A DNA stretch of 54,465 nt, the filler included, from Jimgerdemannia flammicorona (lineage: Eukaryota), in the NCBI GenBank assembly GCA_003990765.1. It is 2 parts of 2 records of this genome, joined end to end, with 100 filler letters (N's around TTAATTAATTAA, not from the genome) between each part and the next. Parts side by side here need not be neighbours in the genome. Positions count along the whole stretch, not along the records: positions 27,285 to 54,465 come from RBNJ01000655.1; 1 more part is not named here. One strand, given 5' to 3'. The notes beneath the pieces were generated by a model. The model saw only the letters and a list, made by a program, of their open reading frames with translations, ran no database searches and had not been told where the DNA came from. Both the position numbers and the translations under genes were made by a program. This document shows positions 1 through 54,465 of this stretch, piece after piece; within the stretch, counting starts at the first letter, position 1; every line of letters starts with the position of its first letter.

Positions 1-3000
1 TCCCTTCTCTGTGAAAGACCACTTTGTCGAACACTATCCCCACCCTCCCACCACTCTGCTCACAGATCTTCATCACCAAACCTCGACGTCATCCCCCCTG
101 AGGTCCCCAACCCACCCACCATCCAGTCAGCAGATCCCCCACCAGCTCCTCCCACCTCAACACCTTCTTATGTAACCCCAACCACTACCCTTCCTCAAAT
201 ACGAAAAGCCAATGTCCCACCAGTCCCACCCATACTGCTAACACCCATCCTACAGTGAGCCAACTATCTCCCACCCCACCCACAAGCCGAGATTTTAAGT
301 CCTCCCAGCAACCCCCCTCCCCCACCAGCTGATGCCCAGCACCTAGTCTATTCTCTATCTCAGCCCAAAAATCCCCCAACACCTCACACTCTCCCATCCA
401 ATGTTCCGGCATCTGTACATACCCCCCAGCTTGCCCAATATCATAGCACTCCTCGCACTCAAATTGTCTACCCTCTACTAAATACCCTGAGTGGAAATTC
501 AGCATGACATTCCTCCGCAACATTCTCCACCATACCACCCAGTACTTGGGGGGGAGCCACCTCCGTACCTCAGCACTCCAAGACCAGATACCTGCCCAGT
601 CCCACTCCTCTCCGATTCCAACTGCCTGCCAGCCACTTGGCCAAAGGTCCCAGCCAAGCCCCTGCTGACACTCCACTCCCTCCCCAATATCAAACGCAGT
701 CAGTGGAGCACCCCCCAGGAGCAGACCATCCCAACGCCACATATTAGGCCCCCACACCACCTCCCCCTCATTACCTCGCCAGCACAGGCCAATTTGGTGA
801 GCTCCCTCAGCCACTCTCCACCAAAACCCCTTGAACCATAGCCCCTGAACTCCATTCAGCCCCACCAAAGAGAGCAGAACCCTTGAGGAGATGTTCGCAT
901 CTCCCATACCTTCTGCAGCAGAGGCACCCACCTCTGCCCTGCAATTCCACAGCTCTCTTCAACCACCAGGCTCTCAAGCAGTGTAGCCTCTTAGGGAAAT
1001 CCACCAGGCCAAGACCTCCCCTGACTACCAGTCTTGCAAGAGTATCCCAACTGACCTGGGACCTCCTCCCTGCCCAAATCCAATCCCTAGCCACCTTCAT
1101 TAGCTTCTTCACCACCCATACTGGGAAGTCTAGGTGATATGCCACATACCACAGCTTTGGGAACCAATATACATTCAGGATTGACACCTGCCCTGCTAGA
1201 GAGATATGGCAGCCTTCCCATCCTCGAAGGGCCTCCCCCCAACTGTTCACCTTGCCCTCCCACCACACTCATGGCAAGATAGAACCATATACAGAGAGGA
1301 AGATGTCCAGATACTGCACCACCTCACCAGTAGGGACAATTATTCCAATGACGTCCCCACCCACTAACCCATTCCCTAGCACTATTGTCTCACACTTATG
1401 CCAGTTGAGTTTCGCCCCTGAATGAGCCTCATACCATTTCACAGTCTCCTGAAGAGTCTTTACATCTGCCACCGACCCAAGTCCAACTACCATATCATCA
1501 GCAAAGACCCCCATCTTCCACACTATACCATATATAGAGAGCCCTGCTATCTTCTGGTAAATCCTATCCATCAATAGCTCCAGTGAAAGGGCATAGAGAA
1601 TTGGGGAAAGAGGGTCCCCCTGAGGTACTCCTCTTCCCAAGGGAAACACCCTCCCGCAATGACCATTACATGTCAGAGCTGCCCGACTACTCTCCAGCAG
1701 ACTCAACATAGAGGCCCTAAATGTTGAGGGAACACCAACGCAGTCCAGCACCTTTCCCAGCCACACCTGCTGTACATGATCGTAGGCCTTCTCCTGGTCC
1801 AGAAAGACCAACCTCCCATCCAGTCCACAGGCCCAGGCCCCTTCAATGATACCATGAACCCATGCAGTCCCATCTCTTATTAGTCTACCCCCAACAAAGC
1901 TCCTCTGCTCTTCCCCTAGCACCTGTTGGGCAACCTTCTGCAGCCTTGCGACAATCACCTTAGTCACCATCTTCCTGTCCATATCCAGAAGCATGATCGG
2001 CCTCCAGTTCTTCCAGTCTTCCCTTCTCCCCTTATCCTTGTACAGGAGAGCCACCAGCCCCAGATCCTGCTCTCCAACCCACTCACCACTCTGAAGGACA
2101 TGGTCACAAAGATCAGCCATCTCGCTCAATACACCAGGGACAATTACCATCTTCTTCCAGAAGTCCCAAGGCAATCCATCCTCTCCTGGCACTGTCCCAA
2201 GCTTAGTTGCTGCCAAGACACCCTGGATCTCCTCTCTCTGGACTGGCAAGATCAAGTCCCTCAGTCCATCAACCTGTGGTGGATCCCACTCCTCTAGTGT
2301 ACCTGCAATCTCTGTCTCATCTGCACCCCCTTCTCCCTCACTCCACAAACCCTGCCATCTCTCCTTCAAGACCTCCAGGATTTGTTGCGTGCCATAAACC
2401 ATGTCTCCATCAGCATCCAGGACCCCATCCCACTGATGACACACCCTCCTAGCTTTGAGAAGTCTCAATAAGTACCTAGAAGGCCTCTCACCCTCCTCAA
2501 GCCCCTGCCATCGCAGCCTAGCAGCCATGCCCCGCATATGTATCTCCTCCTCTTCCCGCAGCACCTGTTGCAGTTCCACTACCTCCAATCTTGCCCTCTC
2601 TAACCGCCAATCCTCCACCTCTACAACAGTGAGCAAGTCTGCCCAATCTATTTGTAGTCTCCTCAGCCTGCTGGAAGCACACCTTGTGTGCCTCCATCTC
2701 TGTCTCCCAGCCTCCCTACCAGCCTCTCCCCAATAAAACCTTGCAGCCTCTTTCAATCTCATCCATCGGACAGCCACAGGCAAACCCTCATACTTCCAGG
2801 TACCAATTTTCGCCTGAATGTCCTCCACCCATAGTTCCCACAGCCCCTTCTCAGCCAGCAGGGAGGAGTTAAGGTGCCAATGTCCGGGTCCATCTCCACT
2901 CCCCCCAAACTGCCCTTGCCCCAACAGTCCCCAGTGATCAGACCATGGGCACCACTCTACTTCCAATGCCTTCCAAACATCTGAACCCCAGCACTCCGCC

Positions 3001-3613
3001 ATCAAAATCCAGTCTATCCTTGTGCCCAGGCCATTCACCCAATGCGTGTAAACCCTGGTATCACTCCACCTCATTCGGCCCATATCCCCCAAGGAACTCA
3101 GCATCTCCACTTCCTCCCATGCATCCAGACCTCCACTTCTACCCCTGGCACTCCTCCCTCCATCAGTTCTATCCAGACGCTGATCCCGAATCATATTAAA
3201 GTCCCCACCGAGGACATCGCCCCCTTCCTCCAAGAAAATACCCTCCTCCAGCAATCTCCTAATCCATGCAATCCTCTCACCCCTAGCCGCAGGGCAGTAG
3301 CAAGAGCCCACCTTCACTGATTCCCACCCTGGCCAATGCCAATCCCCCCAGACCAAGCGATTGCCCCAGCTCCTGATTCCCCCCAAGTCTCCTCTACCCT
3401 TCCTCACCAGAATTGCCACCTTGCCAAACCAAGCAGCAGCCCCCCCCCACTCCCTAGTCCACTCCTCCTGATCAACCTCATCGAACATCGAACATCCTGT
3501 AATAAAAAGAGATCAGCCTCCAATTCCTTGAGCCAAGTAAAAATGTTCCTGTGCCGCCCAGAGCCCCTTAGCCCATTCACATTCAAGGAAAAAATGTTGG
3601 TTGTACTGTTCAT
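1..3613 (-). pseudogene. LINE ORF2 (APE endonuclease - reverse transcriptase - zf-RVT), frameshifted
   Basis: EN motifs MNSTTNIFSLNVNGL..FLLQD, GGDFN, RIDW, WSDH. RT motifs PGEDG, NWRPI, FLDQEKAYD, GVPQGDPLSP, FADD, GAKLNWHK. C-terminal CEEC...EH...C. Split over ORFs 3404-3613, 1269-3488, 807-1268 and 185-931. Confidence 0.93.
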
Positions 3614-3660
3614 AAAGAATAATGGTATAAGTCTGGGCCCATCCTCTAAAAGTCAGCATC

Positions 3661-5679
3661 CTACCTCTCCTGCACCAAGTCCAAGTTCAGTTCAGCAGCC
3701 AGTTCCCTCTCCCCAGCTTCCTGTGCCTCCAACTCTCCCAGAAGTTCTACCATTGCCCCATCTTCATGCTCCTCAAAATCTTCACAGTACTCCAGACAGG
3801 TCTCTTGCCAGAGCTGCAGACCATAGCGCTCTGCCCAACAGTAATTTGCCCACTCACTAGCAACCACCCCCAGCTCTGCCTTCCTCACCTCGTCAACCTC
3901 ATATCCCTCCTCCTCTACCAAAATTGCCAGAATTTCCACCTTCAGTGCCTCCACCATGCCATCCCCATACAGGATCCTTACCCAATGCTCCTCAGGCATC
4001 ACCCGCAGGTCCACCTCCCCCAATGCTTCAGCTGCAAGGTTATCCATCACCTTGTGTACCCACAACAAGTTCCCCACCTCCTTCCCTCCCAGAGTCCCTG
4101 GTCGCCCTACATCCAACATCGTGGTATCAGCTCCTACACTAGCAGTCTCATCCCACTCCTCCTCAGGGATATCCACCAGCTCATCCTTGCCAACTGCCAC
4201 CACCTGACCCCCTTGAGCCATATCAGAGACCCCAAAGTGCACCTGCTGGGCCCCCTGCATTCGTATATCCCCTGTCCTCCCTCGCTTCCCCACTGGGCCC
4301 CTCCTGATAAGTGGGGGGGGGGGTGGCATCCACCTCCAGCTCCCACACTTCAAAGGTACCATCAGCAAACAGGTCCTCGCCCAGCCCCTTCCCAGTCCCT
4401 GCCTCCTTCGCCTCCACCTCCTCTCCCTCTTTACCAGCCCAGACACTGGCCTCAGCACCTCCAGCCCCCTCAGCTTCACCCAACTTCTTCTTCCCCCCAC
4501 TAGTCATATCCACCAACAGCTCCTTCTGCTTCTTATGTCTCTGAATCCACTCCCACTGCTTCTTATCCATACAGATATGCCTCCTGCCCACAACCTCGAG
4601 ATGCGTCATCTCCTCAAACAGTTTCCAGGCCTTCTCCCTCCTCTCCACAGCCCCACCCAACTCCTCCAGTGCCTCCAACAAGTCCTCCTCCTCCTCTTCA
4701 CTCCCCTTCACCCTCGACACCTTGCAGATGACAGTCCCCCACATCAGCACTGAGGGCCAATCACTCATCTTCCCTGTGGCCTCCTTCCCTGCCAACTGAA
4801 TCCTGACATCCATGTCACCTATCCTGATAGTCATCCTCTCCCACAACTGAAAGCCAATGTCTACCACATCGCCATACTCAATCATCACCTCCTCCACCCT
4901 CCTCCTCGTCTCCTCCTTAGTCACTGTGGGCACCCCCCTCACCAGAAGCTGCACCACTCTGGGGTCCCATCTCAAGCACCTTACCATGGGGACCACCACC
5001 TCCCCAACCACCATCTCCGTCTTCATGGCCTCATCCAGTAGGCCCGCCTCCTCAAAGCCTACCTCAACCCCCTCCATGCCCTTCAAGAACTTCACCGAAG
5101 CCACCCCAGCCACCTGCCTCAAGATAAGCCCCAGGACCATCCTTGCCATCACTGCCAAGTCTCGGAAGCACAAGGTAGCTGCAAACTCCAAGATTGACTT
5201 CTTGAGCAATGGGGCCACCACCAGTCCCATTACACCATCCGCCAGGTCCCCCTTCCTCATTGGGAACCCTGCCCCCCCTGGCCATCAGCCATCACATCTC
5301 TTTTTTTTTCCTGATTCGCCGTCACATCACTATCAGCAGTCCCACCACTACCCCCAGCAGCCCCTCCACTTCCCCCACCTCCCACCAGTGAAGGCCCAGC
5401 ACCCACAGCAGTTCCATCCTTCTGCTTCCCCTTCCCTCCTGCCAGCCCACCACAAGTGCCCAACAGCCAGCCTCCATCCCTCAGCATATCTGCAAAGCTC
5501 CTCCCCTGCTTCCCTCCAGCCCCTCCACCAGTGCCATCTCCACTCCCTGAGCCACCCTGCCCACTTGAGCCACCAAAGGACCCCATCCCCAGTCCATACC
5601 CTCTCCCGACATGTTGCCAGTCGAAGGCCCCAGGTCCACCCGACCTAGGACATGCATCGGCTCGCTTGCTGGTTGACAT
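3661..5679 (-). pseudogene. LINE ORF1 (Gly-rich N-terminus, RRM-like domain, acidic helical C-terminus), frameshifted
   Basis: ORFs 5257-5700, 4223-5260 and 3661-4500 join. RRM-like stretch VQLLVRGVP...EYGDVVDIGF...GDMDVRIQL is colinear with ORF1 at 23660-25576. Confidence 0.85.
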
Positions 5680-6479
5680 CTCCTTAGTATCTTTCTCCAA
5701 TAAATGCTTTGAAAGTGTGTTGTAAAGTGTGTGTAACGTGAATTGTAGCAGAGAGAGATAAATTTTCTTCTTACTGATAGAAAAGAAGTTATAAGAGATC
5801 TGAGTAGAAGATATTGAATCAAAGATTGTTGGTTGGAACTATAAGAAGGTCTGCTGGAAGAAGTTGAAGAAGGCTACTAGAGTATATTGAAGAGAGACTA
5901 GTAGATTTGCTAGAGTACAGTAGTATAAGAGAGTGAGATGAGCTTCTGGTTGAATGATAGAGTTATAGTTAGATTAGACTGAACTATTGAGCCAGAAGAT
6001 AGTAGAGAATTAGAGGCTAAAATAAGCTCAGTTGGAGATAGTAGAGTTAAAGAGAATATTGAGAAGAGATATAATAATCCTTTTTTTTTTTGGTCATATT
6101 ACTCAATAGAATATTCTAGAATAGCTTAAAATAGTAGAAAATTACTTAGTCATTTGCTAAGAACCTGTTTTCTAAATAGTTCTACCAAGATTCCATTAAT
6201 TACTAATTAATAATTAGTAACTCTCTATAATATTCTACTAAGTTCTACTAAGCATAACTTATTGCTCAGTATTTAGCTTTGTAACATTTTATCTATTTCT
6301 ATTTCTTTTATATAAATATCCTCTATGAATACTTTAATAAAGCTCAGTTTAGTTAGTTATCACATATTTACTCAAATCTTCTGAAGATAATTAACTTCTC
6401 AAGTTCTATTCCTTAAATCTAATTATATATTTCTATTCAAACATTTGTCAATATAGTCTAAGTCTCAGATTTCATCTGA

Positions 6480-7864
6480 CTTAACTAAAGTAAAGTACTA
6501 TTGTACTTCAATAAGTATAATTATTCTCTATAATATATATATTTATTATAATCAATAGTAATGAAAAAGTTAATCTCACTTCCTTATTAGTATTTTTTGA
6601 TATCATAACCTCTGTAAAAGATATATAACAGCTCTAACAATAAGTAGTATAACTTTTATAAGTCTATTAAGAGATACAAAGCAATAGAGGAGACATCAGG
6701 TTCTAAAGATAAAGAATCTGAACTAACAGTAGATCTCTCTACTATAGTCAAGAAGACTTATCTCAAGTTATTGCCACCTAAACCCTATAATGAAAAAAAG
6801 ACAATATTGAAACCTAGCTCTTCAATATGAATCAGTATTTAGCAATAATGAATATATCAAATAATGAGTCAGTTACTTATATAGGAGCAATACTATAAGA
6901 AGATATAGCTATTTAGTAGAAAATGAAATTCCAAGTAACTAAGGATGAAAATGAAGACCTCTCAAACTGGAATAAGTTTCAAGATCAACTTATATAGCAG
7001 AGCTCATCAACTTAAAAAAAATAGCCAGAGATAAATTAATATCTCTGTGATAAATGAGATCAGTCAAAATCTATACTACTATCTTTATAAGTATAGTCTT
7101 AGAGATCAATGATATCAGCAAAGCTGAAAAGCTTGATAAATATATATGTAAAGGACTCAAGGATCATACTAAGTAAGAAGTAAAACTATGAAATCTAAAT
7201 ACTATCAAAGAAGCAATATTGATTACTGACTACTTTAATATAATTTTTCTTAGAAAAACTATTTCTCTGAACAAACCAAGAAGCCCCAATAAGAATATAG
7301 ATAACTCAGAAAGATTATAGTATCTACTCTAATAGATTTGGACACCATTATCAAATCAAGACTTATATTAGAGAAAAAGGAAAAATTGTATAAGAGCAAA
7401 GCCTATTTTTACTACTAAGAAGAAGAATACATTACTGCTAAATACCTAAAAAAGACTAAGAATAAGATAGAAATAAAGAAGGCTCTAGCTATTACTAAGA
7501 AGGAAATAGTAATACCAATTACTCAAACTAAAGAAGTATATCTAATAGTTCAAAAACTATATTCTGATACTATTATATCAAAAGTAAAAACCTCAGAAGT
7601 AATTGGGTTAGACCTAGTAGCTATTCAAGATACAACAATTCCTACAGAACAGTGATAACTTATAGCTATTGGGCTAGTCATATAGATATCTGAAAGATAT
7701 TATAGAAGAATTATACTACAATCAGATCTTAGTATCAAATACTATATTAATCTGAGTATAAAAGTAATTAACTCAGATTATTATAGAGAAATTAAAGCAC
7801 TTTTAGTTAATAATAATATATAACTCTTTGAGATCAAGAAACAAGACCAGATTATATATATAAC
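6480..7864 (+). mobile_element. Ty3/gypsy family C, 5' part: degenerate gag, zinc knuckle and N-terminal part of a dUTPase
   Basis: Decayed gag-like frame and CCHC relic at ~7400. dUTPase relic GLDLVA...IAIGL...YYRRIILQSDL...VINSDYYREIKALLVN...IKKQDQI, consistent with G.DL / RSGL / IDPDYRGEI after C>T and G>A decay. 5' boundary approximate. Confidence 0.75.
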
Positions 7865-7924
7865 TAGAGCTCTGCAACCCAAGCCAACTCAAGTCATCTT
7901 ATCAGAGAATATACATATATCCTT

Positions 7925-10900
7925 CAATATTCAGATTTGGAATATCTTCATTGAGTTTAAAGAAGAGGTTTCTGAAATTAGGTGGTATAAAGATTTTGAA
8001 GGTAGTTTGCTCTCTAGGCTCCAGGATGAGATTCTTATACAGTTTGACTAATTGGCAGTATACTTGCTGAAGAACATTCCTCTTGAGATAATTAATCTGA
8101 AGCAGATGTACTGCCTTTTTGTCTGAGCTCCCAAATCCTTTAGCTTACCTTGTTCTTTCAGTCAGTTTGGGGACTTCTTGTAGTTATGGAGTCTTGACTT
8201 TCATGAAGACTGCTTGGGTAATCTTCTGTCCTCTCATAATTTGGTATCATTCTATACTACTATTGTGCAGAATGATCTTGATTTTGCCTATATATTTTAG
8301 GTTAATAGTTCCTTCTTCTACAGTTATTTCTTATCTGGCAAGTCCAGATCTTGAGATCAGTTGGATGTAAGTTCCTTGGGGTAGCTGCATGGCTAGTCTA
8401 GTTCTAAACATCAGTATTCTTCCAGGCTTGATAAGTTCATTCTCTAGACTGTGAAGGTTATACTCTATATCTTCTTGGTGAGCTTTGGTCAGGGGTTTGG
8501 CCTTAGAATGTAGTAGGGCATATTGGGCAATATCTTTGCTAAGTTTGGGCTGTCCTTGGGCTGAACCTCTACTGGTAGAAAGTCTCTAGGCTCTGAGGTT
8601 GAGGTGTAGCTATCTGACTCCAGTAGAGGGATCTTGGAGGTAGTTGATTCCTCTCTTTCTTATAGGGTCTAGGGCTTTCATGACATTGGTGGCATCCTCT
8701 ACCCATCCTTGGTAGGTTGTGTGTCTGATGAGAGCTAAGATGTCTTCTTCTAAATCATAGATCTTGAGAGTTCTTTTTCCTGATTTCTTGGTCTGGCTCT
8801 TTCAGATCTAGCCTCTGTTATCTTCTCTCTTCAAGGTGTAAATTGCAATATCTTAACTGAGATTAATCTTCTAGTGTCTGCAGTCTTGGCAGTCTGGGTG
8901 TTTTCCATAGTTACAATATCCCATTACTTGAAAATGCTGTTCCTGATTATTAATTTCTTACTGCTTTGGAAATTGGTATCTATCTTAGTCATAGACTGGG
9001 AGAAGAGTAGACAGAGAGTATATCTCTGTTTGAGTAAAGAGGTCTTGTTCTCTAAATTGACTTTGCAACTTAATGGTAACTTCTTGGAAGATGGTTGACT
9101 ATATAACTATAGTTGGGGGTTCTAATTTTCAAGGTCTCTATCTTTCTTATTGGTTCAGTAAATAGCACTGATAGTAGTAGTCTTGGGGAGAGTGAAAGAC
9201 TATTTAATATGAGCATCTTCCTAGCCAAAAAGCTCTTTCTTGGTATATTTCTTACTTGGGAATAATGGGAATTATACTATATTCTTTCTCTATATTCTAT
9301 AGATCATTATCTTCAGATGGTGTCCAGTGAGGATCATTTCAGGGGATAAGTTCAGGAACCTCTTCTTCTTCAGATTCTTCTTTAGAAATCTCCTGTTTAG
9401 GGATTTCTTCCTCCTCAGATGATTCTTGACCCCAGATTGCTTGTACCTCTACAGCTTTGGCTGCAGGTATTTCTGAAACATATCTGCATTTCTTCTTCTT
9501 CCTTCTGTACTCAGGGTAGGCTGTACCAGGCGAATTCCTTGTTCCAATGATCTTGAAGGAGTGCTCAGGGCATTTATATCTCTTGAGGCAGGTGGGATAT
9601 TCTTTGATTTCTCCTATAATGGCTTTGATGGTAATGGGGACAGTATTCTTGGTCCATACATTGTCTTCTGGCCTGTCATCTATCAGGTTGATTCAGAGAT
9701 TGAGTCTGGGATCATTTCCATCTTCAGATTCTTCTTCCTCTTCTGAAGTAGATTCTTTACTGTTAATATATTCTTTCTGAATAATAACCTTCTTCTTCTT
9801 CTTTGATTGCTCATAGCTGGTTATCTTAACTCAGTACTTCTTGCCTCAGTAGTCAAACTTGAGTACTTGTTGACCAATATCAATAACTATATTCATTTCC
9901 TTCATCCAGTTGGTGTCAAGGATCATATTATAGGTTATAGCTTCAGTAATAATAGCTTTTGAGATAGAGAACTGAATGTGTCTAAGAGAGATAGTGATAT
10001 TTCATACTTCTCTAAGAGATTGAGTTCAGGCTCTATCTGCTACTATAATGCTGAGATTGGATAGTCTATCAATGGGCCATTAGAGGGTATCTAGGAATTG
10101 TTTGATAATGATACAGACAGCTATTCCTGTGTCTATGAGAATTTTTGCCTTTTGTCCTCTAATATCTCCATATAAGTGAGTACTGATATATCTCTCTGTA
10201 GTTTGGATAGAGATGGGAGCTGGCTCTTGCTGTAGGATTGGAACTCAGCCAGTACTAGACCTGGTGATCTTTAGCAATTTGTTTCAGACTCTAGCTAGTG
10301 TTAATTGTAGGAACTACAGAAGAGAAACTTCCATCTTAGCTTCTTGAATCTTCTGCCAGGCTTCATTATAGATATCTCTTGATATGGTCTTTGGGGTGTA
10401 CTTCTTCTTGGGCTTTAGGGCAGCAGGTTCTCATTCTTCTTATTCTATTTCTTCATCCTCTGAGAGCAGCTCATTTGTCTTAGAGACAAAAGGTGAGAGA
10501 GATCAGGAAGGTGTTTTTACTTACTTCTCTTCATATTCTTCATCTTTCTCTTGAATTCTTCTGCTGATATTTCTGGATGGCCTTCCTACAGATCTCTTTC
10601 TCTTCTCTATTGGGTAAACTGTCTTTTGGATAGTAACTTTGGCTGGATACAAATCTAGGTCACTGTAGTCTTCACTGTTACTTTCTTCTTCAAAATCTTC
10701 AACAAGATAAGCTTCAGTCTTCTTATACTGGGTTTCATTTCTTCAGTTTGGTGGTTCTGAGTTCCTTCAGTTACTTCTTCTATTGTCACATTCAGTAGTA
10801 TAGTGTCCAAATTGCCTACAGTGGAAGTTTTGGACTTGGGCTCTATCTTAGACAGAGTATCTTCTTTCTCTTACTGATAGTTCCTGTTATCTCTGGGTAG

Positions 10901-13517
10901 ATAACCTTAGCTCCTTTGTGGTAGATATCCTCTGTTGTCTTGATAACTCCAATTTTCATATATGGTGAGTTCAATCTATCTAACCAATTAGTCCAACTTG
11001 GAACTGAGGTCTTGAATTTTACTTCTATTCTTCTTTCCTTCTTTGGCTAGTCTTCTTTCTTCAGATTTTTCCTATCCTTAGAGGAGTCCTTATAGAGCTT
11101 TGATCAGGATGTCTTCTTTATCATCTTTTTTGTTATAATCACTCCAGATAGTTTCTTGTCTGATATCAAAGAATCCTTAGGCTATATCTACTTATTCTTC
11201 AGACCTTCTGATGTCTAGGATGAAGATATGCTGGACAATATTCAGGAAAATTCCATTCATGAAGGTCATTAGACCTATAATATCTTACTTGGTGACATTG
11301 AACCTGATTGTATATATTCTCTTCTGAATTCTTGTAAAGAAGGCTCTAGGTGATTCTCTAAAATTTATCTTTATTTCTATAATGGATTCTTGAGTCTTAT
11401 AGTAGGTTTCATTTTCTGTATATTTTTTAATGAGCTAGTGGACCATGGCTATGTATTCTAGCTGATAAGATGTTGCTACTTATATTTCTGCTATAAGTTC
11501 TGAATATGAGTCATTTACTATTCAGTGGAAAATTCCTCTGGCTGGTTCTCTGAGCTGGACCTTGTAGATAGTGATTTTTCTTTTATCTGAGAGATTTCTC
11601 AGAGCTGTAATTTTCTCAATTTTATCAAAGAATTCTCTAGGATCTTCTTCTGGATATCCTGCAAAGGTTGGCAATAGAGTGATCATTTCATCATCACTTT
11701 CTTCTAATTCTGATTCTGGTCTAGATTCTGATTCAGATTCTGACTCTAATTTACTTTCTGAACTATTACTAGAGATGGGGGTACTTAGATATCTTGAGGA
11801 TAGTATTATGGATCTTAGGCAAAGTGGAATGAGCCTAGGTATTATTAAAGGAGCTGTTTTTAATTCTATAAGGGCTGATAGTAAAGGTTCAATAGGTGAG
11901 ATTGGTGGGGCCTCTCTGGGGTGTCTAGCTGCTGGATGCTGGGCTTGTGTAATGAGATCTTCTAGTTCTTGTATAAGTTTTTCAAAGTTTCCAACAGAGC
12001 CACCTATATTGTCTGGTTGATCTGATTGAAGATTTCAGACTATACTGACTTCTGATTGGAATTCTTCAGATACTGTATAGTTGACAAGTCTTGAAGTAAT
12101 TACTTCTCTTCCTGTCCAAATGCTAGTGATGACTGGTTCTCCTATAGTAGTAGAGATTAGTATTGTATCAAATATATCCAGTTTGACTGTGGGTTCTTAT
12201 GAGCTGAAAAGTCATGTTGATTTTGAAACCTTCTTAGTTAAGCTCTCAAATATAACATACCTGGCTCAATGAAGGCAAATTATAAGGTTGAGAATTGATG
12301 TAGGCCTCTAGTTACTTTGTCAAAAAGTAATAAAATATTCTAAGATTTCTGAGATCTTTAGTGTTTAGTGGTATAATGATCAATCTAGATACAGTGGTCA
12401 ATTTTTATATCAGTTTCCTTATTAGGACAGTTCTTAGATATAATAGTAATTTATATAGTATAAATGGTCTGGCAATTTAGCAGTTTTTCTTCTTGAGTAA
12501 TAGGCAATCTCTGTATAGTGTAATGATCTCTAAAAGTATGTGATTTCTATATAATGATCTCTTATATAACACAATAATCTCTGTATGGTATAGTGGATTT
12601 CTTATATAGATTTGGCAAATAACTCAATTTGACATAAACTCTCTAAGTCAGACTTACTGGGAATAAAGAATAGTATAGATTCTCCTAAATTAGCTATTCT
12701 GGAAATATCAGATAACTTGGATAACTTAGATAAATCAATATAGTAGACTCTTTTAGAAATAGTAGATAGTGTGAATTCTTCTGAATCAGGCTCACTGGGA
12801 ATGGGTGAACAACTCAGATGATGTAGATAATTTGAATAACTCAGATAACTCAGATGTCATAGATTCTTCCTGAATTGGTAGAGTTCTTCTAGGAATCTTA
12901 GATAACTTGAATAATATAGATTCTTAGTAAGTTACATCAAAGACTAGCTTCATTTGTACAAATAAATTACTGTGAAGTTGCATCTAATAGACTGGCTTGT
13001 AGTAAGAATAGTAGCTTATTTCTTAGATGGCAGATTACTTAAATGGCAGTAAAGTTCTTCTTTGAACTTAGCGGATTTCTTCAGGCTTATCTAGTAAGTG
13101 AACCAAAAACATAACAAACTCTTCTTTGTATCAGAAAGTAGACTAGAGTGAGAAAAAGGAACTAATACTCAATCTTTAGAGACTTCTTTAATTTGTACTT
13201 CAATTCAGACTGAGGTTTATTTACTCTTATCTCTGGAATATTTTATATAGTTGTAATTGCTATCTGATTACTATATTGTTAACTATAGATTGCTATCTAT
13301 AATAAGTATTTCTGAACAGTACAGTGTATCCACATAGTACAGTATATCTACTTGATATAGTATATCCACTCAGTATAGGTAAACATACTGTTTCTAGTAT
13401 CTCTGACTAATTATATAGGTTGGCATAGTAAAGTAGTCTTGGTTACTTAGTGCACTAGATATGGTATATATATGGCTAATTTATAATTTTGACAGTACAA
13501 TTCTGCTGCTTATTACA
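7925..13517 (-). mobile_element. Ty3/gypsy family A copy 1 (5' LTR, leader, gag, protease, Cys/His insert, dUTPase; truncated before RT)
   Basis: Reverse complement aligns with 27541-31550 (gag to dUTPase) and 35090-36170 (LTR and leader). Protease ILIDTG at ~10130; dUTPase ~8115-8530. Confidence 0.92.
13110..13517 (-). repeat. 5' LTR of gypsy family A copy 1, followed by PBS-like TGGTTCACTT
   Basis: Begins TGTAAT at 13517 and ends TGTTATG at 13110 on the minus strand. Contains TATA and AATAAACCTCAG. Its 3' half matches the LTR at 34777-35224. Confidence 0.75.
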
Positions 13518-13529
13518 ATATAAATATAA

Positions 13530-13860
13530 ATTGAGTTTTCTGATTGGGTTTCTGATTAGCTTCTAGTTAGGTTGGATTTCTGGATTGAGTTTCTGATTGA
13601 GTTCTGATTGGGTTGAGTTTCTGGATTGGGTTTCTGGTTAGGTCACAGGTTGGGTTTGGATTGGGTTGAATATATTATTGGTTTGACTATTTTCTAAGTT
13701 AGGTATATTTCTGATCTGGTTATTTTTCAGATTGAGTATACTGCTGGCTCAGCTATTTTCTGGGTCAGATATATTCCTAGCTCAGCTATTATCTAGATCA
13801 GATATGCTGCTAGCTCTGCTATTTTCTGGGTTAAGTTTTGGATTCACCAGATTAGATTTG
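13530..13860. repeat. Subterminal tandem repeats of the hAT-like element (~10-bp GGGTTTCTGA units, then ~33-bp units)
   Basis: Visible periodicity, e.g. TATACTGCTGGCTCAGCTATTTTCTGGGTCAGA repeated ~5 times just inside the right TIR. Confidence 0.7.
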
Positions 13861-13878
13861 TGGAGCTTTATATATAAC

Positions 13879-14124
13879 TAATTCTGAGATAAGCTAAGAT
13901 ACTGATAATAAAAGAAGTTACAAACCTAGAAGAAACTACTTGAGATACTGTAGGATTTAAAAGTACTAGAAGTATAAGCTATAAGAAGAATATCAGTGCC
14001 ATCAATATCAGCCTACTACTATTTAAAGAAAAAGTCAAAGGACAGGAAATAGATGTCCTTATTAATAGTAGTGTATCTGACAACTTTATCAGTGAAGAAC
14101 TAGTAAATGAATTGAAGATTATCT
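13879..14124 (+). mobile_element. Ty3/gypsy family C continuation: dUTPase motif V and aspartic protease
   Basis: EVTNLEETT*DTVGFKSTR (RG..GFGSTG relic), then LLFKEKVKGQEIDVLINSSVSDNFIS (LIDSGAS relic). Confidence 0.8.
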
Positions 14125-14315
14125 CTATATAAGTGGAGTTCAAGATACTATAAAAAAAAAAAAAAAAAAAAAAGTAAAGTTCAAGATTTTTGCACTATAC
14201 ATCTTGAATACACTCCTACAGAGTATGTATATGATTGCAGATTCACTCACAAAAGCCCTTCTAAAGCTGAAGTTCAAGCAGTGTGTTCAAGGAATGGGTC
14301 TTATGAACAGGTGAT
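14125..14315 (+). mobile_element. Ty1/copia RNase H C-terminal fragment
   Basis: Translates LEYTPTE..MIADSLTKAL..KFKQCVQGMGL, the typical copia Pol terminus. Confidence 0.7.
14131..14187 (+). mobile_element. Poly(A)-only retroposition footprint with a 16-bp TSD
   Basis: AAGTGGAGTTCAAGAT - ACTAT-(A)~21 - AAGTAAAGTTCAAGAT. Confidence 0.7.
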
Positions 14316-15937
14316 CGCAGAACACTTTTTAGGCTAACAAAAGCCTCTTGTATTGCATATATGTTGGTTACATCCCTCATCTACAAATGGATGGCATACA
14401 TTGCATTTCTGTGTGTTATACAGGTATTTCGGAATACTTTTTGACCTGCGAAAATTCCTTAGATGTAGAATTTTTGTAGTTGTATTTGGGTTATATGCAG
14501 TTCTAGTTTTTTGCATGCGTTATGCATTCCTTTTTGGGGTTACATATCTCGTTGAGCGGCAGTGTTGGGATGGCAACTCGATATGTCAGCACGTGACTTA
14601 TGCCATTCCATCAGTTTTACGTCATTCATCATTAACGCGTGAAATACGCGACCTACGCAAGTTCAATAAAAACGACCCTCTTTCACAACACGTGTGAATG
14701 GGTACGGGTACGGGACGGGCACGGTGAAATCAACGCTTCGACTCGCAAAGGGAGTCGAAAAATAATTATTCCTGAAAAATATTAGGTAGCTGCGCGACGC
14801 GGGGGTGCCTCGCTGAGGCCAGGAACAAGATTTGAAATGGCTTTCCTTTCAACCAGCGTTATAGCTATAGAGTCTCGTTACAAAAATTTCACTCGCATCA
14901 ATAGAATCGTCTTGACGTCGTTCCTCTGCATTTTTTGACGAGTATTTTACCGCTGGAAGCACTCTGGATCTTTTGACAGTGCAGTCTCATACGCTTGAAT
15001 GCCCATTCACGAAATTGGATTTCGGTACGCCTGCAGCTTTTCGTTCGCGATCTCTCCTTTTTCTTTTATTTTCGAAATGGTTCATTGTGTACATATTAGA
15101 GATATTTTCAAAAAAAGATGTTTTGTGTATGCCTAAGCAGGTTTTCTCAATTTACTGTTAACTAAAACTATTTAAATTATCCGGTTAAGGGGAGTTAGAT
15201 GACGCATAATTATCTTCTTGGCTCGTAAGACAAGGTTTCCTTGACACCTGGTGCTAACTACCCTTACATGAGAGAGGCTGATAATAACCCTTATTGGTAC
15301 ATTTATGGTATCACACTCAAAAACGGTACACGTGGAAGCTTTTGGTGAAGCAGTGGATAATTGCTACTACCGAGTCATTGGGGTTGGCGAACGAGGTGAG
15401 CCGCTCGAGTAGGGAACCAAGACGGTGGTTTCAGGTTGTTCGAGGCGAGTGGAGTCCATGTCAAACGATAGGAGACTTCGAGCGAGGCGGAAGTCTTGAA
15501 GAGTTAATTTACATGGAACGAATGATTTATATACGTATATATATCTGTGGAACCCGGTAAACACACAACCGTTTGGCTTATATTCTGTAACCAACCATTG
15601 GGGAAGGTTACCCTAATGCGATTTACACATTGGTTTTAATGTTCAAAGTCGTCATAGCGATTGAAGAGGGATGCTAAATCTATAGAACGCCATGCATAAG
15701 CTAACAATCCTTTGTTTCGAACAGCCGATCGACTCTTAATTGGTAGCGGCCTCATGCGCGGGGTGTCAGATATGTCATGAATACATATGATTGTTAATCG
15801 GTAACGACTTGACTGGCGAAAAGACGTCGCTAAATTCGGACGTAACGGGCCAATTTGCGACCAGGTAATAACGTGATAGGCTCATATATCTATAAACCCT
15901 CACAGTCTGATCTGAGCAACGTATTCCCACCCTTAGC

Positions 15938-16204
15938 ATGGGAAACATGTGTTCTCGTCGTAATTCCTCAGAACGTCTGCTCCCTGCACCTCCTGTTGAT
16001 AAGGTATCCTGCCTTAGCCCTACGATGGAGGTGTACGGAGTGTTCGTAGTGCGCTTCATCGAGATGATCCACGACCAGGTCTCGGTGAAGAACCGAAAAC
16101 GCTGGGGTAATTTCGTGGTACTTGACTTACAGTTCCCGAACTCAGAGCCAGAGAAGTGGCAGCCACGGCAAAGGATCCCAGTACGGACTGTGGTATACAC
16201 TTAA
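15938..16204 (+). CDS. Putative small (88 aa) protein with an N-myristoylation/palmitoylation-type N-terminus
   Basis: Starts MGNMCS. TATAAA lies ~45 bp upstream, in a CpG-retaining unique island. No recognised domain. Confidence 0.4.
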   Translation: MGNMCSRRNSSERLLPAPPVDKVSCLSPTMEVYGVFVVRFIEMIHDQVSVKNRKRWGNFVVLDLQFPNSEPEKWQPRQRIPVRTVVYT

Positions 16205-16524
16205 TACACTTACCAATGATCACAATGGCTTCCTTGGGTCCGTGTTGATACATTCTCGACAGAAAAATTATTAATTCACATATTGCGAGTCTCATAGAGA
16301 CAGAGATTCACGGCATAATATTTTGACTCGATCCTATACTGAGCACCTTCCAGCTCATGGAAGCGACCCTGCTCAATAGATTGTATTCACTACATATAGG
16401 AAACACCTGAATATTCAATTAAAAAATGCAAGTGCGACGTGATCGAACGGTATGAATATAAGCATAACCATATTAGAGTAGTGTATTGTTCATAAGCTGT
16501 TTGCACTCATAGGTGACTCATTCC

Positions 16525-16788
16525 CTAAATTGGTTGAAAATGGAGATGAAAGCGAATCAAACGCACGTCGGGGTCCTTCGAAGGCCAGTACACCGAAGGA
16601 TTCGCCTTTGTAATACGAATGTAGTCGATACTGAGCGGGCCCCTATTCACCATTGTCATGAGCTCCAGCTTGAATCTTTCGAACTCTTCCTCCGTCTGGT
16701 CAAAGCGCTCTTCGACGAAGTCCCAGAAGGTTGTCCAGTTCTGGCGGTCGCAGGCGCTGCGCTCCAAGGACTTGAGCTTTTTCAACAT
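16525..16788 (-). CDS. Putative hypothetical protein, or 3' remnant of a host gene cut by the Tc1 relic
   Basis: 87-aa ORF with protein-like composition. CpG-rich, and abuts AT-rich transposase relic at ~16810. Confidence 0.35.
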   Translation of the reverse strand: MLKKLKSLERSACDRQNWTTFWDFVEERFDQTEEEFERFKLELMTMVNRGPLSIDYIRITKANPSVYWPSKDPDVRLIRFHLHFQPI

Positions 16789-16807
16789 CTCCTTTCGGTT
16801 CCTGCTC

Positions 16808-17690
16808 AGATATTTTCAATTAGATTCATATCAGGACTACTAGCTGGCCATTTAAATATCTTAATTCTATATGCTAAAAATTTATCACTAGTAAGTTTAA
16901 ACTTATGTACAGGAGTATTATCTTATATCTATTAGTATAGACTATTAAATAATCTATATATTGACTGAAGCTATAGAAAAACATAATTTTTTAAAATCTC
17001 AATATACTTAACTCTATCAATATATCCATTAATGTGAATAAGTAGTTCTTTATAATAATAGCTAAAAAATCAAAACATTATAATAGATCCTCTTTCTTAT
17101 TATTAATAATTATGAATCATAGTTGTCTTGATATATTTCTCATATAGTTTATATATAATCTGAATTCTTGAGTTAGATTTAAATAGCTTAAATGATGATT
17201 CATCAGACTATGCCAGTTCTTACTATATCTCCAGAGATTAGTCAAGTTTGGAAGAGCAAAGTTCAAGTGATTTTGAATATTTTTTGCTAATAATACTAGC
17301 TTATAAACTACAATATGAGAGTAATAGTTAAATGTATTTAGATATTTATATAAAGTATTTATATATATTTATAAAAGTCCTTTGATGACTAATTGTTCTT
17401 ATAGTTATAATAAAGATATAAAGTAATTATTTTTAATAATCTCAATTAGCTTCAGTATATCTTTAACTTTTTCTTATTATGACTAATTTGACATCAAGAT
17501 TTATTTAAAGGTATACTAAATTATTTCTAGTATTCAATTACTCAAGAAGTAGTATTATAGCTATAGTTGAAATTTTGAGAAAGTTGAGTAATATTTTTAT
17601 GATATTTCTAGCACTAACTATCTGATAAATAATCTTCTATAATATATATTTGTTTTAATACTTCAGAGTTATAAATAAATTAATCTCTTG
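16808..17690 (-). mobile_element. Tc1/mariner DDE transposase relic
   Basis: Minus-strand translation gives *SDESSF, GSIIMF*FFSY...HINGYID..KYIEIL and *DNTPVHK...WPASSPDMNLIENI*, matching WSDE / QDNAP.H / WP..SPDLNPIEN.W. Confidence 0.85.
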
Positions 17691-17699
17691 AATAGTGTT

Positions 17700-18030
17700 A
17701 GTTTTTATTTTATCTTTTTTATCTTCTTCATCTCTTTTGTCTTTATCTTCTTTATCTTCTTTATCTTCTTTATCTTTTTTATCTTATCTATCTCATCTAC
17801 CTTATCTATCTCATCTATCTTGTCTATCTTATCTGTCTTATTTATCTTATCTATCTTATCTATCTCATTCTCTTGTCTATCTTATCTATTTTGCCTATTT
17901 TGTTCATCTTATCTATCTTATCTATCTTATCTATTTGTCTGTCTTATCTATCTCATTTATCTTATCTATCTCATCAGTCTCATCTATCTTGTCTATCTCA
18001 TCTGTCTCATCTGTCTTATCTATCTTATAT
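17700..18030 (-). repeat. 9-bp-period low-complexity repeat (GATAAGATA-like on the minus strand)
   Basis: TTATCTATC / TCATCTGTC units; also the source of the spurious plus-strand ORFs here. Confidence 0.85.
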
Positions 18031-18479
18031 ATATTCAAAAAGATATTTTAAATTTTAAATTTATTATATTAAAGAAGGATCATTTAATAATAAATATATA
18101 TATATATACATATAATAAAAAGATATATTTGTTTTAATTGACCTTACTATATACCTTTTTGCTTACTTTATTATATATTATTATATATATTATCATATAT
18201 ATATATTATTATATACTTATATAATGAATCATTATAAGTCTCTGGAATTTTCTATAGAAATTTCTATAGAAATTCCTACAGAATTTTCAACTAGCAGTTA
18301 TAGTTACCCAAAGTAATATAACTATATATAGACATACTCAGTATATCATATTTAGTCATAGCCTTGAATATATATAAATACTCTCTATACTGAGTGTGTT
18401 GTAATCTCAGCTCTACTTTTTCTAAATATAAAAATAAAGTAGTATACTTATTATAGAAATCTCTCAGATCTGACTTATT

Positions 18480-21126
18480 AATAATTCTGAGTCTAATTAA
18501 CTTGAGATATAAGCACAGTTATCCCTATCAGTACCAAAACCAAAAGTGATACTTAGACTCTACTATAATAGATAACTGAAACTTAGTACTTTCTTAAGAA
18601 CTTAGAACTTAGAGCTGATAGTTACTATTGATTATCTACAATATATTAATTCTATTAGTATATAGTTTTATTACAATTTGATAGTGATAGATAATTACTC
18701 CCTACTTATAAGTAATCTTCCTTCAAAGAATCTATTATAAATAATTAGAACTAATTAATATTGTCAATATTATCAGTAATAATTAAGATGAGCCTTCACT
18801 CTAGATACTCCCCAGACTCAAGCCAAAGAAGTCAACAGAATTATCACTAAGTAAACTAAAACTCATACCAGCCAAGAGAAATTTAATAAACTCAAAAATG
18901 AAACTATCCAAGAAGTATTCAATACTTTTCTTGTACTCAACAAAGAAGTCCCCTATACTTCTGAACTTAAGGAGGATTTCAACAAACTAGTTGGTAGTCA
19001 CTTCTATAAGAAATATATCTGAGAATCTATTGAGACTATAACTGAACACTTTCTGAACAAACTTCCAAACAATTGCTACTGGTTTTTCTGAACTATAAAA
19101 GATACTATATCTATCAAAAGAAATCTCATTTCTATTACTAAATTCTCTATACACAAGTAAGAATAATTTAGTAACAAGAACTACAAGCTATCAGATCTAG
19201 TAAAATCTTTGCTATATTATCCAAATCTAAGAGAATAATTGAAGAAACCCCTGAATCAGACATTGGTGGCCCCAGCACTATTACAGAATCACTATCAAGA
19301 ATATCAAGCCTATCAAGGATTACAGTAAACCAAACAGTTACTCTATCAAAACCACTAATTTATAAGCTCACTCACCTTAGTAATATTATAGAAAAATCAA
19401 GTCTAAACAATAATTGACACACTATAATAATAGAAGAAGAAGACAGGATCTAAATATCTTACCAAATAGACAACAGAGATAGCAGAATGATATTAGTAGA
19501 TAATAAGATAGCAGTATTAGCTGATTAAGTAGCCATCCTCACTCAAGTTCTTCACTTTAGTATTGAAATAAATAAGTCTACAAAAGGACTTTACCTCACT
19601 CTATTTAAAGACAAAGTAGACCAAGTAACAACATTTATAAGACAAGTTAATATCAATTACTATATCAATAGATAGAATGACAATCAGAGCTCAGACAGTA
19701 TCCTTGATAATAATATATACTATGAGATTAAAGATCTCTATATAACTATAGGCTCACAGATAAAAAAGATCACCACATACTTTACAGATACAGTAGTCCA
19801 GTAGTGATACAATCTATCAGTATATTCTCTTATCTGAGAAATCTATACTAAAGTGATCATAAGTAATAGAAATAATAATCACTCTAACTATAAAGCTCAC
19901 CCAGCTACTATAGGATTAAAGGAGCTAATTATTCAGCAGTTCTATAGCTCTGTTCATATTGCTGAAGCCAGAACTAAGTACAAGAACCTGCAATTCTATA
20001 ATGATAGAAAAGAAGATCTTGAAGCATTTGCTACAAGACTAGAAACTCTTCTGAAAACTATAGAAATAGAATATAGTTAATGAGAGTAGACTATAAATAG
20101 AACCTAAGTTGCCTATTTCTTCAATACTATCTCTGAATAGTTATCAGAAAAATCTGTAAACAAGGATGATCTTATGATTGTCCACATAAGTAATGGTGCT
20201 TAGAAAAAGCCATCACCTAAGCATATACTATCTTTAGAGTCCAAAGACTAAGAGATAATAGAATTAATAATAAAGAAGATAAATAATATCAATTGAAAGA
20301 AGTATAAACCTTAGAATGAGTCCTCAAGACTACAAAAAGAATTTAAAAAACTATCTGATAAGAAAATAGAAGAACTTATAAAAAAGAGAGCATATTTCTA
20401 CTATAAGAAGAAAGGACATATGTCTCATGAATACTTTGACAAAAAAACATACCAACAAAGAACTATCCTTCTTGTAGACTATTACTATAATAGAAGATGA
20501 CTCAAAAGAAACCTCTGAGAAAATTAAGATCAAGAAATTTCATATCACTGTAAAGATCCCAAATAAAGTATATGAATTCAATACTGGCTATGACCTCTAC
20601 TTAAGCATAGAAGTGATTATCAAACTAGGCAAGCTAGCAAATATTAGCACAGATGTCAGAATAGAAGTCTCTAAAGGAATCTATATCTATCTTATAGAAA
20701 GAAGTAGTCTGGCCAAAGAAGAAAGACTCTATATAACTAGAAGAGTTATAAGCTAAGAATTCAAAGGCAATATTAAGGTCCTACTATATAATACTAGACA
20801 AAAGACTATTAAAATTACATGTGAAAAATGAATTATCCAAGCTATCATAAAAGTGATATATAATAATCTCAAAGTGAAAGAAATAAATGAACTATCACTC
20901 TCTGATAGAGGAGAAAAAGCCTTTAGATTAACAGAAAAGCACTCTGACAAGACTAAGGAAAAGACCAAGATACAGAAGATTGTCTATATTAAAGAATCTT
21001 AAGATTGAGATCAGAAATAATATCAGTATATATATTACTAATAGATATATCTCTATAGGATTATACCTCCACAGAATTAAGATATACTATTTTGAATATA
21101 TAAGAGAATATATTATATATATTCTC

Positions 21127-21158
<32 letters not shown>

Positions 21159-23335
21159 ACTTGGACTCCTTCCTTTATTAATACACCTGTCTATCCTCTA
21201 TATAATATACCTGTCTATCCTCTATATAATATACTGTGCCTACTTCTATCTGATTCCCCTAGGGGTCCCCCCCCCCTTTCTCACTTCTTCTCAATGAAAG
21301 ACCACTTTATCATTTACTATTACCACTTACTCACCACTCTGTTCATAGATCTCTTCTACCAGACAGTGATGTTGCCTACCCTGGGGACTTCAACCAACCC
21401 ACTACCCTGTTAGCAAATCTCCTATCAACTCCTCTCATCTTAATAACTTCTCCTATATACCCATCTGTTACTTCTCCTCAAAAACAAAGAGCCAATGTCC
21501 AGCCAGCCCTACCCATAAAGCTAAAACCCACCCTACAGTGAGCCATCTATTGCCCACACCACCCATTAACCACCCATTAACCAAGATTTCAAATCCTTCC
21601 AGCAATCTCTCTCTCTATCCAGCCTCTTCTTTACACTCAGCCAGTCCCCTACTATTATCCAAAAGTCCCCCAGAATCTCACACTCTCCCAGCCAATATTC
21701 TGACATCTGCACAAATCTCCCAACTTGCCCCACATTGTAGCACTCCTCACAATCTAATTGTCCACCATCCACCAGATGTCTAACATGGAAATTCAACATG
21801 ATATTTCTCTATAGTATCTGCTACCATACTACTCAGAACTTGGGAGGAAGCCACCTCTGCACCTCAGCACTCCATAACCAGACTCCTGCCCAGTTCCACT
21901 CCTTATCAATTCTCATGGTCTGCTAACTACTTGGCCAAAGATCCTGACCAAGTCCCCACTGATACTTCACTCTATTACCAATACTAAACTCAGTAAGTGG
22001 AATACTCTCCAGAAGCAGTCTGTCCCATCACCATATAGCTGGACTCCACAGCATCTCCCCCTCATTGCTTGCATTATATGTATTCTCAATCTAAGAAGTA
22101 TAAGCCAACTATTTCAGAATGATGGAATGAAGAAATCAAGAATATCAATAATGAGAATAAGGAAGTATAAAATTGAGAAGAAGAAATTACTCCAGAAACA
22201 ATTGCTATCTAGTAAGAAACTAATATAGAATATATCCAACTATAAGGAAAAATCAAAGAGTACCCTATTAAAGTCCTTATTGATAGTGGAGCAAGTAAGT
22301 GCTACCTTAATTAAAAAACTGCTGACAAATTCCACCTCAAGATATAAAGGAACTTAGAAGGAAATATTGCCATATTCAGAAATAGAATAATATAAAAACT
22401 CTCCAAGATATATAAGAATATACTTCTACAACTTAGAAACTACACCATAAGGCAAACCTTCCATAAGCCTACCTTCTTGGGTATAATTCCATCCTTGGAA
22501 AATCCTGACTCACTTAGAAGAATCTCTACATCAATTGGTAAACCAATATGATCTCTTTGAGAGATATCAAACTATAACCTGAATATACTAAGAATAAACC
22601 AAAGTCCAGATATGATGTTATATCTACCATTTAGCTGAAGAAGCTAATTTGAAAGTTAGACTAGTATATATATATATATATATAGTTAAGAAAACCTCAG
22701 AAGAAGATAATGAAGAACTCTCCAAACTTCTGATAATGAAGAAGACAATCTCCAAGAACTGCTCAAGAAGTATGAAGATATTTTCCAGAAACCTCAAGAA
22801 CTACCACCAGTCTATACAGTAGAATATAGTATTGAGACTATCTCTAGATATGATCCCCCTACTGTAAAATCTATCAACTAGCTCAATCTAAGTTAGAAAT
22901 CCTCAAGAAACAACTAGTAGAATTGACAAGTAAAGGGCTCATCCATCTATTAAAATTGCCATATAATATATCAATCCTCTTTGTCTCTAAGAAGGATAAA
23001 AGTCTCTATATATATATTGATTGCTGAGTACTCAATAAGATCTCAATCAAGAACCAATATATACTTCCAAGAATTGACAAACTATTTAATCAAGTATTTA
23101 AGACCAAGATCTTCTTACTCATTGACCTTTATCATCAAATCTATATCAAAGAAGAAAATATCTCCAAGACAGCTTTTTGAATAATATTTAGTTACTACAA
23201 ATTCTATATGATATCATTTGATCTCACCAATGTACTAGTAATCTTATAAATACTAATGAATGACATTTTCCAAGAATACTTTAGAGTCTTCATCTTAGTC
23301 TATCTAGACAATATTCTGGTATATAGTACAAGTAA
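18480..23335 (+). mobile_element. Ty3/gypsy family D, degenerate: gag, zinc knuckle, dUTPase, protease, RT (interrupted by a LINE at 21127-22072)
   Basis: Knuckle relic FYYKKKGHMSHEY at ~20400. dUTPase 20525-20935 (GYDLY, ERSSLA, EFKGNIKVLLYN, SDRGEKAF). Protease VLIDSGAS at ~22275. RT LPRIDKL...VYLDNILVYS to ~23330. 5' boundary approximate. Confidence 0.85.
21127..22072 (-). mobile_element. 5'-truncated LINE with poly(A) tail and ~15-bp TSD
   Basis: T-run at 21127-21151. Body homologous to 1-780. TSD ATTATATATATTCTC (21112-21126) / ATTATATGTATTCTC (22073-22087). Confidence 0.9.
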
Positions 23336-23374
23336 TATCATTTACTGATATCCTTTCTCTGGTACTATTTGGGT

Positions 23375-23604
23375 TACACAATCTTTAGAAAGTACTTACA
23401 ACATTGTTCTTAGAGAAAAGAGACTAGTAACATGGCAACCAACAGGCAATCTGAGGTGTATACTGGGTAGAGTGGCTCAAGCATGTTTGACTGACAGCAT
23501 GTGGGGAGAGGCCCTGGCCTAGGGGGAAATATGAGGGCTGCTAGTGGGAGGACATAGAAGGAGAGGAAGCAGTAACAGACCTTTCACCAGTAACATTCAG
23601 GTGA
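23375..23604 (+). mobile_element. LINE 5' stub (5' UTR and ORF1 N-terminus)
   Basis: MATNRQ...MFD*QHVGRGPGLG resembles the ORF1 start AFDWQHVGRGYGLG of the 1-5735 copy. Confidence 0.65.
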
Positions 23605-26600
23605 CACAAGACTTCGACAACACTTTTCACAATGTTTTTGGTATTCAGCAACTATCAATATGGATGGCAATGTTCAAACCGGTGAGCATACTGGCCAGGG
23701 GAGTGCTGGTGCCTTTGGCTGGCAGCAGGTGGGGAGGAGGGGAGATGGTTTGGGGATGCCGGGGGCCTCGATGGCTGGCTGAGGTCCTGGTGGTGGAGGG
23801 AGAGGCAGACTGAGGCAGTGTGGTGGGGAGAGGTCGACCTTCGCTGACAAGGTCAGAATGGGGAAGATGGCCTCAGGCTTGGATGGTTGGCTAGGCTTGG
23901 GGAAGGCATCAACGGCAGCCGCTGGAGGCTTGGGAGGTGTTCCCAGGGGTGTCTCTGGTGGCAGGGGAGGGGCGGGAGTAGGGGCCGGCAATGTGACTGC
24001 TGATGAGGTTGTGACTGGGGATCTGGCAAAAAATCCAGATGTGACGGTGGTTGGTGGTTTGGGTCGAGGAGTGGGCATGAGGCCTGGGGACCTGGTGGAT
24101 GATGTGACAGACATGGTGTTGGCCCCATTACTCAAGAAGTTGAGGTCAGAGTTTGTGGTCATGATGTGCTTCCGGGGCTTGGCGGTGACAGCAAGGATGA
24201 TCTTGGGGCTTGTGGTGCAGGAGGCTAAGGAGGCTGCGTCGGTGAAGTTTTTGAGGGGAAAAGAAGGGGTGGAGGTAGGGTTTGAGGAGGAAGACACCTT
24301 GTTGGCGGCCATGGAGAAGGGGGTGACAGTTGGTGGGATTGTGGTCCCTATGGCCCGGTGCATGCGGTGGAACTCCCGAGTGGTGCAGCTGATAGTTCTG
24401 GATCTCCCCACTGTGTCGAAGGAGCGGACAAGGGAACTAATTGTGGGGGCGATCAAGGAGTATGGCAAGATTGTAGATGTCAGATTCAAGGTCTGGGAGG
24501 GCATGGAGCTTAGGACGGGTAATGTAGATGTCAGGGTGAGGCTGGCTGAGAAGGAGATTATGGAGAAGTTGAGGGACTGGACGGCAGCACTGAGGTGGGG
24601 GCAGGTGGAGTGTAAGGTCACCAGGGTGAAGGGGACCCCAGAGGAGGAGGAAGACCTGTTGGAGGCTCTGGAGGACCTGGAAGGGACAGTGGCAAGAAGG
24701 AGATTGGCCTGGAAGGAGTTTGAGGCCAGGACAGTTGTGGGAGAAGTAGATGAGAAGAGGGTCAGAATAGAGAAGGGGGCCTGGGAAAAGATGCAGGGGA
24801 GGAGGATCCAGAAGGAGTTGTTGGCAAAGTTGGGTGGGGATGGGGCTGGAGGAAGCTCAAGGGAGGGAGTGGCAGGGTTGTGGGAGAGTGCCTGGGCTGA
24901 GGGGGGAGGGTTGGCCCAGGGCGGCAATCGGATTGGAGGTGGGGAGAGGAGGGAGGGCAATTTGGAGGTGGATGCCAAAATGGGTGAGGGTGTGCACCCT
25001 CAGTATAGTGTTCCGGATAGGGCAGAGGGTGAGGAGGAGCTGATGGATGTGCCGGATGAGGAGTGGGATGAGTCAGTGAGGAGGAGCGTACTGGTGGACC
25101 CCGAGGTGGATGGTGGGCAAATCGCCCAGGGGGCGGTGGAGGCAGTGGATGAGGAGAAGTGGATGTAGAAGACCCTGGAAGGGGTGGCAGCTGAAGAGCT
25201 GGGGGGTGAGGACTTTAGAGTGATAGAGGAGAGGTATTGGGAGGAGATTCTACGTAGGGAAGAGGTGCCGAGGAAGATGAGAAATGAGATCCTGGCTGTC
25301 CTCCTGGAGTCTGTTGAGTATCAGGTAGATGATCAGCGGGAGGAGGAGCTTAGAAGGATTGCGAGTGACAGGGCACTTTTCTTGTGGAACTCGAGGAAGG
25401 GACTAGAGAAGTGGCATGCTGTCTGCTTGGATTACAGGGCGGATATGGAGGAGGTGGACAGGGTAGAGTATCAGGAAATCTTGGAGGCACTGGATGCTCA
25501 GGATATTGCAGAGGATGAGTTGGAAGCTGAGCGGTGCTTGGATGTGGCGAGGGATGAGATGAGTATGGAATTATAGGCTGGGGTCTCTTCTACAATATCT
25601 ATTCAATATGAACAATGCAACTAGGATATTCTCATTGAACGTTAATGGATTATAGGGGGTGGCTAGGAGGAAGTTCATCTTTGGTTGACTTCGGGGTTTG
25701 GATGCGGACCTCTTCTTGTTACAGGATGTTTGGTATGATGCAGACGTGGATTTACAGGATTGGACTAGGGAATGGGGGGGTATGGCAGTTTGGAGGGAGA
25801 AAGTGGGTATTCTTGTTCAGAAAGGGATGGGGGACATTGGGGACATTGGACATTGGGGGTCGCAGGTGGTGTGGGGAGTATGGAAGAGGCCTGGATGGGG
25901 CTCGCTGATGGTTGGGTCTTGTTACTGCCCAGCTGAGAGAGGGGAGAGGGTGGATTGGATTCGCGGATTGAAAGAGACTGGTTTATTGGAAGACATTGGG
26001 TTTGACTGTATGGGGGGGGACTTCAACATGGTTCGGGATAAGGAGTTGGACAGAACTAATGGAGAGAGAGGCATGCAAGGGGAAAGTGGTGGATTGGTGG
26101 ACTGGTTGGAGATGGAAAGGCTGTGTTCTTTGGTGGACTCAGGGAGACATTTTTGGGCTGATCGGCAGGTGTATACCCATTGGGCAGCTGGACTGGGCTC
26201 TAGGATTGACTGGGTTCTTACAGCAGAGTATTGGGGGGCAGATGTCTGGATGGTGCTGGGAGTTGTATGGTGTCCATGGTCTGATCACTGGGGGTTGCTT
26301 AGAGGAGAGAGGTTTGGGGGAAATGAGGATAGACCCAGACATTGGCAGCTAAATTCTTCCTTGTTGGAGAATAGGGCATTGTGGGAGGGTTGGGAAAAGG
26401 AGGTGGTTGAAGATATCGGCAGGTGGCGGGATCAAGGACTGGCAATTGGAGACCACTGGAGAAGGTTGAAGGTGAAGGCTCAGGGGTATTGGAGGGAAGT
26501 GGGAAAAGGAAAGAGTGCCCAGTGAAGGCGGCAGGTGATGTGGGCCTCATGGCATCTGGCGGCACTCATGGAAAGATGGGCAGGTGTGCTGGAGAATAGG

Positions 26601-27173
26601 GCCGAGGCTGATTGGTGTATTGCGAGAATCCAGCGGGAGGTGGAGGAGCTCAAGGGGGTGCTACGGAGGGAGGAAGAGGAGCAGCTGCAGGGGATGGTGG
26701 CCCGCTTGTGATGGCAGGGGCTTGAGGAAGGGGAGAGACCTACCAGGTTCTTGTCACAGTTGTTATAAGTACGACAAATGAGGCAGCGGTGGGAAGGAGT
26801 TTTGGACAAGAATGGCGAGCTGGTAGAGGGGACCCCAGCGATTTTGGGCTCATTGCGATCCCAGTGGGGGAACCTTTGGAGCGAGGATGAAGGGGGACTG
26901 GATGCTCTGGACATTGAAAGGCAGCTGGGGGATTGGCACCCGAACCCTGCCTTGGGACTGGCAGCATTGGGGGACCCGGTGAGCGGCGAGGAGATTTGCA
27001 AGGTGGTGGCCTCTACAAGTAAAGGGACAGCCCTGGGAGAGGATGGACTCCCCTGGGATTTTTGGCAGAGGATGACAGGGGTGCGTGAGGTTCTAGGGGA
27101 AATGATTGCTATGTGTGATGAAGTTCTTCGGTCTGGTGCCTGGATTGGGGGACAGCACTTGGGGCTAGTCTCC
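23605..27173 (+). mobile_element. LINE of a related subfamily: ORF1 23660-25576, ORF2 from 25608, broken inside RT
   Basis: ORF1 MDGNVQ... has in-frame TGA/TAG derived from CGA/CAG. ORF2 MNNATRIFSLNVNGL, GGDFN, WSDH, GEDGLPWDFW. Colinear with the 1-5735 copy. Confidence 0.93.
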
Positions 27174-27540
27174 TTTTTTTTTTTNNNNNNNNNNNNNNNN
27201 NNNNNNNNNNNNNNNNNNNNNNNNNNNNTTAATTAATTAANNNNNNNNNNNNNNNNNNNNNNNNNNNNNNNNNNNNNNNNNNNNGTCAGCAGATCCCCCA
27301 CCAGCTCCTCCCACCGTAACACCTTTGCACCTAGCCCCAGCCGCTGCCCCTCCTCAAATACAAAGAGCCAATGGCCTGCCAATCCCACCCATACTGCCAA
27401 CACCCATCCTACAGTGAGCCAACTATCCCCCACCCCACCCACAAGCCGAGATTTTAAGTCCTCCCAGCGACCCCCCTCCCCCACCAGCCGACGCCCAACA
27501 CCCAGTCTATCCCCTATCTCTGCCCAAAAATCCCCCAAGA
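27174..27540 (-). mobile_element. LINE 3' fragment spanning the gap
   Basis: T-run at 27174-27184; 27284-27540 matches 125-380. Confidence 0.75.
27185..27283. other. Scaffold gap with artificial TTAATTAATTAA linker
   Basis: N-runs flank a six-frame stop linker. Confidence 0.95.
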
Positions 27541-30500
27541 CTCAGATACCCCACACCAATCCTACCAATCTCACCAATAGAACCTTTACCACAACCTCTT
27601 GCAGAGTTGGAAATAGCTCCTATAAGAATACCTAGGCCTATTCCACTTCATCCAAGATCCAGAACACCATCCTCAGGATACCCAAGCATCCCTATCTCTA
27701 GTGATAGTTCAGAAAGTGAATCAGAATCAGAATCTGAACTTGAACTAGAATCAGAAGAAAGTGATGACAAAATGGCCACCTTATTGCCAATCTTTGCAGG
27801 ATACCCAGAGGAAGACTCCAGAGAATTCCTTGATGGAATTGAAGGAATCACAGTCTTGAGAAATCTCTCAGATGAAAGAAAAATCACCATCTACAAAGCT
27901 CAGCTCAGAGAACTAGTCAGAGGAATTTTCCATCAAACAGCAAACAACTGAGATTCAGAACTAGTAAGACAGATACAAGCAGCAATGTCTGATGAGCTAG
28001 AATATAGGGCCATGGTCCACTGGCTTATTGAAAAGTATGCAGGAAATGAAACCCACCACAAGGCTCAAGAATCCATCATGGGGATGAAGATGAATCTTAG
28101 AGAGTCACCCAGAGCCTTCTTCACAAGAATACAGAAGAGAATGCATGCTGCTGGGTTCAATGCCACCAATCAGGACATCATCAGTCCAATGACCTTCATG
28201 AATAGAATTCCCCCAAACATTGCCCAGCATGTTCGCACTCTGGGTATCAGAAGGTCTAAAGAGCAAGTAGATATAGTCTAAGGATTCTTTAATATCAGAC
28301 AAGGAACTACTTGGAGTGATTATGATAAGAAAGAAGATAAAGAAGACATTCTGGTCAAAGCCCTACAAGGACTCCTTCAAGGACAAGAAAGATCTGAAGA
28401 AAGAAGGCCAGCCAAGGAAGGAAAGAAGGATAGAAGTAAAATCCAAGACCTTAGCTCCAAGTTGGACCAATTGGTTGAACAGATATACATGAAAATTGGA
28501 GCTATCAAGACAATAGAGGATACCCACTACAGAGGAGCCAAAGTTATCCACTAAGAGATAACAGGAATTACCAACAAGAAAAAAGAAGGTACCCTGTTTG
28601 AGACAGAGCCCAAGTCCAATGCTTCCACTGTAGACAATTTGGACACTATGCCACTGAATGCAACAACAAAAGAAGTGACTGAAGGGACTCAGAACCACCA
28701 AACTGAAGGAATGACACTCAGTACAAGAAGACTGAAGCCCATCCTGTTGAAGATTTCGAAGAAGTAAGTAACAGTGAAGACTACAGTAATCTAGACTTGT
28801 ACTCCACTAAGGTTATAATTCAGAAAACAGTCTATCTAGCAGAGAAAAGAAAGAGACCTGTAGGGAGACCATTCAGAAATATCAGCAGAAGAATTATCCA
28901 AGAAGAGGATGAAGAACATGAGGAGAAATAAGTAGAAACACCTCCCTGAACCCCCTCACCTTTTGTCCCTGAGACAAATGAGTTGCTACCAAAAGATGAA
29001 GAAATGGAACAAGAAGAATGGGAACCTGCTGCTCCAAAGCCTAAGAAGAAGTACACTCTGAAGACCATATCTAGGGACATTTACAATGAAGTCTGGCAGA
29101 AGATTCAAGAAGTCAAGATGGAAGTCCCTCTCTTGCAATTCTTGTAACTGACACCAGCTGAAGTCTGAAACAAATTACTGAGAACCACCAGGTCTAGCAC
29201 TGGCTGAGTTCCAATCCTACAGCAAGAACCAGCTTCCATCTCTGTCCAAGCAACTGAAAGATATGTCAGTACCTACTTATATGGAGATATTGGAAGACAA
29301 AAAGTGAAAATACTCATAGACACAGGAGCAGCTGTCTGTGTCATTGCCAAATGATTCTTGGACACCCTCCAATGGCCCATTGATGGACCATCCAACTTCA
29401 GTATCATAGTAGCAGATGGAGTCTGAACTCAACCCCTTGGAGAAGTATGAAATATTACCATCTCTCTTAGACACATTCAGTTCTCTATCCCCAAAGCTGT
29501 TGTCACTGAAGCTGTCACCTATGACATGATTCTTGGCACCAACTGGATGAAGGAAATGAATGCAGTTGTTGATATCAGCCAACAAGTACTCAAGTTTGAT
29601 TACCAAGGCAAGAAGTATAGGGTTAAGGTGACCAGCTATGAGCAATCAAAGAAGAAGAAGAAGGTCACTATTCAGGAAGAGTATGCCAGTAGTGAAGAAT
29701 CCACTACAGAAGAAGAAGAAGAATCTGAAGATGGAAATGATCCCAGACTCAATCCTCGAATCAATCTGGTAGATGACCAACCAGAAGATAATGTGTAGAC
29801 CAAGAACACTATCCCTATTACCATTGGAGCTATTGCAGGAGAAGCCAAAGGATGCCCTATATGCCTCAAGAGACATAAGTATCCTGAGCACTCCTCCAAG
29901 ATCATAGGAACAAGGAAATCACCTGGCACAGCCTGCCCAGAGTACAGAAGGAAGAAGAAGAAATGCAGATATATTTCAGAAATACCTGCAACTGAAGCTG
30001 TAGAAGTATAAGCAATTTGGGGTCAAGAATCATCCAAGGAAGAAGAAACTTCTGACCAAGAAGTTCCTGAACAAGAAGCATCTGATGAAGAAGAGGTCCT
30101 CGAACTCATTCTCTGGGATGACCCTCACTGGACACCACCTGAAGACAATGACCCTTGGAATACAGAAGAAGGACCCAGTACAATTACCATTATCCCCAAG
30201 AAAGAAACCCACCAAGAGAAAGCTTTTCAGCTAGGAAGATGTCTACACCAAATAGTCTTCCACTCTCCCTGAGACTACTGCTATCAGTGTCATCTGTTAG
30301 ATCAACAAGAAAGACAGAGACCCCAGAGACCAGAACCCCCAACTACCCTTACACAGTCTACCATCTTTCAAGAAGTCACCACAAGGTTACAAAGTCAATT
30401 TAGGGGACAAGACTTCTTCACCCAAACAGAAATATATCCCTTATCTACCTTTCCCCCAACCTATGATTAAGATGAGTACTGATTCCCAAGACAACAAGAG

Positions 30501-30944
30501 ATAAATAGCCAGGAATATCACTTTCAGACAATGGAATATTGCAATCATGGGAGACATCCTGACTGCCAAGACTGCAGACATCAGAAGATTCACCTCAGTC
30601 ATGATGTTACAGTGCACACTTTGAAGAAAGGAGATAACCAAAGTCAGATCCGAAAAAGCCAGATTCAAAAAAGCCAGACCAAGAAGCCCAGGAAAAGAAT
30701 CCTCAAGATCTATGATTTGGGAGAAGACATCCTAGCTCTTATCAGACATGCAACCTGTCAAGGATAGACAGAAGATACCACCAACTTCATGGAAGCCCTT
30801 GACCCTACAGGAAGGAGGGGAATCAACTACCTCCAAGACTCCTCTACTAGAACCAGATGGCCACACCTCAACCTTAGAGCTTAGAGGCTTTCCACTAGTG
30901 GAGCTTCAGCCTTAGAAAAGCCCAAACTCAGCAAGGATATTGCC

Positions 30945-31345
30945 CAGTATACCCTGATACACCCCAAGGCCAAACCCCCAACCAAAGCCCACCCAGAGGA
31001 TATAGGATATGTATGATCTTCACAGCCTGGAGGATGAATCTATCAAGTCTGGAAAAACCTTCATAATCAGAACCAGATTAGCCATGCAGCTACCCCAAGG
31101 AGCTTATATCCAACTGACCTCAAGGTCCAGACTTGCCAGACAAGGAATAATAGTGGAAGGAGGAACCATTGACCCAGGATATATAGGCAAAATCAAGGTT
31201 ATCTTATACAACAGCAGTACAGAATGGCACCGAATCATTAGAGGACAGAAGATTGCCCAAGCAGTCTTCATGAAGGTCAAGACCCCACAATTACAGGAAG
31301 TCTCTGAACTAACTGAAGGAACAAGACAAGCCAAGGGATTTGGAA
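30945..31345 (+). pseudogene. Trimeric-type dUTPase domain in gypsy A Pol
   Basis: YDLHS, SRSRLA, GTIDPGYIGKIKVILYN, QKIAQ, RQAKGFGSS correspond to motifs I-V. Confidence 0.92.
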
Positions 31346-34238
31346 GTTCAGACAGAAAGGAGGTACATCTCCTTCAAGTCAACCACCTCAAGAGGAATGT
31401 TCCCCAGCAAGTGTATCAGCAACCAGTCAGACTGCACAAGAATCTCATCCTGGAGCCTGGAGAACAAACTACCTTCGAAATCTTTGCACCACCTGACCCC
31501 AGAAACCTTTTCTTTAAACCTAAGGAAGATATCCTACACCTGGACATATAGGGACACACATTCCCTGACAAGATGAACTCAGTATACTCCTGAGCAACCA
31601 ACCAAAGTTGGGAGACCATCATCTTGCCAAAAGGAATCATCATAGGACATCTGGTGTCTTTTCTCAACTGAACTTATAGGGAAGTTTATGAACTAAATCT
31701 ATCAGGAAATGGCAAAAGGTCCCAGAAGAAAATAAAGGCCCCTCTGCGACCCAGGAGACAGTAAAGCCTTCTACCAACATTGAAGAAGAATTGACACCTC
31801 AACAATAACAACAACTAGTAGAACTTCTCAACAAATATCAAGATATCTTCACCACTGATTATAGCAATCTACCATACAATCCATCATATCACCACAGTAT
31901 AAATATAGGAAATACAACACCCATCTAGCAGAAACCCTATAGAATACCCCATCACTTGAAAATATTCAAAAAAGAGCACATCTAAGAACTCTTAGACAAT
32001 GGAGTCATCTGACCCTCTACCAACCCCTGGGCCAGCCCTATACTTATTGTACCAAAGAAAGGAGGATGGAGACTCTGCATGGATTACAGGAAACTCAATT
32101 CAGTCACTGAAAAGGATGCCTATCCTCTGCCCAGAATCAATGACCTCTTGGATCAGTTACAAGATACCAGATACTTCAGCAGTATGGATCTCTTTGCAGG
32201 ATTCCATAAGATTTCCATGGACCCTAAGGACATTCAAAAGACAGCCTTCCTTGCTCTAGGAAAACTGTTTGAATATCTCTGAATGCCCTTTGGACTCTAT
32301 AATGCACCCCCCACCTTTCAGAGGATGATAAATTCAGTTTATGCCCCCTTGATCTACCACTGCCTAATTGTATACATAGACAATTCCAACATCTATTCAG
32401 CAAATTTCAAAGAATACCTACACTATCTAGAGGAATTCTTCAAACTCACCCACAAGAACCACTTGAGACTGAATGCAAAGAAATACTACTTTGGAAAACA
32501 GAAACTTGAATTCCTTGGATTCATAGTTTTGAAAGAAAGAACCCATGCAGACCCAAAGAAAACCAAGAAGATTGACAATTGGCCAGTACCCAAAACCCCG
32601 AAGGAGACACTATCATTTCTGATGCTAGTATCCTACTACAGAAGGTTTATCAAGAACTTTGCTCAAATCACTGCCCCAATCTGGATCCTTCTCAAGAAAG
32701 AAGTACCATTCAAATGGACAGAATCACAAGGAAAAGCCTTCAAAGAACTCAAAAACTGCATGACTATAGTACTAATCCTTGTGCACCCCAATTTATAGAA
32801 GCCATTCATCTTGTATATAGATGTCTCTAAAGATGGCCTTGGAGCAGTTCTAGCCCAAGGAGGATCCAATCAATAGTACCATATAATAGCTTATGCAAGC
32901 AGAGCTATCAATCAGTAGCAGATGAACTATGGTAGCACCAAACTGGAATGCCTTGCAGTCATATGGGTGGTCACCCTGTTCAAGCATTACCTCATTGGAA
33001 AAAAGTTCACCCTGATCACAGACCATGCAGCCCTCAAATGGTTATTCAACCACAAGAAACCCATAAGAATCCTAGCCTGCTGGATCCTTATCCTTCAGGA
33101 TTACAAAATTACCATTATCTACAAAGCAGGGAAAGCTCATAACAATATTGATATACTTTCTCATCAGCTCCAATGAATCAGAAGAAGGGTGTCCTGAGGA
33201 ACTACACCCTAAAGGAAACTCCTCAGACCATCAAGGTACAAGAAGATCTCATCTATAAAGAATATCAGAAACCCATCAAGGACAGATAAGTATAGAAGAC
33301 AAGATCTAAAAACTGTACCAATACTGGCCTCACCTCAGAACCCAAGTCTGAGACATTATCCAGAAATGTGACACTTACCAGAAGTACCAAGGAAAGAAGA
33401 ACTATCAAACCCCTTTGCAACTGATTCCCTCACTCACTCATATCTTTCAGAGATGGGGAGTAGATGTAATTGGACCTCTACCAGTTACACTAAGAAGAAA
33501 TAAATATATCCTTATATTTGTAGAACATCTGACCAAGTGGCCTGAGGCTTTCCCAATGGAAATTGCAGATGCCTTAACCATTGTAGGCCTCCTCCATGGA
33601 CTCACACTCAGATATGGACCCCCAAAAGAACTCATCTCTGACCGAGACATGGAATTCATCAACAACATAATCACAAGTTATGCCTGAATTCACAAGATCC
33701 ACCTCAAAAGGACCACATCATACTATCCCCAGACCAATGGCATGACAGAGAGAATGAACCAGACCATCAAGAAAGGACTTTCCCAAGTCAATTCTACTAA
33801 TTGGGACCTCTGCTTACCTGAGATTCTATAGGAAATTCAGAACACCTCTGCTGCCTCCACCAAACAAAAGCCATTCGAAATGATGTTTGCCAAGAGAACC
33901 AGAACTGCTGACTATGAGAATCTTGGAGACCTCCTCAAGAAGGCAGAACAGTTATGAAATCAAGCCCAAGGACAGATTATCAAAGCCCAAGAAAGACAAA
34001 AGAAGTACTATAATCAAAAACAGAAGGATCAGGAGATCAAGATTGGAGATCAAGTATGTACTAGTTTGGAGAAGTATAATTGAAATGAATTTTGCTGCCA
34101 AACTGGAATCCAAATGGGAAGAACCTTATCTTATATACAATATCAGAGAAACTAGCATCTATTTAAGAAGCATGGATAGATGAACCCTGAGAACACTAGT
34201 ACACATCAATTGTCTCAAGATATACCTCTTCTCACACC

Positions 34239-34737
34239 ATGAACTAGAGAATTGACAACTGTCTCCAAACTCTTATCCTCAGTTCCCTCCAAGCCCTATC
34301 AGTTCCCCTGTCTCAGTTCCAGGAACACATCTTCAGAAAATCTGAGTTCATTAAGAAAACCTCACTTTGGCTGAGAGGCTACTTCAGGTCCACCAGCTGC
34401 AGGCATACTATGCAATTGGAGAATAACTGCAGAATCTTCCTCTCCCAGACCTAGCCTATGTCCATAACACCACTGGCCTGAATAGAAGAAATACTACTGC
34501 TGCAGACAGACTATATACAATTACAAACAAAACCCCTCTGCCTTAATCCAGGCCCAGTTCTCCCTGAATGACCTCCAGAGAATGACACTGCCTACCTACC
34601 TCAGCATCATTCACTAAGTCAAAATCCTATTTCCCAAGAAAGAGGAACCCCTGAAATGGAGTGACCATAGCTCAGATGATGATGATGGAACAGGTATAGA
34701 TACAGAAGCTGCTTATGCCTATTGAGATGATGACTGA
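34239..34737 (+). pseudogene. Extra ORF (ORF3) downstream of integrase, family A
   Basis: ATG overlaps the integrase end. With two frameshifts it reads ...QAYYAIGE*L...TGLNRRNTTAADRLYTIYKQNPSAL...SLNDLQRM..., then an acidic tail. Confidence 0.65.
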
Positions 34738-34776
34738 AGAATAGTCTGGGACAGACTACCCTTCAGTGGGGACTGA

Positions 34777-35224
34777 TGTAACAGACCAAATATACCACCT
34801 GAATTATAACTTAGCCAGATAACATGAACAATTAGCATACTTACTCAGCATGATGTAACTTCCAGTATATCATAGTCACCCATGCCCACCACACTTATAA
34901 TTAGCCAAGACACCAGATCAGGATTATTTACCTGTATCCTGAGGACACACTCATGTCCTGCAGACACACTTATGTCCTGTGGACACACTCATGTCCTGTG
35001 GATACACCTGTACCTAGAGGATACACTCAAGCATTACCAGAAGTAGTAAATCTATAGTTAGCTACATAGTAACCAGATAGCAACCAACTTGTATAAATTA
35101 CCCCAGAGATAAGAGCAAATAAACCTCAGTCTGAAATATAAACACCAAAGAAGTCTCTAAAGATTGAGTATTGGTCCCCTTTCCACTCTGGTCCACTTTC
35201 TAATATAAAGAAGAGTTTGTTATA
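34777..35224 (+). repeat. LTR of gypsy family A, with PPT upstream and PBS-like site plus leader downstream
   Basis: TGTAAC...TGTTATA. Internal ~20-bp GGACACACTCATGTCCTG repeats; TATAAA at ~35092; AATAAA at ~35118. Confidence 0.85.
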
Positions 35225-36170
35225 TTTTTGATTCACTTGCCAGATAAGCCTGAAGATTTGCTGCCTAAGTTCAAGGAGAACTTCGCTGCCTTTTGAAGAG
35301 AAATCCACCGCTTAAGGAATAAGCCATGCTATTGGTATGCTTGCTAGATAAGCCTGAAGAACCCAAGTTTTCACTGTCATTCTTGCTATAAGCCAGTCTT
35401 TCTGATGCAACTTCACAGTAGAGCCAGTCTACGATATAACTCCATGCAAATGAAGCCAATCTTTGACATAACTTGCCAAGAATCCTAGTTAATTTCCAGT
35501 TGAAGCTGCCAATTCAGGAGAATCCGCATCATCTGCCATTTTCAAGTTAACCACCATATTCTCAGTTGAAGCTGCTGATTCAGGAAGAATCTGCACCATC
35601 ATATTCCCAGAAGAACCCGATTCAGAAGAACTCATGCCATTTAAGTAGTATTCCCAGAGAGCTCGCCAATTCAGGAGAATCTGCATCATCTGCCATCCTT
35701 GAGTTATCTGTATTCCCAGAGAATCTTGCCAAATCTGCGACATCTGAATTGTTTGTTCCCAGTGAGCTCATTTCAGAAGAATCCACTGCTAGTATCATTC
35801 CCAGTGAACCCATGCCCAAATTGAGTTATCTGCCAAATTATCAGAATGTCCTGTATAAAGAACCCACCACACTATACAGAGATCACCCACCATCCAAGAA
35901 GGAAACTGCTTGTGCTATATACAAATCCTATCATTCCTAGTTAACCTAAATAAGAAAACCACTCATACTATACAAGATCATCATACAGAAATCACATAAA
36001 GAGAACCACTAAATTGCCAGACCATTATGCACAAGGAGATCATCATGCTATACAAAGAAATCAACTACTACTTAAGAAGGAAACCTATTCACAAATTGCC
36101 ACTATACCCAGAAGAACCGTCCCAATTAGGAAATCAATACACAAATTACTTACAGATATCCAGCTTTGAC
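35225..36170 (+). mobile_element. Family A 5' leader of a second, tandem unit (truncated)
   Basis: Aligns to the reverse complement of 12400-13105. Contains GCCAATTCAGGAGAATCYGCATCATCTGCC repeats. Confidence 0.8.
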
Positions 36171-36583
36171 TATTAAAAGAAAGAAGGTACTGCACCAAAA
36201 CAAGTATACTCCAGATATAGCCAGAGGTACCAAAAACTATAAAAAAGTAGAGAAAACATCAATCCAATATTAATAAAGAGATAACTTATCACTATTATCT
36301 CTCTCTCACTATTCTGTAATAAGTATAATAAACTAACCTAAGGTAAAGTGAGTATAAGTTATAGAAAAGAGACTCAGAAGATTGTTTACCAAAACCTTGT
36401 AATTGGTATGATAGCAGAGAAAGGTTGACAAGTTTTCTATATTAACTGTTTTTTTTAATTATTTATTTATTTAATAATTTTCCTTATAAATACATATTTA
36501 TTTATAGTATTTAATATATAGAAAATTGTTAAAAACAGAACTATCTCCAGATTTCATTATTCTCTAAATATATACAAGAATGG

Positions 36584-36774
36584 TGTTAGCACCCCCTAAC
36601 TCCAGTATCTCTGCTACCATCATTTATTCCCCCCCATATAAAAGAGCCCCCAAAATAGAAAAACCCCCAAATAAAAGAACCCTCCAAAATAAAAAAAACC
36701 CCCAAATAAAAGAGCCCTTTTTGATGACTAAAATTAATAGAAGAGCCTGCTCTTGTATACCGGTATTTACGGTA
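36584..36774. mobile_element. One end of a pogo/Tc1-like DNA transposon
   Basis: Reverse complement of the end reads TA-CCGTAAATACCGGTATACAAG. Subterminal CCCCAAATAAAAGAGCCC repeats. Partner TIR not found. Confidence 0.5.
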
Positions 36775-36855
36775 TGTCCAAACTATCATACAAATACAAA
36801 TCATCGTCCAAAAATTCCAGGATCCTGCCGGAAGCACGTGACAACAGGAAATCAT

Positions 36856-40652
<3,797 letters not shown>

Positions 40653-41612
40653 TTTTTTGTTTGTTCTGACAAATGAAAGGGATAAACTGTGGCGTCGCTG
40701 CGAGGATAAGGGTGACTGCTCAAATCTTATGAGCTAAGCCACTCGATCAAAATCAGATAATGCTCCCAACGAATCGAGGTCCAACTCTATTTGATTCAAA
40801 AATTTGAAATGATTTTTAAAATTCAATTACCCGATCCAAATTTAATTATTTTTAGCTTGTTGGATTCGCCTTATATAGGCGAATTTTAGCACAATAAAAC
40901 CCATTAAATTTGGACATATTTTTATTGAAAAATCAGCACTAATATCAGATATAATTACTCTGATTTAAATTTGATAATGGGTAAAAACTTTCTAAAAAAA
41001 AAAAAATAATAATAAAATAATTAAAACCTACTTTATTCTTTAGTTTACAGTATAGATAAATTTAACTAATATGAAGTTAATTATAAAAATATTTATATTT
41101 ACTTTATATTATCTTTTAGATTATAGTGTAGATAAATTTGAATAATTATAAATTATATCATTTTTTAATTTAGAAAATTCATTATAATAAAGTTAATTAT
41201 AAAGAAGCTATAATATAATAAATAAGAGAACTTGACTGTATATATATAATCTTTATTAGATTTATTAGTTATAATTTTTTATATAATATAAACTTTAAAT
41301 TGCTACTTATACTCTAGTATATAAATGAAAGAACGTCTCATTAGTCAATCAGTTCGATTTTGAAGTGCTTTATATTATGTATAAAGGCAAATTCCTCCTT
41401 TAAATGACGTCAGGGTTCAGAAGCAACTTACAAAATCGCCTTCTGACATCACGAATTCCATCAGTCAGTAAATAAGGCGACTTTATCGTTCCTGAAGATC
41501 TGAAGAATCATCCTCACACTTGTCAAATATACGTCAACCTACATCTGCGCTCTACAAGGTCCTCATAACCAATCAAAGAAACACAGACGGACTGACAAAG
41601 CACTTTGAAAGT

Positions 41613-41909
41613 ATGTCTGGGAAACCCGAAGAAGGCCCGTTGGAACCCTCCAGTGCCACTGAGAGCGAACATGAGAACACCAAAAGTACCCGCGATCCCG
41701 GCCAATCCACCGTGGAGTTAACCCAAAGGGGCCCCGTTAGCATTGCCCCGCTCTTTCATATCTGCGACAAATGTGGAGGAAGGATCCATGTCGGCCAGTT
41801 AATTGACATTAATGGGGTCCTCTTTGACGAGTTATTTCGCAACGCTTGGCCTGATCATGCCAGGGAGAAGCACCGGAACAGCCATATGTCGCTTACTGGT
41901 ACCTATTGA
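41613..41909 (+). CDS. Putative 98-aa protein with a CxxC...HxxxxH zinc-binding-like motif
   Basis: HICDKCGG...DHAREKH in a CpG-retaining island divergent from DHX35. Confidence 0.4.
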   Translation: MSGKPEEGPLEPSSATESEHENTKSTRDPGQSTVELTQRGPVSIAPLFHICDKCGGRIHVGQLIDINGVLFDELFRNAWPDHAREKHRNSHMSLTGTY

Positions 41910-42129
41910 CAAAAGTGGGATACCAATTAACTACGTTGTCTATATGCCGTATATTTTAGAGCAACATGCTTGTTACATTTTCAAAGAATATTTTGTAACT
42001 GAGAGAGTGTAAAAATATGAAAATTAAAGAATGTCAAATATCAACAAAATAGTAAATATAATGGAAATATCAGTGCCAGGGATATAAAAACCAGAAGGTC
42101 AAAATTTAATTACTAAAGGGCCATGCTTT

Positions 42130-43114
42130 TTAGTGTAGTCTTATAAGAATATTTTTAAGTTACAAATATATATATTAGATATTTAAAAGGTTTCAACTAA
42201 GTAAGATATTAAATACTTCATTAGTATTTAGCTTTAATAATTTATAAAGTTTAAATTATTATATTTTTAATATTTAAAATATAATATAAAGTTAATAATA
42301 TATATATTTATAATTCTATAATAAATCTAAATAAAAAATAAAAAATATATATTATAAATTATTATTATCAATTTAGATTAAACTTTAAAATTTATTAATT
42401 TTTAATAATAATAATAATATATTTATATAATAATTTTTTTTAAAAAAGTAAAACTTAGATTATATTATTATTACTAAGTATATTATTTTTATTTTAATAT
42501 AATCTAAATTAAGAATAATTAGAAGATATATAGATATTTAATTATAATATTTAAATCTAATTCTCAATATAATATAACTTTATAGTTAGTAGTTACTTGA
42601 TATTATAGATATAAAAATCTGAGATCTCTCTTAAAATCTTTAATAATATTTAAAATAAATTCTCTAAATATAGACTCTCTTAATATTAGTAAACTTTAGT
42701 ATATTACTGAAAAAGTCTTATAAGAAGAACTATAAGACTTTTTTTTGATTTTATTATCTTTGATACTTTTGAGAAAATAAATTAGAGCTTAGATGAAGAA
42801 TTTACTTTCTTAGTTCTTACTTTTCAAACAGATGATATATATAATTAATAAAGATATTAATTTTTAAGAGAAGAGTAATATAATAAGAATTATATAAATA
42901 AGTAGAAATATAGAAAACAATATATCAAATACTCTGAATATTGAGTTATAATATATAAACTATAGTATATTACTTAACTAGTTTACTTAATATAGTAACT
43001 TATATATATTTTTATTCTAAGTTCTAAATATTTTATCTCAAAGTTATTCAGTATAACTTATTATAACTATAAGTTCTGAATAATGTCTAAATAAATATAA
43101 TTTACTTAAATTAG

Positions 43115-43145
<31 letters not shown>

Positions 43146-43930
43146 CTAAGTACTAGATCTCTTTATTAACTAATTTATAATAAATATAAAATTGTCATAC
43201 TATATCAGTAGCCTCAATCTACCCTTACTTCTCTCTACTCTATCTCAATATACTTTCTCTCTAACTAACTATTTTAAACTAAATATACTAATAATTACTA
43301 AGCTATTTATAATTATAAGCTATCTAAATACTCAGAGATGGTATTATTATTATTAATATCATTATTATAGATATTATCCTATAGATAGATATTTAGAAAA
43401 AATGGTTTAGAAACTATTTTTTTCATTCTTATTTATAAAGATATATATAGATTAAAATCTAAGATGATCTCATTAGTTGACTTCTTTGATAATATATACT
43501 AAATATAATATTTATAATCTAAGTATTAGAGTATTAGAAAGAAATTCTTCATCAGATTCACTATTTGTATATTTTAATAAATTATAGTATTATGAGTTAC
43601 TGGATTATAATTACTGAGAGTATTAGATAGATAATATATACTAGTAATAATATCTATAAATTATTCTCTTGAAGAATAATCTGAGTATATATATATATTA
43701 TATTTGCTAGTTTTTATATTGAAGTTAAAGTAGTTGAAATTAAATTATAGTTATATAATATACTATTTATTAGTTTTTTCTATGATAAGTTTATATATAA
43801 TAATAAGTTACTCAAAGTTAAATAGTAGAGATAGTCTCCAATAAGTTGATTTGAATCAAATCTGAATTTAATTTATTATATAACAGTTTGACCTGAATCT
43901 TAAATACAAAATAATTCAAATTAACTTAAA
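42130..43930. repeat. Extremely AT/TpA-rich degenerate repeat relic, family unidentified
   Basis: CpG nearly absent, TpA excess, sharp boundary with unique DNA. Confidence 0.55.
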
Positions 43931-43934
43931 TTAA

Positions 43935-44110
43935 TCTAAATTACTCAATCTGAATTACTCAATTTAAATTACTTAATCCAAATTACTCAATCTAAATCAC
44001 TTAATCTAAACCACTCAATCTGAACTACTTAATCTGAATTACTCAATCTGAATCATTCAATCTGAATTATCCAATTTAAATTCTTCAATCTAAATTCTTT
44101 AATCTGAATT
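43935..44110 (+). repeat. 15-bp tandem repeat (AATYACTCAATCTGA-like, ~11 copies)
   Basis: Direct periodicity; unit length is a multiple of 3. Confidence 0.85.
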
Positions 44111-45020
44111 AGTCAGGATCTAGAACACTTTGTCCTCAACTATCAGAAGCTCATTAAAAGAGCCTACCAGTCTATCAGCTACTTAGAGATCTGATATAAA
44201 TATAAAATTAATTATTATATCTGCCAATACTATTATAGCCTCACTATAGACCAAATTTCTATCTGGACTAGTCTGAATAGATATGAATAGAGACTTGCTA
44301 AGAAGATCTATCAAATTTTCTAATATACTTCTTATATAATCTCCAATCTCAACTTTATATGAATCTCAGATATTCAGAATCTCTTCTATTCTGAAGTAAA
44401 TGAACTGGAAGTAAGAATAGCTATTGAGATCTACTTCTGAATCCCTCTTAAGACTAAAAACTATAAATCTCATTAAAGCTTCATACTAAATAACAACTCT
44501 AACTAATAGATTAAAGATCTCTCTGATCTATTTAAAGGACAATATATATATATATATATATATCTCAAGAAATAAAAATCAAGTTCCTTATATAGATAGT
44601 ATCAACTATATCAGATAGTGATCTCTAACCTCTTTCCAAATAATCTCAGATTAGTAAGAGAACTCCACAACTCTGGACTAGTAAGAACTATTTATAAATC
44701 TTATTGATTTTTCTACTCTTGATATTGATACTCCTACTGATCTATATACTAACTAGAGAGATACTGATAATGAGGGTAAGAATGATATCATTTCTCTAAT
44801 CCTTAACTTCAAGATAGGTAAAACAGAAATTAATATAGATGTTAATTTCTAAGAAGAGAGAAATATAATAATAATTATATCATAATATACTATAAATAAT
44901 AATCATATAATCTAATGAGTGAAAGATACATAAATGAAATAAATAAGATAAATATAAAATAAAATACCAAACCCTCTGAACACTAGAGTCTATATCAGTA
45001 CTATTGTAACTATATTATTT
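44111..45020 (+). mobile_element. 3' relic of another gypsy element: ORF3 homologue, PPT-like tract, decayed LTR
   Basis: YKIN..I...TSLNRYE*RLAKKIYQIF...ISDIQNL. Purine tract AAGAAGAGAGAA at ~44850 followed by TATAAT (decayed TGTAAC). Confidence 0.5.
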
Positions 45021-45267
45021 AATCAATATATTACCAAAAGTATTTATCTTGATTATAAAATCAAAGTAATTATCTTAAATATAAAAGTTAGTTATTTTGT
45101 AAGTAAATAACTAAGCAGTTATATACTAAATTAGTCATATATATTTAGTCAGAAAACTGTAAAATTTACTTAGTCAATATATATAAATATTCTAGTAATA
45201 TTCAAAATAAACCAGCTCTTAGTCAAGTATAAATCTCTCTTTATATATATATATATATTCTCTGAGT

Positions 45268-46593
45268 GGTTGATATATATTTTTGGTAGGAAGAGTAATA
45301 GTGCTGAATGTATACTGGCTGCTAAAGCTGTAGTATATAGGGTATCATCTGGACTTTCCAGTGTAAGTAGTCAGACAACTTCTGAAGATAGCAAGATCAT
45401 AGATCTGAGCTAGATAGCAAAGTCAGATTGGATGGGAGATTCTGACTCTGCTTGTTGATAGAGGCAAGCTAGGCTTAGTAAACTTTACCAAATACCTTCA
45501 CTGCCTGAGAGCATAGTGGCTAAAGAGAGCAAGTGAGTTGAGGGGCTAGGAGTGGATATCACTCATACAGAGGGTATAGAAAGTCTGGTATTCTCCTTGC
45601 AAAGCAACTGGTGACCTACTTGCAATAGTGGCCCTGGATAGGAGTAAGAGGATGTGATATAAAGGCTTTTGGTGGGGGGTGGTAGATGGTGTAAGGAGAA
45701 TTAGACTTCAGTGACAGAGTGATGAGAGAGAGGAGGACTGGGACCCATGGATGTGGTAATGGGATAGACTATTGCTGGGAGATATATTGGTGGAGGATTT
45801 CCAGCTTAACAATAGAATAGATTGTATGTGGGGCCTAAGGGGGGACCTATGGCCTATAGTATGGCAGAGAGTGGGGATTGGTAAGGAGTGAGACTGAAAT
45901 AGTCTTTAATCTTGGAGTAAGCAGGTGATGTGGTGACTTCCCCCCAAGTTCTGGGTGGTATGGTGGAGGTTTCTGGGACAGAATGTGATATTGAACTATC
46001 AGTCTGGGCACTTAGTGGTAGATGACACTTTTGAGTATAAGGAATATATAGATGTTGGCCAGGAGGAGAGAGTGGTACAAATGCTGAAATATTGGCTTGG
46101 TGAGTGTGAAGTTCTGGAAGAGTTTGGTACTACATTGTGAACCAGTTAGGACTATAGGCCCTGGTGGGGGGGGGAGAGGGGAGAGATAGGGGGATCTCTA
46201 CCAAAAGCTAGTGGGTGAGGTTGAGGATGAATAGTTGACCTTGGACTGGGTTCTGGCAATTTGAGTTGGGCTGGCCAGACATTGGCTGTATGTATTTGAG
46301 GAGGGTCAGTAGGTTGAGGTTAGGGCTAAGGTAACATAATAAGAATGGTTAATACTTGATATTTTGAATAGCTGGTAAAGAGGGTAGAGATCAGATGGGG
46401 GGGGCTGATAGAGTTTGGTAAATTATATTTATCAGAAAAGTGGAGAGAGGGTTTGGATAGTAGGTAGATGAGTTATTCTCTAATAGGAAGAGATAGAGGA
46501 TAGAGAAAGAGATCTGAGGATATTGGGTGAGGGGTGGGGGGGTGAAATTGTATTATTATTTATAGATTGAGATAATAAAGAGAAGTCTGAGTG

Positions 46594-46605
<12 letters not shown>
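45268..46605 (+). mobile_element. 5'-truncated LINE with A/TA tail and TSD
   Basis: VLNVYWLLKL*YIGYHLDFP through the 3' UTR AATAAAG...GTGATTATAAAAAAA. (TA)nTTCTCTGAGT occurs on both sides, ending at 45267 and 46645. Confidence 0.88.
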
Positions 46606-46638
<33 letters not shown>

Positions 46639-46931
46639 TCTGAGTTTCTTAGTAATAAACTCTAAGTTACTCTAATATTTCTAACTAAACTTCAGAAGCC
46701 TAGCTAACTTCTATCAAAATTAAGAATTAATATATATATAAATTAAAAAAAAAAAATTCTTTAAAACTGAATTATAAAAGATTCAGTCTGTGTATAGTAA
46801 GAATAAGTCCCTTATAACTATAGTTACCAAAGAAGAGTAATACTTTATTTCTACTATAAAGAAATAATACTTCTTTAATCTTAGTAAATACTACTAAGTA
46901 AAAGAACAATTAAAAAGACTTCTTAATATAT

Positions 46932-47389
46932 TGTAACAGTATAGCCAGATTCAGAAAAAGGAAATAGAGAACAGACACTTAATCATACCCAGTCCCAAAG
47001 TAGTATAGCCACATAGTTAGCAGTCCCCAATTTTGCCATTTGCTAAATATTTCACAAAGTGCAAGATCGAGTTTCTCGATATAGTATAGCATTTCACAAC
47101 TGGCAAAATATTTTGCAAAGTATTAATGACTCATAACCTAGCCACATAACTCATCTCATAGCTAGCAAACTTGTATAAATAACCCAGTATCTTCGAGTGA
47201 ATAAACCTCAGATCGAAATAGTTTAAAACAAAGAGATAGCAAAGGAACTAGTAAGCCTGTGGGCAGATACACTTTGAACTCACCCACTCTCCTCTGCAAC
47301 TCAAAGGACTCTGAGGAGTCAGAGAAGATCAAGTTTTCAAGATATAGAAATCCGATATACTTTTAAGAGTAAGCATCCACTATGTTACA
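46932..47389 (+). repeat. 5' LTR of family B
   Basis: TGTAAC...GTTACA; ~92% identical to 52219-52677. Confidence 0.95.
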
Positions 47390-50300
47390 ACTTGGTGCCT
47401 ATTGGCTGGTGATTCAAGACGAATCCCTCACTTTCAAGCTGAACAATGAACAACCACCACTACTTGAACAACCACACAAACCAAGCCCCAATACTCAGAA
47501 AAGATGGATATGAGACCACCAGTATTCCATGGATATACTTCAGATGAATCAATCATCATCTTCATTGATGATTTCGAGCAGTATACCACTGTAAGGACCC
47601 TGACAGCAGCACAGCAAGTAGCCCTCATGTCCTTCAGCCTACAAGGTCCTGCCAGAGCAGCATTCACAGCCGCAACCTATGTAGGAAATGATGCCGATGC
47701 TATACTGACAGTACAAAAGACCTAGCTCTGAAATATATATTATACAGATGAGATCAAGCAAGCCCTGAAGGATCAGCTCAATACAACATGCCAAGGAATG
47801 AGCGAGGATCCAAATATATTCTATACTAGAATTCAATATCAGATAATCCTTGCAGATTATGCTGCTGCTATCCGAGATCAAGTAGCCGAAGCAATCTTCA
47901 TGAAAGGAGTCCATCCAGAAATAGCCATGGCTATCTGCTTATCACCAGTAATTCTGGATCTACCACAAAAGGTCACCTATGCTCAGCAATACTGAATAGC
48001 CAGACACCCACAAGACTATACAATGGAGAGAGTTATACATAGGAGTCAGAATCGAGGCACCTAAGTCAACCAGTGTGATTCCCACCACTATGATCAATCG
48101 AAACACACCTCAGCCCAAAGCTACAGAGCAGCAAAAGAACAGTGACCCTATGGAGGAACTCACCAAAAGGTTTGCTGAAATGACTGCCCACCTAGGAGAT
48201 GTGGTAAAGGAAATTCAAGGAAGAGATCGCTGCCCTGTTCAGAAGTTTGCTGCCACTTCAGACAAGAAGAAAGGTACCTGCTATAGCTGTGGAGAAGAAG
48301 GCCACTACTCCTATGAATGCATGAGTGAAACCAAGCACAAGGCTCAACCAAGCAATGCTACATGAAACAAGGAGCAGGCCAATACAATCACTTTTAAAGA
48401 AATCAGAGAATCTGATGAAGAGGAATGGGCAGCCTATCTTGCTCAGACTACCAAGAAGGATGTTTGCAAAGAACCCTACAAGAGACTGCCAGGAAGACCC
48501 AAGAAGAACCCAGTGGAAAAGTAGATGGAAACTGCTATAGAAAGCCAAGCCGAAGAGATGGACCAAGATATGGAGCTGGAGCAAGCAGTTCAAGATATCA
48601 TCCGAGGGACTACTCTAGCCAGTAAAGGAGAAAAAGAAAAGAAGCTTTGCAAGACCAAGACCTTCAAGTATGATATCTTCAAGGACCTCAGTCAGCAAAA
48701 GGTCAATGCAACCTTTGGTCAGCTTGCAGAAATCCCAACATTTAGATAGCAAATGAGGTTTGGACTTGCCAAAACAACTAAGGAATAAGAATGGAAGATA
48801 ACTGAGGCCAATAATATTCAAGAGGACTCAGGAGAAGAAAGTAAGGACAATCACAAAATCTCTGCTTATGCAACATGCCAAATCGAAGATAGAATCTTTG
48901 AAGCCATCATTGATATAGGAGCAGGAGGATGTCTCCTCAGCAAGAAGGCAGCAGACCACCTAGGTTGGGATGTGGAAGAAGCAACTAAGCTGGTGTTCAT
49001 CACAGCCGATGGCACAAGAGCCACACCTCTGGGAAAGATCCGAGATGTTCCCATCAAGATTGGAGGAGCAACCATCCCAGTAGATGTAATTGTAACCAAT
49101 GCCACTAACTATGACATCCTCATTAGCAATCAATGGCTTCATAAAGCCAAGGCAGTAATCGATCTCAATGCCCAGAAGATGCAGATCACCTACCGGGGAC
49201 AGAAGATATGAATTTCCATCAATGTCAATAAAGGAGTCCTGCCTGATATGGAGGAAGAAAAGAGCAAGCAAGAAGAAGCTTATATGGTGACTACTCCAAA
49301 GAAGAAGAAAGTTGGATAGATAAGTAAAGAAGAATGGTGCAAGAAGATCACAGAAGGTTATGCCCCACAAGGAGTCTGTTCTCATGGAATCAAGATGTAA
49401 TGTATAGAGCATGTCAATGATTGCTAGAAAGCTCAACATGGTTACCAAAAAGGATCGCCAACTACTGCCTCTTATCAATAATATCCTCATAACACTGGGA
49501 GACAAAGTACAGTATTACAGCACTTTGGACTTATACTCAGGATTCCACCAAATCAGACTCATAGATATGGCAAGTAAAAAGTCAGCTTTTATCACCCCAG
49601 ATGGAACCTACATCTACCTATGAATGCCATTTGGAATGTGCAATGCACCAGCAAGTTTCCAGCGAATGATGAACAAAATCTTCCACTATAATATGGGAAG
49701 ATAGATGATAGTCTATGTTGATGATGTAATCATCTACAGCCAGACACCAGAAGAACACCTGTAGCACATCTGGTAGATAATAGAAAGACTGAGAAAGCAT
49801 GGCCTATACATCAAGCCCAAAAAATGCAAATTCACAGAAATCGAGATCTCCTATCTTAGCCACATCATCAACTGAGATGGAACACACATGGACCCCCTCA
49901 AGATACAAGCAGTGGCAGTATACCCAAGACCCACTACTGTTACAGAAGCCCAAGCCTTCATGGGACTTGCCTCCTATTATCGCAGATTTATTAGAGGATT
50001 TTCTAATATTGTGGGACCAATCTATGAACTTAACAAGAAGGATACCAAGTTCCAGTGGACTGGCAGACAACAAAAAGCATTTGATGAACTCAAGGTCAGA
50101 CTGACCCAGGCACCCATCCTCAGAAGACCTGACTGGACTTAAGAATTCATCCTACAGACTGATGCAAGTGCACAAGGACTAGGAGCAGTCCTAGCTCAAA
50201 AGAAAGATAAAGTAGAGTATGTCATCACATACCTCAGCCACGGAACCCGAGGAGCTGAAAAAGAATATGAATCCTACAAGTTGGAATGCCTCACAGTCAT

Positions 50301-51719
50301 CTAGGCTGTAGAAAAGTTCCACTACTACTTGGCTGGAAGACACTTCACCATCCAAATGGACCACTTAGCTCTCACCTGGCTACTGACAATCAGACAATCC
50401 AAAGGAATCTATGCCAGATGGATAATGAAGTTGTAAGCTTATGATGTAACCATTGTACACTACTCTGGAAGAACCGATGCCAATGCAGATGCTCTCTCGC
50501 AGACACCCCGAACTACCTTCAACCAACAAATCAATTATGAATAAGGAGCTCTACTATGGAATTATCACATATCTGGGACAGCGAAAGATGCCCCAACATC
50601 TGGAAGAATGGACACAAAAGATTATCAATAGAACATGGAAATAATTCGAAACTGATGGAGAAATACTGAAGAAAGGAAAACTACTAGTCATACCAGAATA
50701 CAAGAAGGAGCAAGTGATGAAATCAGTACACGAACTTGGCCATCTAGGAGGAACGAATACATATGACAAGGCAAGAAGAACAATATGGTGGCCAGAGATG
50801 GAGGAAGATATCAGGCAATTCATCAAGACCTGTGACAAATGCCAGAAACAGAAACAAGACCAATGAAATCAAGCTCCAGGATCAGTACACATAGAACCAG
50901 TACCATTTGCCCATATTGTAATGGATATAATCAGCCCTCTACCCTTGACTTTGGCTGGCAACCGATACATCATTGTCACCATAGACCTTTTTACAAAATG
51001 GATAGAAGCAGGACCCCTTATGGAAGCCAATGTATAGTCAATTGCCAATTTCTTCCACAAAGAAATCATCTGCTGGTTCAAGACCCCAACACAAGTAACT
51101 ACAGATAGAGGAACGGAATTTGTGAACTAGTTCTTTGAAGTTCTTTATAAGAAGTATAAGATCCAGCATATTCAGACCACAGCATATCACCCTCAAGGAA
51201 ACGGACAAGTAGAAAGGACCAACAAAACCCTCAAGAACGTTATTGCCAAGATCTGCAATAACTATGAGAACTGGGATCACTATCTGCCAATAGTATTATC
51301 TGCTCTCTGGGATATCTGATCACAAAGTACCCACTTTACCCCTCGAGAAATGCTGTTCAGAGAAGAATGTTCTCAGGGAACCTTATCATCCAATAGAGAT
51401 ACTGTATGGAAACATATGGATATAGAAATATGGAGGCTATACCAAATCAGGAAGAAGGCTGAGGATTACATAACCAAGGTGCAGACACTACAATGGAGGA
51501 ATGCGGAAAAGACCCACAAACTCTTAGAGATTATCAAGATAGGAGATAAAGTCCTAGTGTATTAGAATATGGTAGAAGCTTCATGGTCATGAAAACTGGA
51601 GCCCAAGTAGGAAGGATCTTATCTTGTGCAAGATATAAAAGGGACCACCTTTTGGCTATAAAAACCCTCAGGCACAATAATCTCCACCACCATTCACTGA
51701 AACTGACTCAAGAAATATC

Positions 51720-52196
51720 ATGGCCAGTAACAAAAGTACTGTGATGGTACTCAAGATCACTAGTGCTGCCCAAAGAGCCATTGAGAGACAATGGTGCACC
51801 ACCAAGCCTCCAACCATAGAGGAGTCTTATGACAGTATCCAAAGCATCATGCAGACTCATCTCTCTCAGATCTCACACTTCAAGACCTATCAGCATCAAA
51901 ACGAATTCCAAGAGTACTTCAAACTTGGCCAAGTACTCAACCAAGACCCAGAAATGACCAAAGAAAATTGGATCACAGAATGCCAGCTCTCCTATTCCCA
52001 GATCACCATTGCTAAGAGAATCCACAAGCTATTCTGAGAGGATGAACCAGCACTAGCCCACCTGTGAGGAGTGACTCCCTCAGACTTCAACCGAGTCAGA
52101 TGACACCATTGGGAAACAGTAATGTAACAAATCGCACAATACAAGACCATACAGACCATTGAAGCCTGGGAGTTTGAATAGATGCTTCAAGGATAA
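51720..52196 (+). pseudogene. Extra ORF (ORF3) downstream of integrase, family B
   Basis: ATG overlaps the integrase end. The frame continues through TGA/TAA/TAG codons explainable as CGA/CAA/CAG decay. Confidence 0.7.
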
Positions 52197-52218
52197 GATC
52201 ATCTATTCAGGAGGAAGT

Positions 52219-52677
52219 TGTGATGGTATAGCCAGATTTGGAAGAAGGAAATAGGGAATAGACACTTGATCACACCCAGTCCCAAAGTAGTATAGCCACA
52301 TAGTTAGCAGTCCCTGATTTTGTTATTTGCTAAATATTTCACAAAGTGCAAGATCGAGCTTCTCAATATAGTATAGCATTTTGCAACTGGCAAAATATTT
52401 TGCAAAGTATTAAATGACTCATAACCTAGCCACATAACTCATCTCATAGCTAGCAAACTTATATAAATAACCCAGTATCTTTGAGTAAATAAACCTCAGA
52501 TCGAAATAGTTCAAAGCAAAGAGATAGCAAAGGAACTAGTAAGCCTGTGGGCAGATACACTTCGAACTCACCCACCCTCTCCTGCAACTCAAAGGACTCT
52601 GAGGAGTCAGAGAAGATCAAGTTTTCAAGATACAGAAATCCGACGTACTTTTAAGAGTAAGCATCTGCTACATTACA
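52219..52677 (+). repeat. 3' LTR of family B
   Basis: TGTGAT...ATTACA; direct repeat of 46932-47389. Confidence 0.95.
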
Positions 52678-53255
52678 ATATATATATATTAAGTTTCTAA
52701 ATAATATCTTATTATCCAAGTTATCTAAAGATATAAAGGAATTGAAATAAGTATTATTAAACTAAGTATTTTTATCCTCTAAGAGAGTAATATTACTTTT
52801 ATTATTAGTATAAAAGTATTTTTTTAATTAAAATTATAGATATTCTATTAATAGTAAACCTAATACTAGTTACTTATATAAATATTACTTATATAAATAT
52901 TATTTATATAGTAAATATATTATTATTAATATATATTAATTTAATTACTATCAAACTTTACTTAATTATACTTTTGATCTCTTTCATCTTATTAGTCTTA
53001 TTGATCTTATTGATCTTATTTGACCTTATTGATCTTATTTATTATATTAACTTTTTAATTTCATTTTATTATTAATCTTATTTATTATTAATATAAGTTT
53101 TAAAAGACTTTCTCTTTATTATAATTATTCTACTATCTAAGTAGACTTCTTTATTATTATACATAATTATCTCTACTATTTTGATAAGTTTTTTTTTTTT
53201 TATATTAATTATACTTATAGTAATAAAAATATTATTATAGTAATTACTATTATTC

Positions 53256-54465
53256 AGGGCAGGTGTCAATCCTGAATGTATATTGGTTTCCCAAGCTATG
53301 GTATGTGGTATATCACCTTGACTTCCCAGTGTGGGTGGTGAAGAAGCTGACAAAGGTGGCTAGGGATTGGATTTGGGCAGGGAGGAGGTCCCAGGTTAGT
53401 TGGGATACTCTTGCAAGACCAGTAGTCAGGAGAGGCCTTGGCCTGGTGGACTTCCCTAAGAGGCTGCACTGCTTGTGAGCTTGGTGATTGAGGAGAGCAG
53501 TAGACCTACAGAGAGGAGGTTGGGTGCCTCTGCTACAGAAGGTGTGGGAGATGTGAACATCCCCTTGAGGGTCCTCCGGAGATCTGCTCTCTTTGGTGGG
53601 ATTGGATGGAATTTAGAGGCTACAGTTCAAGGGCTTCTGGTGGGGAGTGGCTGATGGAGCGCACCAAATTGGCCTGTGCTGGCAAGACAATGAGGAGGAG
53701 GTGGTATGGGGGCCTAATATGTGGCATTGGGATAGACTGCTCCTGGGGGGTGCTCTGCTGGCTATGTTTGATATTGGGGAGGGAGTGGAGTGTCAGCAGG
53801 GGCTTGGCCAGGATCTTTGGCTGAGTGGCTGGCAGGCAGCAGAGATCGGCAAGGAGTGGGACTGGGCAGGTATCTGGTCTTGGAGTGCAGAGGTACAGAG
53901 GTGGCTTCCTCCCAAGTTCTGGGTGGTATAGTGGAGAATGTTGCAGAGGAATGTTATGCTGAATTTCCACACAGGGCATTTGGTAGAGGGTGGACAATTC
54001 AAATTTGAGGAGTGTTATGATGTGGGGCGAGCTGAGGGTCATGTACAGATGTCAGAACATTGGCTGAGAGAGTGTGAGGTTTTAGGGGAATTTTGGGCTG
54101 AAATAGGAGATAGACTGGGTGTGGGGAGGAGGCTGGGGGGGGAGGGTGGTCACTGGGTGGACTTGAGATCTCGACTTGTGGGTGGGGTAGGTGATAGTTA
54201 GCTCACTGTAAGGTAGGTATTAGCAGTATGGGTGGGACTGGCAGGACATTGGCTTTTTGTATTTGAGGAGGGATAGTGGTTGGGGCTGCGGGAGAAGGTG
54301 TTAAGGTGGGAGGGGCTATTGGGGGATCTGCTGACTGGATGGTGGGTGGGTTGGGGTCCTCAGGGGAGTCGACATCACCATTTGGTGGTAAGGATCTGTG
54401 AGCAGAGTGGTGGGAGAGTAGTGATGGTGTTAGATAAAGTAGTCTTTTATTGGGAAGGGGTAGGG
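53256..54465 (+). mobile_element. 5'-truncated LINE (ORF2 C-terminal region), runs off the window end
   Basis: Closely matches the reverse complement of 1-1197. Confidence 0.93.

Follow-up and report, generated by a model that had tools for sequence, protein, structure and literature searches.

CpG-first C>T erosion of transposons in Jimgerdemannia flammicorona, a fungus outside Dikarya, and its possible origin in DIM-2-type methylation

Which process changes the two long terminal repeats (LTRs) of a single retrotransposon by transitions alone? The question is raised by positions 46932..52677 of a 54,465-nucleotide stretch of DNA (the window) from Jimgerdemannia flammicorona, order Endogonales. 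A preliminary description had attached special interest to this locus should its host lie outside Dikarya, as it does, with DHX35 serving as the host marker. The locus is a dead Ty3/gypsy LTR retrotransposon. On the forward strand, global alignment delimits a 5′ LTR of 458 bp (46932..47389) and a 3′ LTR of 459 bp (52219..52677), both with TG...CA ends. Between them lie a primer-binding site that starts with TGG three bases past the 5′ LTR (47393..47405, conserved in sister copies), a stop-interrupted gag with a CCHC zinc knuckle (47504..48330; PF00098, frames read with X at stops), an aspartyl protease (48828..49190; PF08284/PF13650), a reverse transcriptase and RNase H region that also contains stops (49390..50442; PF00078, PF17917, PF17919), an integrase with zinc-binding and core domains (50690..51193; PF17921, PF00665), and a polypurine tract conserved ahead of sister 3′ LTRs (52209..52217). 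The integrase lies behind RNase H, and protease-reverse transcriptase-RNase H-integrase is the Ty3/gypsy order; a gap in BLAST matches indicates that about 955 bp are absent near 49426 relative to four sister copies (L066, L068, L070 and L085). As read from the sequence, ATAT target-site duplications flank the element on the left (46928..46931) and right (52678..52681), and 4-bp duplications are exact in seven of eight sister elements, the remaining one being off by one transition. Because of the TG...CA ends, the ATAT duplication, the primer site and the polypurine tract, both LTRs are assigned to a single insertion.

Global alignment of 46933-47389 with 52220-52677 (458 columns) contains 19 C/T and 15 A/G differences, one 1-base indel and no transversion, in agreement with the roughly 34 substitutions, all transitions, and the one indel counted previously; the six or so CA/TG swaps noted at that time are also present, as six swap pairs among the 34 differences. 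At 20 of these sites the T/A state lies in the 5′ LTR and at 14 in the 3′ LTR, and for every one of the 34, between 33 and 97% of 30 LTR copies have C/G. These copies are the best 30 of 3500 BLAST candidates, a choice that narrows the spread of mutation load. Contexts assigned from their alignment columns place 17 differences at CpG, 9 at CpA, 5 at CpC and 3 at CpT. The probability of observing no transversion among 34 changes is 5e-6 to 7e-5 at the transition/transversion ratio (Ti/Tv) of CpG-intact duplicates (2.3-3.1), and 0.018 at a Ti/Tv of 8, the value from DHX35 exons. Across nine LTR pairs of the element family (L085, whose second LTR is cut off, was left out), 314 of 325 substitutions are transitions and 11 are transversions. 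Four other repeat pairs in the window have Ti/Tv of 7.9, 3.4, 2.8 and 0.8, and old pairs have 1.3-1.8, without an extreme ratio; we read the low values (3.4, 2.8 and 0.8 in the window, and those of the old pairs) as putative divergence during replication before insertion, or as saturation. LTR-based dating was expected to be inflated, and LTR ages here are indeed overestimated, by about 4-10 fold.

The same spectrum recurs across two unrelated retroelement families. In both, C>T changes exceed the transversion rate about 700-fold at CpG, 120-140-fold at CpA, 65-70-fold at CpC and 25-fold at CpT, which upholds the earlier claim that non-CpG cytosines are also changed. The CpG:CpA:CpC:CpT ratios are 696:116:63:25 and 702:138:70:23, alike in two families whose transversion clocks differ two-fold. 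Expressed per C, changes amount to 0.77 at CpG versus 0.13 at CpA in one family and 0.37 versus 0.07 in the other (internal regions were counted in two alignment blocks, and part of L084 is non-homologous). CpG thus decays about six times as fast as CpA, and T>C change in element copies has an upper bound of about 0.003 per site. Grouped by methylation-style context, the order is CG (0.42) >> CHH (0.076) > CHG (0.062). TCG is the slowest CpG context in both families (0.33 versus 0.55 for ACG, and 0.22 versus 0.35), and a TpCpG signature was accordingly rejected. Rates are the same on the two strands (CpA 0.118 versus 0.120, CpG 0.43 versus 0.40), C>T and G>A counts over 17 copy-blocks are binomial (chi2 15.7, 14 df; the short L074 and L071 excluded), clustering of changes is absent in 19 of 19 runs tests (z -1.76 to +2.92), and the mutation load varies among copies no more than Poisson. 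The process is independent of strand and clock-like in its course.

Its products are visible in coding and in old repeat DNA. In aligned copies, 79 of 80 stop alleles lie opposite CAA/CAG, TGG or CGA in a sister copy, precisely the codons from which stops had been said to arise. The old repeat DNA at 42001..46900, an end state of the process, has a GC content of 0.26, 0 CpG, a TpA/ApT of 1.12 and over-represented CpT; the TpA enrichment previously described for old elements is therefore genuine but modest, the CpG loss and CpT/ApG excess being larger. Forward simulation using the measured rates recovers AT-rich DNA of this kind, and CpG-only, CpA-led and flat non-CpG simulations do not; the CpG-only simulation halts at GC 0.38, compared with the observed 0.26-0.28. 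Decay in the element family thus extends beyond CpG, with non-CpG changes bringing old elements to about 27% GC. CpG-free and CpG-intact DNA meet at sharp borders.

Genes and duplicated non-transposon DNA served as controls. For the exons of the spliced DHX35-type helicase gene (36633..40679, reverse strand; CpG observed/expected 1.03), our unique-DNA control and the locus to which runs X1 and X2 were aligned, comparison with X2 gives 24 transitions and 3 transversions, so the Ti/Tv of genes is raised in this small sample; the differences (6/404 CpG, 4/267 CpA, 6/334 CpC, 8/239 CpT) show no context bias. A CpG-intact island at 14190..16900 (observed/expected 1.06) holds a member of a multi-copy non-transposon family and is not hypermutated. 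This family matches dozens of contigs, with several copies linked on one contig, and has Ti/Tv of 2.3-3.1 and CpG observed/expected of about 0.9-1; CpG-intact tandem duplicates have Ti/Tv of 1.3-3.0 and no context bias. The control duplicates, multi-copy and tandem, are 7-30% diverged, a set without very recent gene duplicates, and 41300-42080 proved to be single-copy and unusable as a duplicate control. CpG-first loss is confined to transposons. Of the term "repeat-targeted" used in the preliminary description, the restriction of the excess to transposons stands; duplicated non-transposon DNA is spared, and "transposon/heterochromatin-targeted" is the better wording.

Of the enzymes that had been named as worth seeking, the genome yielded three DIM-2-like loci, and weak searches did not find RID/Masc1, DNMT1 or DNMT5. 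The assembly (G000) comprises 35,354 contigs and was searched exon by exon; a J. flammicorona assembly is reported as only 70% BUSCO-complete (PMC12543289). A PF00145 search gave six matches, which resolve into the DIM-2-like loci C8187, C11271 and C3657, all with the catalytic Pro-Cys and with predicted DIM-2-family catalytic motifs intact, and DNMT2. No RID-type gene is among these six matches, which come from a domain search of a fragmented assembly. For DNMT1, weak negatives came from the PF00145 search, which gave only the DIM-2-like loci and DNMT2, and from an algal DNMT1/MET1-type query and motif-pattern, BAH and RFD searches, all of which returned DIM-2-like loci or nothing relevant; for DNMT5, one sequence pattern had no match in G000, likewise a weak negative. 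The nearest relatives of the DIM-2-like enzymes are DIM-2 homologues of Mucorales and Glomeromycotina. As a whole protein, P0122 has DIM-2 as its best PDB match (136 versus 92 bits), as does its Endogone counterpart P0277 (269 versus 152 bits), and its catalytic region as a protein query returned three proteins. The C3657 protein (P0276) prefers DIM-2 over DNMT1 only marginally (123 versus 113 bits) and a quick tree with one DNMT1 outgroup leaves it unplaced at the end of a long branch; single-exon PDB searches with C3657 and C11271 were weakly closer to DNMT1 but uninformative. At the SAM-binding motif I position, 151 homologues have Phe (123), Tyr (21) or Cys (1), with 6 unscored; the lone Cys belongs to the C3657 protein, is the same in database entries P0221 and P0276, and is accompanied by retained catalytic Pro-Cys and Glu-Asn-Val. 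The genome also contains HP1 (a chromo-shadow domain match) and a TDG/MUG-like match. An HhH-GPD search gave two matches, which by their motifs we take to be MutY and endonuclease III, and none that is MBD4-like; since it also missed the expected Ogg1, it carries no weight on MBD4.

Together, the equal rate ratios in two families, strand equality, Poisson load, clean controls, and DIM-2-like and HP1 genes are best read, with somewhat better than even confidence, as DIM-2-type methylation of transposon heterochromatin followed by steady C>T conversion. New insertions would be packaged into heterochromatin, where DIM-2-type methyltransferases would methylate cytosines, with CpG heavily modified and CpA, CpC and CpT less so. 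Methylcytosines would then turn into thymine singly, on either strand and at a constant rate, plausibly by hydrolytic deamination with minimal T:G repair. CpG would be lost first and CpA and CpC next, until an AT-rich, stop-laden element remains, and genes, including multi-copy ones, would escape as unmethylated. The mutation order CG >> CHH > CHG is also that of the Phycomyces methylome (CG 3.4, CHH 0.9, CHG 0.5%; PMC11258239). Of the two mechanisms proposed previously, only the methylation-driven one accords with the data; a RIP-like origin is at odds with a process that is CpG-led and unclustered and spares duplicated non-transposon DNA, and with the lack of a RID-type gene among the PF00145 matches. 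A role in defence may be supposed. The vertebrate CpG excess is about one tenth of that observed here, and a 700-fold excess implies that passive deamination would need almost no T:G repair, to which the TDG/MUG-like match is a counterpoint. Moreover, CpG-first decay has been linked to Masc2/DNMT1-type enzymes and not to DIM-2 (PMC4352252), and Neurospora DIM-2 favours CpT (PMC13297926), the least mutated context in Jimgerdemannia.

The size of the excess, which extends to non-CpG sites at 25-140 times the transversion rate, is also what would be expected if a DIM-2-family enzyme on transposon heterochromatin promoted deamination or blocked repair during vegetative growth, CpG first, an alternative that we consider rather unlikely. 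Three DIM-2-like paralogues are present, and a Dim2-dependent mitotic mutator in Zymoseptoria is a precedent (PMC8016269), where mutation does not track methylation level, a point in favour of enzymatic help there and against our main reading; that mutator, however, spares CpG, and sequence comparison does not separate passive from active conversion. As a long shot, the divergent paralogue C3657 could be the enzyme, with a motif I Cys in place of the SAM-binding Phe that is unique among the 151 homologues and its catalytic motifs kept. SAM-pocket mutants of bacterial C5 methyltransferases may deaminate, although in M.SssI the corresponding Phe>Ser change left in vivo mutation unraised and a Gly change raised it (PMC3804486), and the long branch may mean that the paralogue is decaying or relaxed. 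It seems improbable that Endogonales possess a transposon mutator independent of RID and homology, built from an enlarged DIM-2 family whose C3657 member deaminates cytosines under chromatin guidance instead of methylating them. We give similarly little credence to the idea that, as in basidiomycetes, a DNMT1 or DNMT5 maintenance activity, overlooked here, supplies the CpG part, leaving DIM-2 only the non-CpG part: Phycomyces carries both DIM2 and DNMT1 (PMC11258239), and a fragmented, perhaps incomplete assembly searched by exons could hide such a gene, against which stand five DNMT1 searches and one DNMT5 pattern, all weak negatives.

A true RIP-like process, in which homology sensing in the sexual cycle mutates duplicates over very many weak, CpG-first rounds, is disfavoured and appears equally doubtful. 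In its favour, non-CpG cytosines are included and borders are sharp. As in Neurospora crassa RIP, changes are almost exclusively C:G>T:A (314/325), and dead transposons, AT-rich relics and CAA/CAG/CGA/TGG stops result. Unlike in Neurospora, where 91.9% of clusters are single-strand (PMC7296669), we found no such clusters in element copies. Fifty or fewer strand-exclusive rounds per copy are rejected (P<=0.004), whereas 200 are compatible with the data (P 0.17), and at least 100 weak rounds would fit. CpG leads instead of CpA (composite RIP index of the element -0.82), a multi-copy family on dozens of contigs retains CpG and a normal Ti/Tv, homology does not act as a trigger regardless of sequence (duplicates 7-30% diverged keep CpG at Ti/Tv 1.3-3.1), and the six PF00145 matches include no RID-type locus. 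Least credible of all are assembly chimeras, sample DNA damage or APOBEC-like cDNA editing of retroviral type. The short-contig assembly is repeat-rich, but target duplications match in eight of nine elements, CA/TG swaps require fixed changes on both strands, and genes are unaffected; APOBEC-type editing, from which a strand bias is expected, was rejected because C>T rates are equal on both strands.

Among described systems, Zymoseptoria tritici resembles Jimgerdemannia in its DIM-2 family and in C>T change on transposon DNA only, without a tie to RID bursts; there, C>T confined to transposons makes up more than 95% of changes, more than 98% of C>T falls at CpA with CpG spared, and the evidence is experimental (PMC8016269), whereas here CpG mutates about six-fold faster than CpA and the process is deduced from element copies. 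Fungal CpG decay as described by Amselem in 2015 shares the CpG-first C>T change, CpG depletion of repeats and sparing of genes, but involves Masc2/DNMT1-type enzymes, not found in Jimgerdemannia, where non-CpG cytosines are lost too (PMC4352252). CpG is likewise the chief target in Pucciniomycotina transposons, as TpCpG hypermutation (PMC3318451). Phycomyces and Rhizophagus, of the same phylum, have 5mC on repeats; their sources, in the parts available, report methylation and not hypermutation, and give RIP signatures as undetected in Gigaspora and Mucoromycotina (PMC11258239, PMC8647823).

C>T mutation of RIP strength, restricted to transposons, thus occurs in a non-Dikarya fungus. Its novelty is tempered by a 2017 title of Clutterbuck, in which Basidiomycetes and "some lower fungi" are reportedly named as having transposons hypermutated at CpG. 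The accessible literature on Endogonales transposable elements and CpG, and on Jimgerdemannia methylation, yielded no account of such erosion, and the consulted supplement of a kingdom-wide screen lists Jimgerdemannia flammicorona as "no_rip" (PMC12543289); CpA-based indices overlook the process. LTR and Kimura ages in the lineage would be too old by the same factor unless based on transversions, and the series CpG > CpA > CpC > CpT directly predicts what a methylome should show. If DIM-2-type enzymes suffice, mutagenic silencing of transposons may predate RID and work without any search for homology, a point that would bear on the origin of RIP.

The Ty3/gypsy element at 46932-52677 spans 5.75 kb and carries protease, RT, RNase H and integrase in that order, with its 5' LTR (46932-47389), 3' LTR (52219-52677), 4-bp target duplication, primer site and polypurine tract all present; near 49426 it lacks about 955 bp that four sister copies have. 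As the preliminary description had claimed, the LTRs differ by transitions only, our alignment giving 34 (19 C/T, 15 A/G), no transversions and one indel, and the six CA/TG swaps reported there were counted again. Judged by an alignment of 30 LTR copies, comprising the window pair and 28 more (30 loci out of 40 scored among 3500 candidates), the 34 differences lie in CpG (17), CpA (9), CpC (5) and CpT (3) contexts. At 46928-46931 and at loci L001-L030, the family's target duplications are 4 bp and the insertion sites nearly always NTAN/ATAT-like. A third frame of about 155 codons with internal stops (51720-52190), between integrase and polypurine tract, had no Pfam match at 1e-5.

The process is real and genome-wide. 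Around sister copies, 20 stretches were retrieved; 9 contained two LTR matches, and one of these was left out as incomplete; with the window pair, the resulting nine LTR pairs hold 314 transitions and 11 transversions over 4172 sites. Ti/Tv was 17.7 (6 copies) and 17.0 (10 copies) in internal regions, and 16.5, alignment noise included, when the 30 LTRs are compared in all 435 pairings. Among 49 direct-repeat alignments, LTR pairs of other families, chosen by eye, gave transition/transversion counts of 162/2, 27/0, 13/0, 33/2, 64/7, 23/1 and 129/28, and old diverged pairs fell to Ti/Tv 1.3-1.8. Four other repeat pairs within the window gave 7.9, 3.4, 2.8 and 0.8. Across 20 of the larger contigs, CpG o/e was below 0.05 in 181 of 400 windows of 500 bp, and 52 were CpG-intact. 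The window also holds an element of Ty3/gypsy type whose protease and RT flank a dUTPase (27544-36200) and an older, more decayed inverted copy of it (7920-11926; 670 transitions, 85 transversions), as well as decayed tandem repeats with 9-bp and 14-bp units (17694-18077 and 43903-44143), whose variation looks mostly C/T by eye. GC-rich LINE-type elements (1-6000, 23700-27230, 53255-54459) have an RT frame open for 747 codons and, presumably, an endonuclease-like stretch; the low Ti/Tv among their pairs probably reflects subfamily divergence.

Context spectra over repeat families, suggested earlier as a check, yielded the order CpG > CpA > CpC > CpT in two unrelated families. In Ty3 internal regions (columns called C if C in at least two copies), CpG remains in 229 of 1062 cells; C>T has reached cytosines in CpA at 12%, in CpC at 6.7% and in CpT at 2.7%, transversions number 81 among some 36,700 cells, and T>C does not exceed about 0.003. 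The second family comprises three 4.5-kb RT-element copies, two direct and one inverted (G000:C35:33586-47262; L125, L126), with poly-T ends, 700-bp terminal repeats and RT motifs that we take to be Penelope-like. Its spectrum is as in the Ty3 family at half the age: with C called from one of three copies, 490 of 1023 CpG survive, C>T reaches 7% of CpA, 3.6% of CpC and 1.2% of CpT, and there are 14 transversions in 13,353. Per transversion type, C>T at CpG:CpA:CpC:CpT is 696:116:63:25 (Ty3) and 702:138:70:23 (C35); given these matching ratios, C>T change keeps pace with the transversion clock. In both families mutation is favoured by a 5' A and disfavoured by a 5' T, and by context class C>T follows CG >> CHH > CHG. 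Stop alleles arise as proposed from CGA, CAG, CAA and TGG, 79 of 80 coinciding with CAA/CAG, TGG or CGA in sister copies. A forward simulation that starts from the window element and applies the measured rates ends at CG 0.02, CA 0.77, CT 1.58 and TA 1.16 and reproduces old AT-rich DNA (CG 0.00-0.01, CA 0.74-0.91, CT 1.47-1.62, TA 1.08-1.19); CpG-only, CpA-led and flat non-CpG models fail to do so, each model being run once.

The spectrum is restricted to transposons. Searching the genome assembly with the CpG-intact island at 14190-16900 gave 104 matches, several of them linked on one contig; at 19 loci of this family CpG o/e is about 0.9-1 and the CpG bias is absent, with Ti/Tv of 2.3 (window vs copies) and 3.1 (copy vs copy), some alignments being counted twice where loci overlap. 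The island represents a short unannotated coding family with matches on dozens of contigs and copies that are often linked, and two frames tested had no Pfam match; the piece at 15880-16180 is inverted and displaced in the window relative to other copies. Four CpG-intact duplicates on contig C25 gave Ti/Tv 1.3-3.0. The control least favourable to hypermutation is the DHX35-type helicase gene, whose exons show 24 transitions and 3 transversions relative to sequencing run X2, spread evenly over contexts, a Ti/Tv of 8 from a small, coding sample. A single-copy CpG-intact island (41334-41948), sharply bordered by 5 kb without CpG, holds a 137-codon frame with no Pfam match. K2P over the nine LTR pairs is 0.084, and transversion-based divergence scaled by Ti/Tv 2.3-3.1 is 0.009-0.011, an 8-10 fold inflation (4-6 fold with the internal-region transversion rate); LTR dating is thus inflated, as anticipated, by 4-10 fold.

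The window consists of two contigs of the genome assembly (G000), with N's between them at 27185-27284. A 159-residue exon of the helicase gene (36633-40679) is 100% identical to two proteins labelled Jimgerdemannia flammicorona; its identity is 83% with an Endogone protein and about 70% with those of other fungi; the host, whose placement by DHX35 had been proposed, therefore belongs to Endogonales (Mucoromycota), outside Dikarya. A PF00145 profile search returned 6 matches from 8 candidates. Those on C58 and C2181 we read as pieces of one DNMT2 gene, and the C58 exon's best structure matches are DNMT2. Genes on C8187, C11271 and C3657 have, by sequence, a DIM-2-type motif I and catalytic Pro-Cys. 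P0122 (C8187) scores 136 bits against PDB 9BAP/9BAQ and 92 against DNMT1; a Neurospora DIM2 structure paper (PMC11315935) mentions 9BAP. The proteins most closely related to P0122 come from Mucorales and Glomeromycotina, and some carry the label Dim-2. P0277 (Endogone), the representative of whose cluster matches C11271 at 54%, scores 269 (DIM-2) vs 152 bits (DNMT1). The C3657 paralogue (L040:1470-5900, minus strand; P0221, P0276) is divergent, P0276 having a long branch and scoring 123 (DIM-2) vs 113 bits (DNMT1), with no DUF7893/RFD or BAH match. An HP1 chromo-shadow domain and a TDG/MUG-like match are also present. The Entomophthora muscae protein P0186 (DSO57_1016267) is among the best 150 matches to DIM-2-like P0121; put forward as a RID-architecture candidate in PMC11105155, which also gives RIP indices for Entomophthorales, it may instead be DIM-2-like.

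Of the RIP-like or methylation-driven process proposed in the preliminary description, the methylation-linked part stands as the probable reading, and classical RIP does not. Mutation is independent of strand: the TG/CA split shows no overdispersion across 21 CpG columns in 30 LTRs (P 0.73), neighbouring CpG changes share a strand 199 times vs 203 expected, none of 19 runs tests fell below z -1.96, and C>T strand balance in 17 copy-blocks gave chi2 15.7 (14 df). Neurospora RIP clusters are 91.9% single-strand (PMC7296669). A RIP-like process in weak rounds is improbable. A model with 50 strand-exclusive rounds in each copy fails (P 0.004), one with 100 is barely rejected (0.04), and one with 200 is not rejected. 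cDNA editing is excluded because C>T rates are equal on both strands, and an artefact is very improbable.

We lean towards passive decay of methylated transposon cytosines, in which DIM-2-type enzymes would methylate heterochromatic transposons and deamination would convert the cytosines to T. At soil temperature, some 2e-7 to 4e-7 deaminations occur per methylcytosine per year; by rough arithmetic, and provided that T:G pairs are hardly repaired, a few million years at an ordinary background rate would account for the CpG loss seen, and passive chemistry is therefore feasible. An enzyme-coupled mutator is less likely; enzymatic help has a Zymoseptoria precedent (PMC8016269). At a motif I site where 123 of 151 homologues have Phe and 21 Tyr (6 unscored), P0276 has Cys. 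M.SssI SAM-pocket mutants lose methylation, and in vivo mutation is raised by the Gly mutant alone and not by the matching Phe mutant (PMC3804486); the Cys variant is therefore a lead only. A hidden share of DNMT1 or DNMT5 has a low probability, like weak-round RIP: searches by family, protein, pattern, BAH and RFD recovered no DNMT1, and a single pattern recovered no DNMT5, both weak negatives in this fragmented assembly of 35,354 contigs.

Our literature search, in which subscription journals were thinly covered, returned no publication on transposon C>T decay in Endogonales. Clutterbuck 2017, which by its title deals with transposon hypermutation linked to CG in 'some lower fungi', may anticipate part of the present finding. 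CpG signatures of fungal transposons are tied to Masc2/DNMT1 (PMC4352252), Pucciniomycotina are marked by TpCpG hypermutation (PMC3318451), and Phycomyces, with DIM2 and DNMT1, methylates repeats in the order CG > CHH > CHG (PMC11258239); RIP signatures are described as not detected in Gigaspora or Mucoromycotina (PMC8647823) and RIP-like signatures as limited to ascomycetes, J. flammicorona being scored 'no_rip' (PMC12543289). Our verdict is an unusually strong, probably methylation-linked decay of transposons that reaches every cytosine context, in a lineage for which the searches turned up only DIM-2-like enzymes.

Follow-up and report, generated by a model that had tools for sequence, protein, structure and literature searches.

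A probable third gene overlapping the end of pol in two families of chromodomain-less Ty3/gypsy retrotransposons from a fungus

Introduction

LTR retrotransposons are commonly considered to manage with gag and pol alone. The chromodomain of chromoviruses is an in-frame fusion to integrase with a beta-rich chromo fold, and the additional ORFs of bdelloid rotifer elements have recognisable enzymatic or env-like domains. Retroviral accessory genes are 3'-proximal, and a 3' gene that overlaps pol is common when it is expressed from spliced RNA. Downstream genes can also be translated by termination-reinitiation, as in calicivirus VP2, influenza B BM2, RSV M2-2 and the CP/RdRp pair of fungal victoriviruses; in these systems the downstream AUG overlaps or just precedes the upstream stop, and defined upstream RNA motifs or structures are needed.

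For some full-length fungal Gypsy elements an "add. ORF" of unknown function is drawn, as named in the legend of Figure 3 of PMC2864245. In the passages of that paper covered here, the Postia placenta element PosPlaTy3-5 is described as having its dUTPase between protease and RT, and the element type is published for Basidiomycota and Tuber. According to the relevant portions of PMC2864245 and PMC13524379, errantiviruses (gypsy, ZAM) and Athila have an env-like third ORF between pol and the 3' LTR, which often overlaps the end of pol. Captured ORFs beyond gag and pol are likewise described for bdelloid rotifer LTR retrotransposons in the abridged text of PMC5408684.

Here, we analyzed a stretch of 54,465 nucleotides from Jimgerdemannia flammicorona (GCA_003990765.1), referred to as the window, which consists of two parts joined by 100 filler letters; positions 27,285 to 54,465 come from RBNJ01000655.1. 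An earlier note on this DNA had pointed to an unnamed third ORF, here ORF3, between integrase and the polypurine tract (PPT) in two divergent gypsy families, A and B. The window also contains an intron-containing DEAH-type helicase gene.

ORF3 shares its position with the env-like ORFs of errantiviruses and Athila, but those ORFs encode membrane glycoprotein-like proteins of several hundred residues with hydrophobic segments, and ORF3 encodes only 153–183 residues and no such segment. The highest 19-residue Kyte-Doolittle mean was between 0.19 and 1.36 in all five ORF3 proteins measured, which agrees with the earlier view that ORF3 is not env-like. ORF3 occupies the place of the chromodomain, next to the C-terminal module of integrase on its 3' side, and both are accessory additions to a gypsy core (for the chromodomain, PMC2864245); unlike the chromodomain, ORF3 is in the +1 frame, has its own ATG, is predicted to be all-helical and shows no Chromo match. 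The bdelloid elements are comparable in having ORFs beyond gag and pol, but they belong to another host group, and ORF3 is without a recognisable domain. The elements with an "add. ORF" are comparable in having an extra ORF of unknown function, and PosPlaTy3-5, from the same paper, has the dUTPase placement of the elements described here; PMC2864245 deals with elements that bear a chromodomain, whereas those described here have none.

Results

Host elements and the two dead copies of ORF3

By the LTR pair of element B and the order of gag, protease, RT, RNase H and integrase in the relative L001, whose pol both window copies match, the host elements are Ty3/gypsy (Metaviridae) LTR retrotransposons. 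Element B spans 46931–52678, and its features are as follows.

46931–47390, plus strand: 5' LTR of element B, 92% identical to the 3' LTR
51350–51763, plus strand: C-terminal part of the family B integrase (pol frame), ending at the native stop TAG 51761–51763
51720–52181, plus strand: ORF3 of family B, 153 codons and a natural TAG; the window copy is dead
52209–52217, plus strand: purine run (PPT) of element B, abutting the 3' LTR and kept in the relative L001
52218–52678, plus strand: 3' LTR of element B, 92% identical to the 5' LTR

The LTRs of element B differ by 34 substitutions, every one of them a transition, and this pattern fits deamination-type decay after insertion. Because the purine run adjoins the 3' LTR at 52218, ORF3 of family B sits between integrase and the PPT, as previously proposed, with about 30 nt between the end of ORF3 and the purine run. 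The window copy starts at ATG 51720 and remains open for 105 codons, after which TGA, TGA, TGA and TAA occur at codons 106, 116, 128 and 136; intact relatives read R/K, R, R and Q/T at these positions. The natural stop is TAG 52179–52181. The span given before, 51720–52196, therefore had the right start, while its end lay 15 nt beyond the natural stop, at the next one. The pol frame of the window copy also carries a premature TAA at 51728–51730.

A search of 5.8 billion proteins returned 10 family B relatives at E≤0.01 among 13 candidates, with 63–79% identity. One of them, P0001, is an intact protein of 153 aa that is 79% identical to the window ORF3 and has R, R, R and Q where the window copy has stops. 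The C-terminal sequence EAWEFE is present in all five family B sequences that reach the end. At the DNA level, a search of metagenome contigs returned one locus, L001, a nearly intact family B relative on a contig of 6479 bp, with 72–77% DNA identity to element B. The domains of L001 are, in order, zf-CCHC, aspartyl protease, dUTPase, RVT_1, RT_RNaseH, Integrase_H2C2 and rve (protease at residues 387–498, dUTPase at 625–752 and RVT_1 at 869–1034), and its ORF3 is intact, encoding 153 aa at 5795–6256. The window copy of element B has no stretch matching L001 gag-pol residues 576–886, that is, the dUTPase and the RT N-terminus, and is therefore an internally deleted dead copy. Further searches for DNA copies yielded none among viral contigs with the A and B profiles and none among genome contigs with the A profile.

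Element A, at about 27561–35500, has the same layout as L001, and the following parts were delimited.

31009–31551, plus strand: dUTPase domain in family A pol (PF00692, E 7e-24; for L001, E 3e-28)
33974–34255, plus strand: C-terminal part of the family A integrase (pol frame), ending at TGA 34253–34255, a putative native stop
34239–34737, plus strand: ORF3 of family A; the window copy is dead, with two frameshifts and in-frame stops

Neither the PPT nor the LTR start of element A was located in the window. The dUTPase is a marker of the clade and lies between protease and RT, as in PosPlaTy3-5, in L001 as well. In comparison with L001, element A shows 41.7% identity over 458 residues of RT-RNase H, 30–34% in integrase and about 26% in gag-protease. 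Both window copies match L001 pol lengthwise, and the pol genes are homologous throughout. At E≤0.001, neither the integrase pieces of L001 nor the C-terminus of the window A integrase matched the Chromo domain. The clade is laid out as gag, which has a CCHC knuckle, then protease, dUTPase, RT, RNase H and integrase, and carries no chromodomain.

The window ORF3 of family A crosses three frames (34239–34325, about 34322–34537, and 34522–34737). The protein that the earlier note had pieced together from them proved correct, as the intact relatives share MNQRID at the same ATG and end in ...YWDDD at the same stop, 34735–34737 in the window. Four of these relatives (P0013, P0014, P0017 and P0018) are intact, with 169–183 aa. 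The first search gave four family A relatives among 5 candidates and the profile search 14 among 1189; the proteins are 46–88% identical to P0013 (self-match excluded) and form two subfamilies with about 54–58% mutual identity. All seven proteins that reach the end have AY.[YH]W followed by D/N residues, six of them stopping there and one reading on, and the window copy has a stop at the C-terminal Trp codon. P0023 was excluded from all alignments, its C-terminal half being out of frame; P0015 and P0016 were omitted from alignment A4 and kept in the scripted alignments. The cluster members P0026–P0037 were not aligned, and P0032 and P0036 among them were inspected.

ORF3 evolves as a protein-coding gene

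To judge the reality of the gene, the window copy of family B was set against L001. The two ORF3 sequences differ at 132 of 459 positions, and the differences fall 32/25/75 over the three codon positions (chi-square of about 33 against an even spread, 2 degrees of freedom). The substitution estimates for this pair are listed below.

ORF3, own frame: pN 0.177, pS 0.692, dN/dS 0.105
ORF3 stretch, two other frames: pN 0.286 and 0.312, pS 0.244 and 0.225, dN/dS 1.23 and 1.51
RT-RNase H: pN 0.144, pS 0.669, dN/dS 0.095
Integrase C-terminus: pN 0.102, pS 0.531, dN/dS 0.119
gag: pN 0.159, pS 0.762, dN/dS not computable (pS saturated)

The ORF3 value of 0.105, against 1.2–1.5 in the other frames, comes from a single DNA pair, one partner of which is decayed, and from synonymous sites close to saturation (pS 0.69). 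Purifying selection constrains family B ORF3 as tightly as RT and integrase, which bears out the earlier view of an accessory protein. Within the 44-nt overlap with pol, the ORF3 reading is better conserved between the two copies than the pol reading. Since no second DNA copy of family A was found, support there is limited to persistent open frames: frames of 169–183 codons are open across about 50% protein divergence. Natural intact copies with an open frame exist in both families (153 aa in B and 169–183 aa in A), contrary to the consensus without an open frame that the earlier note had named as refuting its reading.

These data bear directly on the alternative that ORF3 is untranslated, its conservation coming from a cis-acting RNA or DNA element by the PPT and the database frames being gene-caller artefacts. 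All family members are indeed gene calls made automatically on short contigs of metagenomes assembled by JGI/IMG or deposited at ENA, labelled "hypothetical protein" or unnamed, with none of 10 looked-up clusters coming from NCBI or UniRef; both window copies are broken as well. A cis-acting element is at odds, however, with the pile-up of differences at third codon positions, with a dN/dS in the ORF3 frame equal to those of RT and integrase and far from those of the other frames, with frames of 153–183 codons open at about 50% protein divergence, and with the lack of excess RNA structure. This alternative is already close to refuted. Together with the proposals for expression and function given below, the best joint explanation is that ORF3 is a genuine third gene of a Ty3/gypsy clade, to which we assign a probability of about 0.7.

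Relationship between the ORF3 proteins of families A and B

The earlier note had described a protein motif shared by the two families, and hhalign, MAFFT and hmmsearch all recovered it in the same register. Specifically, the profile-profile alignment of A against B by hhalign scored 27.5 over 46 columns, with P 0.001 and a probability of about 20%, so that the test proposed earlier is nominally significant at a low probability; smaller alignments scored 27.0, and the overall range was 46–53 columns at 20–21% probability. None of 202 column shuffles of the family A alignment reached the observed score (mean 11.65, sd 2.98, maximum 20.1), and the two reversed alignments scored 9.6 and 10.5. In a scan of the window and L001, translated in all six frames, the top non-self match of the A profile was L001 ORF3 (E 6.4e-4) and the second was the window B ORF3 (E 0.041), the next match having E 1.3. 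In the MAFFT alignment of 23 sequences the families keep this register through most of the protein, and the helices predicted for A have counterparts in B.

In the opposite direction the signal was absent. The B profile gave three matches among 1.84 billion protein representatives (HMMER), all of them family B; neither family A nor any relative outside the ORF3 families was found there, and the B profile missed family A in the local six-frame scan as well. When P0001 was compared by BLASTP with one of the three frames of the broken window A copy, E was 0.56. These misses, the hhalign probability of about 20%, an identity of just 13–21% in the joint alignment and an acidic tail of 35 residues that A has and B lacks are what would be expected if the two ORFs were unrelated, having arisen or been captured independently at a permissive site between integrase and PPT, with the motif a chance likeness of helical sequences. 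Such a history would not account for a score unmatched by any of the 202 shuffles or by either reversed control, nor for the best non-self matches of the A profile being exactly the two B ORF3s in the correct frame; position, +1 frame, start context, length, helix order and the Trp-acidic end are also alike. We therefore regard independent origins as unlikely.

Taking the shuffles, the A-profile scan, the MAFFT register, the helices, the shared position, +1 frame, start context and size, and the homologous pol genes as a whole, the A and B ORF3 proteins are probably homologous, a weak but supported conclusion. A shared ancestral ORF3 is also the simpler history, because the pol genes of both families are homologous throughout. 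The identity of 17–21% between the ORF3 proteins, against 42% for RT-RNase H, suggests, with weak support, that ORF3 diverges faster than pol between A and B. Neither ORF3 profile matched gag or pol pieces in the six-frame scan (best E 2.6), and an origin of ORF3 from these genes was thus not seen. ORF3 is common to two families with 42% RT-RNase H identity; the term "lineage-wide" used earlier would reach beyond its present basis of two families and two A subfamilies.

Translation of ORF3

The ORF3 AUG is about 5 kb into the element RNA, so ribosomes would have to be delivered by means other than scanning. In family B, ORF3 is in the +1 frame and its ATG lies 44 nt before the pol stop, in the window copy and in L001 alike, which corroborates the earlier observation that the ATG overlaps the last integrase codons. 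In family A, ORF3 is likewise in the +1 frame, and the ATG lies 17 nt before the putative pol stop TGA 34253–34255, as seen in the window copy. The start ATG has an A at -3, a good context for initiation, in all three DNA copies (atcATGG, accATGG and accATGA).

The conserved +1 overlap suggests translational coupling to pol. ORF3 would be made as a separate protein in small amounts. In one proposed mechanism, ribosomes would finish pol at its stop codon and resume translation at the AUG a short way upstream. The arrangement of AUG and pol stop fits such a restart, and it fits equally well a subgenomic RNA that starts, or has its splice acceptor, in the end of pol. As in the known reinitiation genes, the ORF3 AUG is close to the upstream stop, but no RNA structure was detected, and with 44 nt the overlap ranks with the longest of such genes, a backward restart over this distance being longer than the textbook cases. 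Folding of 150 nt around the pol/ORF3 junction showed no excess stability over shuffles (z-scores 0.86, -0.73 and 0.21). We hold restart as a tentative first choice, and a subgenomic transcript from an internal promoter as possible though doubtful. Expression by splicing is very improbable. Inspection by eye of the leader alignment and of the sequence 5' of the ATG turned up no canonical splice donor that is conserved.

ORF3 could instead be a C-terminal extension of integrase, made by programmed +1 ribosomal frameshifting as a minor fusion that replaces the chromodomain. Frameshifting of the +1 type is used by Ty1 and Ty3. Consistent with a fusion, ORF3 is +1 relative to pol in both families and sits at the site of the chromoviral chromodomain in elements that have none; in family A, the ORF3 frame is open for 20–41 codons 5' of the ATG in P0016, P0018 and P0019, and P0019 has Ile where Met is usual. 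Against a fusion, the ATG with A at -3 is kept in 3/3 DNA copies. In family B, moreover, both DNA copies have a stop in the ORF3 frame 18 codons upstream of the ATG, which leaves only about 100 nt for a shift, and the junction shows neither a stable RNA structure nor a known slippery heptamer recognisable by eye. A frameshift fusion of ORF3 to integrase is thus improbable.

Predicted structure and possible role of the ORF3 protein

As the earlier note had stated, ORF3 does not resemble a named domain: none of the 23 members reached the cut-off of any Pfam-A family, and no relative was found among PDB sequences, where the best hit was a designed protein at E 0.18. The chromodomain in particular gave no match at E≤1 among the 23 sequences, in keeping with the earlier statement that ORF3 is not one. 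The best of the Pfam hits, HTH_Tnp_Mu_2, occurred in two members only (E 0.031 and 0.11), with 14.8 bits where the cut-off is 20.5, and was rejected as noise. With low-confidence models, Foldseek against PDB gave no match at E≤0.001, and the wide VIA-align search gave designed helical proteins at a best Z of 5.7, under the noise level of the tool for helical models; the matches were of a generic helical-bundle kind. For P0001, ESM Atlas returned unnamed prokaryotic or viral clusters only (0.92–0.95), which is uninformative.

The AlphaFold2 models are all-helical, with mean pLDDT of 52.5 for B and 57.9 for A; in the family A model, core residues 30–100 reach pLDDT of about 66–82 and the tail is disordered. 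An all-helical protein, as the earlier note had anticipated, is supported but weak. Prediction of two copies of P0013 residues 1–136 gave 0.59 (runs 0.59, 0.60 and 0.59) against 0.01 for the best of three controls, the score being the predictor's own confidence. The runs show at least 97% contact agreement, with a partner pLDDT of at least 78. The predicted interface covers residues 30–84, with a two-fold axis at residue 52, and is formed by antiparallel long helices and the next helix; it includes the first part of the motif shared by A and B. The P0013 pair passes the predictor's dimer mark, which in calibration was reached by 21 of 30 proteins whose solved structure pairs two copies of one chain and by none of 23 solved as single chains. 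On eukaryotes 17 of 29 pass, and just 1 of 7 where there is no older solved relative, so the calibration is weak in this respect. The models suggest, again with weak support, a symmetric homodimer through the long central helix.

In composition, the family A protein joins a basic helical part (pI 9.3–10.3) to a D/E- and W/Y-rich tail of some 35 residues (pI of about 4), whereas family B is near neutral, with a helical part of pI 7.9 and an acidic end of 6 residues. A Trp-acidic C-terminus common to both families looks like a short docking motif. The earlier suggestion of nucleic-acid binding or anti-silencing found no direct support, the helical part being basic in A and near neutral in B.

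From position and composition, we favor a role in which ORF3 would be a dimeric adaptor in the element's own life cycle. The adaptor would dock on a host protein through its C-terminal Trp-acidic end and may act with the integrase/cDNA complex, for example in tethering or import; the latter is favored because ORF3 sits where chromoviruses carry the chromodomain. No single role is more than an unlikely one, and a regulatory role, suggested by the acidic and activator-like tail of A, or one in counter-defence would be about as probable.

The regulatory reading in its full form takes ORF3 as a retrovirus-style regulator, an activator or RNA-handling factor expressed from its own subgenomic RNA through an internal promoter or splicing, by analogy with foamy-virus Tas. 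In this reading nucleic-acid binding would fall to the basic helices of the dimer and activation to the acidic aromatic tail. The charge distribution of family A, the predicted dimer and the 3'-proximal position all agree with it. Family B fits less well, with its near-neutral helical part and an acidic end of just six residues; no DNA- or RNA-binding family was detected in Pfam or among PDB sequences, and the leader alignment shows by eye no canonical 5' splice site that is conserved. Splicing would also need an intron of about 5 kb, which is unusual in a fungus. On balance, we consider a regulator of this kind unlikely.

Discussion

In the parts of the literature covered by our search, no description of the ORF3 protein was found; the only candidate mention was the generic "add. 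ORF" in a figure legend of PMC2864245. Such an ORF is not mentioned in the covered portion of Muszewska et al. 2011 (PMC3248453). The category, accessory ORFs of LTR retrotransposons, is known, while the ORF3 protein family appears to be undescribed within these sources; it may be the "add. ORF" drawn in PMC2864245, although the text covered does not characterise that ORF.

The third gene is constrained like reverse transcriptase in family B and is present in two families with only 42% RT identity. Constraint of this strength implies that the element lineage depends on a function so far unnamed. Transposon annotation that relies on known domains will not see ORF3, whose occurrence is confined to unannotated gene calls from metagenomes.

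The finding raises the questions of how a 3'-proximal overlapping ORF is translated from a 6-kb fungal retroelement RNA, whether the chromodomain has been replaced in the ORF3 clade, and whether fungal retroelements, as retroviruses do, carry accessory or counter-defence genes. In its furthest form, which we consider a long shot, ORF3 would found a family of dimeric adaptors, made by restart at the end of pol, that steer integration or blunt genome defence (RIP-like deamination or silencing) in a chromodomain-less fungal gypsy clade. If this is true, ORF3 would be the fungal counterpart of the retroviral accessory genes.

Family A copies and the start of ORF3

The small predicted all-helical protein encoded after integrase (ORF3) lies in the +1 frame relative to pol in family A, the gypsy family represented by element A at ~27561-35500. 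The 5′ LTR of element A is absent from the window because a run of N (~27190-27285) lies at its 5′ side. A further copy was observed:

7894-11909 and 12919-13291, minus strand: second, partial family A copy that runs from gag to dUTPase (80% identity) and includes a piece of its upstream LTR

This copy stops short of ORF3. In some family A copies from the database (proteins P0016, P0018, and P0019), an open ORF3 frame reaches back from the usual Met for 20-41 codons over the end of integrase, and in one family A copy Ile replaces that Met. Both the upstream open frame and the Ile bear on the alternative explanation that ORF3 is made as an extension of integrase through a +1 frameshift.

Other elements in the window

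More distant sequences of the gypsy type were matched with L001, a 6479-bp metagenome contig carrying a nearly intact relative of element B:

20496-20933 and 22860-23333, plus strand: distant gypsy-like remnants, with weak L001 matches (dUTPase 28%, RT 23%)

These two segments are what is left of another gypsy-like element, the third in the window and a more distant one, and no ORF3 match was found near them. The surroundings contain the following features:

185-5300, minus strand, and 23700-27232, plus strand: two LINE-like (non-LTR) retrotransposon copies; long RT ORF matching RVT_1 (E 1e-25)
126-382, 21409-21665, 27285-27541, and 54079-54335: 257-nt pieces related to the LINE-like copies
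17694-18071 and 43903-44143: tandem AT-rich arrays (9-nt and 14-nt periods) within stretches of 15-25% GC
37377-40382, minus strand: host DEAH-type RNA helicase gene of several exons, with Helicase_C and HA2_N domains

The LINE-like copies have a GC content of 52-57% and a very strong GC skew, about -0.5 at 185-5300 and +0.5 at 23700-27232. L001 carries a tandem array of 18-nt units inside its LTR (L001 6400-6479). The helicase gene is the only non-repeat gene noticed in the window.

Deletion and decay of element B

About 310 codons, covering dUTPase and the RT N-terminus, are missing from the window copy of element B at 49424-49426, while they are present in L001 (gag-pol residues 576-886). 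The window copy is thus a non-autonomous, internally deleted element. Between its two LTRs (46931-47390 and 52218-52678), all 34 of the 34 substitutions are transitions, and R in some database relatives is replaced by W, C, Y, or H in many others. Together, these two patterns point to decay of the C-to-T deamination type, which may be RIP-like or methylation-driven.
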